Counted from the first letter of the stretch, positions 1 through 64,000 are shown. The stretch is 64,000 nt of DNA from Octopus sinensis (GCF_006345805.1 NC_042997.1:38874001-38938000); one strand, 5' to 3'. Program-made: numbers and translations. The notes: a model not told the origin generated them from the letters alone.

Positions 1-3000
1 TCTAGAGTGTGCCTATACCATCTATTTTCTGTTGTCATTCCATAGTGTTACCATAGCTTCCAATGTATGTTGCTCCCAACTCTGTCATGTCTATAAATAT
101 GTTCCTTCTTAGCCAGGACTGGGCAGCCAGTGACAATATTGTTTATTGTTTCTTCTCCATCACCACATATTCTACAGTTACTTGTAGTTGTTTTTTTTTT
201 CCATTATGTGTTTTTGGAGATCTCTGGTGGGGATACTTTGATCTTAAAAATCCAGAATCTGCCTTGGGTCCTGAACTTCTCAGCCACTGTTGGGATTTTA
301 TTTTGCCTATTTCTTTTCTGTTTTCCCAATATTTAGTGCGTAAGGGCTTTCCTTACCATCGTTTTATCTTGATACTTTGTTGTTCTAGTTTTAGTCTGCA
401 TTTCAGCTTTTTTTGTAGCTTTTGTTATTTCTTTTTTTCTCTTCGTAGTTGTCAGGTATCATGACTTCTTTCTTGTATTTTTCAGCTTACTAAAAGACAA
501 AAAAACAGTTTCCTTCGTTTTTCTCGTGTTTTGAGGCTATTTGTACATGTTTTCGTTGCTTCTGAATTAAGTATTTCTGTAATCCTATGATGGATATTTT
601 ATAATAATTTTCTATCTGTAAAAGGCCTCTACCACCTTCAATTCGTTGTATATAAAACCTTTCTATGTCAGATCTTGAGTGGTGCATCCTACATTTTGTC
701 ATTATTTTGCTTGCTTTCCTGTTTAATTTGGTTAGTTCATTTAGAGTCCAATTAAGGATAGTGTAGCTACAACTTATAACTGGGACGGCTAGAGTGTTGA
801 TACCTATTATCTTGTTTTCGCATTGAGCTCTGTTATAAGTATTAATCTAACTCGCCTATAATATTACTTCATTATCTTCTCTTTCACTTGTGTGTGTTGT
901 ATCGTATCTAACTCATTGATTCCTAAATATCTGTATGTCTGGCTTTGATCTAACTCTCTTATTTGATTCGCTTTATCTAATGTGATATTGTTACTCTTAA
1001 CTAGTTTTCCCCTTTTCAAAGTTGCTTTAGCACCTTTTTCCAAGCCAAATTTTTATTTCTTTGGTATATCCATGCTCTGTCTATAGTAACGTTTCCAGCT
1101 GTTTGCAGCATACAGATTTAGATCATCCCTATACAAGAGATGGTTAATTTTTTTTAGCGTAGCAGTTGTATCCACATCCAGTTCTGTTTAGCATGTCAAA
1201 TAAAGGTGTCAAGAGAGCGTGTTTCCCTGGAATATCACTCTTCTAATGGCTTTAGTTTTTTATGAATCCCTCTTGTCTGGAGCTGTAACGCTGTTTGCCA
1301 TTTATTCATAAAATGTTTTTTTTTTAATATTTGCCATTTATTCATAAAATGCTTTTTTTAATATTTTATGATTATTGGTGTTACCTTGTTTATGGCTAGT
1401 GCTACCAGAATCCATATGTGTGGAGAATACTGTCAAAAGTCCTTTGATAATTGATCCAAGCCATGCTTAGTCCCTTCTTTTTCTTTCGGCTGTCTTCAGT
1501 TATGCATCAATAAATGATCTTTACAGCCATATGAGGCCTTGGAGCACCCCTTCTGCTCTTCTGGAAACAGGTTGTTTTCTTCCAGATGTTTACCCATTCT
1601 CTTCGATATTATTGAAATGAAGGCTTTGTAAATTGTTGGAAGACAAATTATCGGTCTGTAGTTTTGTGGGTTTGCCGTTTCAGTGGATTTAGGAATTAGG
1701 ATAGTTTTCCCTTCTGTGAGCCATTCGGGCGTTGTCTCTGACTCTACTAGTATCTCGTTGCATTTCAAGGCCATCCTTTTATGTACGCGTGTTTGATATT
1801 TTAACCAGAAATTGGGGATCTTGTCATACCCGGGTGCCTTCCAGTTGCTTAGTTTTTTCAGTGCCTGGGTGACTCCTTCCGCTGTTATAGAAGTCCAGAG
1901 TTGTTCAGGTGCTGTGTTTGTTATGTTTATAGATCTTTTCTGAGGTTGTTCCTTCGCTGCCCATATCTCTTTCCAGAATTCTTCCACTTCTTCTGCTGTT
2001 GGTGCTGCATTGATCTCTATTTTATTTTTGCCAAATTCTTGAAAGAATCTTTTTGGATTGGTGTTGAACTGTTTGCTTTGTTCAAAGAATCGTTGGCGTT
2101 TCTCATACCGGTGGATTCTTTATGCTTTGGAAAGGATATCTTGCTTTAGCTGTTCTTTTACCTCTGGTATACCTTGTACTGTAATTCTGTATTTCCATAG
2201 TATTTTTCTTCTCTTCTTGTTGCTTAGTAGTGCTGTTTGCCTACTAATTTCGCTAAGGGTTGACAGATCCTTACTTTTATTTTCTATATTTTTCTCGATA
2301 CTATTTTTCCTCAGAGTTTGTTTAGATTGTGATACTCCTGTTTGGATGGGTTTGAGGGTGTATCTAGCTTCTGTTTTTAGCCACAGAAACTGTTCAATAT
2401 ATTATATCATTTAACCCGGTCATATTGACATTTGTTTCTGCTGCTATTAGTTCCGACGTCCAGGTTTATGTTATTTATTATTGATGCTGTCTTATCAACT
2501 TTAATTTTTGGGAGGTGCAATCGGTGGTCCATACTGAGATCTGTGGCTTTTAATTATTTGATTATACTCATTTTTAGAGCGTTTCTAGTTATTCCAGGTT
2601 TGTTCTGCATTCCTTCCCGTTTATATTTTTGTCTTCGATGTTCTGGTTTGGTGCATTTTGCTCATGATCAGGCATGCCTACGCTTTGAATTTGTTGTCTT
2701 TCGCTGCTTACTTCGTTTTTGTTGCACAGTTACACCTGTCTACGTATTTTACAGTCCTAGTGCTTATGACATTATTTGGCATTGTTCTGTGGTCACTATC
2801 TACGTTTTCCTGGTGTATTTTACCTTTAATGTTCTATAACAATTTCTGATTTTATTTTTAGAATATATCTCCTTATGTTGGCTAGTTTGTTAGAGTTCAT
2901 CGATATATCCAAATCTAGGTTATTTTCCTTCACAGTTTTACATGTATACACTGTTGTTTTCGTTCTGTGGGTAGAGCACTGATGTGGAATAAGGGTGTAG

Positions 3001-3240
3001 GATAGAAAAATATTTTCTCGTGTCCATTTATGCTTTTTTGATTTTATTTTCGGGACGTGAAGAATAACGTCCGGCCATTATTTTGATGGTCATCACTTTC
3101 GTAGAGTACCGGTCCGTTCATTTCTGGTTTTAAATAGTTTTGCACGTGTAATTTTTCGTACATTTTTTGTGTAATAATTTTAAAATACGCATTTCCTGTT
3201 TGTTATCCTTCGGTTGAATAATACGGGTATTATGTATTTT
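1..3240 (-). mobile_element. Decayed R4/Dong-clade non-LTR retrotransposon (near full length; 3' end runs off the window)
   Basis: Minus-strand translation gives an N-terminal KHKWTRE motif near 3020. RT motifs NWKAPGYDKIPNFWLK, GKTILIPK, NYRPIICLPTIYK, EEQKGC and GCKDHLL fall in 1496-1987, and SDIERFYIQRIEGGRGL in 490-702. The zinc knuckle CRICGDGEETINNIVTGC and RHD lie at ~60-190. Many stops and frameshifts; 5' boundary approximate. Confidence 0.9.
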
Positions 3241-3529
3241 CGTTTTTCAGTCTGTGTGTGTGTGTGTGCGCGCGCGTGATGGTTGGGGACGGAGACAGTT
3301 TGTTGTTGAGTTGAGCTGTAATGTTTTGAGCGAGTTTACACGTGTTGTGCAAGTTACAATCATTTCATTTGGAAAATAGAGATAAATTTTAATGAGTATT
3401 ACTTACTCCAACACTTTGTCAGATATTTTAGGTTCCGTTTGTTATTTTATTCCCGATATTTTGGGGATAGATTTTGGAGCAGTGTTTTAGCGCTCTCACG
3501 TGTTAAACGTCCCCGGTGTCTTCTTTATT

Positions 3530-4186
3530 TTTATTATTATTATTATTATATGTTTGACTTTTACTTTATATTTGTACAAGTTGGCTCCAAGTCTCACTCA
3601 GAGACCTCAAGAGACAACAGGTTGGAAGTTCGTGATGTTGTTATGCCTAGTGTGCCATATATTTGGTTTTGTATTTAGTGTTGTACTAGTGAATGTCTAA
3701 AAAAAAAACGAAAGTTACGTTTGTTTTAAAACTTGAGATTACATAGAAAGTATTTTGCGTAGGATATGAGCAGTTCCCATGAGCACTATCTTTTGAATTT
3801 CTGCCATTTTGGGGTTTCCTGGCATCTGAGTTAGGTAGCGATCAGCCCCTTTTGCTATCATTCCCTATGACAACAGGTATTGTTTTAGTCTTTAGGCTCC
3901 ACATTTTGCTGATTTCTATTTCAAGATCTTTATATTTGCACAGTTTTTGGTAGGTAGGCATTGATCTTGAGCTGCTATGATAAACCCTTCTGTTTCAGAT
4001 TTTAAGCCAGAGGCCATTAGCCATTGATGGGTCAGGGCTTTGTCAACATCTGCATTATTCGCTCTCTTTGAGTATTTGCCATAGAGAGGTTTTTCTTGAC
4101 ATTTATCATTCAGAATATCTAAGGCAGCAGTTTTAGCACGGGTTTTCATGCGTTTAGCTTTTTCTGTGCTTGTTTCTTGTATGTCT
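3530..4186 (-). mobile_element. 5'-truncated, internally deleted R4/Dong fragment with 3' UTR and (TAA)n tail
   Basis: HQWLMASGLKSETEGFIIAAQDQCLPTKN is joined directly to KYKDLEIEISKMW...IQKIVLMGTAHILRKILSM*. A ~180-bp 3' UTR follows and ends in (TAA)n at ~3530-3550; another (TAA/TGA)n run lies at 4186-4291. Confidence 0.88.
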
Positions 4187-4208
4187 ATTATTATTATTGT
4201 TATTATTA

Positions 4209-4245
<37 letters not shown>

Positions 4246-4351
4246 TATTATTATTATCATCATCATCATCATCATCATTATTATTATTATTAAGGCGGTG
4301 AGCTGACAGAATTGACTTTGAACTCAGACTGCAAAAACAAACAAAATGCAA

Positions 4352-5430
4352 GTTTCAATTCCAATTTCTTTTAATCTTTTAGGTAGCATCTTGAGTGAAT
4401 AATTCTTGTCTTGGTTTTTTTCACAATTTCCTCAGTTCTCTGATTAGATCCTGATATTTTTCAATTTGTTTTTCAACTTCTTTGGTATCGACTCTACTCT
4501 CATAAAGAATTGCAAAATCTATGATCTTACACTATTTATTTAGTCCTCCATAATCACGTCTGACATTCTTGCCTCAATAGTATGGTCAGTTTTTTATGGC
4601 GAAGTCTCACAAGATCTTGTAATTCTCGTTTTATATCACAGCCTCTGGTTTGTGTTCGTACTATTTTTCTGTTGTTTTGGCTATACACCCGGCTAACATC
4701 CCCATGCATGTTTTTGCCTCCACAGTCATATCTGCACCTATATTCCTTTTGTGTTAGTATATGGCACTCACTCAAAACGTGATTGATACTCTTGTCTCTT
4801 TTTCTGCAGATTCTACATTCGCTGTCTTACTGAGCTTTGTCGATCTTTGCCATTATCAGATTTGTTCTACGGGCTTGTTCCTGGGAAGTTATAATTAGCG
4901 TTTCTGTTTCTCGTTTCAAGTTCCCATCCTATTTCTTTACTGCCCACAACGGGCTAAACACAGAGGGGACAGACAAGGACAGACAAACGGATTAAGTCGA
5001 TTATATCGACCCCAAAAGGATGAAAGGTAAAGTCGACCTCGGCTGAATTTGAACTCAAAACGTAACGGCAGACGAAATACAGCTACGCATTTCGCCCGGC
5101 GTGCTAACGATTCTGCCAACTCGCCTTCAAGTTCTTGTCCGTCAACCACCGCCAGCGATCTTAACTTCCAATATTCTCGATTTGTCGCATGAATTGGCTT
5201 TGCAGCTCCATTTCGTACTATTTGTTCATTCTGTTTGCCTTCTTTTTCTCTTTGTATTCTCTGACTGTTTCAGTCAATTTTTGGGTATCTCTCGCTCCAG
5301 AAAGTATCCTTTCTTTACTCTACACAGCATAATTTTTCAGACCAAGTCTCGCAGTACCAGCAGTGATTCGCGCGTTTATTAATTCTCTACCACGTTCCCT
5401 TCTTGGTAGATAGAGTTGGTCGGTATTTCT
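4352..5430 (-). mobile_element. Third R4/Dong fragment (C-terminal knuckle and restriction-like endonuclease), interrupted by a SINE
   Basis: QLYLPRRERGR...RWRWLT | NLKRETETLII...CRICRKRDKSINHVLSECHILTQKEY...IIDFAI..ESRVD.KEVEK. A SINE at 4929-5125 is flanked by the 9-bp duplication TTCAAGTTC. Confidence 0.85.
4929..5125 (-). mobile_element. SINE family B (tRNA-like head, TTTCATCCTTTCGGGGTCGAT core)
   Basis: Matches the other B copies in the window; 9-bp target duplication. Confidence 0.85.
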
Positions 5431-5442
5431 TTTAGGAAATAA

Positions 5443-5654
5443 AGGCGGCGAGCTGGCAGAAACGTTAGCACACTGGGCGAAATGTGTAGCCGTTATTTCG
5501 TCTGTCTTTACGTTCTGAGTTCAAATTTCGCCCACGTCAACTTTGCCTTTCATTCTTTCGGGATCGATAAATTAAGTACCAGTTGCATTCTGGGGTCGAT
5601 CTAATCGACTAGACCCCTCCCTAAAAATTTCGGGCTTTGTGCCTAGAGTAGAAA
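5443..5654 (+). mobile_element. SINE family B, alternative tail ending GTGCCTAGAGTAGAAA(ATT)n
   Basis: Head GGCGGCGAGCTGGCAGAA and B core; the 3' tail differs from the 14308 and 31323 copies. Confidence 0.8.
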
Positions 5655-5682
5655 TTATTATTATTGTTGTTGTTGTTGTTAA

Positions 5683-5838
5683 GGCGGTGAGCTGGCAGAA
5701 TCGTTAGCACACCGGGAGAAATGCTTAGTGGTATTTCGTTCGTTTTCACGTTCTGACTTCAAATTCCGCCGAGGTTGACTTTGCCTTTTATCCTTTCGGA
5801 GTCGATAAAATTATTACCTTATACCTACAGTAGAAAGG
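5683..5838 (+). mobile_element. SINE family B, internally deleted
   Basis: B head and core, then AGTAGAAAGG(ATT)n. Confidence 0.75.
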
Positions 5839-5886
<48 letters not shown>

Positions 5887-6441
5887 GAGTGAGCGAGCAC
5901 AGCATGCCATCAAAGTGACACTGGGGTAAAATATACGAAGCCCAATATACCCATCATGACTACCCGTCTGATAAGGGTACACCGGGCACATGCATCACAA
6001 ACATATGTGCGCGACATGGTGATCCCATATCAAGATAAACAACACATGACCTTGCAGGTGGGCCCAGTTAGAATTTTCTTCAGGTTGAGTAGCCCATCCC
6101 GCTCAAAAGGTCCCTGAATAAGGGTTGTTTAAGGATGTTGAAAGAACCACCCATGTTTCCAGAGGTGAATTATTCAAACCCCAAAGAATCCCTCTCAACA
6201 CATGGATATGATGCTCCCCCACTACTTCTGCTCGTGATCAGAGATGCACATATCGTCAGCCACTAAGGGACATGCTCAACTGGTTAAGGTCAAACAACTG
6301 ACAAGCAAATCTGTGGTATTGAGCAGAATATTTGCTGTAGCCCATCTTTTATACAAAGACAAAACAATGTACATGATAACACTTCCAATCAGTTAAGATC
6401 AGAAGCCATGAGAGCCACTGCCTGGTACTGCTTCAGAGCAT
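5887..6441 (-). mobile_element. Unclassified ~555-bp non-coding element embedded in (TAA)n
   Basis: A complex, GC-richer block with sharp ends and pure (ATT)n on both sides (5840-5886, 6442-6500); no ORF. Strand and mobile-element status are inferred. Confidence 0.5.
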
Positions 6442-6455
6442 AATTATTATTATTA

Positions 6456-6492
<37 letters not shown>

Positions 6493-7318
6493 CATTATCA
6501 TTTTTATTGTCATCATCGTCGTTGTTGTAGTCACCATCACTACTGTGATCTTTACAGTACTTTAACCAAGAACTGGGGAATCGATCATTTCATAACGGTT
6601 GCCAGCGGCTAGAATTCTTAATTGGTGTTTATAAATCCTTTACTTTCCTAGATATGTTGAGTTATGCTTGAGGCGTTAAGGCATTCTGCATCATTAAGTC
6701 ACATGTTTATTGTGTATCCTTATTTTGTATCTTAAGCATAATGTTACATCTTATTCGATATATATCTTCTAATATGCTTGAAATCATATCTGTGCTGCGT
6801 AAAATGCTTCATAACATGTTATATATGTATTATTTAATGATGTCCCAGAAGAAATGTTCACGATTGTTTCAAATAGATACTGTTCATTAAAAAAGTGCAC
6901 ACGTATTTCAAAATCTCTTATCGGAATGCATTTGAAAGGATCCTTTGTAGTAATCTATATTTCATGTCCATATTCACTTCCTCTTTCATCATTAATATTG
7001 GAGTCGTTTGTTTTTCTTATTCATATTCTATGCTGCCTATCTATTTTGCTGTGCAAAAGATAGATTTTACTTCTTTTCCTCGTTTCTGCATAATATATTA
7101 TCTTTCCACCGATTTCCATAGATCTGCATGTAACTTATTCTAGTGACTATGTTCACTCCTTGAATTTAGATAAGGCACACTGTATCAATGTGTTTCATAA
7201 AAAGGGAGCTAAAGAGGTTGATGACAGGAAAGCCATCCCGTCAAAAAACAGTGCCTCAGAATTGTAGAAAACTGTTTTAAGAGGGGAAATGGTTTTGAAA
7301 TATAATATGCATATATAA

Positions 7319-7728
7319 GGCGCAGGAGTGGCTGTGTGGAAAGTAGCTTGCTAACCAACCACATGGTTCCGGGTTCAGTCCCACTGCGTGGCACTTGGGC
7401 AAGGGTCTTCTGCTATAGCCCCGGGCCGACCAATGCCTTGTGAGTGGATTTGGTAGACGGAAACTGAAAGAAGCCTGTCGTATATATGTATATATATATA
7501 AGTGTGTGTGTATATGTTTGTGTGTGTGTGTTTGTCCCCCTAGCATTGCTTGACAACCGATGCTGGTGTGTTTACGTCCCCGTACATTAGCGGTTCGGCA
7601 AAAAGAGACCGATAGAATAAGTACTGGGCTTACAAAGAATAAGTCCCGGGGTCGATTTGCTCGACTAAAGGCGGTGCTCCAGCATGGCCGCAGTCAAAAT
7701 GACTGAAACAAGTAAAAGAGTAAAAGAG
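7319..7728 (+). mobile_element. SINE family A (tRNA-like head, CCTTGGGCAAGT CORE-like motif, internal TA/TG linker, CR1-like tail)
   Basis: Full copy from GGCGCAGGAGTGGCTGTGTGG to GTAAAAGAGTAAAAGAG; more than ten near-identical copies in the window. Confidence 0.92.
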
Positions 7729-7744
7729 TATAGATGTGTATGCA

Positions 7745-8060
7745 GCGTGCACAGTGTCTTCTACTATAGGCTCAGATCGAACAAAGCCTTATCAGTGGAT
7801 TTGATGAACGGAAACTGAGAGAAGCCCGTCGTATATGTGTGTGTCTTTTCGTCTGTGCTTGTCCCCCATCACCGCTTGACAACTGATGCTAGTATGTTTA
7901 TGTCCCTGTAACTTAGAAGTTCGAGAAAAGAGATCCGATAGAATAATATCAGGCTTTAAAAAAAAAGGACTGGGGTCGATTCATTCTACTAAACAATTCA
8001 CCAAAGTGCTGCCCCAGCATGGCCGCAGTCTAATAACTGAAACAAGTAAAAGTTAAAAGA
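7745..8060 (+). mobile_element. Older, diverged SINE A-related copy
   Basis: Similar body and CCCCAGCATGGCCGCAGTC...GAAACAAGTAAAAG tail. Confidence 0.7.
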
Positions 8061-8379
8061 TATATAGATATAATGATACAAGAATGGTTGCGGAACCCTA
8101 ATGGCCCATGAGATCAACGCTGGGGCCCTCATCGCGAATTCTCTCGCCTCTCAGTTTTTGTATTTCAGTTCAACCGCTTTCATTTTCCAAGGATTCTGTC
8201 TCTTTCTGTGACCACCCACGTGTTGGACCAAGCAGACAGCTTTTCATCAGAACACTAAATATTGTCTGCTCCAGAGTTGTTGCTGAGGACAAGAAATTTC
8301 TGATATAGAATTACTTGTTTTATGCATTGTATGTCAATGTAGAATTACAAGAAAACTGATAAAGTTGGTTGGCATCCTT

Positions 8380-8727
8380 TCTGTCTCGGGAGACAATGGA
8401 GTTGCGCATGAAGTAGTCTAGTCCGGCTTTTATATTTCATGTCCTGATACATTTCCTGCTGTGGCTGTGTAGTCCTATCCTGGACAAACACTCCCTCTGG
8501 CAGGTACCGCAAATGTAGCGAAGACTGTTCCTGGCTGGTTGTAGTGCCATAGTCTCTTGTTTACGTTTCTTCCTTTCTTTTCATTTCTCATCTCTCTCTC
8601 TCTGTCACTCCTTTGTATTCCCTCTTTTTACGGTACGTCGCCATTCTCCACGGTTGCCGGCAACTGCTTCCCAACCGCTAATATTGATGTTGCAGGCCTT
8701 CATGTCCCTTTTGCAAACATCCTTGAA
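8380..8727 (-). mobile_element. RTE-clade LINE 3' fragment
   Basis: DVCKRDMKACNINISGWEAVAGNRGEWRRTVKRG...YICGTCQRECLSRIGLHSHSRKC, plus a short 3' UTR ending GGATGCCAACCAAC. Confidence 0.85.
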
Positions 8728-8898
8728 AACTGATAAAGTAAAACTGATAAAGTAAAACATAAACATAGTAAGTCACAAACAAAGCTTCACACATCATGAA
8801 ACCTGAAAAAATTACACCTTAGATATATACATGAATTACAGTAAAATACATCCAAATATATTTACATACGAAGAGCATGACATAACGCTATTATGTCT

Positions 8899-9311
8899 CT
8901 CTTTACTATTTACTATTTCACTTGTTTCAGTCATTTGACTGCGGCCATGCTGGAGCACCGCCTTTAATCGAGCAACTCGACCCCGGGACTTATTCTTTTG
9001 TAAGCCCAGTACTTATTCTATCGGTCTCTTTTTGCCGAACCGCTAATTGACGGGGACGTAAACACACCAGCATCGGTTGTCAAGCAATGCTAGGGGGACA
9101 AACACAGCCACACAAACATACACACACATATATATATATACATATATACGACGGGCTTCTTTCAGTTTCCGTCTACCAAATCCACTCACAAGGCTTTGGT
9201 CGCCCCGAGACTATAGTAGAAGACACTTGCTCTAGGTGCCACGCAGTGGGACTGAACCCGGAACCATGTGGTTGGTAAACAAGCTGCTTACCACACAGCC
9301 ACTCCTGCGCC
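8899..9311 (-). mobile_element. SINE family A
   Basis: Full reverse-complement copy. Confidence 0.92.
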
Positions 9312-9609
9312 TATGTCATTTAATTTTAACAAAATTATGAAAGTCAACGCGTCATATAATGATGGCTTCGATCACATGAGGAAAAGAAGGTTTGAAAACC
9401 AGTCTTGAACAGTTACAGAGCTTTCATGTTTCTAAATTTCATAGCAACATAATTGGTATTCCTTCTGACAGCTATATATTATGAAAAAGAAGGTTGAGAA
9501 ATTCTGTTGGATAGTTAGCTCAACGTTAACGTCAACTATACCGTGAACAGACTATCACAATTAGTGCCTGTTGAAAGATGCTACCATCAATATTATATTC
9601 ACAAATCGT

Positions 9610-9992
9610 GGAGGCGCAATGGCCTAGTGGTTAGGGCAGCAGACTCGCGGTCATAGGATCGCGGTTTCGATTCCCAGACCGGGCGTTGTGAGTGTTTATT
9701 GAGCGAAAACACCTAAAGCTCCACGAGGCTCCGGCAGGGGATGGTGGTGATCCCTGCTGTACTCTTTCACCACAACTTTCTCTCACTCTTACTTCCTGTT
9801 TCTGTTGTACCTGTATTTCAAAGGGCCGGCCTTGTCACTCTCTGTGTCACGCTGAATATCCCCGAGAACTACGTTAAGGGTACACGTGTCTGTGGAGTGC
9901 TCAGCCACTTACACGTTAATTTCACGAGCAGGCTGTTCCGTTGATTCGGATCAACCGGGACCCTCGTCGTCGTAACCGACGGAGTGCTTCCA
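9610..9992 (+). mobile_element. SINE family C (tRNA-Arg-like head GGAGGCGCAATGGCC...GGTTTCGATTCCC)
   Basis: A/B-box-like head; near-identical to 43522 and 61566. Confidence 0.92.
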
Positions 9993-12124
9993 AAACAAAA
10001 TTCACAAATCAACCCGATAGCTTCTATAATTCTGTGAAAGTTCAGGCTAAACACTCAGTAGCGTTTCTTGAGATATGTTAATTATTGTACCACGATTCCT
10101 TGGTATCTGAACATCACTCCTCTCACAGTCAACTGGTAGCTGACCGTTGCGCGAAATGAAATGAAATTTAACAAACTGAGCTACTGAGACATCTCTATTA
10201 TGTGCACCTATCATGTTGATAGAGAGATTAATTTTTTTTGTCTACAAATATAGTTTTCTTTGAAGCATATTATCAACTTATCGACAAGTTGACCCTTTGG
10301 GACAACTGCCAGTTTTTCCCAAATCACCAAAAATAAGAGTGCGACTCCATCTATGTCGTTAGTGTTACCTTCTGAGATCCTGTAATTAACGATCGACAGC
10401 CACAAATACAAATCTGTGAAACGTGCATTATCTCATACCTTCATCTTTTGCTGCTTTCAGAAACTCTGACACTTGATTCTTTGCCAATATTGCATACTGA
10501 CTGCTATTACAGCAAGGTTGAGTAGAGGATCAGAAGTAGAATGAGCAGTTATGCCACCTATGAACAAAACTGCAGTCATTCTATATGAAATCACTTGAGT
10601 GAGTGACTTTGTTGCCATAATTAGGTGGATCAAAAACAGTTTTGCTTGTTCCAAAAAAAAAGCATCAAGGAAAACTGTTTATCCTGAGCCAGATTTCACT
10701 AATCGCTTGATCCTTGTATCCTCCTCAACCTGAGATCCTCTTCAACCATGGAATGACTTCACCTATGTTTGGTAAAAGGGAAATTCTGGTTATGAATTCT
10801 TCAACTATGTTGTGCTTGATATATTCTGTCTTTTGTTATGTTCTTGTGATTATATCAAAGTGGAGGAGGATTGAAGGATAAAGGCACAAAGACAATTATA
10901 GCAAAGCGACTACTAATTTTGCTTGGAGAATGCGAAACATCATTTTCCAGTTTACTATTCCAATCTGTATGTTCTTCTAAGAGGCGCCTTCTCTGGTGAT
11001 TTTTACTTTTTACTGCACTCACATGCCAAGCAATTGTTTTAAGGGTCTAAAATGAGGCTGAATCACATATATATTGTGCAGGAACTCGCTGAGATTCAAA
11101 AAGGCTTTTTCAAATTCCCCATTTCAAATTATGTAAACATGTATAACATTTCCAGAAAAAGCTAGTACACGAGTTCAAATAACACTAATGTAGAAAAATA
11201 CTTCTTTCATTTTTTTTTTCATATTTAAAAGCGTATATTATATCGTATTTACCTAAATATGTCTACCAGTACCTAGTGCTGTAACGAGAGATGAATATAA
11301 TTCACATAAAATATATGGACAGTATATAAAATTTCTTCATTTAAAAATCAAATCTTCGAAAAGTTAATATGCAATTTCAAATACTATGAAAGATATTTTT
11401 AAAAACCACTTATCGTTTTCATTGTTGTAGTTTTAAATAAATATATTTGTCTGAAATATTCAACTATACTCCATTACAAGTTTCAGTCTCTCCTCATTGT
11501 GTCTGTTTTCTTCTGTTGTGATGTTCGACATTATTCTGCTTTTCAACATTAATGAAGCCGAAAGTATATTTTCATTGTGAGTAGATTGTTTCCATCAATA
11601 ATTGTGAATTTTATCAAGAATTTTAGCCCTTTATTCCAGATATATAGGCAGACCACTTTCTATTAACACTTGCTGTTTTAACTTTTTGGTATTTTTCTGT
11701 ATCTATTTCTATTGTCTTGTAGTGCTTCGGTTTTCTGTGTACAGTTACTTCTGTCGTATTATATGCATTGTGTCTTAAGGGCTCATTCAACATCAGTGTG
11801 ATCGTTACTCCTGTGTTGTTTACATTGAGTTGAGCGTGGTCAACGGGTTCTGTCATGAATGAGTTTTACTGAGCTTTTATTCCGTTGGTTTCCGGAAACA
11901 TTTTCTATTATATGATAGGCTCTCTTTTCTTTATTTTCAGGGGAGATTATTTGTAATAGTTGTCCTGTTTCTGCTTCTGAGATTTTTTATCGTTTACAAT
12001 GAGTTTACGTGTATGCTCTCATGTATCTAATTTCAGTTTTTATGTTAAATCGCTTTTTCCTCTTCTTTTCTATGCCTTGAATACCTACTTTACGGTTCTT
12101 TTTGTCTGGTTTTGAGACAGCATT

Positions 12125-12560
12125 CACCCGGGGTGAATTGAGCTGGCTTCATTCATCTCTCACAAACGCTGACCAGGCCTGACGATTTGAGGCTAACAAC
12201 CGCGTGATCTCCAACCACTCCATATTCTAGCGGCGAACGCCGTAGACATGGGGGCCTAGGTTGGGTTCCACATCAGCCTTGACTGTCATCAGCCAGGTTT
12301 TCCGGTGTCTTGGGAATAGGAAGTTCTCTAGAGGTCCCCAGCCGCAAGTATATCCCTGTTGGGAGAACGTCTTATTTGCCGTAGATTTTCCCCAGACGCT
12401 GGGACAGGACGGATTGAAGCCGCCGGTTGCCGGATCAGACGCTTCTGTTCACCAGAGTCCCGTTGGGCGGGTGCGGCCCTGATACCGCTGGGTGTCAGAA
12501 CAATCTGCCTTGGGTGGCCCTACCAGAAACCGAAGTCTCCGACGGCATAGCTCTGACACT
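12125..12560 (-). mobile_element. RTE-clade LINE 3' fragment (second lineage)
   Basis: RKTWLMTVKADVEPNLGPHVYGVRR*NMEWLEITRLLASNRQAWSAFVRD; upstream frames are broken. Confidence 0.7.
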
Positions 12561-12729
12561 CCCGTTTCACCCCCTTACCACGATGAGGAGGGGTTGGACT
12601 TTAGGGGGTGTGGTGGACTTTACGGTTCTAGCGTGTCTGCATAGTATTGTTATTAGACTCATCTCTCTTTCTACGTATCTGTTAGTTTTTCTACACAGCG
12701 GTGTCAGCAGAGAACATTGGTTCTGTACT

Positions 12730-12885
12730 TGGCGTAGCTGAGTGGTAAGAAGTTTGCTTCTTAACCACATGGTTCAGGGTTCAATCCCACTGTGTGACGC
12801 TTTCGGAAAATGTCTTCTACCATAGCTCAGGCCGACAAAAGCCTTGTGAGTGGATTTGGTAGATGGAAGCTGAAAGAAGCCTACC

Positions 12886-12920
<35 letters not shown>
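12730..12920 (+). mobile_element. Diverged SINE A, 5' half
   Basis: Head and body up to the TG linker only. Confidence 0.75.
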
Positions 12921-12921
<1 letters not shown>

Positions 12922-13346
12922 ACTTTTTATCGTCTACTTAGGAGGGATAGACAAGCGTTCAAAACTCTTTACAGAATCCTAAGACTGGCTGGAGGTGGAA
13001 GAAGGGGTCTTTAGGCCGGAGGTCTGATCCAAATGCTTTCAACAGAATGGGCTCCATTGAAAGTACCCAGAGACCAGGAGGCCGTGTTAAACCGAGAGAC
13101 ATATTTAGCCGCCACTCGTGTAAATCACGACGAGTGCAAAGAAATACCACGAGGCATTTCACCTGACTCTCTGAGGGCACAGCTAATTGACCACTATTGT
13201 CGTTGTGATTGTAATGTAAATTCAGGCCACCCGTGGTATACCAAACATACCTAGAGGAGTAAACCTCAATGATAAAAAATCCCAGCCTTGAATTACAGAA
13301 GGTTGGTATGCGGTTGATGTAAAACTTCGACAAACTGATTCATATA

Positions 13347-13517
13347 GGCGCAGGAGTAGCTGTGTGGTAAGTAGCTTGCTTACCAACCACATGGTTCCGG
13401 GTTCAGTCCCACTGCGTGGCACCTTGGGCAAGTGTCTTCTACTATAGTCTCGGGCCGACCAAAGCCTTGTGAGTGGATTTGGTAGACGGAAACTGAAAGA
13501 AGCCCGTCGTATATATG

Positions 13518-13600
<83 letters not shown>

Positions 13601-13821
13601 GCGTGTGTGTGTTTGTGTGTCTGTGTTTGTCCCCCTAGCATTGCTTGACAACCGATGCTGGTGTGTTTATGTCCCCGTTACTTAGCGGTTCGGCAAAAGA
13701 GACCGATAGAATAAGTACTGGGCTTACAAAACAATAAGTCTCGGGTTCGAGTTGATCGATTAAATGCGATGCTCCAGCATGGCCGCAGTCAAATGACTGA
13801 AAGAAGTAAAAGAGTAAAGAG
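13347..13821 (+). mobile_element. SINE family A
   Basis: Full copy with an expanded TA linker. Confidence 0.92.
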
Positions 13822-14307
13822 TATTGAATACACGCAATTTCTGTTTCACCGAAGGAGATCCTGTTTCTACTAATGAAGAGTATGCAATGGGGAGTATGCA
13901 ATCCCTGTCAGTATTAAGCTATTGAAAGGCCAAAGTAGGCCCAGATTGGAACTCGCCCATAATAATAATAAATAAATTACCAAAGTCAAGCAAATTACTG
14001 ATTGCAAGACTAGGTGCAACGCGGAAAATAATTATTTCAGATATATCATACCTCCGCGGATTATAGAACTATGCTACATACTCTAATATGCAGTGGCAAA
14101 TCGTGTGGTGAGCAGTGTTGTACAATCTACTCTTTTTCTGCGCACCACTATAGTCACGAGCAAAGTGGACTCAGTCAGACAGCGACAGTTGTACCTATCA
14201 TTTGTGATGTACACCCAAGCATAGTGCTTCAGATTAATGTAGCTATTGATGATGTATGTCATTGATTTATTTTGATATATTATATGTAACTCTTAACCTT
14301 TTTTATT

Positions 14308-14540
14308 CCTATTTCTTTACTACCCACAAGGGGCTAAACACAGAGAGGACAAACAAGGACAAACAAACGGATTAAGTCGATTATATCGACACCAGTGCGT
14401 AACTGGTACTTAATTTATCAACCTCGAAACGATGAAAGGCAAAGTCGACCTTGGCGAAATTTGAACTCAGAACTTGCTGGCAGACGAAATAGGGCTACGC
14501 ATTTCGCCTGGCGTGCTAACGTTTCTGCCAGCTCGCCGCC
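14308..14540 (-). mobile_element. SINE family B
   Basis: Full copy flanked by the 10-bp duplication TTAACCTTTT. Confidence 0.9.
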
Positions 14541-15334
14541 TTAACCTTTTGGTATACCGTGTCGTTGTTATATTATGTGGTTATGCATAGTATTGTATTG
14601 CATTTGATGTTTTCTAGTGATGCTGGTGCTTGGAAGCTGCTACTACTTTGTTATTTTGAGCCATTTTTCTAAACACATGTATCTAGGTTGGAATAATTAT
14701 ACAGCTGTTTTTTGGTAAATAGAAAGATGTGAGTGCGACGCCATCTCCATATGAGATTGTGTATATATTTCAACGGTGGCTGGGAAAGTCCCGAAACAAT
14801 ACGTTGAAACGAGTGATTCTTGTAGCATCGGGAAATTGGAAATTCTGGAAGCGTTTTTGTACACTACATAGGCTTGAAATCCTGACAGATAATTTTCTAG
14901 CAATTTGTGTTTTTCTTAGGGAGTGGATTATTTATTGCTACTTAAAAACCTATGTATTATCTATGTTAGGCTTATGAGATCTTGTGGGGATCTGGAGGAG
15001 ATAATTCATGTAGAGCTTCTGTCTTAGAACTCGACCTGCAAAAATTAATAGCAAAAATGTCCTTCAAAGTTCATAGCGTCTCAATAAATGGTCAATGAAT
15101 ACGGTTCGTATAACTGTTTAACTGTCCCCGTTCCTGTTATTTCATGAAAGCAATATATTTGTGCTAAAAAGTATTAATTTCACTTAACTGGTTGGCCTGG
15201 ATTCTAACATACTATGCTCGATTTTTCATTTTTATTATTGTACTTATTTTACTGGAACATTCTCCTTTTCTTTACAAAACGCCTTCTTTTACCATCCATG
15301 TCATGATTCAGTTCAGAACAATACTTTTTGTTAC

Positions 15335-15903
15335 CATCCCCATACAAGACAAAACATCTCCAGAATTGAGTCACCCCAGAGGGCACTCACTAAACGAATT
15401 GAAGGCATGGCTGCTCTCGATTATTGGGATCGCCTTAAAGCCTTGAAACTTTACTCCCTCCAGCGTCGCCGTGAGCGGTACATCATTTGTACGATGTGGA
15501 GAATATACCGCGGACTGCCCAAACGACCTGAACATTAGCTTCAAGGTTCACCCAAGACTGGGACCACGGGCCATACGTCCCCTGCCCAATTCAAGATCAC
15601 AACATACATGTACACTGCAACATAATTTCTTTTCCTCAACAGGCCCTGCCCTATTTAACATTGTCCCGAGGGAGATCAAAGAGGAAAAGGATCCCATCAA
15701 CTTTAAACGGAGTCTGGATAAATTCCTTCAAAGAATACCAGATAAGCCACCCATAATTGGATACAACTCACCCAACAAGAACTCACTACTTGAACAAAAC
15801 TTGACTTAAACAGGATTCGAATAATCCTATCAGGTGGTGCTATTAAGTTAGACATGGCCTGGACCAATCTTTGGTCGAAACATATCTAAGTTATCTAAGT
15901 TAT
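15335..15903 (+). mobile_element. CR1-group LINE 3' fragment
   Basis: IESPQRALTKRIEGMAALDYWDRLKALKLYSLQRRRERY...GPALFNIVP...FKRSLDKFLQRIPDKP...KNSL. The 3' hairpin GACC/GGTC is followed by GAAACA and an (ATCTAAGTT)2 tail. Confidence 0.88.
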
Positions 15904-17227
15904 AGCTGATATAATCGGATGTGCATACACATGTTTCTGTGTTAGAATTAATGGTGTATTATAACCACTCTGCTTTTCTTTCGCTTGGTTACTATTTTTC
16001 TAGATATTAACCGTTCGGAAGCCTCCCTTGTCAATGCCTTAACAAACACTTTTAACTTCATTTTCAATTTTTGCTTTCGGATTATACTTTACCTTTCTTG
16101 ACAGATTCTGGCTCTTTTCATAGTTTTCTGTCATTTCAACATCTATATTATTTTTATCAGAACTTGTTTTGTACATTCGCAACTTTTCCATTCTTCGAGA
16201 AGCATATTGTGTTCAGTTGCACTACGGCTCATGTCAAAATATTTTGTATTGTATTCAGTTATGGTGTTATAGTTTACTGTCTTTTATATCTCGTCATACT
16301 TAAGGTTTAGGATAGTTTTTCGTTAGCGATAAAACTTCAGAGAATGCTTCTGGCTCTTTCACTGGATGGTTGAGTAGCTTTAAGTAGTCAGTGGTTCACT
16401 GTAGAATCCATTCGCTAGTGGTTCGTCCAATTGTCATTTTCAGTTATTTGTATTTTTTCAGTACCTTAGTTGTTTGTTAGTTAATATCTTCCCTGTGCAT
16501 CACATGCTGCTTTTTGCCCGTACGTTTTATAGTTACCGCTCTAAAAAACTTTTACTTCCCTTTCTCTTGACAATTCCTTTTTTTCCCACGTTTGTTCGTT
16601 TTGAAATCGTTTTGAGTAGTTACGAATTGTCTGTTTTGTTCGTAAAATTATTGCCAAATTTTTGCAATGGTGGATTAAGACTCAGAGAGTATCTCGTCTT
16701 TCTCTTTATTTCCTTTTATTTATACATTTATTTTTCTTCTATTTATTTATTATTCATTTTTGTGTTTTCGTTATCTAAATAATGTCTGAGAGGCCTTTCC
16801 TTATATTTTTTATCGGTTACATTTTCTTTTATGAAAACAGGAAGACTTTTTTTGTTTGTCCATAAGAATACGTAACAATTTTACCTCTTTGCACTTTTAG
16901 ATCATTTTCATATACAAAGTTTCCCACTTTAGGTGATTCTTTTCTTGTCTTTTTCTCATAGTGAATCGTATTTATATTTTCCTTAATATTATTCTAATTC
17001 GGACTTTTTCTGATAAATATTTTGTTGTGTACTGAAGTATATCTACGCTGTAACTTGTTTCTTTATCTGCTACACTCGTGCTGCGGATAGCATATGTTTT
17101 CAATATTTATTGTTTAATAAGTTGTGTTCGTCGTTCATAGCTTGTGCGGTCCTTATCTATTCCTCTTATATTTTAAGTGTTCTTTTTTGTATTCCTTTTG
17201 TATTCTAGGTTTGTTACTCTCTCTCTC

Positions 17228-17455
17228 TCTTTTACTCTTTTACTTGTTTCAGTCATTTGACTGCGGTCATGCTGGAGCACCATCTTTAGTCGAGCAAATC
17301 GACCCCGGGACTTATTCTTTGTAAGCCCGGTACTTATTCTATCGGTCTCTTTTTGCCGAACCGCTAAGTGACGGGGACGTAAACACACCAGCATCGGTTG
17401 TCAAGCAATGCTAGAGGGACAAACACAGACTCACAAACACACACACGCATATATA

Positions 17456-17490
<35 letters not shown>
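17228..17490 (-). mobile_element. SINE family A, 3' half
   Basis: Tail to internal TA linker; stops where the Penelope fragment begins. Confidence 0.88.
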
Positions 17491-18375
17491 ACATTGAAAC
17501 TGACATCCATTACAAACCCACTGACTCTAAACAATAACTTCTATTCACCTCCAATCACCCAAAACACACAAAGACAAATATCCCCTTCAACCTAGCGAGA
17601 AGAATCTGCACTATTGTCTCAAATGACACAACACGAAATAGAAGACTCCGGGAACTAAGGGCAATTCTTCTCGAAAGACATTACCCGCATCACTAGTAGA
17701 CAACGGAATAGAACGGGCCAAATCAATCAACATTCAAGACCTACGAAAACCCAAACACATCCACAGTACAGTAAATAGCCTCCCCTATCTCTCAACACAC
17801 AACCCAAGGAATGCAGAAGCTTACACTATTATATACAACAACATTCCACAACTAAATCAAGACCCACGCCTGAAAAAAATACTGGCAGCTCATAAAATAA
17901 TAAAAGTAAGAGACAACCTAAATCCCTAAAAAACCTCCTCACCAACGCAAAATTACACAACACAAACCCACCGCCCACCATCAAAAAATGTGGTCGCCCC
18001 AACTGCAAGACCTGCATCCACCTCATTGAGGGATCGTCGTACAAGTTCCACTCGGGACACACATTCATCATAAAAATAATTTCACGTGCGCATCAAAAAT
18101 TTACTCTACGTCATAAGGTGTGAAGGATGCCACGAAGACTACATAGGGCAAACGAGCCTTACCCTCAGAGAAAGAATGACAGTTCACCGACACAACTGAG
18201 GGACCCCTCCACAAGACAGATACCACTAAGTGGACACTTAGACCTTTGTGCACACAATAAGTCCCCCAAATTCTTAGTCTTCTCACTATACCAATGCTCG
18301 GACAACACCACAGACCAAAACGAATAATAAGGAAAGTAATCTTATTCAAAAATACAGACGACAACTAAACATACT
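17491..18375 (+). mobile_element. Penelope-like element fragment (linker and GIY-YIG endonuclease), frameshifted
   Basis: RQPKSLKNLLTNAKL...CGRPNCKTCIHLIEG...FTCASK..YVIRCEGCHEDYIGQT.LTLRERMTVH, the Cys-rich GIY-YIG of PLEs. Confidence 0.9.
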
Positions 18376-18529
18376 CTGACATACCCCCTGGACACACATC
18401 CAGAGCAAGCACACGGGACACGCGCACACTCACAGCATATCGTGCGGGCGGTCACATGCGCGCATCGGCACGCATAGGACACACTAGCGGGCATTGACCG
18501 CACACATACGTGGCACGCACACGCATGCA

Positions 18530-18835
18530 TGATATATATGTAGGTTATGTATGTGTGTGAGTGTTGTGTGTGTGTGTGTGAGTGTGCACGTTGTGTGTGT
18601 GTGTGCGCGTGTGTGTATATATATGTGTGTGTGTGTGTGCACTGTATGCGTGTGTGTGTATGTGTGTGTGTGTGCGCGCGTTGTGTGTGTGTGTGCACGT
18701 GTGTATATATGTGTGTGGGTGTGTGTGCACTGTGTGCGTGTGTGTGTGTGTGTGGTGTGTGTGGGTGTGTGTGTGAATTTTATATATATATGTGTGTGTA
18801 TGTGTGGAAAAAATATATATATGTGCATGTATTAT

Positions 18836-18883
<48 letters not shown>

Positions 18884-19668
18884 TATATATGTATATATAT
18901 ATGTGTGTGTGTATGTGTGTGTGTGGATATATATTTGCATGTATATGTGTGTATAAACATGTGCATTATTTGCATGCGCATTGTGTATATGTATATTGTA
19001 TGTATGTGTACAATTAAGTGTATATATGTGTGTGTATGTGTGCATTGTATATATGTATATTGTAGGTGTGCTATATATACTGAATACATGTATACGTTGC
19101 GTGTATATATATGTATGCATTGTGTATGTATGTTATGTGTGTGTGTGGTCTATATATATTATATGTATGCGTACGTGTATGTGTATGCATTGTATATGTA
19201 TATTGTGTGTATATGTGGTATATCTATGTATGTGTATGTAAACACTATTTATATGTTATATGTATATATGTATATGCATTGTCTATATATATATATTATA
19301 TGTATGTATTGCGTATGTATATTGCATGCATATATTGTGTATGTGTATTTATACATGCTGTGTATGTGTATTGTATGTGTATATATATGCTAGTGTGTTT
19401 TGTGTGATATTTATATTACGTATATATGTGTGCGTGTGTTGTGTGTGTGTGTGTGTTAGTGTTGGTGTGTTGTTGTGTATGTGTTATATATGTGTGTATA
19501 TTATATATAATATACATGTTATATTTGTGTGCTGTGTGTATATATTATATATGTGGGTGCGTTGTGTGTGTGTGTGTGTTCTGTGTGTGTATGTGTGTTG
19601 TGTGTATGTTGGTGTTTGTTATACTATGTGTGTGTGTGTTGTTGTTGTGTGTGTGTATATATGTGTGT
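18530..19668. repeat. Compound (TG)/(TA)/(TATG) microsatellite tract
   Basis: Simple-repeat sequence; the source of many spurious ORFs. Confidence 0.95.
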
Positions 19669-20299
19669 GACAAACAGACGCTGTCTGACCAGCAGGCACA
19701 CGACACATCTATTCACACCCGCATACTCACCTCCCAATAACCCCAAAATCACTGATGCTTGAAGGGGAAGTATAAACCAAACGGGTACACATCTTTTTTT
19801 CTCTCAATTCAACTTTTCTGCTGAAACAAACAGGTCAGTAAAAAACAAATTCTCGCCTTCGATTCAAAATATTCTGAGATGTCTAAAATATCCATTTTAA
19901 TTTTCTCTGTCAATATTACAAGCTTTCACCCAAACTATTACACTTCCTTATGTCTTTAAAATTCCTTTCTACCAAGACTGTATATATACATGTAATGTGA
20001 CAATTTGCGACAACCAATAATTAACGCAACCAAATTTCCAATAATATATTTGTTTTATTCTTTTCTGCCAATTTTTACAAATATCTCATCACACTATTGA
20101 ACTTTTTTATACTATATTTATACATGTAATGTGACAATTATGTATAAAAAACATTTTTGAATTCATAATATTCAATGTGACAATTATGTAAAAAACTTTT
20201 TTTGAACCCATAATATTCAATGTTACTTTGACAATCTTTTACCAAAGAGTGAAACCGGTTAAGTAATAAAAATCGTTTAAATTGCATTTTCAAACCTTT

Positions 20300-20303
<4 letters not shown>

Positions 20304-20343
<40 letters not shown>

Positions 20344-20507
20344 TACACATATATACGACAGGCTTCTTCAGTTTCGTCTACCAAATCCACTCACAAGGCA
20401 TTGGTCGGCCGGGGCTATAGCAGAAGACAATTGCCCAAGATGCCACGCAGTGGGACTGAACCCGGAACCATGTGGCTGGTTAGCAAGCTACTTACTACTC
20501 CTGCGCC
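20304..20507 (-). mobile_element. SINE family A, 5' half
   Basis: TA linker to head (CTCCTGCGCC). Confidence 0.88.
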
Positions 20508-20624
20508 TTGTTATGTGTCCTCTTTTATTACTTTTGTGCCCCTGCGATAAGCCATCAGGACTAAACTAATAAAGGGTTCTTAATAAGGATTAAATGTAAC
20601 TGGTCATACTGTCAGAAGAAAAAA

Positions 20625-20994
20625 CGGATCTTTTCGGTTTGAACGGCAGTTTTTAACATAATTTCTAGGTAACTAAAAACTTTTAAACTTCGTATACTGG
20701 TATAATGTGTTTATAAAATATCTTTTTCTCTTGGCTTTATTGAGAAAATTCTGTGGTTTGTAAGATATTTGTTGGTTTTTTTTCTTCAATTTCTGCAATT
20801 TCAACCAATCAATGACGTCCATTGAGGTAAAAAAAAAACATTCTGTGCCGTATGAATATGTCCCTTTTTAAGAAACAAATTGGGTTTATTTACATTTGTG
20901 AAATGCAATAGATCTATACTCGGGTCATAATTATGGGTGACAATTTCATATGACACCGCTAAAAAAAAACTGCCGTTCAAACCGAAAAGATCCG
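20625..20994. mobile_element. MITE, 370 bp, 29-bp TIRs
   Basis: CGGATCTTTTCGGTTTGAACGGCAGTTTT at the left end and its exact reverse complement at the right, with A-runs on both flanks. Superfamily not assigned. Confidence 0.88.
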
Positions 20995-21292
20995 AAAAAA
21001 CTAATATTAGCCAATGAATAATATTTTTATTTCACCCTAAATGTACACTGCTTTAGCTACTTTCTTTAATATTCCAGTCTAGTTAGTGTTTCTCCTAAGT
21101 AAATACTAGTCCATCATAACTTTCATCCTACTAGGCTCAGTAAAATCAGCGCCAATAATAGACTCATTTAATTAACCTAGCTATGGTGCCTAGACTACAA
21201 GGGGTTATCTTGCGAAACGTCACTTTTCATGTAAGAACGGCTGCTTTGCAAATCTTTTCTTTTCATTCAAGAAATTAATTATTTCTTGATAA

Positions 21293-21694
21293 TCTTTTAC
21301 TCTTTTACTTGTTTCAGTCATTTGACTGCGGCCATGCTGGAGCACCGCCTTTAATTGAGCAACTCGACCCCGGGACTTATTCTTTTGTAAGCCCAGTACT
21401 TATCCTATCGGTCTCTTTTGCCGAACCGCTAAGTAACGAGACATAAACACACCAGCATTGGTTGTCAAGCAATGCTAGAGGGGGAGGGACAAACACAGAC
21501 ACACAAACACATTTATATATATACATATATACGACGGGCTTCTTTCAGTTTCCGTCTACCAAATCCACTCACAAGGCTTTGGTCGGCCCGAGGCTATAGT
21601 AGAAGACACTTGCCCAAGGTGCCACGCAGTGGGACTGAACCCGGAACCATGTGGTTGCTAAACAAGCTACTTACCACACAGCCACTCCTGCGCC
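21293..21694 (-). mobile_element. SINE family A
   Basis: Full reverse copy. Confidence 0.92.
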
Positions 21695-21912
21695 TATGAT
21701 AAGTAACCTTTCTTATTTTCTTCCATTTATTGGTAAAATAAATTATTTATATTCTGACCTATTCCAAAAATGATCGAAACAAAAATAAACTGGTTTTATA
21801 TATTTTACTTTCCTTTTATAGTTTATCTTTTGTTTACTTATTCCGTTACACGTGCTGTCTACCTCTCCGCATCACCCTCTCTCTTTTTCATGCGCGTGAC
21901 TATTCACTCTAC

Positions 21913-21946
<34 letters not shown>

Positions 21947-22299
21947 CAACTATTAATTTTTATATCTCACTATCTATGTGTCTATCTCTTTTCTTTCCTA
22001 TCTATTTTCTTATCTCTCTGTATGTTAGTATGTACGTATATATGTATACGTATCATGTTTGAAAGTATGTATATACGTATGTATGTTGTATGTACGTATG
22101 TCTATATACATAGTTCTCTGCATATTTATCGATATATACATGCAGCTGTGTATGTTATCTCTTCTGTTTATTTTTCACGTCGTTGATTCGTTTTATAATC
22201 GTTCTGAGAGGAGATGAATTGTTTGTTTGTTCAGAAACTCATTGTCGCTCTTTCGCACGAGCGGATTATTTGAGATTTAGCAAGAGTTTTTTCTATGCG

Positions 22300-22738
<439 letters not shown>

Positions 22739-23014
22739 AATATTAATTTATAAACAAGTGAACAAAATTTCGAAATTACAAGTAAGTGAACAAAATTACA
22801 TGTAAAAGTCATATGTGAAAACTATGCCTCATGTATGTTGGGTTCAGGTACCAAATGGAGGAGTGACAAATAAAGAGATAAAAATTCGAGGTAAGAGCTT
22901 CCAAAAGGAACTGTTCGAATCGATCAAGAATTTGATGTTTATACGAAATATCGGATGAGAGTTCAAAATTTTTAAATTCAGGGGTAAATAGGGAGATAAA
23001 TAAATTGATAAAAT

Positions 23015-23162
23015 AGTAGCTTGTTTACCAACCACATGGTTCCGGGTTCAGTTCCACTGCGTGGCACATTGGGCAAGTGTCTTCTACTGTAGCCTCGGGC
23101 CGACCAAAGCCTTGTGAGTGGATTTGGTAGACGGAAACTGAAAGAAGCCCGTCGTGTATATG

Positions 23163-23216
<54 letters not shown>

Positions 23217-23423
23217 TGTGTCTGTGTTTGTCCCTCTAGCATTGCTTGACAACCGATGCTGGTGTGTTTATGTCCCCGTTACTTAGCGGTTCGGCAAAAG
23301 AGACCGATAGAATAAGTACTGGGCTTACAAAAGAATAAGTCCCGGGGTCGAGTTGCTCGATTATAGGCGGTGCTCCAGCATGGCCGCAGTCAAATGACTG
23401 AAACAAGTAAAAGAGTAAAAGAG
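23015..23423 (+). mobile_element. SINE family A, slightly 5'-truncated, present only in unit 1 of the triplication
   Basis: Units 2 and 3 are contiguous (GATAAAATAAACATATATAGATTCGGG) at the homologous site. Confidence 0.9.
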
Positions 23424-23640
23424 TATATACAGATTCGGGTTGAATTCGTGTAAAGGAATCTTCTACAGCCGTTTCAGGGGTGCAATAAATACATAAATAG
23501 CGTTTTAAGTATTCCAAATACAGAAACATGGCGTCCCCCACCCTCATCAAGATAGTGTCATTCGTGATTAAAATATCAGTCGCCATGATAGATCGTTAGC
23601 CACTACACACATTTTTTCTCTCCTTGTTTTTTCTGTGTCC

Positions 23641-23676
23641 CTTTCTGTAGAAGAGCGTAGGCTCGAAACGTAAAAG
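23641..23676 (+). ncRNA. Hammerhead-like minimal motif with variant core CUGUAGA (copy 1)
   Basis: CTTT-CTGTAGA-A-GAGC(GTAG)GCTC-GAAAC-GTA-AAAG: stems I and II and GAAAC-GUA are in register, but core position 6 is U rather than A. Confidence 0.5.
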
Positions 23677-23777
23677 ACTTTTTCTATTCCTGAGCGTTTT
23701 ATACTAATACATCTGTTTGTTCTGTACACCACCTGTCTTCGTCTTTTGTTTTTTTCGTAAACTCTCCCTTTATATAA

Positions 23778-23808
<31 letters not shown>

Positions 23809-23960
23809 ATATAGATATATATATGTATATATTATATATATATATATATGTATATATGTATATAGATATATATGTATATATTATATATATATATGTATAT
23901 ACTAGATATATATATATATATATAATATATATATAATATATATATATATATATGTAATAT

Positions 23961-23993
<33 letters not shown>

Positions 23994-24068
23994 TATATAT
24001 ATATATATATATATGTAGATTGATATAATTATATATATATATAATTATATATATATATGTATATCTTT

Positions 24069-24105
<37 letters not shown>

Positions 24106-24120
24106 TATATATGTATATAT

Positions 24121-24171
<51 letters not shown>

Positions 24172-24178
24172 TATATGC

Positions 24179-24209
<31 letters not shown>

Positions 24210-25176
24210 ATATGGTACAAATATATAAGACATGCTTTCTTCAGTTTCCGCCTACGAAATCCACTCACAAGGCTTTGAGTGTGTGTGTGGTGTGTGTGGT
24301 GTGTGTGTGTGTGTGTGACTTTCCTAAATCCATTAGTCTGACGTTTTCGGCACTTCCTCAATTTTGTTTTCTAATTAAACTTTGTAGTAGTACTTAACCC
24401 ACGCGTTCTGAAGCAAATTGCTAATGGTCTTGGTAATAAATTTTTTTTAATCCTCAACGACAAACTAAATCAGATTTCTGATGCCATGATATATTTTGGA
24501 ACATGACATATATCTGTGTGTTTGATTTCGGCTTGTATTATGCTATTATTTCAATACTTATTAATCCGTTTTTCTGTCTTCTTTTACGCTGTATATTGCT
24601 TTATAAACATAACTGTTTATAAGAAAAATCTTTCACAATAAAAATCTTATTTTCCACAATAAGAAAAGATTTTTCTTATCACAATAAGAAAAATCTTATT
24701 TTCTTCGCAATAAGAAAAATCCTTCACAAAGACAATCAAACTTAAATATAAGCGTTTACACGCACACACACATATATATACATATATGTCATCTTGTATT
24801 TCAAAATATATTCTTCCAAAAGGAACTGTTCGAATCGATTAAGAATTTGATGTTTATACGAAATGTCGGATGAGAGTTCAATATTTTAAAATTCAGGGGT
24901 AAATAGGGAGATAAATAAATTGATAAAATAAACATATATAGATTCGGGTTGAATTCGTGTAAAGGAATTTTCTACAGCCGTTTCAGGGGTGCAATAAATA
25001 CATAAATAGCGTTTTAAGTATTCCAAATACAGAAACATGATGCCCCCCACCCTCATCAAGATTGTGTCATTCGTGATTAAAATATCAGTCGCCATGATAG
25101 ATCGTTAGCCACTACACACATTTTTTCTCTCCTTTTTTTTCTCTCCTTCTTTTCTCTCCTTGTTCTTTCCGTGTCC

Positions 25177-25212
25177 CTTTCTGTAGAAGAGCGTAGGCTC
25201 GAAACGTAAAAG
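25177..25212 (+). ncRNA. Hammerhead-like minimal motif, CUGUAGA variant (copy 2)
   Basis: Identical to 23641-23676. Confidence 0.5.
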
Positions 25213-25344
25213 ATTTTTTCTATTCCTGAGCGTTATACTAATACCTGTTTGTTTTGTACACCACCTGTCTTCGTCTTTTGTTTTTTTTCCTCACTCTCCC
25301 TATATATATGTATACGTATATATATATACATATATATATGTATT

Positions 25345-25375
<31 letters not shown>

Positions 25376-25613
25376 AATACATATTATATTTATATATCTA
25401 TAATGTATTGTATATATTATAATATATGTAGATTATATATATTGTTGTGTGTGTGTGTGTGTGTATATATATATTATATACGTTATATATATATATATAC
25501 GTATATAATATATAGATATTACACAACACACAACACACACATATATATATATATACATATACATATACATATATATATATACATATACATATATATATAT
25601 ATATATAGATATA

Positions 25614-25652
<39 letters not shown>

Positions 25653-25791
25653 TATATGATAATATATATAAGTATACATATATAGGGAGAGTTGAGGAAA
25701 AAAAACAAAAGACGAAGACAGGTGTGTGGTCAAAACAAACCGGTATTAGTATAACGCTCAGGAATAGAAAAAATCTTTTACGTTTTTTTAT

Positions 25792-25849
<58 letters not shown>

Positions 25850-26762
25850 TACAATATAAAGACATGCTTCCTTCAGTTTCCGCCTACGAAATCCACTCAC
25901 AAGGCCTTGTGTTGTGTGTGTGACTTTCCTAAATCCATTAGTCTGACGTTTCGGCACTTCCTCAATTTTGTTTTCTAATTAAACTTGTAGTAGTACTTAA
26001 CCCACGCGTTCTGAAGCAAATTGCTAATGTCTTGGTAATAATTTTCAAAATCCTCAACGACAACTAAATCAGATTTCTGATGCCATGATATATTTTGGAA
26101 CATGACAATATCTGTGTGTTGATTTCGGCTTGTATTATGCTATTATTTCAATACTTATTAATCCGTTTTTCTGTCTTCTTTTACGCTGTCTATTGCTTTA
26201 TAAACATAACTGTTTATAAGAAAAATCTTTCACAATAAAAATCTTATTTTCCACAATAGAATAGATTTTTCACAATAAAAAAATCTTATTTTCTTCGCAA
26301 TAAGAAAAATCCTTCACAAAGACAATCAAACTTAAATATAAGCGTTTACACGCACACACACATATATATACATATATGTCATCTTGTATTTCAAAATATA
26401 TTCTTCCAAAGGAACTGTTCGAATCGATTAAGAATTTGATGTTTATACGAAATGTCGGATGAGAGTTCAATATTTTAAAATCAGGGGTAAATAGGGAGAT
26501 AAATAAATGATTAAAATAAACATATATAGATTCGGGTGAATTCGTGTAAAGGAATTTTTACAGCCGTTTCAGGGGTGCAATAAATAACATAAATAGCGTT
26601 TTAAGTATTCCAAATACAGGAAACATGATGCCCCCCACCCCTCATCAAGATTGTGTCATTCGTGATTAAAATATCAGGCGCATGATAGATCGTTAGCCAC
26701 TACACACTTTTTTTCTCTCCTTTTTTTCTCTCCTTCTTTTCTCTCCTTGTTCTTCCGTGTCC

Positions 26763-26798
26763 CTTTCTGTAGAAGAGCGTAGGCTCGAAACGTAAAAG
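26763..26798 (+). ncRNA. Hammerhead-like minimal motif, CUGUAGA variant (copy 3)
   Basis: Identical to 23641-23676. Confidence 0.5.
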
Positions 26799-28059
26799 AT
26801 TTTTTCTATTCCTGAGCGTTATACTAATACCTGTTGTTTTGTACACCACCTGTCTTCGTCTTTTGTTTTTTCCTCAACTCTCCCTTATATATATGTATAG
26901 TATATTATATATACAATATAATGTATATTTATATATAATATATATATATATATATATAGATATGTATTGTTATATATAGATGTATATGTATATGTATATA
27001 TATATATGTGTGTGGTGTGGTGTGTGTATATATAATATTATATACGTATATATATATATATTACGTATATAAAATATATATACACACACCCACACACACA
27101 CATTATTATATATATACATATACATATACATATATATATATACATATACATATATATATATATATAGTTATATATATATATATATATATATAAATATACA
27201 TATATATATGTATATATATATATACGTGGTTACATATATATAGGGAGAGTTGAGGAAAAAAAACAAAAGACGAAGACAGGTGGTGTACAAAACAAACAGG
27301 TATTAGTATAACGCTCAGGAATAGAAAAAATCTTTTACGTTTTTTTTATATAATATATATATATATATATAATATATCTATATATATATATATATATATA
27401 TATGCGTACAAATATATAAGACATGCTTCCTTCATTTTCCGCCTACGAAATCCACTCACAAGGCCTTGTGTTGTGTGTGTGACTTTCCTAAATCCATTAG
27501 TCTGACGTTTTCGGCACTTCCTCAATTTTGTTTTCTAATTAAACTTTGTAGTAGTACTTAACCCACGCGTTCTGAAGCAAATTGCTAATGGTCTTGGTAA
27601 TAATTTTCTAAAATCCTCAACGACAAACTAAATCAGATTTCTGATGCCATGATATATTTTGGAACATGACATATATCTGTGTGTTTGATTTCGGCTTGTA
27701 TTATGCTATTATTTCAATACTTATTAATCCGTTTTTCTGTCTTCTTTTACGCTGTATATTGCTTTATAAACATAACTGTTTATAAGAAAAATCTTTCACA
27801 ATAAAAATCTTATTTTCCACAATAAGAATAGATTTTTCACAATAAGAAAAATCTTATTTTCTTCGCAATAAGAAAAATCCTTCACAAATCAATCAAACTT
27901 AAATATAAGCGTTTACACGCACACACACATATATATACATATATGTCATCTTGTATTTCAAAATATATTCTTAGTATATTGGATTATTCCAACAGATCAT
28001 AATGTAATGCTTGTATTGCCTTTTTGCATGCCCAGATGATTTTCCACCTAAGGTATTTT

Positions 28060-28150
<91 letters not shown>

Positions 28151-28152
<2 letters not shown>

Positions 28153-29917
28153 GTTTCTTTATTGGCCACACAGGGCTGCACACAGATGGGACAAATTACA
28201 AGGTAGAGCTTTTCTTTTGGGGGATGAAAAAAAAGTGGCATAGGTTTTCGATCAAAAGGGATCGTAAAAGGGAAAAAAGAGAAAAAAGGAAAAAAGGAAA
28301 AGAAGCAAAAGAAAAGAAAAAAGAGGAAAAAATGGGAAGAGGAAAAAAAACGATCAATAGGGATCGTGTATCACAGTGTCATGATGTACGGTGTAAAGGG
28401 GGAAGTAGATAAGGTTTATCCGTGGGAAGAAAAGCCTACGAAAAAGACCACGGTAACCTCGATCAATATTGTTATATGTTACCACCACATTTTGTTTGCA
28501 AGTGGGTAACCCTCTGTTTTCAATTTCTGGTTCAAGGATTATGCTCAAGGTGGCTTCGTCATTCATACGTGCCATCCTTGCTACATTCACCCATCTTTTT
28601 TTAAAACATTCGCTAGACAAAACTTGAAGAAGTTGATGAGAGATTGACCAGAGAGGAAAGTGTTTGTCTCCAATCCTTTCAGACGCGTCCACCAGATACA
28701 TTCTTTCGCCATAGCCACAAGGATGATGAAAATAGCTCTTCCTTCCCGTTTGAAGGAAGGAAGCGTGACAATATTGACGATAGACTCGGCTGATAAACCG
28801 ACTCGTCCAACACGTGACAGCAGTTGTTCGACATAATCCCACATTTCGGAAATTGTTGGACACTGCACGAGCGCGTACAGAACGGTTTCGTCGCTCTGAC
28901 TGCATCTCGGGCAGGTCGGCACTGTGTTTCTCGAGCCGTGTCTGTAGAGCTTATCCCGAACGGGTAGCACTGCCAGGCCAGGGATCTCTGGAAGTTGTCC
29001 ATGAGCCCTGGCCCGAAAGTCGTCCCGAACAGGCGGGTCAGGTATTCCTCGTCGACGTCCAGGTTCGCCCCGAGCTCGTCGTCGTACCTCCCCTCCACTA
29101 ATCCCCTATAGAATGCTTGGGTTGTGATGGAGTCACTCAAGGTCGACCCGGGACGGCAGAGTTGCTTGAGAGCAACGCGACACACGCGGTGCCTTTCGCC
29201 CTTCCTCGGCCTCTTTTTGATCCACAACTGCAGTTCGGTCATGGAGACGAGCTGCGGGAAAGCATGCCTCACAAACGGCGACCACACCTGTTCACCGTCG
29301 TCTACGAAGAGCCTGAGATGTCGCAGTCTCAGCGCGTGTCTGCGCATCATCAACCACGGCATGCCCAGTCCTCCTTTTTAACGGGTGTTGACAGAAAATG
29401 GATCGCCTGACCATCGGGACGCATTCTTTCCACAAGAAGCGAAAGAGAATGCGTTCTAGTTTGGTGATGGTAGGGTCGGGACAAGGCACGACGGTCAGGC
29501 GGTAGTAGATGACGGACGCGATGTATGTGTTCGCCACCTTCGCCCGACCTTTTAGGGACAGTTTCCTCTCGGCCCATTGCCAGGCGAGAGTGACGAGTAG
29601 GGTCTAGACACTTCCGAAAAAGTACCACGGTACCACCTCCGCGCATTCGCCACAGACACGGAGGAAGATAAATGTTGAATTGTCCGCCGAAAATGTGCTG
29701 GAGTATCCGCAGGTTATGGAGTCTGGTCTCACTGATGGCTATGATATGCACATTCTGTGACTTGATGTCATTTAACAAGTAGCCTTGTTTCCAAGGTGAC
29801 CCTAAGTCACGGACATTTATACAACCTATTCTAGGCATGTTCCTATTGAAAGTTGTGCTTTACACACGAAAGAGAAAGAATGAAAGAGAGTCGCTTACTG
29901 TTCGAAAGCTGGTTGTT
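28151..29917 (-). mobile_element. L1/Tx1-clade LINE derivative lacking most of the endonuclease and all of the RT, inserted in (GATA)n
   Basis: The ORF starts at 29838 with MPRIGCINVR.LG...IIAISETRL (APE N-terminus) and jumps at ~29598 to WQWAERKLSLKGRAKVAN...FLWK...GGLGMP...CPRCSQSDETV (post-RT and zinc finger). The 3' UTR carries AATAAA just before (ATCT)n, and (GATA)n lies on both flanks. Confidence 0.88.
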
Positions 29918-29997
<80 letters not shown>

Positions 29998-30137
29998 CAG
30001 ATGCATAGATAGATATATAGGTAGGTAGGTAAGTAGGTAGATAGATAGATAGGTAGGTAGGTAGGTAGGTAGGTAGGTAGGTAAGTAGTTATGCAGACAG
30101 ACAGACATACAGACAGACAGACAGATAGATAGATAGG

Positions 30138-30212
<75 letters not shown>
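29918..30212. repeat. (GATA)/(GGTA)/(GACA) microsatellite
   Basis: Direct reading; a matching (GATA)n lies at 28060-28150. Confidence 0.95.
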
Positions 30213-30465
30213 GCAGAGAAAGTGAAGCGTATGTTTATGAAAAAACTATGTATGTGAAAATGTATCTCAACCAGTGCGTCGAGTAGTGAAGTGTGAAAAA
30301 AGTGTTTTCATGTATATATTTAAAAGTAAACGAGTTCATGACGGTACGGCACTAAAGTACACATATGTGTTTAATGGAAGAATGTGTTTATGCATGTGTG
30401 CTTTGTGCGCTATCTGCATATATGAAAGTATGTGTGTGTGTGCTTGTTCCTGTGCGTGTGTTGCA

Positions 30466-30503
<38 letters not shown>

Positions 30504-30836
30504 TATATAACATATATATATATAATAGATTATTAGATATATATATAATATATTAAAATATATATATATAAAATATATATATAGATATAGATATATATAT
30601 ATATATCTAGATATTAGATATAGATATAAATATAGATATATATATATATATTATATAGATATAGATATATATATATATATATATAGATATATATAATATA
30701 TAGATATAGATATAGATATAGATATATATATTATATCTTATATATAGTAGATATATATATAGATATATAATATATAATAGATTATAATATATATAGTTAT
30801 TATATATATATATATATATCTATATATATATTATAT

Positions 30837-30869
<33 letters not shown>

Positions 30870-31322
30870 TATATGGGATATATATATAATATATATATAT
30901 TATAATATATGTATATGTATATGTATATGATGGAAACAGCTGTTGCTTCATGTACTGCAAAAATATAGAACTTTATAATGGTTTGAGTTGTTCAAGCGTC
31001 CTTAATAATTCCTAAGATTATCACGCTTTTCCTTAGATTATTACTATTCAACAGCTGGCCTTGTACTCACACATAAGCATACATTCATACATACGCATAT
31101 GTGTGTGTGTGTATGCGTGTATATAATATAATATATACATAATTACATTCATAAACAAATATACACACATACTTCATTCATTTTTATATACTTCATATCT
31201 ATTTAATTAACTCATATATCTACACAAGCGGGACCCGTGAGAGAATTTTACGTTTTATAATTTTTTTTTTCTATCCTGATGCATAGACTTCTAAGTCTTC
31301 ATAACCATACTACATTATAATA

Positions 31323-31554
31323 GGCGGCGAGCTGGCAGAACCGTTAGCATGCCGGGCGAAATGCGTAGCCGTATTTCGTCCGCCGTTACGTTCTGAGTTC
31401 AAATTCCGCCGAGGTCGACTTTGCCTTTCATCCTATCGGAGTCGATAAATAAAGTACCAGTTACGCACTGGGGTCGATGTAATCGAGTTAATCCCTTTGT
31501 CTGTCCTTGTTTGTCCCCTCTATGTTTAGCCCCTTGTGGGCAGTAAAGAAATAG
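31323..31554 (+). mobile_element. SINE family B
   Basis: Full copy with an ACATTATAATA duplication. Confidence 0.9.
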
Positions 31555-32168
31555 ACATTATAATAAGAAATTCAATTGTTATCGATTTCTTTCCATAGCT
31601 AAGCTTGTTTAATGCGTAACACTCGAACATACGTATACAGGAACAAAGTATATTGGAACAACGTAGAATGTTTTGCTGTTACTACAACTGCTGTTATTGT
31701 TGTCGGTGTTGTTTCTCTCGCTGTCATCATCATCATCGCTATTGTTTTCGTCATCGTTGCTTTCATTTTTCAATTTTTAGCGAACAAATCGACGGCACTT
31801 AGATTATCGTCCAAGCGAATTGCGAAGAACTACAGGTCCATTGTTCACTTTTTACTATGCCAAAGCTTAATAAAGAAACAGACTGTACCCACTGGCAAGC
31901 AGTGGTTTGTCGTCTGTAACTGTCGTAATAGTCCGGTATATTGTTTTTCTTTCATTATCCAGTCAGGCTTTTGTATCTGATTAGAATGGATGCACTGAAT
32001 ATAGTACGCGAATAAGAAAAACCTCAGTCAATTGAAATTTCCCTCTTTATTAAAAACAGAAAATAAATATCTAGCGACAGTTTAGTAACTCCCTAAGAAA
32101 AGGGAGATAATTTAAAATTATTTAAGTAACAACCCTGACTTTTTTGTATATGCAAGACTACTTTAGCC

Positions 32169-32370
32169 CAGTGCTTTTCAAACTTTTTGCTGGAGCGGAA
32201 CCCCAAGGAAGTAATTCCACTGGCTCGAGGAACCCCTGTGCAATAATTTGATAGTCTTCTGCACACATATCTGCACAGGAGAATTAAAAATTACTGCCGA
32301 TTTTAGCAGTTTTGTAACTTCTTGCGGAATCCCCGGACTGTACTGGCGGAACCCTGGTTGAAAACCACTG
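32169..32370. mobile_element. hAT-type MITE (202 bp)
   Basis: TIRs CAGTGCTTTTCAA / TTGAAAACCACTG; 8-bp TSD CTTTAGCC / CTTTAGTC. Confidence 0.88.
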
Positions 32371-33000
32371 CTTTAGTCAATATGTCGTCCCAGAGTGAGG
32401 GCGCGTGGCTTAGTGGTTAGGGCATTTGGCTCATGATCGTAAGGTTGTGAGTTCGATTCCCGGCGACGCGTTGTGTCCTGAGCAAAACACTTTATCACTT
32501 GCTCCAGTCCACTCAGCTGGCAAAAATGAGTTTTACTTGTATTTCAAAGGGTTCAGCCTGTCACTCTCTGTGTCACGCTGATTATCCCCGAGAACTACGT
32601 TAAGGGTACACGTGTCTGTGGAATGCTCAGCCATTTGCACGTTAAGTTCACGAGCAAGCTTTCTGTTGATCGTATCAGCTGGGACCCTCGTCGTCGTAAC
32701 CGGCGGAGTCTTTTATGTCGTCCCAGTGTTGTCTAATGGTTGCACCCATATTCAGAGTGATTGATATAATTTTGAACTAGATATGCAGCTATTTACATTC
32801 TGAGATGGGTTGTAATGTCCATTGTAATTATGTTTATCAGCGATGTGTACGACACATACGCTGATAAACATAATTACAAATGACATTACAACCCATACTC
32901 AGAATGTGAATAGCTGCATATCTAGTTCAAACTTATATAAATCACTCTGAAATATGGGTGCAACCATTAGACAACACTGGGACGACATATTGACTAAAGC
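32370..33000. repeat. Fold-back palindrome (arms ~150 bp, 3-nt loop at 32849-32851) with a SINE inserted in its left arm
   Basis: 32852-33000 is the near-perfect reverse complement of 32370-32393 joined to 32727-32848. Confidence 0.9.
32394..32713 (+). mobile_element. SINE family D (own head plus family-C tail)
   Basis: Matches 46654; 13-bp TSD TATGTCGTCCCAG at 32381 and 32714. Confidence 0.92.
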
Positions 33001-33065
33001 AAATTGACTACGTGCGTGCGTAGTTTTACACCATGTGTGAGAACTTTAGTTTATGCGTGTATATA

Positions 33066-33277
33066 TGTGACCTCGTGAGTACCGCTGCTGATTTTTTCCC
33101 TCTGTCTTCCCTTCTCTGTATCTTTCCTTCTCCTATGTTTCCGACGAAGAGCTCCGCTCGAAACGTTAAATCCTCCTTCTTCCCTTCTTTCATGAGCGTC
33201 CAATAATACTATATTTGTTCCACGTCCTCGCGTTGTTGTGTTTTTTTGGGGGTTTTTTTGTGTTTTCTTGTTTGGAT

Positions 33278-33281
<4 letters not shown>
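33066..33281 (+). mobile_element. ~215-bp element with a minimal hammerhead, ending in (TA)n
   Basis: Homologous to 51705-51908; both end TTCTTGTTTGGATTAAC before (TA)n. Confidence 0.8.
33137..33171 (+). ncRNA. Minimal type I hammerhead, Penelope-style (core CCGACGA)
   Basis: GTTT-CCGACGA-A-GAGC(TCC)GCTC-GAAAC-GTT-AAAT; loopless palindromic stem III (AACGTT); U4C variant. Confidence 0.6.
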
Positions 33282-33321
<40 letters not shown>

Positions 33322-33711
33322 CACACTACGTACATTTTAAAGGTGTGGTATACTAAATAATGTGACTACAAGCTCTTCCTTCTTGGCATCTCGGGAATAA
33401 GTTAAAGAACATTTAACCAAAATTCGAAATTCCGGGGTCATTTCGATACCCACGTCATTCTACAGAGGAGTATGAAAATATCTCCTATGTATCATTCCAC
33501 ATCACCACTACATAAGTATATAAATGTAATTTTGAGTATATAATTATTATTAGGTAAACTAATTGCTATAAGCATATATGACTTGGTGAACCAACTGCAT
33601 TATTTTTTATTTCCCAGCTATGCTGGCGATTTAGTTCGTTATTAAAACTTGTTTGACTAACACTACTGTGTAAGTCATTCGCCGTATCACACTAACTGTT
33701 AACATTGGATT

Positions 33712-33893
33712 CAAATTTTGCTACAAAGCCAGCAATTTCGGAGGAGAGGCTCAGTCGATTACATAGACACCAGTACTCAACAGTTACTTATTTTATCCAC
33801 CCCGAAAGGATGAAGGGCAAAGTCGATCCCGACGACTTTTGAACCGCTAAGCATTTTGCCCGTCGCGCAAACAATGCTGATAGCTCGCCGCCA
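33712..33893 (-). mobile_element. Diverged SINE B with third tail type
   Basis: B core plus TTCAAATTTTG..CAAG..CAGCAATTTCG tail; similar copies at ~53925-54070, 55118-55289 and 55358-55572. Confidence 0.7.
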
Positions 33894-34639
33894 TCGTACT
33901 AACAGCTAATATGAATTTCTATCCCAACAGAATTTGTTATTTAATGGGATGATGAAGAGGACTAGTTGTATCCATGACCTCCGAGAATTGTAGGATAAGT
34001 TTCGATTCAGCTTTCACATATATCTATAAGTAGTCGTCTGTATCAAAGACGTGACAGAATAAAAGTTTTATAGAGCTGAAATTCTAAGGAAATGACGTGG
34101 AAAATATTTATGCCAAGATTCTCTGACCCAAATTCACTGATAGAGAGCACAACTAGCTTTCATACCAAAAGCATAAACTGATGGAATATTTCATACTTTT
34201 CTGTGCACTGCGCCCCTAAAACACAGCATGAGAAGGCAAGATGATTGTCCCGGATGCTTGGACAATGGCGAAGTTCAACAGATAGGTAAAAAGCATAAGA
34301 ATAAACAAAAATACTAAAAGACTTTTCCAGCTTTTCTGCTACAACCGCGACCTAAATATTAGAGGCATCTTGATAAAAAAAAACTGATATTGACTCGTTC
34401 AGGTCTTTCTCTACTTAGCAACGCAAATGTATCATTCAAAAAGTATTATCTCAAAAGAAACACGACTATCTATAAATGGATATAAATGGATAAATAATCT
34501 AATCTCATATATTTCTAGGAATTGATTCTGGAAGAGGATATTATTTCATTGCAGATATCAGCAAGGGATTATCTCTCACTTGATTGGCATCGGCATTTGT
34601 TGACACAGCTTTGTTCTGATTGAGTTTGTGTAGTTGCTG

Positions 34640-34681
34640 TGCGTATATTTTACTATATATATATATATATATAATAATATA

Positions 34682-34722
<41 letters not shown>

Positions 34723-35101
34723 GATATATATATATATAATATATAATATATATATATGTGTGTATATATATATGTATATATTATATATATATATATATAT
34801 AGATATATATATACATATATATATACACATATATAGATATTATATACTATATATATATATAACTATATAGTATATATATATATATATATTTATATTATAT
34901 TATATATATATTAATATATATATATATATATACATATTATATACACATATATATATATATATATTATATATATTGATATATATATATATATATTGATATA
35001 TATATTTATATATATATATATATTATATATATTGATATATATATATATATATATATTCTATATATATATATATATATGTCATATATATATATATATATAT
35101 C

Positions 35102-35153
<52 letters not shown>

Positions 35154-35326
35154 TCAATATATATATTAAATATATATATATTTATATATATATATATTTA
35201 CGTTTAATATTTTTGTTGTGCAAGATTTTTTATTGGCTAAACCTGGCAATATGACCATTCCGAAATATAACAATATATATATTTATATATACATATATAT
35301 ATATACGTATATATATATATATATAC

Positions 35327-35390
<64 letters not shown>
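34640..35390. repeat. (TA)n and (AAT)n microsatellites
   Basis: Direct reading. Similar TA tracts lie at 23770-24215, 30470-30930, 41955-42690 and 58050-58200. Confidence 0.95.
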
Positions 35391-35391
<1 letters not shown>

Positions 35392-35540
35392 GGTAAAATT
35401 GACTAATTAATTAATTAATAATTAATAATTTTACCAAGTAGTTCGGTATGTTAAAATAACCTTTATCGGTAACCTTATGCAAAAATTCTAAAATTATGTT
35501 ATAGAATTTTTCTATGTATATATATATGTATGTATGCATG

Positions 35541-35574
<34 letters not shown>

Positions 35575-35611
35575 TTTATGCATGTATGTATGTATGTATA
35601 TTTGTATGTAT

Positions 35612-36634
35612 GCCTTCAGTTGCTACGATGACCACCCTTGCTAGCTATGCAGATGACACAAAAGTTCCCACGCAATACAAAACCCTGAAAATATTGCGCA
35701 TCTGCAAACATGAGTGGACACAATATACAGGTGGGTGAGGACAACAACATGCAGTTTAATGCAGGTAAGTTCCAGGCCCTGCGCTACTGGCACACAAAGG
35801 TAAATGACGTGAAGACTGGATACACTGGCCCAGGAAGAATTGCAATCCCTGAGTCAAAATCAGTGCGTGACCTGGGCTTGACATGAGCAATGATGCATCT
35901 TTCCAAATGCATATTGCTAATCTGGTGATAAAATGCAGACGGCTAGCTGGATGGATTCTCCGAACTTTCAGAACAAGAGAGAAGGAGACACTGATGGTCC
36001 TATGGAAAACATTCGTCCTCAGCCGCTTGGACTACTGCTCCCAACTTTGGTCACCACACAATATAAAACAAACAGCAGAAACTCGAAGCAATTCAGAGAA
36101 GCTACACAAGAAAAATCGTCTCAATGCAAAATATCAGCTACTGGGAAAGACTGAAGGTATTAAACCTCTTCTCCCTAGAGCGGAGGCGGGAGAGATATGC
36201 AGTGATATACATCTGGAAAATCCTAGAGGTATTGTCCCAAACCTTGGCATTCAAAGTTACTCCAACCGCAGAACGGGGCGCCGCTGCGTGGTGCCAAGGA
36301 TTCCAACATCACCATCAAAATACAGGTCCAGATACTGCAACAGCTTGGGTTTCAGAGGACCACAGCTCTTTAACATCCTCCCTAAATGCCTGAGAGACTT
36401 ACATGGTGTGGATGTGGGTTTCTTTAAAACTAAACTGGATCTCTTCTTGTTGGGAATCCCAGATGAACCTACCTCACGACAGGAGACGCGGATGCGGGCA
36501 GCAGCATCGAACTCCCTTGTTGATCAAGTGCCACGTATCAGAGGTGGATTCACAAACTAGTGTAGCTCATTCAGCGGTGGCGCCCCAGCATGGCCGCGGC
36601 CTTCGGGCTAAAACATTTTTAAGGTTTAAGGATT
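35612..36634 (+). mobile_element. CR1-group LINE, 5'-truncated at the RT YADD motif
   Basis: ASYADDTKV...NMQFNAGKFQ...VRDLG...LDYCSQLWSPH...LERRRERY...GPQLFNILP...LDLFLLGIPDEP...NSLVDQ. The 3' UTR reads CCAGCATGGCC, hairpin, AAAACA. A few frameshifts. Confidence 0.92.
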
Positions 36635-36894
36635 TATGTATGTATGTATACATATATATGTGTGCATATATAATATCTTATTTGTATATGGAAGGTATAT
36701 GTATGTATTATGAATATATTTGTCTGTATGTGCGTATGTATATCTATATGTACATATTTTGTGTATGCCTGTTTATACATCTATATATGTGTTTAAATGT
36801 GTATGTATATACACACACATACATACATACATGTATGTGTGTGTGCGCGCGTGTGTGTGTGTGCTGTGTGTGTGTGTGTGTATGTGTGTGTGTG

Positions 36895-36971
<77 letters not shown>

Positions 36972-37044
36972 TGCGTGTGTGTGCATGTCGTTGATGTTAA
37001 CTGTTCTGTTCAAACCACTTCTCTGAACAAAATGCCTTCGACAG

Positions 37045-37307
37045 CAAGCCAGTTGGCATCGCCCCACCACCACCACCACCACCACTATCACCACCAGCAG
37101 AGTGCCTCTCTTACTCTTCACGCCAAGAACTCGGAGTGGTGTGCAAGAGTGCATGGAGCCCGTTCAACGATGAGGTTGGTCCACAAGAACAGCTCACTTG
37201 CTTCTTGACACCTAAAGATTGTCTTAAGATAGAAGCAATCTTTGATCCTACTGTGCAGCCTTTAAGACAAGTGATTTTCACCGTAGCCCCAGGTTCCCAT
37301 AAGTTTT
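37045..37307 (+). CDS. Candidate internal exon of an unidentified host gene (proline-rich segment)
   Basis: Stop-free frame KPVGIAPPPPPPPLSPPAECLSYSSRQELGVVCKSAWSPFNDEVGPQEQLTCFLTPKDCLKIEAIFDPTVQPLRQVIFTVAPGSHKF. It ends exactly at a consensus GTGAGT donor (37308). The acceptor is ambiguous (AG at 37044, 37048 or 37052). Confidence 0.5.
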
Positions 37308-37323
37308 GTGAGTAAAACTGAAT

Positions 37324-37710
37324 CTGTGTGGTAAGTAGCGTGTTTACCAACCACATAGTTCCGGGTTCAGTCCCACTGCGTGGCACCTTGGAAAGTGTCT
37401 TCTACTATAGCTTCGAGCTGAACAAAGCCTTGTGAGTGGATTTGGTAGACGGAAACTGAAAAGAAGCCCGTCGTATATATGTATATATATATATATGCGT
37501 GTGTGTGTTTGTGTGTCTGTGTTTGTCCCCCTAGCATTGCTTGACAACCGATGCTGGTGTGTTTATGTCCCCGTTACTAAGCGGTTCGGCAAAAGAGACC
37601 AATAGAATAAGTACTGGGCTTACAAAAGAATAAGTCCCCGGGGTCGAGTTGCTCGATTAAAGGCAGTGCTCCAGCATGGCCGCAGTCAAATGACTGAAAC
37701 AAGTATAAGA
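37324..37710 (+). mobile_element. SINE family A
   Basis: Near-full copy. Confidence 0.9.
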
Positions 37711-38201
37711 GAGAGAGAGAGAAAGAGTAAACGGAAAGTGCACGGAAGCCTGTCGGATGTACCAGTATACCGAGGATGTTGCTTCGCTAACTTTTGTTAC
37801 GCTGATTCTATGAGAATTACATTAAGAGAATTTACACCTGTGAAATTCTCACTTACTTCGCACGCTAATTAAATATGTAGGTCACCCGATTGATAAAACA
37901 AGACGCTCATACATAGAAGTCATGGGGAGAGTCGATAAGTTAGTGTGTGTGTGTGTGTATGTACATAAAGATAAGTAGATAAATAGATAGATATGTATAT
38001 ACATATATATGCACAGATACACACACACACATATACGTCTGTGTGTACGTAAGTATATATTTTGTATGAATAAATAAATACATATACGAATCTGTATGAA
38101 CAATTTTCTAAATATATATACTCTGATCACAGATAGATATATAGATATATAAAGTACGATTTATTCGTGATCAGAGTTGTTCGAAAACTTAGTAACTACT
38201 G

Positions 38202-38239
<38 letters not shown>

Positions 38240-38310
38240 TATATAATATATATAAGTACATATAATTTTATTTATGTATTATGTATTTATGTATGTGTCT
38301 TAGACGTATA

Positions 38311-39754
38311 CAGTTGCGGCCAAAATGCTCAGAAAGGCATTGTTTTCGTCAGAAATGTAAGTATAAGTTTTTATCAAAGTAGTTTTATATTCCATAATTT
38401 TCACAAACAATAAATACAATATTAATTGTTATTGTCTGAGATTTTGGTGTAATTTCAGCGGATAACACAAAAGTTATGGATGATTTAGTGATTTACTGCA
38501 AAACCCATGGCGGTCAAAATGATCAGAACGGTTGAAAAAATAACAAAATAATCAAAAATAACAGAGAATACTGGAATTATTTCAGATTTAGTGTGAAGGC
38601 CTTTAGCTTCAATCACACTCTGACATCTTCGACTGCATAAGGAAATTAAATTTTCAATTTCTTGCTGGGTGATCTTATTCCATTCTTCCTGAAGGGCATT
38701 CCATAATTGCTCAGTTGTTTAGATTTCTGACTTTCGAACGTTCTCCTAGAATATTCCACACAACATTTTCAATAGATTGAGATCTGGGCTTTGAGCTGGC
38801 CAACCATAACAATAACCTTTTCAGCCTTGAGGAAGTTCATGACCACCTTAGCCTTGTGACATGGGGCATTCATTGTCCTGCATGAATATGGGTGGTCGCT
38901 TAGTTGAATTTCTCAGCACAGGCAAGACATGATCTTTTACAAGTTGTTTATAAACTCCTGCATTTAACTTTCCATGTAATCGCACCAAAGGGCCCACACC
39001 ATCTCCAGATATCATTCCCCAAACCATGACACTTCCTCCACCGAATTTAACACTAGTCTTAAGGCATTTAGGCAACAATTTTTCACCTACTTTTCTACGA
39101 ACGTACCTTTTCCCATCTGAGCCAAATAGCATAAACTTAGATTCATCACTGAAATGCACTGTTTTCCATTTTTCTTGAGACCACAACACATATTCGGTTG
39201 CAAAGGTAAGACGACACTTTTTATTCTTGGATCTGATCAGTGGCTTCACTGCAGGTGCTCTTGCTTGTAGGTCATATTTAACTAAACGACGAGACACAGT
39301 TTTTTGAGATAAAGTTTTCTTCAATACAATGCTCATTTTCCGAGAAACAGCAGCAGCAGTTTTAAATCTGTCCTTCTTAACCAACTTTACCATAGCACGA
39401 TCTTCTCTCTTGGTCGTTTTTCTTGGCCTACCTGTAAACTTCTTGCTTCACACGAACCACATCATCGTAGACCTTACGAATACCGTGTACAACACTTTTT
39501 GACTTGTTAACAATCTTTGCAATAGATCCAATACTTAAATTATCCTTCCTTCGAACTTAATAATCTGCTGACTAATTGGTAACGGAGTAAGTGGCATTAT
39601 ATTAACAAAAGTACACTGCAAATATTCTTACTATGTTTAGTAACGAACCATCACGTAAACAATTCAAAAACATTAGAGTTCGCCAGTTAAATATACTAAA
39701 ACACGGAGTAAAAGCAACCGTTCTGATCATTTTTGCCGCCATGGGTTTTGACTG
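38311..39754 (-). mobile_element. Tc1-family DNA transposon with decayed transposase (~38585-39597)
   Basis: GRPRKTTKREDR, WKTVHFSDESKF, VMVWGMISGDGVGPL, FMQDN, WPAQSPDLN.IEN. TA then CAGTTGCGGCCAAAATG at the left end; inner inverted repeats at 38500-38534 and 39715-39750. The right outer end is missing. Confidence 0.92.
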
Positions 39755-40096
39755 TTCCGCAATGTAACATTCCGTTTTGTAGAAAGAAAAACAACCAGAC
39801 GGAGGAAATATCTTCATTTATATAGATAAAAAATAAAATCAGAGTTGAAGAAAAGGAGAAAAGAACATGCAATCCAGCGAGAAAAGTATTAAAAATAACC
39901 GTTAACAGATATGAATGTATAAACGCCCTCGGGCAAGCTCATACAAGCATCCGCAAAGTGTGAACATACGCACACGTAAAGTTTATGCACTCATGATCAC
40001 AAAGCGAGTTAGTTATTTACTTGGTATTTATAAGAATGAGGAGGTTAAAAGTAAACTTCTTAAGACATCCATACGTTAAATTAAGTTAACGGTCAC

Positions 40097-41430
40097 TCAA
40101 AATTCATTCTCACTGCATTGTGCGAAAGTACATTTATATGCATGTAGGCATCTCGAGAGTCGTTCAGAAATTCTATTAATTATCTTCTTGTTAGTCCACA
40201 GAATAGACAGGAATTCCTTGGAGCAGAGACGGCATCTCCTGGAAATTATATTGTATGGATTGGCATATCTTACTATGAACCAATTAATGCTGTACTTCGT
40301 TTTATCCTCTTTCAATCGCAATACAAAATCTGCCAAAGATGTTGAATGTCTCTTATTAATTGCTTTAAAGCTGGAAACATGGTTACGATAACGGTTCTTA
40401 AATGAATCATCCGTCTGCCCAATGTAAATATAGGGTCCTCCTCTTGTGTGCACGGTACATTTATATACAAGATTTGTACTCAAACAGAGATTCATTAAAG
40501 GACATTTTGATTTATCTCTGCATGAGCATTTTTCCTATTTATTTCTATCTTATATACTCCATTAACCGACGCTGTTACCGTGCTAGCCGTACCATGAGTA
40601 TTCCTTCTACTACAAATTAGTCGTAGTTGATGTTTATCAATACGGTTTACATCTTGGTTGGTATTTAGATGCAAATGTTCGCTAGATCCAGTAGGTTGGT
40701 TATTGATCCTTTGCCGCATTTTGCTATTGTTTATGCGATGCATAAGCTGCTCTAAATTAGCAGAGTTGGCGAAGAATACCTTCACGGTGTATCGATTGAA
40801 AATAGCATGATACCGATTAGATTTAAGAAAACACTTTTCTAAAGCAGCAAAAACTTTTTCAGTGATATCGGTTGAAACATGCAAACCGAAAATTGGGTTG
40901 AACTAGAAGACATCCTGATTCCTGTATCTGTTGTTAGGTTTATTTGATCGAGTGTGTTGTACAGAGTTGGAACAAGCAGCTGAATTATTATGTCGCATGT
41001 GTCTATGAGTTTTCGTTGGTAGTTCATTGATATGACCAATTCTTTCTGGCCTGTATTCTTTATCCGAGTTCTCAAACAGTAACGTTGTGGTGGTATACGA
41101 TGTGCATCGCGGTTGTAGGAATTACCAGTGTTGCTTATGCCTGCTTCTTGTGTATATTGAATTTTTTCACGGTACCCAGCCCTAGCTAGAGCGTCATTAT
41201 GATAAGACGCATTAGATTCGAAAATTTTAATGTTAGCAGATAATCTAGAGATTCTTGTCGAAATATTCTTAACTAGCCCCCGTATAATCGAGGGTGGGAG
41301 GTTGGATGCTACATTAATGTACTTAATATGATCATTTGGCTAATAAAATGATTCAAATAATCCAGTATAAAGACAGAAGATAGCGTCAAAAAATTTCATT
41401 CTACGATGATCTTTACCTATAGTAAATCTA
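40097..41430 (-). mobile_element. Penelope-like element fragment (RT thumb, linker, GIY-YIG), decayed
   Basis: PNDHIKYINVASNLPPSII...ALARAGY, IFNRYTVKV, YIGQTDDSFKNRYRNHVSSF, CRLCSKEFLSI...ERLSRCLH. The endonuclease subtype differs from 17491-18375. Confidence 0.88.
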
Positions 41431-41969
41431 CTAGAGTGGCTCGCGCGGCAAGTATAATATCTATTTCACGTCGGGACAAAACCGCGTACCATAGCCGTGC
41501 CCTTTGTCTGTCGATATGTTTTATTGTTGAATATAAAGATATTCTGCAAAGGAATTTTATTTAATTCTTTCGCAGGAAGGACTAGTTCGACGAGATGTGT
41601 TCTGTCCTCACCTTCGAAACACGCTGGAGTTGAACTAGAGACAGCTGATGAAGGGGATTTTTCCTTGTGTAGTTGTCTTGTACTCTGTTTTTTCGTTGTT
41701 TAAAAAAATGGTCCGTTCCATGCTGTTTCCATGTTCGTTTCTCGTTGAGTCTACGTCTATTTGTGGTGTCCTGTACACACGTATATATATTTATATATGC
41801 ATGTATATATATATGTAGATGTAGGTACGTACATATATGTTTGTATGCATGCATATATTTTATTTATTACACTATTGTATGACTGAGCGCCTTCGCGTCG
41901 ATTCGATTCGATTCGTTTGGTTTCGTTTCGTTTCTTCTTCTCTAAGCTGGTTTATATATATATATATAT

Positions 41970-42006
<37 letters not shown>

Positions 42007-42054
42007 GTATATATAATATATATATATATATATATTATAATATGTATATATATA

Positions 42055-42087
<33 letters not shown>

Positions 42088-42276
42088 GTATATAATATAT
42101 ATATATATATATAATATGTATATAATATATATATATATATAATATGTATATAATATATAATATGTATATAATATATATATATATATGTATATAATATTAT
42201 ATATATATGTATATAATATAATAATATATATATATATTATATAATATATAATATATAATATTATATATATATTATA

Positions 42277-42317
<41 letters not shown>

Positions 42318-42318
42318 G

Positions 42319-42351
<33 letters not shown>

Positions 42352-42619
42352 ATATGTATATAATATATATATATATAATATGTATATAATATATATATAT
42401 ATATATAATATGTATATAATATATATATATATATAGTATATATATATATATGTATATAATAATATATATATATATATATATATAATATATATAATATATA
42501 TATGTATATAATATATATATATTATATATATATATATATAATATATATATACGCATATATGTGCATATATATATATATACACATGTGTATGTTTGTAATG
42601 TATGTATATGTGTATAAAT

Positions 42620-42690
<71 letters not shown>

Positions 42691-43521
42691 TCATTTTTAT
42701 TTCCTAACAAGTTCTATGTGTGACATAAATTATCCATCCCCCTACGTCATGCAATCATATATCTCTGAAGAGACTGATGTGGTCAAATCCCATTCATCGA
42801 TAACTAAGCACCACTTATCGACCAAAAGAAAATAGAAACGAGAAGGTATGGTGTCGGCAAATGATGAATAATCGACTGTCTCGTCAAAAATGTTGATCTG
42901 TAATGTACGCTAATTGTATAACGCATGCTTTCACGAAGTAAAGACATCCGTGGTGCCAGAAAGAATTACTTCTTACCGATTTTGTGATCTTGACAAATTT
43001 ATTTTCTTTTGCGAGATCGATTAATTCCTTTCTGTGAATAGCTGGATCTATTTTCCATTTTTTCCTTCTCAGTTACAATAACATTTCCATCTGTTCGTTA
43101 TGAACTTCGTATTCTTCATTTTAAGTCTGTTCTTGTGTACTTTCTTTTTACCTATATTTTGACCACTGAAATACTCTGTCTATAGTCTTGTTGTCTCTAT
43201 GGCTATTTTTCTTTCATTTCTCAGTAAATATGTGCATTAGAATTATTTATATGCACCATTTGTTAGTTATCCCAAATTTTGTGCTGAGTAACTCTGTGAA
43301 TGAAACTAAACAAAATACTTATCCCTCTCTGTTAAATGTACTAGAAGTAACAATGACAAATAGTTTCGGTAGGTTAGTGGTGAAGATACCTTTTCTTGCT
43401 CTATGAACAAAGTTATAAAGTAAGCCGTAAGGCTGGCTTTTGAGGATGCGTACAAATAGAAAATAAATAACGAATACTTTTAATCCCACGAAAGGGAAAC
43501 TTGGCAGTTTGCTATCTTACA

Positions 43522-43912
43522 GGAGGCGCAATGGCCCAGTGGTTAGGGCAGCGGACTCGCGGTCGTAGGATCGCGGTTTCGATTCCCAGACCGGGCGTTG
43601 TGAGTGTTTATTGAGCGAAAACACCTAAGAGCTCCACGAGGCTCCCGCAGGGGATGGTGGTGATCCCTGCTGTACTCTTTCGCCACAACTTTCTCTCACT
43701 CTTACTTCCTGTTTCTGTTGTACCTGTATTTCAAAGGGCCGGCCTTGTCACTCTCTGTGTCACGCTGAACATCCCCGAGAACTACGTTAAGGGTACACGT
43801 GTCTGTGGAGTGCTCAGCCACTTACACGTTAATTTCACGAGCAGGCTGTTCCGTTGATTCGGATCAACCGGAACCCTCGTCGTCGTAACCGACGGAGTGC
43901 TTCCATCCATCC
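43522..43912 (+). mobile_element. SINE family C
   Basis: Full copy. Confidence 0.92.
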
Positions 43913-44789
43913 TGATATATATATTTTAAACGTCTTTGAAACAAATGTTCGATTGATGCTTTTGTTCATCTTGCGTACATTATGTTTCTTGGAGACTCTT
44001 TATTTGTCATTTCATGAATGAAAAGAAAAGCTCGAGGTAAGGAAACTTGATTGAAAAACGTAGGACGAACAGCTTTTTTTTTTGAAATTCAAATATAACA
44101 GATCTTTAATGATTTCTTTTTGTTGTTTTTTTGTTTTTTTTTCTTTTGTCAGATTTGTATTCTAGTGCAGTATTCGAACAATGTAGGGTTTAATTTCTTT
44201 GCATATACGAAAACATTTCCAAACAAAAAAAAATTTATATTTCAATAAATTATAAAAGTTCCCATTCAATTTCAGAATTCATTTTTTAACCGGAAATAGT
44301 CCAACAAAAATATCAGCAATAAAAATATGTTCTGTTATATCTGTAAATTTCTTCCAACTTTTTTTTTCCTACTCAGTGTCATACCTTTATTTGATCTGTT
44401 GTGAAATTAGAAGATAATATTTTCTTTGAGATAAGAAATCAATTTGGCATTCTTTTATGATCTTCCCAGTCAGCAATGACCTAAATGAATATTTCATTCT
44501 GACAATAAGTGATAAACAAATAAAAACGACCTATTCATTTAGTTTCTTTTAATTGGTATTTTTGATAGTCTTGGTCTGTAAAATGCGATAGTGTTTGTCC
44601 ATCACAGAACATTTTGCAAATATATAAATTCCCTTTGGGTTATTGATTTCATATATGAATAACATTCTTTAACTATAAATATTGAAGCATAATACACAAA
44701 ATGAATTTCTCATACTGTCATACTATTTAGTTAGTTTTTTTAGTCGATAAAATGGCGTGGTCTGAAATGATTATTTGCACATTTATTAA

Positions 44790-45148
44790 CACGTTCAGGC
44801 AGATTCGAATGCAAAATATGCTGGCCGCTGTGGCGTACATCATAGGAGAACACCTTCTCCCTTTTTGCCTGGATTGTTAAAAATAAATCTCCAAATATTA
44901 GTCTAAAGTCTCACTGTAAAAAGTGCCATTAAAGAGTGTTTATCGGTTGGCAGATAGAAGTATTGACCAGCAAACAAATCCGGGTGCTTCTGCTTGACAA
45001 GATACAACATATCGAAACACCGATATCCTAGAATCACCAGTGTTCCGAGTGTGTTGAACGTGCTTTCATCGTAAAACGGAGAAGTTATTCTCTTATGAAG
45101 TACACATCAACGACCAGCATATCTTGCTTCTGAACCTGCCAGGACGTA
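44790..45148. mobile_element. Old piggyBac-like MITE
   Basis: Diverged ~75-bp inverted repeats; TTAA|CACGTT at the left and GACGTA|CTAA at the right. Confidence 0.5.
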
Positions 45149-46108
45149 CTAAGAATAAATAATCAAATAAACTAGATATTCATTTGGTAAAAAAATATTC
45201 TAGAATATTTTTATATTTTTCCCCCACTCGAGATATTTTTTGATATTTTCTGGAAAATTATCACAGCTCTTAATTAATCAATAGTACACTCCACTGTATT
45301 GAAGTACATACGGGTTTTCCCCCTTCAATTTTCAATGCTTTCAGCTCAAAAATTCCGTCGGAACTGACTTTATTGTTCCTCTTTTTCAGACGTCCTTCAA
45401 ATAAATAGGTAACTTTGCGCATTTTAACAAAATTGGTAAGTACCTCACTATCAAAACTGCGCTTAGGTATCGTCAAAACAAATAAGTTTTTGATTTACTT
45501 TGGAACGGCTGAAATAAGAGAGAATGTAGTATTTAGCTTCTTCCCTCACGCTTCTAGGTTTAATTCCTGACAGAGCCGATTTCACTTTAAGCACTCAAAC
45601 AACAACAGGAAATTAGTTATTTGATTATGAGACCGACAAACTGCAAGGCACTAGTTTTAATAGTTTCTAATTTATGCATAGGGACAACAATTTTAAGGAG
45701 ATGGTCTTCATCGGTAACACCGACCCAGTGATTCATTATATTGATCCTGAAGGCAAGAAAAGTAAAGCTGATTCTTGCGAGATTTGAAGTAAAAGTTTGG
45801 GGAGAAATAGCGCAAGATTTTTCGTCGTCGCTCTTACGATTCTGCTAACTCACCGCCGTAGTAAAGTAATTTAGTAGTATTCTAGGGTTCATTTTATCAA
45901 TTATGTCACATACCTTTGTACGCAATAAAAAATAAATCAGCATTGATTTCGTATTGATTAAACAAAAAAGTTTTCCTCGTTTTCTAAGTAAAAAAAATTG
46001 AGCGCGAGATGCTTTTCGCATGCCTAATTAATATAGTATACAACTGATGATTCTTTTATCAACTTTGGCCATGGATGGAAATCAGAGATTTGAAATCAGA
46101 ACGTAGAT

Positions 46109-46427
46109 TTTTTTGAGACTTCCTTCGTCATGACTGACCGTGGGATTGCACCTAGATAGTTACCCTCCCAGGCAAGGTTGTTTATGGAAGACCAGCAGTG
46201 GCTCATGCATAACGGCCTCCCCTATCCACGCCACCAGTGTTATCCAAGGGCCGATACAGCTTGGTACCTGTGACGTTGCAACTCATTTCTACAGATGAGT
46301 GAACTGGAGCAACGTGAAATATAGTGTTTTGCTCAAGAACACAACACGCAGCCCGGTCCGGGATTCGAACTCACAACCTCACGACCGTAAGCTCGACGTT
46401 CTAACCACTGAGCCATACGCCTTCACT
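46109..46427 (-). mobile_element. SINE family E (D-like head and core, different tail)
   Basis: Matches 58270; 11-bp TSD AGAACGTAGAT. Confidence 0.9.
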
Positions 46428-46653
46428 AGAACGTAGATATACAGAACTAATTAGTAAAACTCATTCAGTTCGACATAATAGTTTTCCGGTTTTCGTTCCA
46501 CTGCTTTCTTAATAAGTGATTTCTAATACAAACATAAGATGCGTTCAGTAGGATATGTTTTCATTGTTCATTTGATGATTTCAATTTATTACGTACTATT
46601 GTTGTAGTAGAAACGGATCGTGTCATTGAAGCCTACGTAACTAAAACATGTGT

Positions 46654-46974
46654 GAGGGCGCGTGGCTTAGTGGTTAGGGCATTCGGCTCATGATCGTAAG
46701 GTTGTGAGTTCGATTCCCGGCGACGCGTTGTGTCCTTGAGCAAGACACTTTATTTCACGTTGCTCCAGTCCACTCAGCTGGCAAAAATGAGTTGTACTTG
46801 TATTTCAAAGGGTCAGCCTTGTCACTCTCTATGTCACGCTGATTATCCCCGAGAACTACGTTAAGGGTATACGTGTCTGTGGAATGCTCAGCCATTTGCA
46901 CGTTAATTTCACGAGCAGGCTGTTCCGTTGATCGTATCAGCTGGGACCCTCGTCGTCGTAACCGGTGGAGTCTT
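46654..46974 (+). mobile_element. SINE family D
   Basis: Full copy with an (AAAGA)n tail and an AACTAAAACAT duplication. Confidence 0.92.
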
Positions 46975-47667
46975 AAAGAAAAGAAAAGAACTAAAACATA
47001 TGTATGTTTGTATCGCAATTCCTGGATTTTAAATTTTGCACGAATTGACTTTGCTCGTTTGCTCCGAAGTAAATAAAACCATTATCAATACTATATTGTC
47101 TCGCTTCTAAATTGCTCTTCACTTCATCTGGTCTCTTCTGTTGCTAATAAAACGGCAACTGGTTCTATATTACTTAATTCTGTACCGGTCCACCTACGCC
47201 CAATAACGCATCCTTTTATTTTAATTTTCCGTCATTGTCACCCTGATAATTTACTTTATATATAAACTTGCTAATCCTTCTATTATTGAACTCTCCTCTC
47301 TCTTTCTCTCTCTTTCTCTCTCTTTCTCTCTCTCTCCTATATATATAATATATATTTATTTATATTTATATATATATATATATAATATTTATATATATAT
47401 ATTTATATATATATAATATATATTTATATATATATATATTATTTATATTAATCAATATAGGGTGGCAAAAAAAATTTGTAGAATTTTTTTGCCACCAGCG
47501 GCCTAGTGGGAAAAAATTAAATAGTCATATACCATTTTTAAGTTCAACATCACAATCAAGGAACGGCCTAATAGGCCATTCACCCACTAGAAATAACAGC
47601 CAAAAGCTTTAACCGCAAAATAACATCAATTCCGTAAACCAGAGAAATTTAAAAACATTTACCTGTA

Positions 47668-47771
47668 ATTTCTTATACGATGCACCGTTTCGTCTACTGT
47701 TTAATGGTAAACTAACCTGATAAATTAAATCAAGCCAATCTACCAGGCCCTTAGATTCATCAGTAAGAAAT
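47668..47771 (-). ncRNA. Type I hammerhead ribozyme, monomer 1
   Basis: Reverse complement of the 49991-50097 motif, with small indels in stem II. Confidence 0.8.
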
Positions 47772-48150
47772 AGCCAAGTTGGAACAGATATTTTTCACGA
47801 GGCATTCTCGTCCCTGCCTCGGCAATATCTGACCTAAAATTTTAAATCATCGCACTCGCGCCAAATTTATCGGCAGCAAATAAATATAAGCCGCCGATCC
47901 ATTACGGAATTAACCAGAAAATTCATAATTAATCAATATAGGGTGGCAAAAAAAATTTTGTAGAATTTTTTTGCCACCAGCGGCCTAGTGGGAAAAAATT
48001 AAATAGTCATATACTATTTTTAAGTTCAACATCACAATCAAGGAACGGCCATAATAGGCCATTCACCCACTAGAAATAACAGCCAAAAGCTTAACCGCAA
48101 AATAACATCAATTCGTAAACCAGGAGAAAATTTAAAAACATTTACCTGTA

Positions 48151-48256
48151 ATTTCTTTACGATGCACCGTTTCGTCTACTGTTTAATGGTAAACTAACCT
48201 GATTAAATTAAATCAAGCCAGTCTACCATAGGCCCTTAGATTCATCAGTAAGAAAT
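48151..48256 (-). ncRNA. Type I hammerhead ribozyme, monomer 2
   Basis: As above; a 1-nt deletion next to the cleavage triplet (mutation or read error). Confidence 0.72.
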
Positions 48257-48639
48257 AGCCAAGTTGGAACAAATATTTTTCACGAGGCATTCTCGTCCCT
48301 GCCTCGGCAATATCTGACCTAAAATTTTCAAATCATCGCACTCGCGCCAAATTTATCGGCAGCAAATAAATATAAGCCGCCGATTCCATTACGGAATTAA
48401 CCAGAAAATTCATAATTAATCAATATAGGGTGGCAAAAAAAATTTGTAGAATTTTTTTGCCACCAGCGGCCTAGTGGGAAAAAATTAAATAGTCATATAC
48501 CATTTTTAAGTTCAACATCACAATCAAGGAACGGCCATAATAGGCCATTCACCCACTAGAAATAACAGCCAAAAGCTTTAACCGCAAAATAACATCAATT
48601 CCGTAAACCAGGAGAAAATTTAAAAACATTTACCCTGTA

Positions 48640-48744
48640 ATTTCTTATACGATGCACCGTTTCGTCTACTGTTTAATGGTAAACTAACCTGATTAAATTA
48701 AATCAAGCCAGTCTACCAGGCCCTTAGATTCATCAGTAAGAAAT
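48640..48744 (-). ncRNA. Type I hammerhead ribozyme, monomer 3
   Basis: As above. Confidence 0.82.
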
Positions 48745-49128
48745 AGCCAAGTTGGAACAGATATTTTTCACGAGGCATTCTCGTCCCTGCCTCGGCAATA
48801 TCTGACCTAAAATTTTCAAATCATCGCACTCGCGCCAAATTTATCGGCAGCAAATAAATATAAGCCGCCGATTCCATTACGGAATTAACCAGAAAATTCA
48901 TAATTAATCAATATAGGGTGGCAAAAAAAATTTTGTAGAATTTTTTTGCCACCAGCGGCCTAGTGGGAAAAAATTAAATAGTCATATACCATTTTTAAGT
49001 TCAACATCACAATCAAGGAACGGCCATAATAGGCCATTCACCCACTAGAAATAACAGCCAAAAGCTTTAACCGCAAAATAACATCAATTCCGTAAACCAG
49101 GAGAAAATTTAAAAACATTTACCCTGTA

Positions 49129-49235
49129 ATTTCTTATACGATGCACCGTTTCGTCTACTGTTTAATGGTAAACTAACCTGATTAAATTAAATCAAGCCAG
49201 TCTACCATAGGCCCTTAGATTCATCAGTAAGAAAT
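49129..49235 (-). ncRNA. Type I hammerhead ribozyme, monomer 4
   Basis: Reverse complement of 49991-50097. Confidence 0.85.
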
Positions 49236-49619
49236 AGCCAAGTTGGAACAGATATTTTTCACGAGGCATTCTCGTCCCTGCCTCGGCAATATCTGACCTA
49301 AAATGTTCAAATCATCGCACTCGCGCCAAATTTATCGGCAGCAAATAAATATAAGCCGCCGATTCCATTACGGAATTAACCAGAAAATTCATAATTAATC
49401 AATATAGGGTGGCAAAAAAAAATTTGTAGAATTTTTTTGCCACCAGCGGCCTAGTGGGAAAAAATTAAATAGTCATATACCATTTTTAAGTTCAACATCA
49501 CAATCAAGGAACGGCCATAATAGGCCATTCACCCACTAGAAATAACAGCCAAAAGCTTTAACCGCAAAATAACATCAATTCCGTAAACCAGGAGAAAATT
49601 TAAAAACATTTACCCTGTA

Positions 49620-49726
49620 ATTTCTTATACGATGCACCGTTTCGTCTACTGTTTAATGGTAAACTAACCTGATTAAATTAAATCAAGCCAGTCTACCATA
49701 GGCCCTTAGATTCATCAGTAAGAAAT
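49620..49726 (-). ncRNA. Type I hammerhead ribozyme, monomer 5
   Basis: Reverse complement of 49991-50097. Confidence 0.85.
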
Positions 49727-49990
49727 AGCCAAGTTGGAACAGATATTTTTCACGAGGCATTCTCGTCCCTGCTAGGCCGCTGGTGGCAAAAAAATTCTAC
49801 AAAATTTTTTTTGCCACCCTATATTGATTAATTATGAATTTTCTGGTTAATTCCGTAATGGAATCGGCGGCTTATATTTATTTGCTGCCGATAAATTTGG
49901 CGCGAGTGCGATGATTTGAAAATTTTAGGTCAGATATTGCCGTGGCAGGGACGAGAATGCCTCGTGAAAAATATCTGTTCCAACTTGGCT

Positions 49991-50097
49991 ATTTCTTACT
50001 GATGAATCTAAGGGCCTATGGTAGACTGGCTTGATTTAATTTAATCAGGTTAGTTTACCATTAAACAGTAGACGAAACGGTGCATCGTATAAGAAAT
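49991..50097 (+). ncRNA. Type I hammerhead ribozyme, monomer 6
   Basis: Stem I ATTTCTTA/TAAGAAAT (8 bp); CTGATGA at 49999; long stem II; GAAAC at 50074; stem III ACGG/TCGT with a TGCA loop; GTA triplet at 50087-50089. Confidence 0.88.
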
Positions 50098-50480
50098 TAC
50101 AGGGTAAATGTTTTTAAATTTCTCTGGTTTACGGAATTGATGTTATTTTGGCGGTTAAAGCTTTTGGCTGTTATTTCTAGTGGGTGAATGGCCTATTATG
50201 GCCGTTCCTTGATTGTGATGTTGAACTTAAAAATGGTATATGACTATTTAATTTTTTCCCACTAGGCCGCTGGTGGCAAAAAAATTCTACAAAATTTTTT
50301 TTGCCGCCCTATATTGATTAATTATGAATTTTCTGGTTAATTCCGTAATGGAATCGGCGGCTTATATTTATTTGCTGCCGATAAATTTGGCGCGAGTGCG
50401 ATGATTTGAAAATTTTAGGTCAGATATTGCCGAGGCAGGGACGAGAATGCCTCGTGAAAAATATCTGTTCCAACTTGGCT

Positions 50481-50587
50481 ATTTCTTACTGATGAATCTA
50501 AGGGCCTATGGTAGACTGGCTTGATTTAATTTAATCAGGTTAGTTTACCATTAAACAGTAGACGAAACGGTGCATCGTATAAGAAAT
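50481..50587 (+). ncRNA. Type I hammerhead ribozyme, monomer 7
   Basis: Identical to monomer 6, offset by 490 bp. Confidence 0.88.
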
Positions 50588-50717
50588 TACAGGGTAAATG
50601 TTTTTAAATTTTCTCCTGGTTTACGGAATTGATGTTATTTTGCGGTTAAAGCTTTTGGCTGTTATTTCTAGTGGGTGAATGGCCTATTATGGCCGTTCCT
50701 TGATTGTGATGTTGATA

Positions 50718-50750
<33 letters not shown>

Positions 50751-50771
50751 TTATTTATATTTATTTATATT

Positions 50772-50822
<51 letters not shown>

Positions 50823-51704
50823 CTCAAAATAAGCAACAAGAATGACTCCAGTAATTTGGGACGATCGTTTCGTACTATATCATTTTATTAAATGTTGTAA
50901 GTAATACAACAGTTTTAAAATGCTGAGTACTCATCAGCCAATAATAGAGGTTTTCCATTAATACAAAAATTTTCATATCAAGTGGCAACATTATAGAGAA
51001 GGTAGATACATAGACAAAGATGTGGATTTAAATTTTAAGAACATTTGGGGTAGTGGAGCTACATACATATATATGCGTATGTTATAAAATTTGTGTTGGC
51101 AGAGACATTAAGTTTCCATAACTGTTTATTTAACTAGAGTGATTGAATAAGCTGTCAGACAAAGCCTAAAGATACATTCAAGACGAATTTTATAATAAAC
51201 TTAATTCTACTTTCAGTATTATATCACTGCCAACAATAAAAGTTATCATCAAGTAATAACGTTAACGTAATGTGAGCATGTACGTATGTATGTACGATAC
51301 AAGCAAAAAAAATGTAACCAATACAATTTTAGTTTATTAACCGAAATTTTGTAGCAATGCGTACGCAAGAACTCTGCAGGTGGTTGGTTCTACGACATTA
51401 TCTGCATGTGAATTAAACAAACGCAGAGAATCGACCTTCTGTATAGTTCATGAAGAAAATACGGAACATTTACCAAAGTTGTCTCGAACTTAAAATAACA
51501 TGCATTCTCCCTAGTTTTCTGTATTTTGGTGGGGCTTCATCTGAATATTTTCAGTTTTTGGTTTCTTTATGTGTATCATGTACATATATGTATACATGTA
51601 TATGTATCACGCATATACGCACACAAATACACACACACATATACCTACAAATACATATACATATATATATATATATGTATATGTATATATTTTTTTTTCA
51701 AAAT

Positions 51705-51906
51705 GTGACCGCGTGTGTACCGTTGGCGATTTTTTTCCTGTCTTCGCTTCTCTGGATCTTTCCTTCTCCTATGTTTCCGACGAAGAGCTCCGCTCGAAAC
51801 GTTAAACCCTCCTTCTTTCCTTCTTTCCTGAGCGTCTAATAATACTATATTTGTTCCACGTCCTCGCGTTGTTGTGTTTTTTTTTTGTGCTTTCTTGTTT
51901 GGATTA

Positions 51907-51908
<2 letters not shown>
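51705..51908 (+). mobile_element. Second copy of the ~215-bp minimal-hammerhead element
   Basis: Homologous to 33066-33281; lies between TA tracts. Confidence 0.8.
51773..51807 (+). ncRNA. Minimal type I hammerhead (core CCGACGA)
   Basis: GTTT-CCGACGA-A-GAGC(TCC)GCTC-GAAAC-GTT-AAAC. Confidence 0.62.
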
Positions 51909-51974
<66 letters not shown>

Positions 51975-52000
51975 GAGAAAGAGAGAGAGTGATAGGGCAT

Positions 52001-52075
<75 letters not shown>

Positions 52076-52417
52076 AGAGGGATAAAGAGAGAGAGAGAGT
52101 GATAGGGCAGTATGTACACAAATCAATCTAACCAATTTAGTTACACCCGTTTCTTATATTGGATTACAATCAGTTTCTCCGGAGACAATTAAAGACAGCT
52201 CTCGGAAAGTGAAATCCGAACAAGTATTTTAATGTAGTCTGTACGATCCTTGATTCTCTGCTAAGGGAGTTGTTGTATAGGAAGACAAAGTGTTTTCAAT
52301 CCACTTTTACATACATTATTGGCTATGTAGATCTATCCTGATCAGTCAGGAATGCAAATGTTTGATTACATACAGTCTCATCACAGGCCTGAAATAAACA
52401 GATTTTGGAAATAAACA

Positions 52418-52815
52418 GCGCAGGAGTGGCTGTGTGGTAAGTAGCTTGCTAACCAACCACATGGTTCCGGGTACAGTCCCACTGCGTGGTATCTTGGGCA
52501 AGTGTCTTCTGCTATAGCCCCGGGCCGACCAATGCCTTGTGAGTGGATTTGGTAGACAGAAACTGAAAGAAGCCTGTCGTATATATGTATATATATATAT
52601 GTATGTGTGTGTATATGTTTGTGTATCTGTATTTGTCCCCCTAGCATTGCTTGACAACCGATGCTGGTGTGTTTATGTCCCCGTTACTTAGCGGTTCGGC
52701 AAAAGAGACCGATAGAATAAGTACTGGGCTTGCAAAATAATAAGTCCCGGGGTCGAGTTGCTCGATTAAAGGCGGTGCTCCAGCATGGCCGCAGTCAAAT
52801 GACCAAAACAAGGAA
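52418..52815 (+). mobile_element. SINE family A
   Basis: Full copy. Confidence 0.92.
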
Positions 52816-54079
52816 AAAAAGAAAAACAGAAAAAGAGCATTTACATATGCATCGAAATTATAAAGCAACAACAGAGTTTTTTCCTTTTTTTTTTGGAAAA
52901 TGTAAACAAATAGAATATACAAACAAATAAAGATATTTTACTTGGAAGTGATAATAATAGAAGATACACAATATCAAACGAATGTCTAAGTAGATTATTA
53001 TGAAACTTGTTTGCACGTAAATTTTTAATTGAATTCAGAGAATGAAATTTTTTGATTAACATTCTTATCAGTCCTAGAAACTAATGGAAAATAAAGAAGG
53101 TAAATTTTTCCAAAATAATCAGATAACCTAAATTCATTATTATCTGCAATCAAAGTATGAGAAGATACAGAAGACAACAGACAATATTCATATTAAAAGT
53201 GAAGTATCAAATCTCACTTAAAAATTCTACAGTTTGTCGACAAAATGGCCTCTTCTATTAATCTTCTTTGCGTCAGTTGTCTGCACAATATATAGAAAGA
53301 AAATAATTAAAACTATTACGAGACAGAAATAAAAACATACTGAGCATGACTTCAAAACTCGAATCTACGTAAATTTAATGTATACCTGGTTCGAATACGT
53401 AAAAGTAAAAATAAAAACACAGAGCCAAATGAGGCTAAGTGCACTTAATGAATATTGCTAGAAAAACGAATGTAAGAATATGAACTACTTTAAGAAAAGC
53501 AATTGAAAAAGAACCTAAAAAAAAATTATAGAAGCTCTATAGAAAGTCATTAATAAAGATGCAAGCAATACATATTGAACATTTTTAAATTAACATACTC
53601 CATACACACACACACACACACACACACCACACACACACACACACACACACGCACTCACACGCACACACAAATGCACTCACACTGTTTTACAAATATTACT
53701 TTCAAATATTACTTAAACAACAACGCAATTTCGTGAAGAAAATTATTGTAATGACCTGGTTTCTATAAAGTTTAAGAACTTTTGGAGAGAAATGTGAGCT
53801 TGAACAGCTTTGCACAAGTCACTCCTCACAGATTTTCTTTCTTTTTTTTTTTTTTAATGAGCACAAAGATTTGCGTTTTCTATGAGACTTTCTTAAAATA
53901 TTTCAATATGCAATATCGATTTCAAATTTTGACACAAGGACAACAATTTCGGTGGAGGAGAAAGCTGATTACATCAACCCCAGTATTCAACTGACATTTA
54001 TTCTATCGACACCTGGAGGATAAAAAGCAAAGTCGACAGCCGCAGAATTTGAACTTAGAACTTAAAGACAGAAGAAATG

Positions 54080-54311
54080 CCTATTTCTTTACTACCCACA
54101 AGGGGCTAAACACAGAGATGACAAACAAGGACAGACAGACGAATTAAGTCGATTATATCAACCCCAGTGCGTAACTGGTACTTAATTTATCGACCCCGAA
54201 AGGATGAAAGGCAAAGTCGACCTCGGCGGAATTTGAACTCGGAACGTAACGGTAGACGAAATGCCGCTAAGCATTTCGCCCGGTACGCTAACGTTTCTGC
54301 CAGCTCGCCGC
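54080..54311 (-). mobile_element. SINE family B
   Basis: Full copy, followed by a partial head duplication to ~54372. Confidence 0.88.
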
Positions 54312-54621
54312 TAAGAAATGCCGCTAAGCATTTTGCTCGGCGTTCTATCAATTCTGCCAGCTTGCTGCCTTATTTCGATATGTAATATAAATGAACAGAT
54401 ATTTAAAAGGAAAACAGGTTCGGTTTAGCAGCAAAATGATCGGAAACGTGTATTCGTAACTCGGAGTACTGGAATCGTGAGCCTTTTAGTTACAAATTTA
54501 TTCAAGAATACTCTTGAATAATTAAATTAATTTAGCTATTACATGATTTAATTTTTAATATATTGTTATTCTCTAGTCAAATTTAAATTAAATCTAAATT
54601 TCAACCAAATTTAGATTAACA

Positions 54622-54992
54622 TTAGCAGTATCGCCCGGCGTTGCTCAGGTTTGTAAGGGAAATAACTATAAAGCATTTTTAGAGAGTTATAGCCAAAAAA
54701 TAGCAAAAGAATTATGGTAAATTTTTTTTTGAGTTAAAAAAGGTTGAGTTGCGTCCCCTAGACAGTCTGTGGTTTGTTTCTGATTCTCGACCCCATGTCG
54801 ATTTTATTGATTTTTTTCAGAACTGGGGGAACTTTTCAAAATTTTCGCTGCGTTAGTTTTGAATTATGACATTGGGCTATGTGTGTGTCAAGTTTCATCA
54901 GAATCGGTTGAAAGCCGTGGTCAGGGTGAGGGTACAAGCAAACAGACACACAGAAACACGCACAGACAAACTGCCGTTTATATATAGAGAGA
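54622..54992 (-). mobile_element. Non-autonomous Helitron-like element
   Basis: On the minus strand: 5' TCTCTCTATATATA, and a 3' GC hairpin (CCTGAGCAACGCCGGGCG) about 8 nt before CTAA|T. Shares its first ~90 bp with 59477. Confidence 0.72.
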
Positions 54993-55760
54993 TTACGGTT
55001 CTTTCAAAATTGGTATGAATTTCCTCAATAAAATTCGTTTCTTTTTCTCTTCTTTTCATTTCATATGTGTTACAACGTTTATAAATTAGAAATATAAAGA
55101 AATATTTGTTTCAAATTTTTGCCCAAGGCCAGTAATTTCGAGGGAGGGGGTAAGTCGATAACATCGACTCCAGAGATCAACTGAGCTCATTTTATCGATC
55201 CCGAAGTATGAAAGGTAAAGTTAACCTCGGTGGAATTTGAACGGAGCATTTTCCCGGAGGACTAACGATTCCGCCTGCTCGTGGCCTTAATATAAAAAAA
55301 TATTTATGGCTGTATGCATGTACATACAAAATATATACATGCATATTTGTTTCAAATTTCTGCACAAGAACAACAATTTCATGGAAGGGGATAAGTCGAT
55401 TACATCGACCTCCTCCTCTCCGTGCCCAACTGGTACTTATTTTTATCGACCCAGAAAGAATGCAAAACACAGTTGAACTCGGTAGAATTCGAACTCAGAA
55501 TGTAAAAACGTGCGAAATGTGGCTAAAAATTTTGCCTGGCGTACTAATAATTCTGCCAACTCGCTGCCTTAGGTTTAGTTATAAGAAAAACAAAATTACA
55601 TAAACCTGATGGATTACTCTTTACTTTTGTAGAATACACATTTATTATTTTCAAATAAGAATATCATTGACAGTGTGTCGAAGTTTCAACCAGCTAAGCT
55701 ATCGTCGGACGCAGTCGAAGTCATTGTCAATAATATTCTTGTTTAATAATTACATATATA

Positions 55761-56191
55761 TATACAAAAATTCTATAATTATAAGCATAATTATAATTAA
55801 GGTTCAGCAAATTGCTTCACCACATACCGAAATTTAGAAATAGCAGTTAAATACTATTACTCTAGCATAAGATATCTCCGAGACAGCAATACTCGCAATT
55901 CACGTATTTAATGATTAGTACTCTCAAATTTGCAATTGAAATACTACACTGAAGACGGAAAAATTAAAAGTTTACATCTCTTTAATCCAGAAACGCGTAT
56001 GTGGTTGATCAAAGCCAGGTGGATTCATTATTTATTCTCTTTACCTACGTGAATTGAGAGTATTGTTGTTTGGGAGATATCTAATGGTAGAGGAATAGTA
56101 TTTAACTGTTATTTCTAAATTTCGGTAAGTGGTGAAGCAATTTGCTGAACTCTAATTATAATTATGCTGATAATTATAGAATTTTTGTATA
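55761..56191 (+). mobile_element. Hammerhead-containing element with ~146-bp inverted arms
   Basis: Arms 55761-55906 and 56046-56191 are diverged reverse complements; a hammerhead lies in the spacer. Confidence 0.85.
55943..56005 (+). ncRNA. Type I hammerhead ribozyme with palindromic stem III
   Basis: ACTACA-CTGAAGA-CGGA...TCCA-GAAAC-GC-GTA-TGTGGT. Stem I is 6 bp (one G-U), stem III is the ACGCGT palindrome, and the triplet is GUA. Confidence 0.8.
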
Positions 56192-56458
56192 AGGTTTCCG
56201 ATTAAAGTTCTTTTAACATACCGAACTGGCAAAATTATTAATTATTAATTAATTAATTAATTAATTTGACCCTTTATTATTATTGAAAGTATATATATAT
56301 ATATATAATTAATGTACATTTATGCACAAAAGAGGTGTCCTGTTAAGGTCATCTCTTTTGTGTAAAATGTACTCTAATTTTATATGAATATGTTGTCTAT
56401 TGACTATTTTATGCATGCTAGCCACTGGTAGAAAATTTCTCAAATTTTCCAACCCAAT

Positions 56459-56498
<40 letters not shown>

Positions 56499-56651
56499 AT
56501 GTATGTATGTATGTATGTATGTATGTATGTATGTATGTGCAGTGTGTTAGGTCTAGTTGCATAAAAAGGAAAAGAAAACATATTCCATCCAAAAATAAAA
56601 GTATTTTAAAAATCAAAAAATATCAATTAGATTATGGCTTTGAGATAACTA

Positions 56652-57641
56652 TTTACTCAAAGTAGCAGCCCTCAGCTTCCACTACGGCCTCAAGACGGCT
56701 CCAGAACCTGGCAATGCGTTCCTCACTCTGTCTCTGGGAAGATCTTCGTACACCTCTTTGATCTTGAACACCAGCTTGGCCTTAGAGTCGTAGGCAGAGC
56801 GGTTGATGCCTTTCTTAACGCGCTCCCACAAATAGTAATCTATGGGATTACAATCGAAAGAATTAAGAGACCAGAAGTATAAGGCTGGCAAAGTTGTAGA
56901 AATTCTCCGACAACCACTTCTGACACTTTCTGGAGATATGACAAGAGACCGAGACCTGATGCCACACATATGGCCTTCCAGGAGCAGCCTTCTCCAGTCA
57001 GGGTTCTTCACTGACCCCAGCAGTTTTATGTAACCGTCTAAATTGAGTCTTAAGCCCTGTTCAGAGATGTGAAGTTGCATGATGTCATTTTCACTGGAGA
57101 TACATCCAAAGTTTGGAGAAACCTGGTTTCCATAATACGTGGGACATCACATGAATTGTAAGCCAGCCATCGGCTGTCCTGGGTGTTGCACAACTGATAC
57201 TGGGAGAAATTCTTTTCATCTGAGAAAAACCAGATCATACCCGGCTCAGCAGGATACCACAGTTTGTACAGGCGCTTCTTTGCCTTTTCGGGCCGTTCCC
57301 CTTGGCCTTGGTCGTCAGAACGTTGTCCCTTTCTTCCTGCTGGTCATGGCCTCGTAGTCTCCGTTGCAGCTGTCCATGTCACGTCTTATAAAGCCTTTGC
57401 AATGTTCACAGAGCGACAGTCATGATGTCAGCATTTTGAAACTCAGCGCTAATTATCATGAAATTGATAAATCTTTTCCATTATTCAGATAGGTCCCAAT
57501 CCTCCATGTAAGCTAACTTTAATTTAACTACAGCTTTATTTCTGATGCTCTCCAACGCCGTTCACTGTTCACCAATACATGAAGCTATTCCTGAAAAAAA
57601 AAGCAGGCATAATAAATCTCAAATTTATCCCGAACCCCCTG
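56652..57641 (-). mobile_element. mariner-like (maT-type) transposon, decayed
   Basis: IWFFSDEKNF...WSLNSFDCNPIDYYLW...[14 protein letters not shown]; the third catalytic residue is D. One terminus is TA|CAGGGGGTTCGGGATAAATTTGAG at 57641; the other TIR was not found. Confidence 0.85.
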
Positions 57642-57761
57642 TATATGTGCATGTATGTATACATATGTTATAATATACTTCCATAAATATATTTTCAGTG
57701 AATCTTATTGTCATAAATGCATACGAAGAGAGACATAAATACATATATGCAAATACATATA

Positions 57762-57820
<59 letters not shown>

Positions 57821-58059
57821 ATCTCTTTCCCGTCCGTCTACTATCCAGCTAAAAACGCTGACTGTGAACTTTTTACTTGTTCTTTACTCTCTCTACATAT
57901 ATACATGTGTACGTGTGTAGATGTATGTATGTGGATGTGGCGTGTGTATGTGTGGATGTATGTGTATAGTTGTGTGTGTGCATGTACACACATATATAAG
58001 TATATATACATAGATAGATACATAAATATGTCTCACTGTTTCTCTCTCTCTCTCTCTCA

Positions 58060-58156
<97 letters not shown>

Positions 58157-58157
58157 T

Positions 58158-58196
<39 letters not shown>

Positions 58197-58269
58197 AACA
58201 GTGAGACATATATTTATATATCTATCTATGTATATATACTTATATATGTGTTTTAATATAATATAAAGT

Positions 58270-58538
58270 GAAGGCGCATGGCTCAGTGGTTAGAGCGTCG
58301 AGCTTACGATCGTGAGGTTGTGAGCTCGAATCCCGGACCGGGCTGCGTGTTGTGTTCTTGAGCAAGGCACTTTATTTCACGTTGCTCCAGTTCACTCAGC
58401 TGTAGAAATGAGTTGCGACGTCACTGGTGCCAAGCTGTATCAACCTTTGTCTTTCCCTTGGATAACATAGGTGGCATGGAGAGGGGAGGCTGGTATGCAT
58501 GGGCGACTGCTGGTCTTCCATAAACAACCTTGCCCGGA
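58270..58538 (+). mobile_element. SINE family E, 3'-truncated
   Basis: Matches 46109-46427. Confidence 0.88.
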
Positions 58539-58877
58539 ATATAATATATATATACATTTTAGGATGTATAATATTTGTAATAACTGCTCATGTTATTGAA
58601 AAACATTTATTGTTGTTGGGGCTGTCTACATTTAGTAGGAAAAAAACTTTAATGCAGCTGAAAAATTTTTTTTGAAGTAAATTTTTCTCTAGAGGAAGAA
58701 AATAATACAAACACATATAAAATACATCAATCATTTATTTTAACTTTCAGTCAGTATTAGTTGCGATCGCATGTATTTCATACTACATATCTTGTGAATA
58801 TTTCAATGTGCTTGTGTCTATCTTTTCTTATGTTTTGTGCAGAGTTTGATATGAGTCTTATTATGTGTGAATTTATA

Positions 58878-59284
58878 CTCTTTTACTCTTTTACTTGTTT
58901 CAGTCATTTGACTGCGGCCATGCTGGAGCACCGCCTTTAGTCGAGCAAATCGACCCCGGGACTTATTCTTTGTAAGCCCAGTACTTATTCTATCGGTCTC
59001 TTTTGCCGAACCGCTAAGTGACGGGGACGTAAACACACCAGCATCGGTTGTCAAGCAATGCTAGGGGGACAAACACAGACACACAAACACACACACACAC
59101 ATATATATATATGCATATATACGACAGGCTTCTTTCAGTTTCCGTCTACCAAATCCACTCACAAGGCTTTGGTTGGCCCGAGGCTATAGCAGAAGACACT
59201 TGCCCAAGGTGCCACGCAGTGGGACTGAACCCGGAACCATGTGGTTGGTTAGCAAGCTACTTACCACACAGCCACTCCTGCGCC
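58878..59284 (-). mobile_element. SINE family A
   Basis: Full copy. Confidence 0.92.
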
Positions 59285-59476
59285 TATCTATGCATATAGC
59301 ACGTTATTTTCATTTTCTTTGTCATTCAATAAAGCAGCTTCTGTGGATCAGATTTGCTTGACATTTTTTCATGCATGCTCTTAGATTACATGGGCCAAAC
59401 CATTTTTATCGTGACGCTGCGTAGGTTACTCTGAAAGTTAGAATAAATGACTTTGAATTTAGTATTATATAGATAA

Positions 59477-59874
59477 CTAGCAGTATCGCCCGGCGTTGCT
59501 CGGGTTTGTAAGGGAAATAACTATAAAGCATTTTTAGAGAGTTATAGCCAAAAAATAGCAAAAAAATGCATTAAAAATGGAAAAAAAATTATGGTAAATT
59601 TTTTTTTTAAATCGTTGACTCATCGTAGACATTTTTAGAGAGTTACTTCCCTTATATAATAGCGAAGAAATGCATTAAAATGGGGAAAAATGATGGTAAA
59701 TTATTTTTAAAATCGTAGACTCATCGTAGACGCGCGCTAATACCCAGAAGGGCTCGATATGAATCACGACTATAAGATACCCGGTTTTGGTTAAACTGCA
59801 CCACAAAATGTGGGAGTAGTTAGGAATCTAAATCGTAGGAGACAGACACACAACCTTACTTTTATATATAAAGA
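59477..59874 (-). mobile_element. Non-autonomous Helitron-like element
   Basis: On the minus strand: A|TCTTTATATATA at the 5' end, hairpin CCCGAGCAACGCCGGG, and CTAG|T at the 3' end. Confidence 0.8.
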
Positions 59875-60162
59875 TTAAGCGCCAAATGATATATAATGAT
59901 ATGTAATATATATTTTTCTGTACATTCAAAATGCAGGGATATAATATTTATCTCAGAATTTTATTACAGACACAGTAATTGGAAGTCATATAAATCGGAT
60001 TAATAGTAAATACAAACTTAAACATACATTTAAAGTATGAAAATAAAATAATCAAAAAGTTAGAAAATGTGCCAAAATTAGCTAGTATGCTAATTCACTA
60101 TCTAAATGGAAATTAAAGAACAAAAATATTTTTGCTCTGAAATTTTTTAGAAGTATCAAACA

Positions 60163-61122
60163 CGGATCTTTTCCGTTTCATGGGCAGCTCAATTAATTAA
60201 TTTTCTTCAACTAAATACTTTGAAAATTCGGATACTGGTAGAATGTGTCATATAGAACATCTTTTACTCTTAGCGTTGTTGGGAAAAGTTTCTATTTTCG
60301 AAGTTATTTCGTGTTAAAGTTGTCGTATTTCGGTAATTTCAATCAATCAATCAATGACTTGTATTCAGCTGAATAAAAGTACTGCTGTTGTTTGTCAACA
60401 ACAAATATCGGCGGTGTATATTTCCTTTGTCACTGTTATTTATGACACATTTCATCTCAGTTGCCTTCGGATGAATAAACGAGTGTATCTGAAGCATGTT
60501 TACTTCATGACACCACCATAATCGTTCGTGCATTTCTACTGCTTTTAGTTTTTTTTTTTTCCTGTTTTCAGCTATTTTCGGAAAGACTTCTTTCTGTTCC
60601 CACCACCACTACCACCATTTTCTCGCAAATTATTGTTTTTTTTTGTTTGTTTTTTTGCCAAAAATCCCCAAAACAGAAATTCCGGAAAATTGCCAAAAAT
60701 CGGAATTTTGAATTTTTTGCCCATCCTTACCCCTCCGCCTTCAATTTCCTCATTTTTGACTTTTGTCCGTAACCCTAACCCTAAATCCCTAACCCCAACC
60801 CTAAAACCTTAAAGCTAAAACCAGCACAAACGCACGAACGATGTCATAAATTACAATGACAAACGAAATATACACCACCGATAGTTGTTGTTGACAAACA
60901 ACAGCAGTAATTTTATTCAGCTGAATACACGTCATTAATTGGTTGAAATTACCGAAATACGACAATCTTAACACGAAATAACTTCGAAAATAGAAACTTT
61001 TCTCAACAACGCTAAGAGTAAAAGATGTTCTATATGACACATTCTACCAGTATCCGAATTTTCAAAGTATTTAGTTAAAGAAAATTAATTAATCGAACTG
61101 TCCATGAAAAGGAAAAGTTCCT
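60163..61122. mobile_element. Non-autonomous DNA transposon with ~290-bp TIRs and internal (CCCTAA)-like repeats
   Basis: 60163-~60450 is mirrored at ~60843-61122. The terminus CGGATCTTTTCC resembles the 20625 MITE. Degenerate telomeric hexamers lie at 60769-60808. Confidence 0.85.
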
Positions 61123-61565
61123 CAAAAATGAGTAATATATTAAAAGAATGGAGCCTGTGCACGGCTGAAGCAAAGTTATTTCTTCATGAACCCCTCACAC
61201 AACAAAAGCCCAAGAAGATTATATTAGGCAGTCACAAATTTCTTTAAAAATTCCTTTATTGTAAAGTGGATAAATTGATTTTTTCAAGTTTATTCGTCTT
61301 TGATCACTTCTATACTATCAACTTATTCTCTTATTGTTATAAACACTTCTGCCTTTCAACAATTAGGTTTAAAGATTAATATATCGATATTAAAGATATT
61401 TAAAGATTAATATATTCATCTAATCTTTCATGATTTAAAGATTAATGATTAATATTTTCAGCTGATCCTTCATTTTGATGTTACTGAATTTTCTTTTTTC
61501 CCCTTTTTTTTTCTCACTTACTGCATATAGTTTGTGTTGATGATGCTTACCTATACTCTGGGTCA

Positions 61566-61947
61566 GGAGGCACAATGGCCCAGTGGTTAGGGCAGCGGAC
61601 TCGCGGTCGTAGGATCGCGGTTTCGATTCCCAGACCGGGCGTTGTGAGTGTTTATTGAGCAAAAACACCTAAAAGTTCCACGAGGCTCCGGCAGGAGATG
61701 GTGGTGATCCCTGCTGTACTCTTTCACCACAACTTTCTCTCACTCTTTCTTCCTGTTTCTGTTGTACCTGTATTTCAAAGGGCCGGCCTTGTCACTCTCT
61801 GTGTCACGCTGAATATCCCCGAGAACTACGTTAAGAGTACACGTGTCTGTGGAGTGCTCAGCCACTTACACGTTAATTTCACGAGCAGGCTGTTCCGTTG
61901 GTCGGATCAACCGGAACCCTCGTCGTCGTAACCGACGGAGTGCTTCC
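61566..61947 (+). mobile_element. SINE family C
   Basis: Full copy; 13-bp TSD ATACTCTGGGTCA. Confidence 0.93.
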
Positions 61948-63744
61948 ATACTCTGGGTCAAGTCTGTATGTATGTATTGGATATTATATTTCTATCATGT
62001 TCCACGTACTTTGTATCTGACTATCGAATAATAGTTTGTTGATACACCTACTAATACACCTACTAATACACCTAGTATTATAAACCGATACTGATATAGA
62101 TTATGTCTTAATCTATTTGTTAAATTTTTCACTGCGCTATTTTCTGCAAATATATATTTTTAACCCTTTGCAGTTTATAGGTCTTATTAGCTTTGTATCT
62201 TATTCTTTATATTTTTTCTATGTAACTATAATTATTTTGTCATTTTCTAAAATTAAATTATCATAATAATTCTGCTGGGGCTTCATTGCGGTAATATAAC
62301 ATTACACTTAATACTTTCTCTTTACCCTTCTACTTTTATTATTATATTCTCAGATGAATTTTAAATGATTCATTTAATTAATCCACACAAAAATGTTTTC
62401 CCATTTTTATTTTTTTGTCTTTACCCTGCTGCTATAAGTAACGATATTCTGATGTGTTCGTTACGTCATTTTTATCATATTTTTGCTGTTTTCTTTATCA
62501 GTAATGTTCGATCTCATCTCACTTACTTTGATAACTGTGTTAGTTAATTTCGATATTCTCTTAATTGTAGATCATAGGAATTTATCAACGTTTCTTATAT
62601 TTATATTTGTATTTTGACGAAACAAATTAAATTATATCAATTTGGCTAACCGTTTTTGTAATGAAACTCTGAGAATAGATATTATAAGACTCTAATTTAA
62701 ATATATAGAAGAAATTGTAAATGGATTTAGCAACGTGTTCTCTAGGATTTTAGCAACAATGTCTGCTCTTAGATTATCAACAACGAAGCCAGCACCACCA
62801 CTACCGGGCTAGTTTGGTGAAGAAGGTTAATAGAAACTTAGTAAGATAATAAAAAGACTTGGTGAGTGAATGGGTGTGCCAAGAAAAAGGTCGTCAGTTC
62901 ATCATTGATTATCAGGCTGCAGTGCGGGAGGACATAAAAATGCATGAGATAATAAACAAGTTCGCTGTATGACCAGTGAAACTGATTGCTAGACGTAAGA
63001 TTTTAATTGTTGTGAAAGCAGTGTCTCTTGGAGAAGGTCACACCGAATTAAAGTCTGAGAAGTCAAGTCAGTATAATGTAATCTTTTATCTCCAACTATA
63101 TGTAACACCCAACGACCTTCAGTATTTTCTTTAGTTTTTATTGATTTTACTCAAAGCCAAGTATGGCAGTGCGATGGCATTCAAGCTATATCTCCTTTTT
63201 ATACCTGATATCTTAGACCTTGTCTATGCACAAGTGTTGTTGTTGTTTCTTAGTGGAGTTGCTTCGCGGTTCGTTAACAAGCAACTGTCATACGAATTAG
63301 TGAGTCTCGAAAAAGTGCCTCAACACGTTCGGATGATACTGCTTTTATAGATGCTTCTCGTGCGCATTGGCATGGTTTGTCCATTTGCTCTCCTAACACT
63401 ATTCACATGGGCGTGCAGGGTCGGGCCACAAGAACCTACACGTGTCGCGTTGTTGTGTGGTTTGTGTGGCCGGTAGCATGTGTTGTCAGGATGGTGCATA
63501 CTAGAGGTTTTCACTGCATAATACATGTCCGTTATTGCAGACAGTGCCTCTCACTTGCTTCTCACATATGCGTTTTCCATCCCTCTATAATCAGGACTAT
63601 CGAGTGCCCAGAGCGGTTAATTCATATGCATATGGTATTTTCATGTGCATGAATATATGGGTAAACACACTGCTTAGTTTTTTACATGGTATGTGTTTTT
63701 GTTTAAAAACATGTGCAAGCACATGACACAAAAATAGACTAAAG

Positions 63745-64000
<256 letters not shown>

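What the first reader, a model, noticed from the sequence alone, without database searches (positions are those of the whole stretch)
47447..50715. Tandem ~490-bp array with a hammerhead ribozyme in every monomer: candidate retrozyme/circRNA system
Seen: seven copies of a complete type I hammerhead (8-bp stem I, CUGAUGA, stem II, GAAAC, 4-bp stem III, GUA), spaced 483-491 bp apart, with no ORF. Known: tandem repeats with type I hammerheads (newt satellite 2, schistosome SM-alpha, cave-cricket pDo500, metazoan retrozymes) are transcribed as multimers and self-cleave to monomers, and retrozymes accumulate as circular RNAs thought to be mobilised by Penelope-like RTs. Inferred: this is such an element. 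The monomer is at the long end for animal retrozymes, and I do not recall one described from a cephalopod, though I could not search. Runs of six or more U on the ribozyme strand argue against Pol III read-through and favour Pol II.
Basis: partly seen in the sequence, partly recalled or inferred. Interest (0 to 1): 0.95.

Follow-up and report, generated by a model that had tools for sequence, protein, structure and literature searches.

The report
Hammerhead-bearing retrozyme array in a TA microsatellite
A non-coding 491-bp repeat, each unit carrying a slightly unusual hammerhead ribozyme motif, sits as two opposed arms inside a (TA)n microsatellite; it looks like a new member of the known animal "retrozyme" retroelements, interesting mainly for its insertion footprint rather than as a new kind of system.

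Summary
The repeat is real but is not a simple tandem. 47447-49772 holds 4.7 units with the hammerhead on the minus strand. 49772-50715 holds 1.9 units with it on the plus strand, joined head-to-head. The whole insert splits one (TA)n microsatellite.

Each unit (482-491 bp, 36% GC, no ORF over 35 aa) carries a type I hammerhead-like motif. The catalytic core is complete, with an 8-bp helix I and a weak 4-bp helix III capped by a palindromic loop. The base of helix II is an A•C mismatch instead of the conserved G-C. One of the seven copies has a 1-nt deletion at the cut site.

No Rfam hammerhead model detects the array motif. Rfam instead finds a separate, more canonical solo hammerhead at 50854-50942(-), abutting the same (TA)n.

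The motif is far above chance. The unit RNA is strongly structured (z about -7.5), more so in hammerhead polarity.

In hammerhead sense, both arms have their 3' ends at the (TA)n flanks and their 5' ends at the centre. This is the tandem-plus-inverted footprint described for Penelope-like elements.

Best reading: a non-LTR retrozyme array, probably dependent on hammerhead dimers. Cleavage, circular RNA, genomic copy number and source organism are all untested. I class it as a new member of a known kind, of moderate interest.

The parts
47338..47446 (.). Left half of the interrupted (TA)n/(TATTTA)n microsatellite, the target site
   Evidence: TRF. Joining the flanks restores one continuous TA-rich tract.
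47447..49772 (-). M arm: 4.7 repeat units with the hammerhead sense on the minus strand. The sense 3' end (unit position 234) is at 47447 against (TA)n. The sense 5' end (unit position 347) is at 49772.
49772..50715 (+). P arm: 1.9 repeat units with the hammerhead sense on the plus strand. The 5' end (about unit position 173) is at the centre and shares 1 nt with the M arm. The 3' end (unit position 136) is at 50715 against (TA)n.
50716..50822 (.). Right half of the (TA)n microsatellite
   Evidence: TRF
49991..50097 (+). Hammerhead-like motif with predicted cut after 50089. Helix I is ATTTCTTA/TAAGAAAT, followed by CUGAUGA. Helix II is A•C plus UCUA/UAGA plus a 58-nt hairpin extension, followed by GAAA. 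Helix III is ACGG/UCGU with a UGCA loop, then GUA.
50481..50587 (+). Hammerhead-like motif, predicted cut after 50579
49620..49726 (-). Hammerhead-like motif, predicted cut between 49628 and 49627
49129..49235 (-). Hammerhead-like motif, predicted cut between 49137 and 49136
48640..48744 (-). Hammerhead-like motif with a 2-nt deletion in the helix II extension; predicted cut between 48648 and 48647
48151..48256 (-). Defective or variant copy. The U immediately 3' of GUA is deleted, so helix I is 7 bp and out of register at its base.
   Evidence: It failed the descriptor.
47668..47771 (-). Hammerhead-like motif with three small changes in the helix II extension; predicted cut between 47676 and 47675
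49782..49818 (+). Example of the 13-15-bp A-run/U-run hairpin found once per unit (GGUGGCAAAAAAA...UUUUUUUGCCACC). It contains the U8-9 run.
   Evidence: The weak mir-5728 hits here are spurious.
50854..50942 (-). Separate solo type I hammerhead outside the array. It has a canonical G10.1-C11.1, a fully palindromic helix III (ACGAUCGU) and GUC. It lies 31 nt from the (TA)n tract.
   Evidence: Rfam RF00163: 27.6 bits (gathering score 34), E 9.3e-4 in a 4.2-kb scan. Also found by my descriptor; fold.
50823..51560 (-). Non-coding, non-repeated segment carrying the solo hammerhead at its 3' end, bounded by microsatellites. It may be the 5'-truncated terminus of a Penelope-like element. The extent is uncertain.
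   Evidence: It is not unusually structured as RNA (z -0.9 and -1.8).

Best explanation
The locus is one insertion of a non-autonomous, non-coding retroelement of the metazoan non-LTR retrozyme type.

Proposed cycle:
1. The repeat is transcribed as a multimer in hammerhead polarity.
2. The hammerheads of neighbouring units pair through their near-palindromic helix III (ACGGUGCAUCGU) to form a double hammerhead. Each cuts after GUA, releasing ~491-nt monomers.
3. A host RNA ligase circularises the monomers.
4. The circle settles into a branched, rod-like fold in which core UGAUG pairs with CAUCG. This keeps the ribozyme off.
5. A Penelope-like element's RT/GIY-YIG endonuclease, encoded elsewhere in the genome, nicks a (TA)n tract. 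It reverse-transcribes the hammerhead-sense RNA from both target 3' ends. Copying round the circle, or along a multimer, gives multi-unit cDNA.
6. The result is two opposed arms whose 3' ends touch the target and whose 5' ends meet in the middle.

Shown here: the anatomy, motif and fold statistics, lack of coding capacity, the target, and the arm geometry.
Inferred: transcription, cleavage, circularisation, the identity of the mobilising enzyme, and rolling-circle copying.
For: - Motif: complete hammerhead core in type I topology with an 8-bp helix I in 6 of 7 units. About 0.003 such motifs are expected per window, which is roughly 3e-5 per 491-bp monomer.
- Unit properties match published retrozymes (PMC7229834): 482-491 bp, 36% GC, no ORF.
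- RNA structure: the circular unit has MFE -149 kcal/mol, z = -7.55 and 62% of bases paired. It is 37 kcal/mol more stable than the antisense. The hammerhead strand is G+U-rich. The adjacent non-coding DNA folds no better than shuffles.
- Dimer mode: helix III is weak alone (pair probability under 1%). Its palindromic loop gives a 12-bp intermolecular helix of -19.5 kcal/mol. This is the dimer-dependent design described for metazoan type I, newt, axolotl and PLE hammerheads (PMC4209133, PMC7229834).
- Insertion footprint: the insert splits a (TA)n tract, and such tracts cover only about 4% of the window. (TA)n is the reported preferred PLE target. An inverted 5'-truncated copy joined to tandem copies is the reported PLE insertion structure (PMC8557442).
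- Template strand: both arms have their hammerhead-sense 3' ends at the target. That is expected only if the hammerhead-sense RNA was the reverse-transcription template.
- Neighbour: a second, canonical PLE-style hammerhead terminus abuts the same tract.
- Precedent: a mismatch at the base of helix II exists in an active natural retrozyme, axolotl HHR_Amex2 (U•U; PMC7229834).
Against: - No Rfam hammerhead model scores the array motif, even in a 138-nt scan at E<=10.
- The G10.1-C11.1 pair, described as highly conserved (PMC4209133), is A•C in all seven copies.
- Nearest-neighbour folding puts the single-motif active fold about 20 kcal/mol above the MFE.
- The units are near-identical, so there is no covariation support.
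- No other copy exists in the 64-kb window. None was found in any searchable collection, although none of these collections is known to hold animal genome assemblies.
- No PLE RT or GIY-YIG gene lies in the window.
- Variants shared by non-adjacent units do not fit simple rolling-circle copying of one circle.
- The inversion could be an assembly artefact.
Confidence: 0.6

Rival explanations
1. Fossil or attenuated element. The repeat descends from a retrozyme or PLE terminus, but the G10.1-to-A change disabled the ribozyme. The present array then grew at the DNA level, by unequal crossing-over or replication slippage, as an ordinary minisatellite with no current RNA cycle.
For: - The A•C mismatch is present in every copy.
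- Rfam is negative.
- The active fold is strongly disfavoured in silico.
- Variants are shared by non-adjacent units.
- Only a single locus was seen.
Against: - DNA-level expansion does not explain the head-to-head arms whose sense 3' ends both abut a (TA)n target.
- Very high unit identity together with a strongly strand-biased RNA structure suggests recent RNA-level selection or a recent origin.
- A natural retrozyme with a mismatch at the base of helix II is active as a dimer (PMC7229834).
Confidence: 0.22
2. The repeat is the tandemly reiterated terminal repeat (pLTR) of an autonomous Penelope-like element whose coding body lies elsewhere or has been lost, rather than an independent retrozyme family.
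For: - PLE termini carry hammerheads and form partial tandems and inverted copies at (TA)n (PMC8557442, PMC4209133).
- Vertebrate retrozymes are sister to PLE pLTRs (bioRxiv 10.64898/2026.07.22.740005).
- A PLE-like hammerhead terminus sits next door.
Against: - No RT or GIY-YIG ORF lies in or beside the array.
- Nearly seven units with no coding body is the retrozyme pattern.
- The array hammerhead has long helices I and III rather than the minimal PLE type, which has a 4-5-bp helix I and no or a 1-2-bp helix III (PMC4209133).
- The array shows no sequence similarity to the neighbouring hammerhead segment.
Confidence: 0.1
3. The hammerhead-like motif is a coincidence in an ordinary structured satellite.
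For: - Rfam is negative.
- A genome-wide scan of tens of thousands of windows would turn up some chance motifs. At 0.003 per window, that is of the order of 100 per 2-3 Gb.
Against: - The chance that any one 491-bp monomer carries such a motif is about 3e-5.
- It coincides with a tandem array, a palindromic helix III loop, a (TA)n target, PLE-type geometry and a neighbouring true hammerhead.
Confidence: 0.04
4. This rival concerns the geometry only and is independent of the others. The inversion at 49772 is an assembly artefact, such as a fold-back or chimeric long read, and the real locus is a simple tandem array.
For: - Most differences between units are 1-nt indels, which is typical of noisy long-read consensus.
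- Fold-back artefacts are known for long-read libraries (general knowledge).
Against: - The two arms end at different unit positions (234 and 136), and each abuts genuine TA-rich flank.
- The centre joins unit positions 347 and about 173 rather than forming a perfect palindrome. A simple fold-back would be symmetric.
- The structure matches a documented PLE insertion pattern (PMC8557442).
Confidence: 0.12

Closest known systems
Metazoan non-LTR retrozymes (Cervera & de la Pena 2020, PMC7229834), e.g. the Mytilus galloprovincialis 350-390-bp repeats
   Same: Non-coding tandem unit of a few hundred bp, low GC, one type I hammerhead per unit, highly self-paired unit RNA, and no LTR, PBS or PPT. 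The mussel hammerheads also lack the archetypal loop 1-loop 2 contacts.
   Different: The unit is somewhat longer (491 bp, against 170-400-nt circles, though within the 51-972 bp reported for vertebrate families). The hammerhead has A•C at 10.1/11.1, an 8-bp helix I and a 58-nt helix II extension, and is not detected by Rfam. Expression and circularity are untested. The array is split into two inverted arms.
Newt satellite 2 and axolotl retrozymes Rtz_331/Rtz_353 (HHR_Amex1/2)
   Same: A weak helix III with a palindromic loop, so the ribozyme is expected to work as a double hammerhead in multimeric transcripts. HHR_Amex2 also has a mismatch (U•U) at the base of helix II and still cleaves, at 22% per hour as a monomer and efficiently as a dimer.
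   Different: Here the helix III stem is longer (4 bp including a G•U). The mismatch is A•C. No sequence similarity. Copy number is unknown, against about 10^5 motifs in axolotl.
Penelope-like element termini (pLTRs) with hammerheads (PMC4209133, PMC8557442)
   Same: (TA)n target preference. Partial tandems plus an inverted 5'-truncated copy. A hammerhead near the 3' end with a palindromic helix III, which the solo motif at 50854-50942 fits well.
   Different: No RT/GIY-YIG ORF here. The array motif is not the minimal PLE type: it has no extra nucleotide followed by G10.1-C11.1, and its helix I is long.
Schistosoma Sm-alpha and cave-cricket pDo500 hammerhead repeats
   Same: Type I hammerheads embedded in short, non-coding, repeated, transcribed elements of invertebrates.
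   Different: Those carry canonical cores with G10.1-C11.1 and short helix II loops, and they are detected by Rfam RF00163. They have no reported inverted-arm insertion in (TA)n. This comparison rests on general knowledge and was not tested here.
Plant LTR retrozymes (PMC4918200)
   Same: Non-autonomous retroelements whose transcripts are proposed to self-cleave with hammerheads and circularise.
   Different: The plant elements use type III hammerheads inside LTRs. They have PBS/PPT, 4-bp TSDs, over 55% GC, and are mobilised by Ty3-type LTR elements. None of these features is present here.

Membership tests
Metazoan non-LTR retrozyme | One type I hammerhead per repeat unit: conserved core C3-A9, G12-A14, A15.1-U16.1 and H17, with open helix I and closed helices II and III | tested here: met
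   Core and topology are present in 7 of 7 units. All helices are intact in 6 of 7. Chance expectation is 0.003 per window.
Metazoan non-LTR retrozyme | Hammerhead recognisable as a canonical HHR: Rfam RF00163 score and a G10.1-C11.1 pair | tested here: not met
   No hit at gathering score, at E<=10 over 4.2 kb, or at E<=10 over 138 nt. Positions 10.1/11.1 are A•C. This is not strictly defining, because axolotl HHR_Amex2 has U•U there (PMC7229834).
Metazoan non-LTR retrozyme | Short tandem repeats (about 150-450 bp, up to 972 bp), from dimers to multimers | tested here: met
   491-bp period. 4.7 plus 1.9 units in two opposed arms.
Metazoan non-LTR retrozyme | Low GC (under 45-50%) and no coding capacity, LTR, PBS or PPT | tested here: met
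   36% GC. Longest ORF is 35 aa and longest open stretch is 43 codons. The repeat analysis shows no terminal repeats other than the units themselves. PBS and PPT were not searched for specifically.
Metazoan non-LTR retrozyme | Unit RNA is highly self-paired | tested here: met
   Circular MFE -149.2 kcal/mol, z -7.55, 62% of bases paired. The antisense is 37 kcal/mol weaker. The neighbouring DNA control gives z -0.9 and -1.8.
Metazoan non-LTR retrozyme | Self-cleavage of transcripts at the predicted site | not testable with these tools
   In silico only. The single-motif fold is disfavoured. The dimeric helix III is stable.
Metazoan non-LTR retrozyme | Accumulation as linear and circular unit-length RNA | not testable with these tools
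   No transcriptome data are accessible.
Metazoan non-LTR retrozyme | Many dispersed genomic copies, and co-occurrence with hammerhead-bearing PLEs in the same genome | tested here: inconclusive
   No second copy in the window. No copies in the searchable collections, which are not known to hold animal genome assemblies. No PLE ORF in the window, but a PLE-style solo hammerhead terminus lies next door.
Penelope-like element (autonomous) | ORF encoding a telomerase-like RT plus a GIY-YIG endonuclease between the terminal repeats | tested here: not met
   No such ORF in or near the array. Pfam hits in the window are LINE-type RVT_1, Exo_endo_phos and zf-RVT, plus Tc1.
Penelope-like element (insertion signature) | Insertion into (TA)n, with partial tandems and an inverted 5'-truncated copy | tested here: met
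   (junctions and joined flanks), compared with PMC8557442.
Plant-type LTR retrozyme | Type III hammerheads within LTRs, with PBS/PPT, 4-bp TSDs and high GC | tested here: not met
   Type I topology, no LTRs and 36% GC. No TSD can be discerned in the microsatellite.

The most novel reading that the evidence does not exclude
The locus may be a preserved snapshot of retrozyme integration by Penelope-type machinery. Multi-unit cDNA would have been primed from both 3' ends of a cut (TA)n tract on hammerhead-sense RNA, either a circle copied round and round or a multimer. On this reading the ribozyme is a working, lineage-specific hammerhead variant with A•C at 10.1/11.1 and a long helix II extension, which covariance-model annotation misses. 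That would imply a hidden population of such ribozymes and retrozymes in this, possibly cephalopod, genome.
Probability: 0.3. Interest if true: 0.55.

Novelty: new member of a known kind. Interest (0 to 1): 0.4.

Why it matters
If confirmed, the locus would add a retrozyme family from a lineage where none appears in the papers I could search. Those papers list hammerhead and Penelope counts for cephalopods, but no retrozyme.

It would also give structural, locus-level support for the idea that animal retrozymes are mobilised by Penelope-like elements, which so far has been argued mainly from co-occurrence and pLTR phylogeny. The support consists of the (TA)n target, the inverted 5'-truncated arm, and sense 3' ends at both target junctions.

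It also shows that Rfam-based annotation can miss plausible hammerheads that have long helix II insertions and a non-canonical 10.1/11.1 pair. Published hammerhead counts may therefore be underestimates.

It does not reveal a new kind of system.

Tried and rejected
1. Rfam at gathering score on the whole window found nothing. At E<=10 on 4.2 kb it found only a neighbouring solo hammerhead. A whole-window E<=1 scan gave only microsatellite-driven miRNA artefacts. A 138-nt scan over one array motif gave no hammerhead hit.

2. No other ribozyme family (HDV-like, twister, hairpin and so on) appears in the unit at E<=10.

3. External copies by DNA pattern:
   - A gapped core bait hit one AT-rich phage sequence, present in three viral-collection loci and one metagenome contig.
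   - That sequence has no helix I, no Rfam hit and no other similarity, so I rejected it as chance.
   - Exact baits inside and outside the ribozyme found nothing in genome contigs or viral contigs.

4. External copies through gene calls: a composite of all stop-free stretches of the unit, searched against 5.8 billion proteins, gave no hit.

5. Source organism: a LINE ORF from the window matched only anonymous ENA, Logan and JGI contigs at 54% identity or less. The record names carried no taxon. 'Cephalopod' remains unverified.

6. I looked for a PLE RT/GIY-YIG in the window and found none.

7. I tested whether the solo-hammerhead segment is a second structured retrozyme unit. It is not unusually structured and not repeated in the window.

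8. I considered reading the extra A after A9 as the PLE-type bulged nucleotide. I rejected this because the next pair would be U•C, so the A•C reading stands.
Full report
**Observation**

Tandem Repeats Finder reports a 491-bp period with 98% matches from 47447 to 49772. BLAST of one unit against the window shows that the repeat continues to 50715, but in the opposite orientation.

Reading the sequence, a motif scan and the repeat analysis give the following layout:
- 47447-49772 holds 4.7 units whose hammerhead-like motif is on the minus strand.
- 49772-50715 holds 1.9 units with the motif on the plus strand.
- The two blocks are joined head-to-head.

The units are 482-491 bp, 36% GC and 97.5-100% identical. 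Most differences are single-base indels, which may be assembly noise. Nothing else in the 64-kb window resembles the unit. It is the only long-period array in the window.

The finding's coordinates and its count of seven motifs are therefore right, and so is the spacing within each arm. The description as a single tandem array is not.

**The motif**

Each copy reads 5'-AUUUCUUA-CUGAUGA-[helix II]-GAAA-CGG-UGCA-UCG-UA-UAAGAAAU-3'. All the strictly conserved hammerhead positions are present: C3-A9, G12-A14, A15.1-U16.1 and H17 = A. The topology is type I.
- Helix I is a perfect 8-bp helix.
- Helix III is 4 bp (A-U, C-G, G-C, G•U) capped by the palindromic tetraloop UGCA.
- Helix II starts with an A•C mismatch at 10.1/11.1. 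Four pairs follow (UCUA/UAGA), then an internal loop and a 19-bp hairpin. The whole forms a 58-nt extension.

One copy, at 48256-48151(-), has lost the U just 3' of the cleavage site.

A relaxed structural descriptor was run on 300 first-order Markov randomisations of the window. It finds 0.13 motifs with helix I of at least 4 bp and 0.0033 with at least 8 bp. For a single 491-bp monomer the chance is about 3e-5, so the motif is not a coincidence of base composition. I wrote the descriptor after seeing the motif, which makes this estimate somewhat generous.

Rfam finds nothing at gathering thresholds. It finds nothing for the array motifs at E<=10 in a 4.2-kb scan. It also finds nothing at E<=10 in a 138-nt scan, where about 12 bits would have been enough.

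The likely reasons are the long helix II insertion, the A•C mismatch at a position where G-C is 'highly conserved' (PMC4209133), the longer helix III and GUA instead of GUC.

This is real evidence against a canonical hammerhead. It is not decisive, for two reasons. The axolotl retrozyme ribozyme HHR_Amex2 has a U•U mismatch at the base of helix II, yet it cleaves at 22% per hour as a monomer and efficiently as a dimer (PMC7229834). The D. virilis PLE hammerhead likewise escaped standard descriptors (PMC4209133).

**A second hammerhead**

The permissive Rfam scan found a different motif at 50942-50854 on the minus strand: RF00163, 27.6 bits against a gathering score of 34, E = 9e-4. My descriptor also picks it up.

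It has G10.1-C11.1, GUC, a fully palindromic helix III (ACGAUCGU) and, again, a long helix II insertion. It lies 31 nt from the right-hand (TA)n tract, at the 3' end of a non-coding segment of about 740 bp that is not repeated in the window. PLE hammerheads occupy this position near element 3' ends (PMC8557442).

**RNA structure**

A unit-length RNA in hammerhead polarity folds to -149.2 kcal/mol as a circle, with z = -7.55 against dinucleotide shuffles and 62% of bases paired. The antisense reaches only -111.8 kcal/mol. The hammerhead strand is G+U-rich, which is what RNA-level structure on that strand would produce. As an internal control, the adjacent 738-bp non-coding segment folds no better than shuffles (z -0.9 and -1.8).

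In the nearest-neighbour model the single-motif active fold is rare. Helix III pairs have probabilities under 1%. The MFE instead pairs core UGAUG with CAUCG, which extends helix I into a rod.

Two copies of the helix III segment form a 12-bp intermolecular helix of -19.5 kcal/mol. This is the double-hammerhead design described for metazoan type I hammerheads (PMC4209133, PMC7229834). In that design, cleavage is allowed in multimeric transcripts and suppressed in the unit-length circle.

**Insertion anatomy**

The array is flanked on both sides by (TA)n/(TATTTA)n. Joining the flanks restores one continuous microsatellite. TA tracts cover only about 4% of the window.

In hammerhead sense, the arms are arranged as follows:
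- The minus-strand arm runs from unit position 347 at the centre to position 234 at the left flank.
- The plus-strand arm runs from about position 173 at the centre to position 136 at the right flank.
- The two arms overlap by 1 nt at the centre.

Both sense 3' ends therefore touch the target, and both 5' ends meet in the middle. Priming of reverse transcription from both target 3' ends on hammerhead-sense RNA would produce exactly this. It also matches the published PLE pattern of partial tandems plus an inverted 5'-truncated copy at (TA)n targets (PMC8557442). No target-site duplication can be discerned in the low-complexity flanks.

**Coding and context**

The unit has no ORF above 35 aa and no open stretch above 43 codons. 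The window carries LINE-type endonuclease and RT fragments and Tc1/mariner fragments, but no PLE RT or GIY-YIG. Any mobilising enzyme would therefore have to act in trans.

The inference that Pol II rather than Pol III transcribes the repeat is reasonable but untested.

**Searches beyond the window**

The accessible DNA collections (viral contigs, JGI metagenomes, prokaryotic genomes) are not known to hold animal genome assemblies.
- A gapped core bait hit a single AT-rich phage sequence. It has no helix I and no Rfam support, so I judged it a chance match.
- Exact baits found nothing.
- A composite protein query built from the unit's open stretches found nothing.
- A LINE ORF from the window matched only anonymous contigs at 54% identity or less.

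The source organism therefore remains unverified. Copy number and covariation could not be assessed.

**Comparison with the known**

Non-LTR retrozymes are described as tandem repeats with type I hammerheads, of low GC and non-coding. [quoted passage not shown]

Consensus lengths of 51-972 bp are reported, with at most seven units in 75% of families, and a sister relationship to PLE terminal repeats (bioRxiv 10.64898/2026.07.22.740005). The giant squid genome paper lists 235 Rfam Hammerhead_1 loci and Penelope elements (PMC6962438). A recent Octopus vulgaris repeat annotation lists 31 PLE families but does not mention retrozymes (PMC13282606).

The locus fits the family on every feature I could test except canonical recognisability of the ribozyme. 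Its defining behaviours (cleavage, circular RNA, dispersal) are untested.

**Verdict**

The most likely explanation is a non-LTR retrozyme array with a dimer-dependent, non-canonical hammerhead, inserted into (TA)n by Penelope-type machinery (confidence about 0.6). The main rival is a fossil or attenuated derivative that is now just a minisatellite (about 0.2).

It is a new member of a known kind. The points of interest are the integration footprint, which links retrozymes to PLE-style insertion, and a plausible hammerhead variant that Rfam cannot see.

Noticed in passing
window 50854-50942 (-), within segment 50823-51560: A solo type I hammerhead (RF00163, 27.6 bits, E 9e-4) with canonical G10.1-C11.1, a fully palindromic helix III and a long helix II insert. 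It lies 31 nt from the same (TA)n tract as the array and looks like the 3' terminus of a 5'-truncated Penelope-like element.
   Followed up: partly
window 47447-50715 taken as one transcript: The two opposed arms are 98-99% complementary over up to 944 nt. The innermost pairing is 177 nt at 100% identity across a 172-nt loop. Read-through transcription would make a long hairpin dsRNA, a possible source of siRNA or piRNA against the family.
   Followed up: no
window 46652-46974; also 32395-32712, 9804-9985, 43717-43898, 61761-61941, 58268-58415, 46279-46426: A dispersed ~320-bp repeat family at 78-95% identity. Its 5' part gives a sub-threshold Rfam tRNA hit (46658-46727, 25.1 bits). It is probably a tRNA-derived SINE.
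   Followed up: partly
window 28354-29838 (-), 1496-1987 (-), 35883-36560 (+): Fragments of non-LTR (LINE) retrotransposons with weak Pfam hits to Exo_endo_phos, zf-RVT and RVT_1. The nearest database relatives of the 35883-36560 ORF are anonymous metagenome or SRA contigs at 54% identity or less.
   Followed up: partly
window 38848-39393 (-) and 56682-57080 (-): Tc1/mariner transposase remnants. The first has a Pfam HTH_Tnp_Tc3_2 hit at 3.6e-16. The second is assigned by eye from a DDE-like C-terminal motif.
   Followed up: partly
window-wide, e.g. 18889-18959, 27005-27104, 35522-35584, 42576-42649, 51561-51646: Dozens of sub-threshold Rfam 'mir-297/466/3149/5014' hits all fall on TA/TG microsatellites and are low-complexity artefacts. 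Long (TA)n tracts of 440-740 bp are frequent (23771-24213, 30465-30928, 34654-35197, 41953-42690).
   Followed up: yes
each unit, e.g. window 49782-49818 (+): A perfect 13-15-bp hairpin made of an A-run and a U-run flanked by GGUGGC/GCCACC. It holds the U8-9 run. The minus-strand arm ends 20 nt downstream of it. It gives spurious weak mir-5728 hits, and its role is unknown.
   Followed up: no
L001 5718-5808 (-) (same as L003), L002 1443-1533 (-), L004 1603-1693 (-): Related AT-rich phage or metagenome contigs contain CUGAUGA-A-UCUA...UAGA-C-GAAAC followed by a 7-bp hairpin ending in GUA. They have no complementary flanks for helix I and no Rfam hit. I judged this a chance match to the search pattern.
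   Followed up: partly
units M_2/M_4 and P_1/M_3frag (alignment): Some variants are shared by non-adjacent units, even across the two arms: a TA deletion in the helix II extension, and TTT--CTCTGG against TTTTCTCCTGG. This does not fit copying of a single circular template. It suggests a heterogeneous multimeric template, gene conversion or recurrent consensus errors.
   Followed up: no
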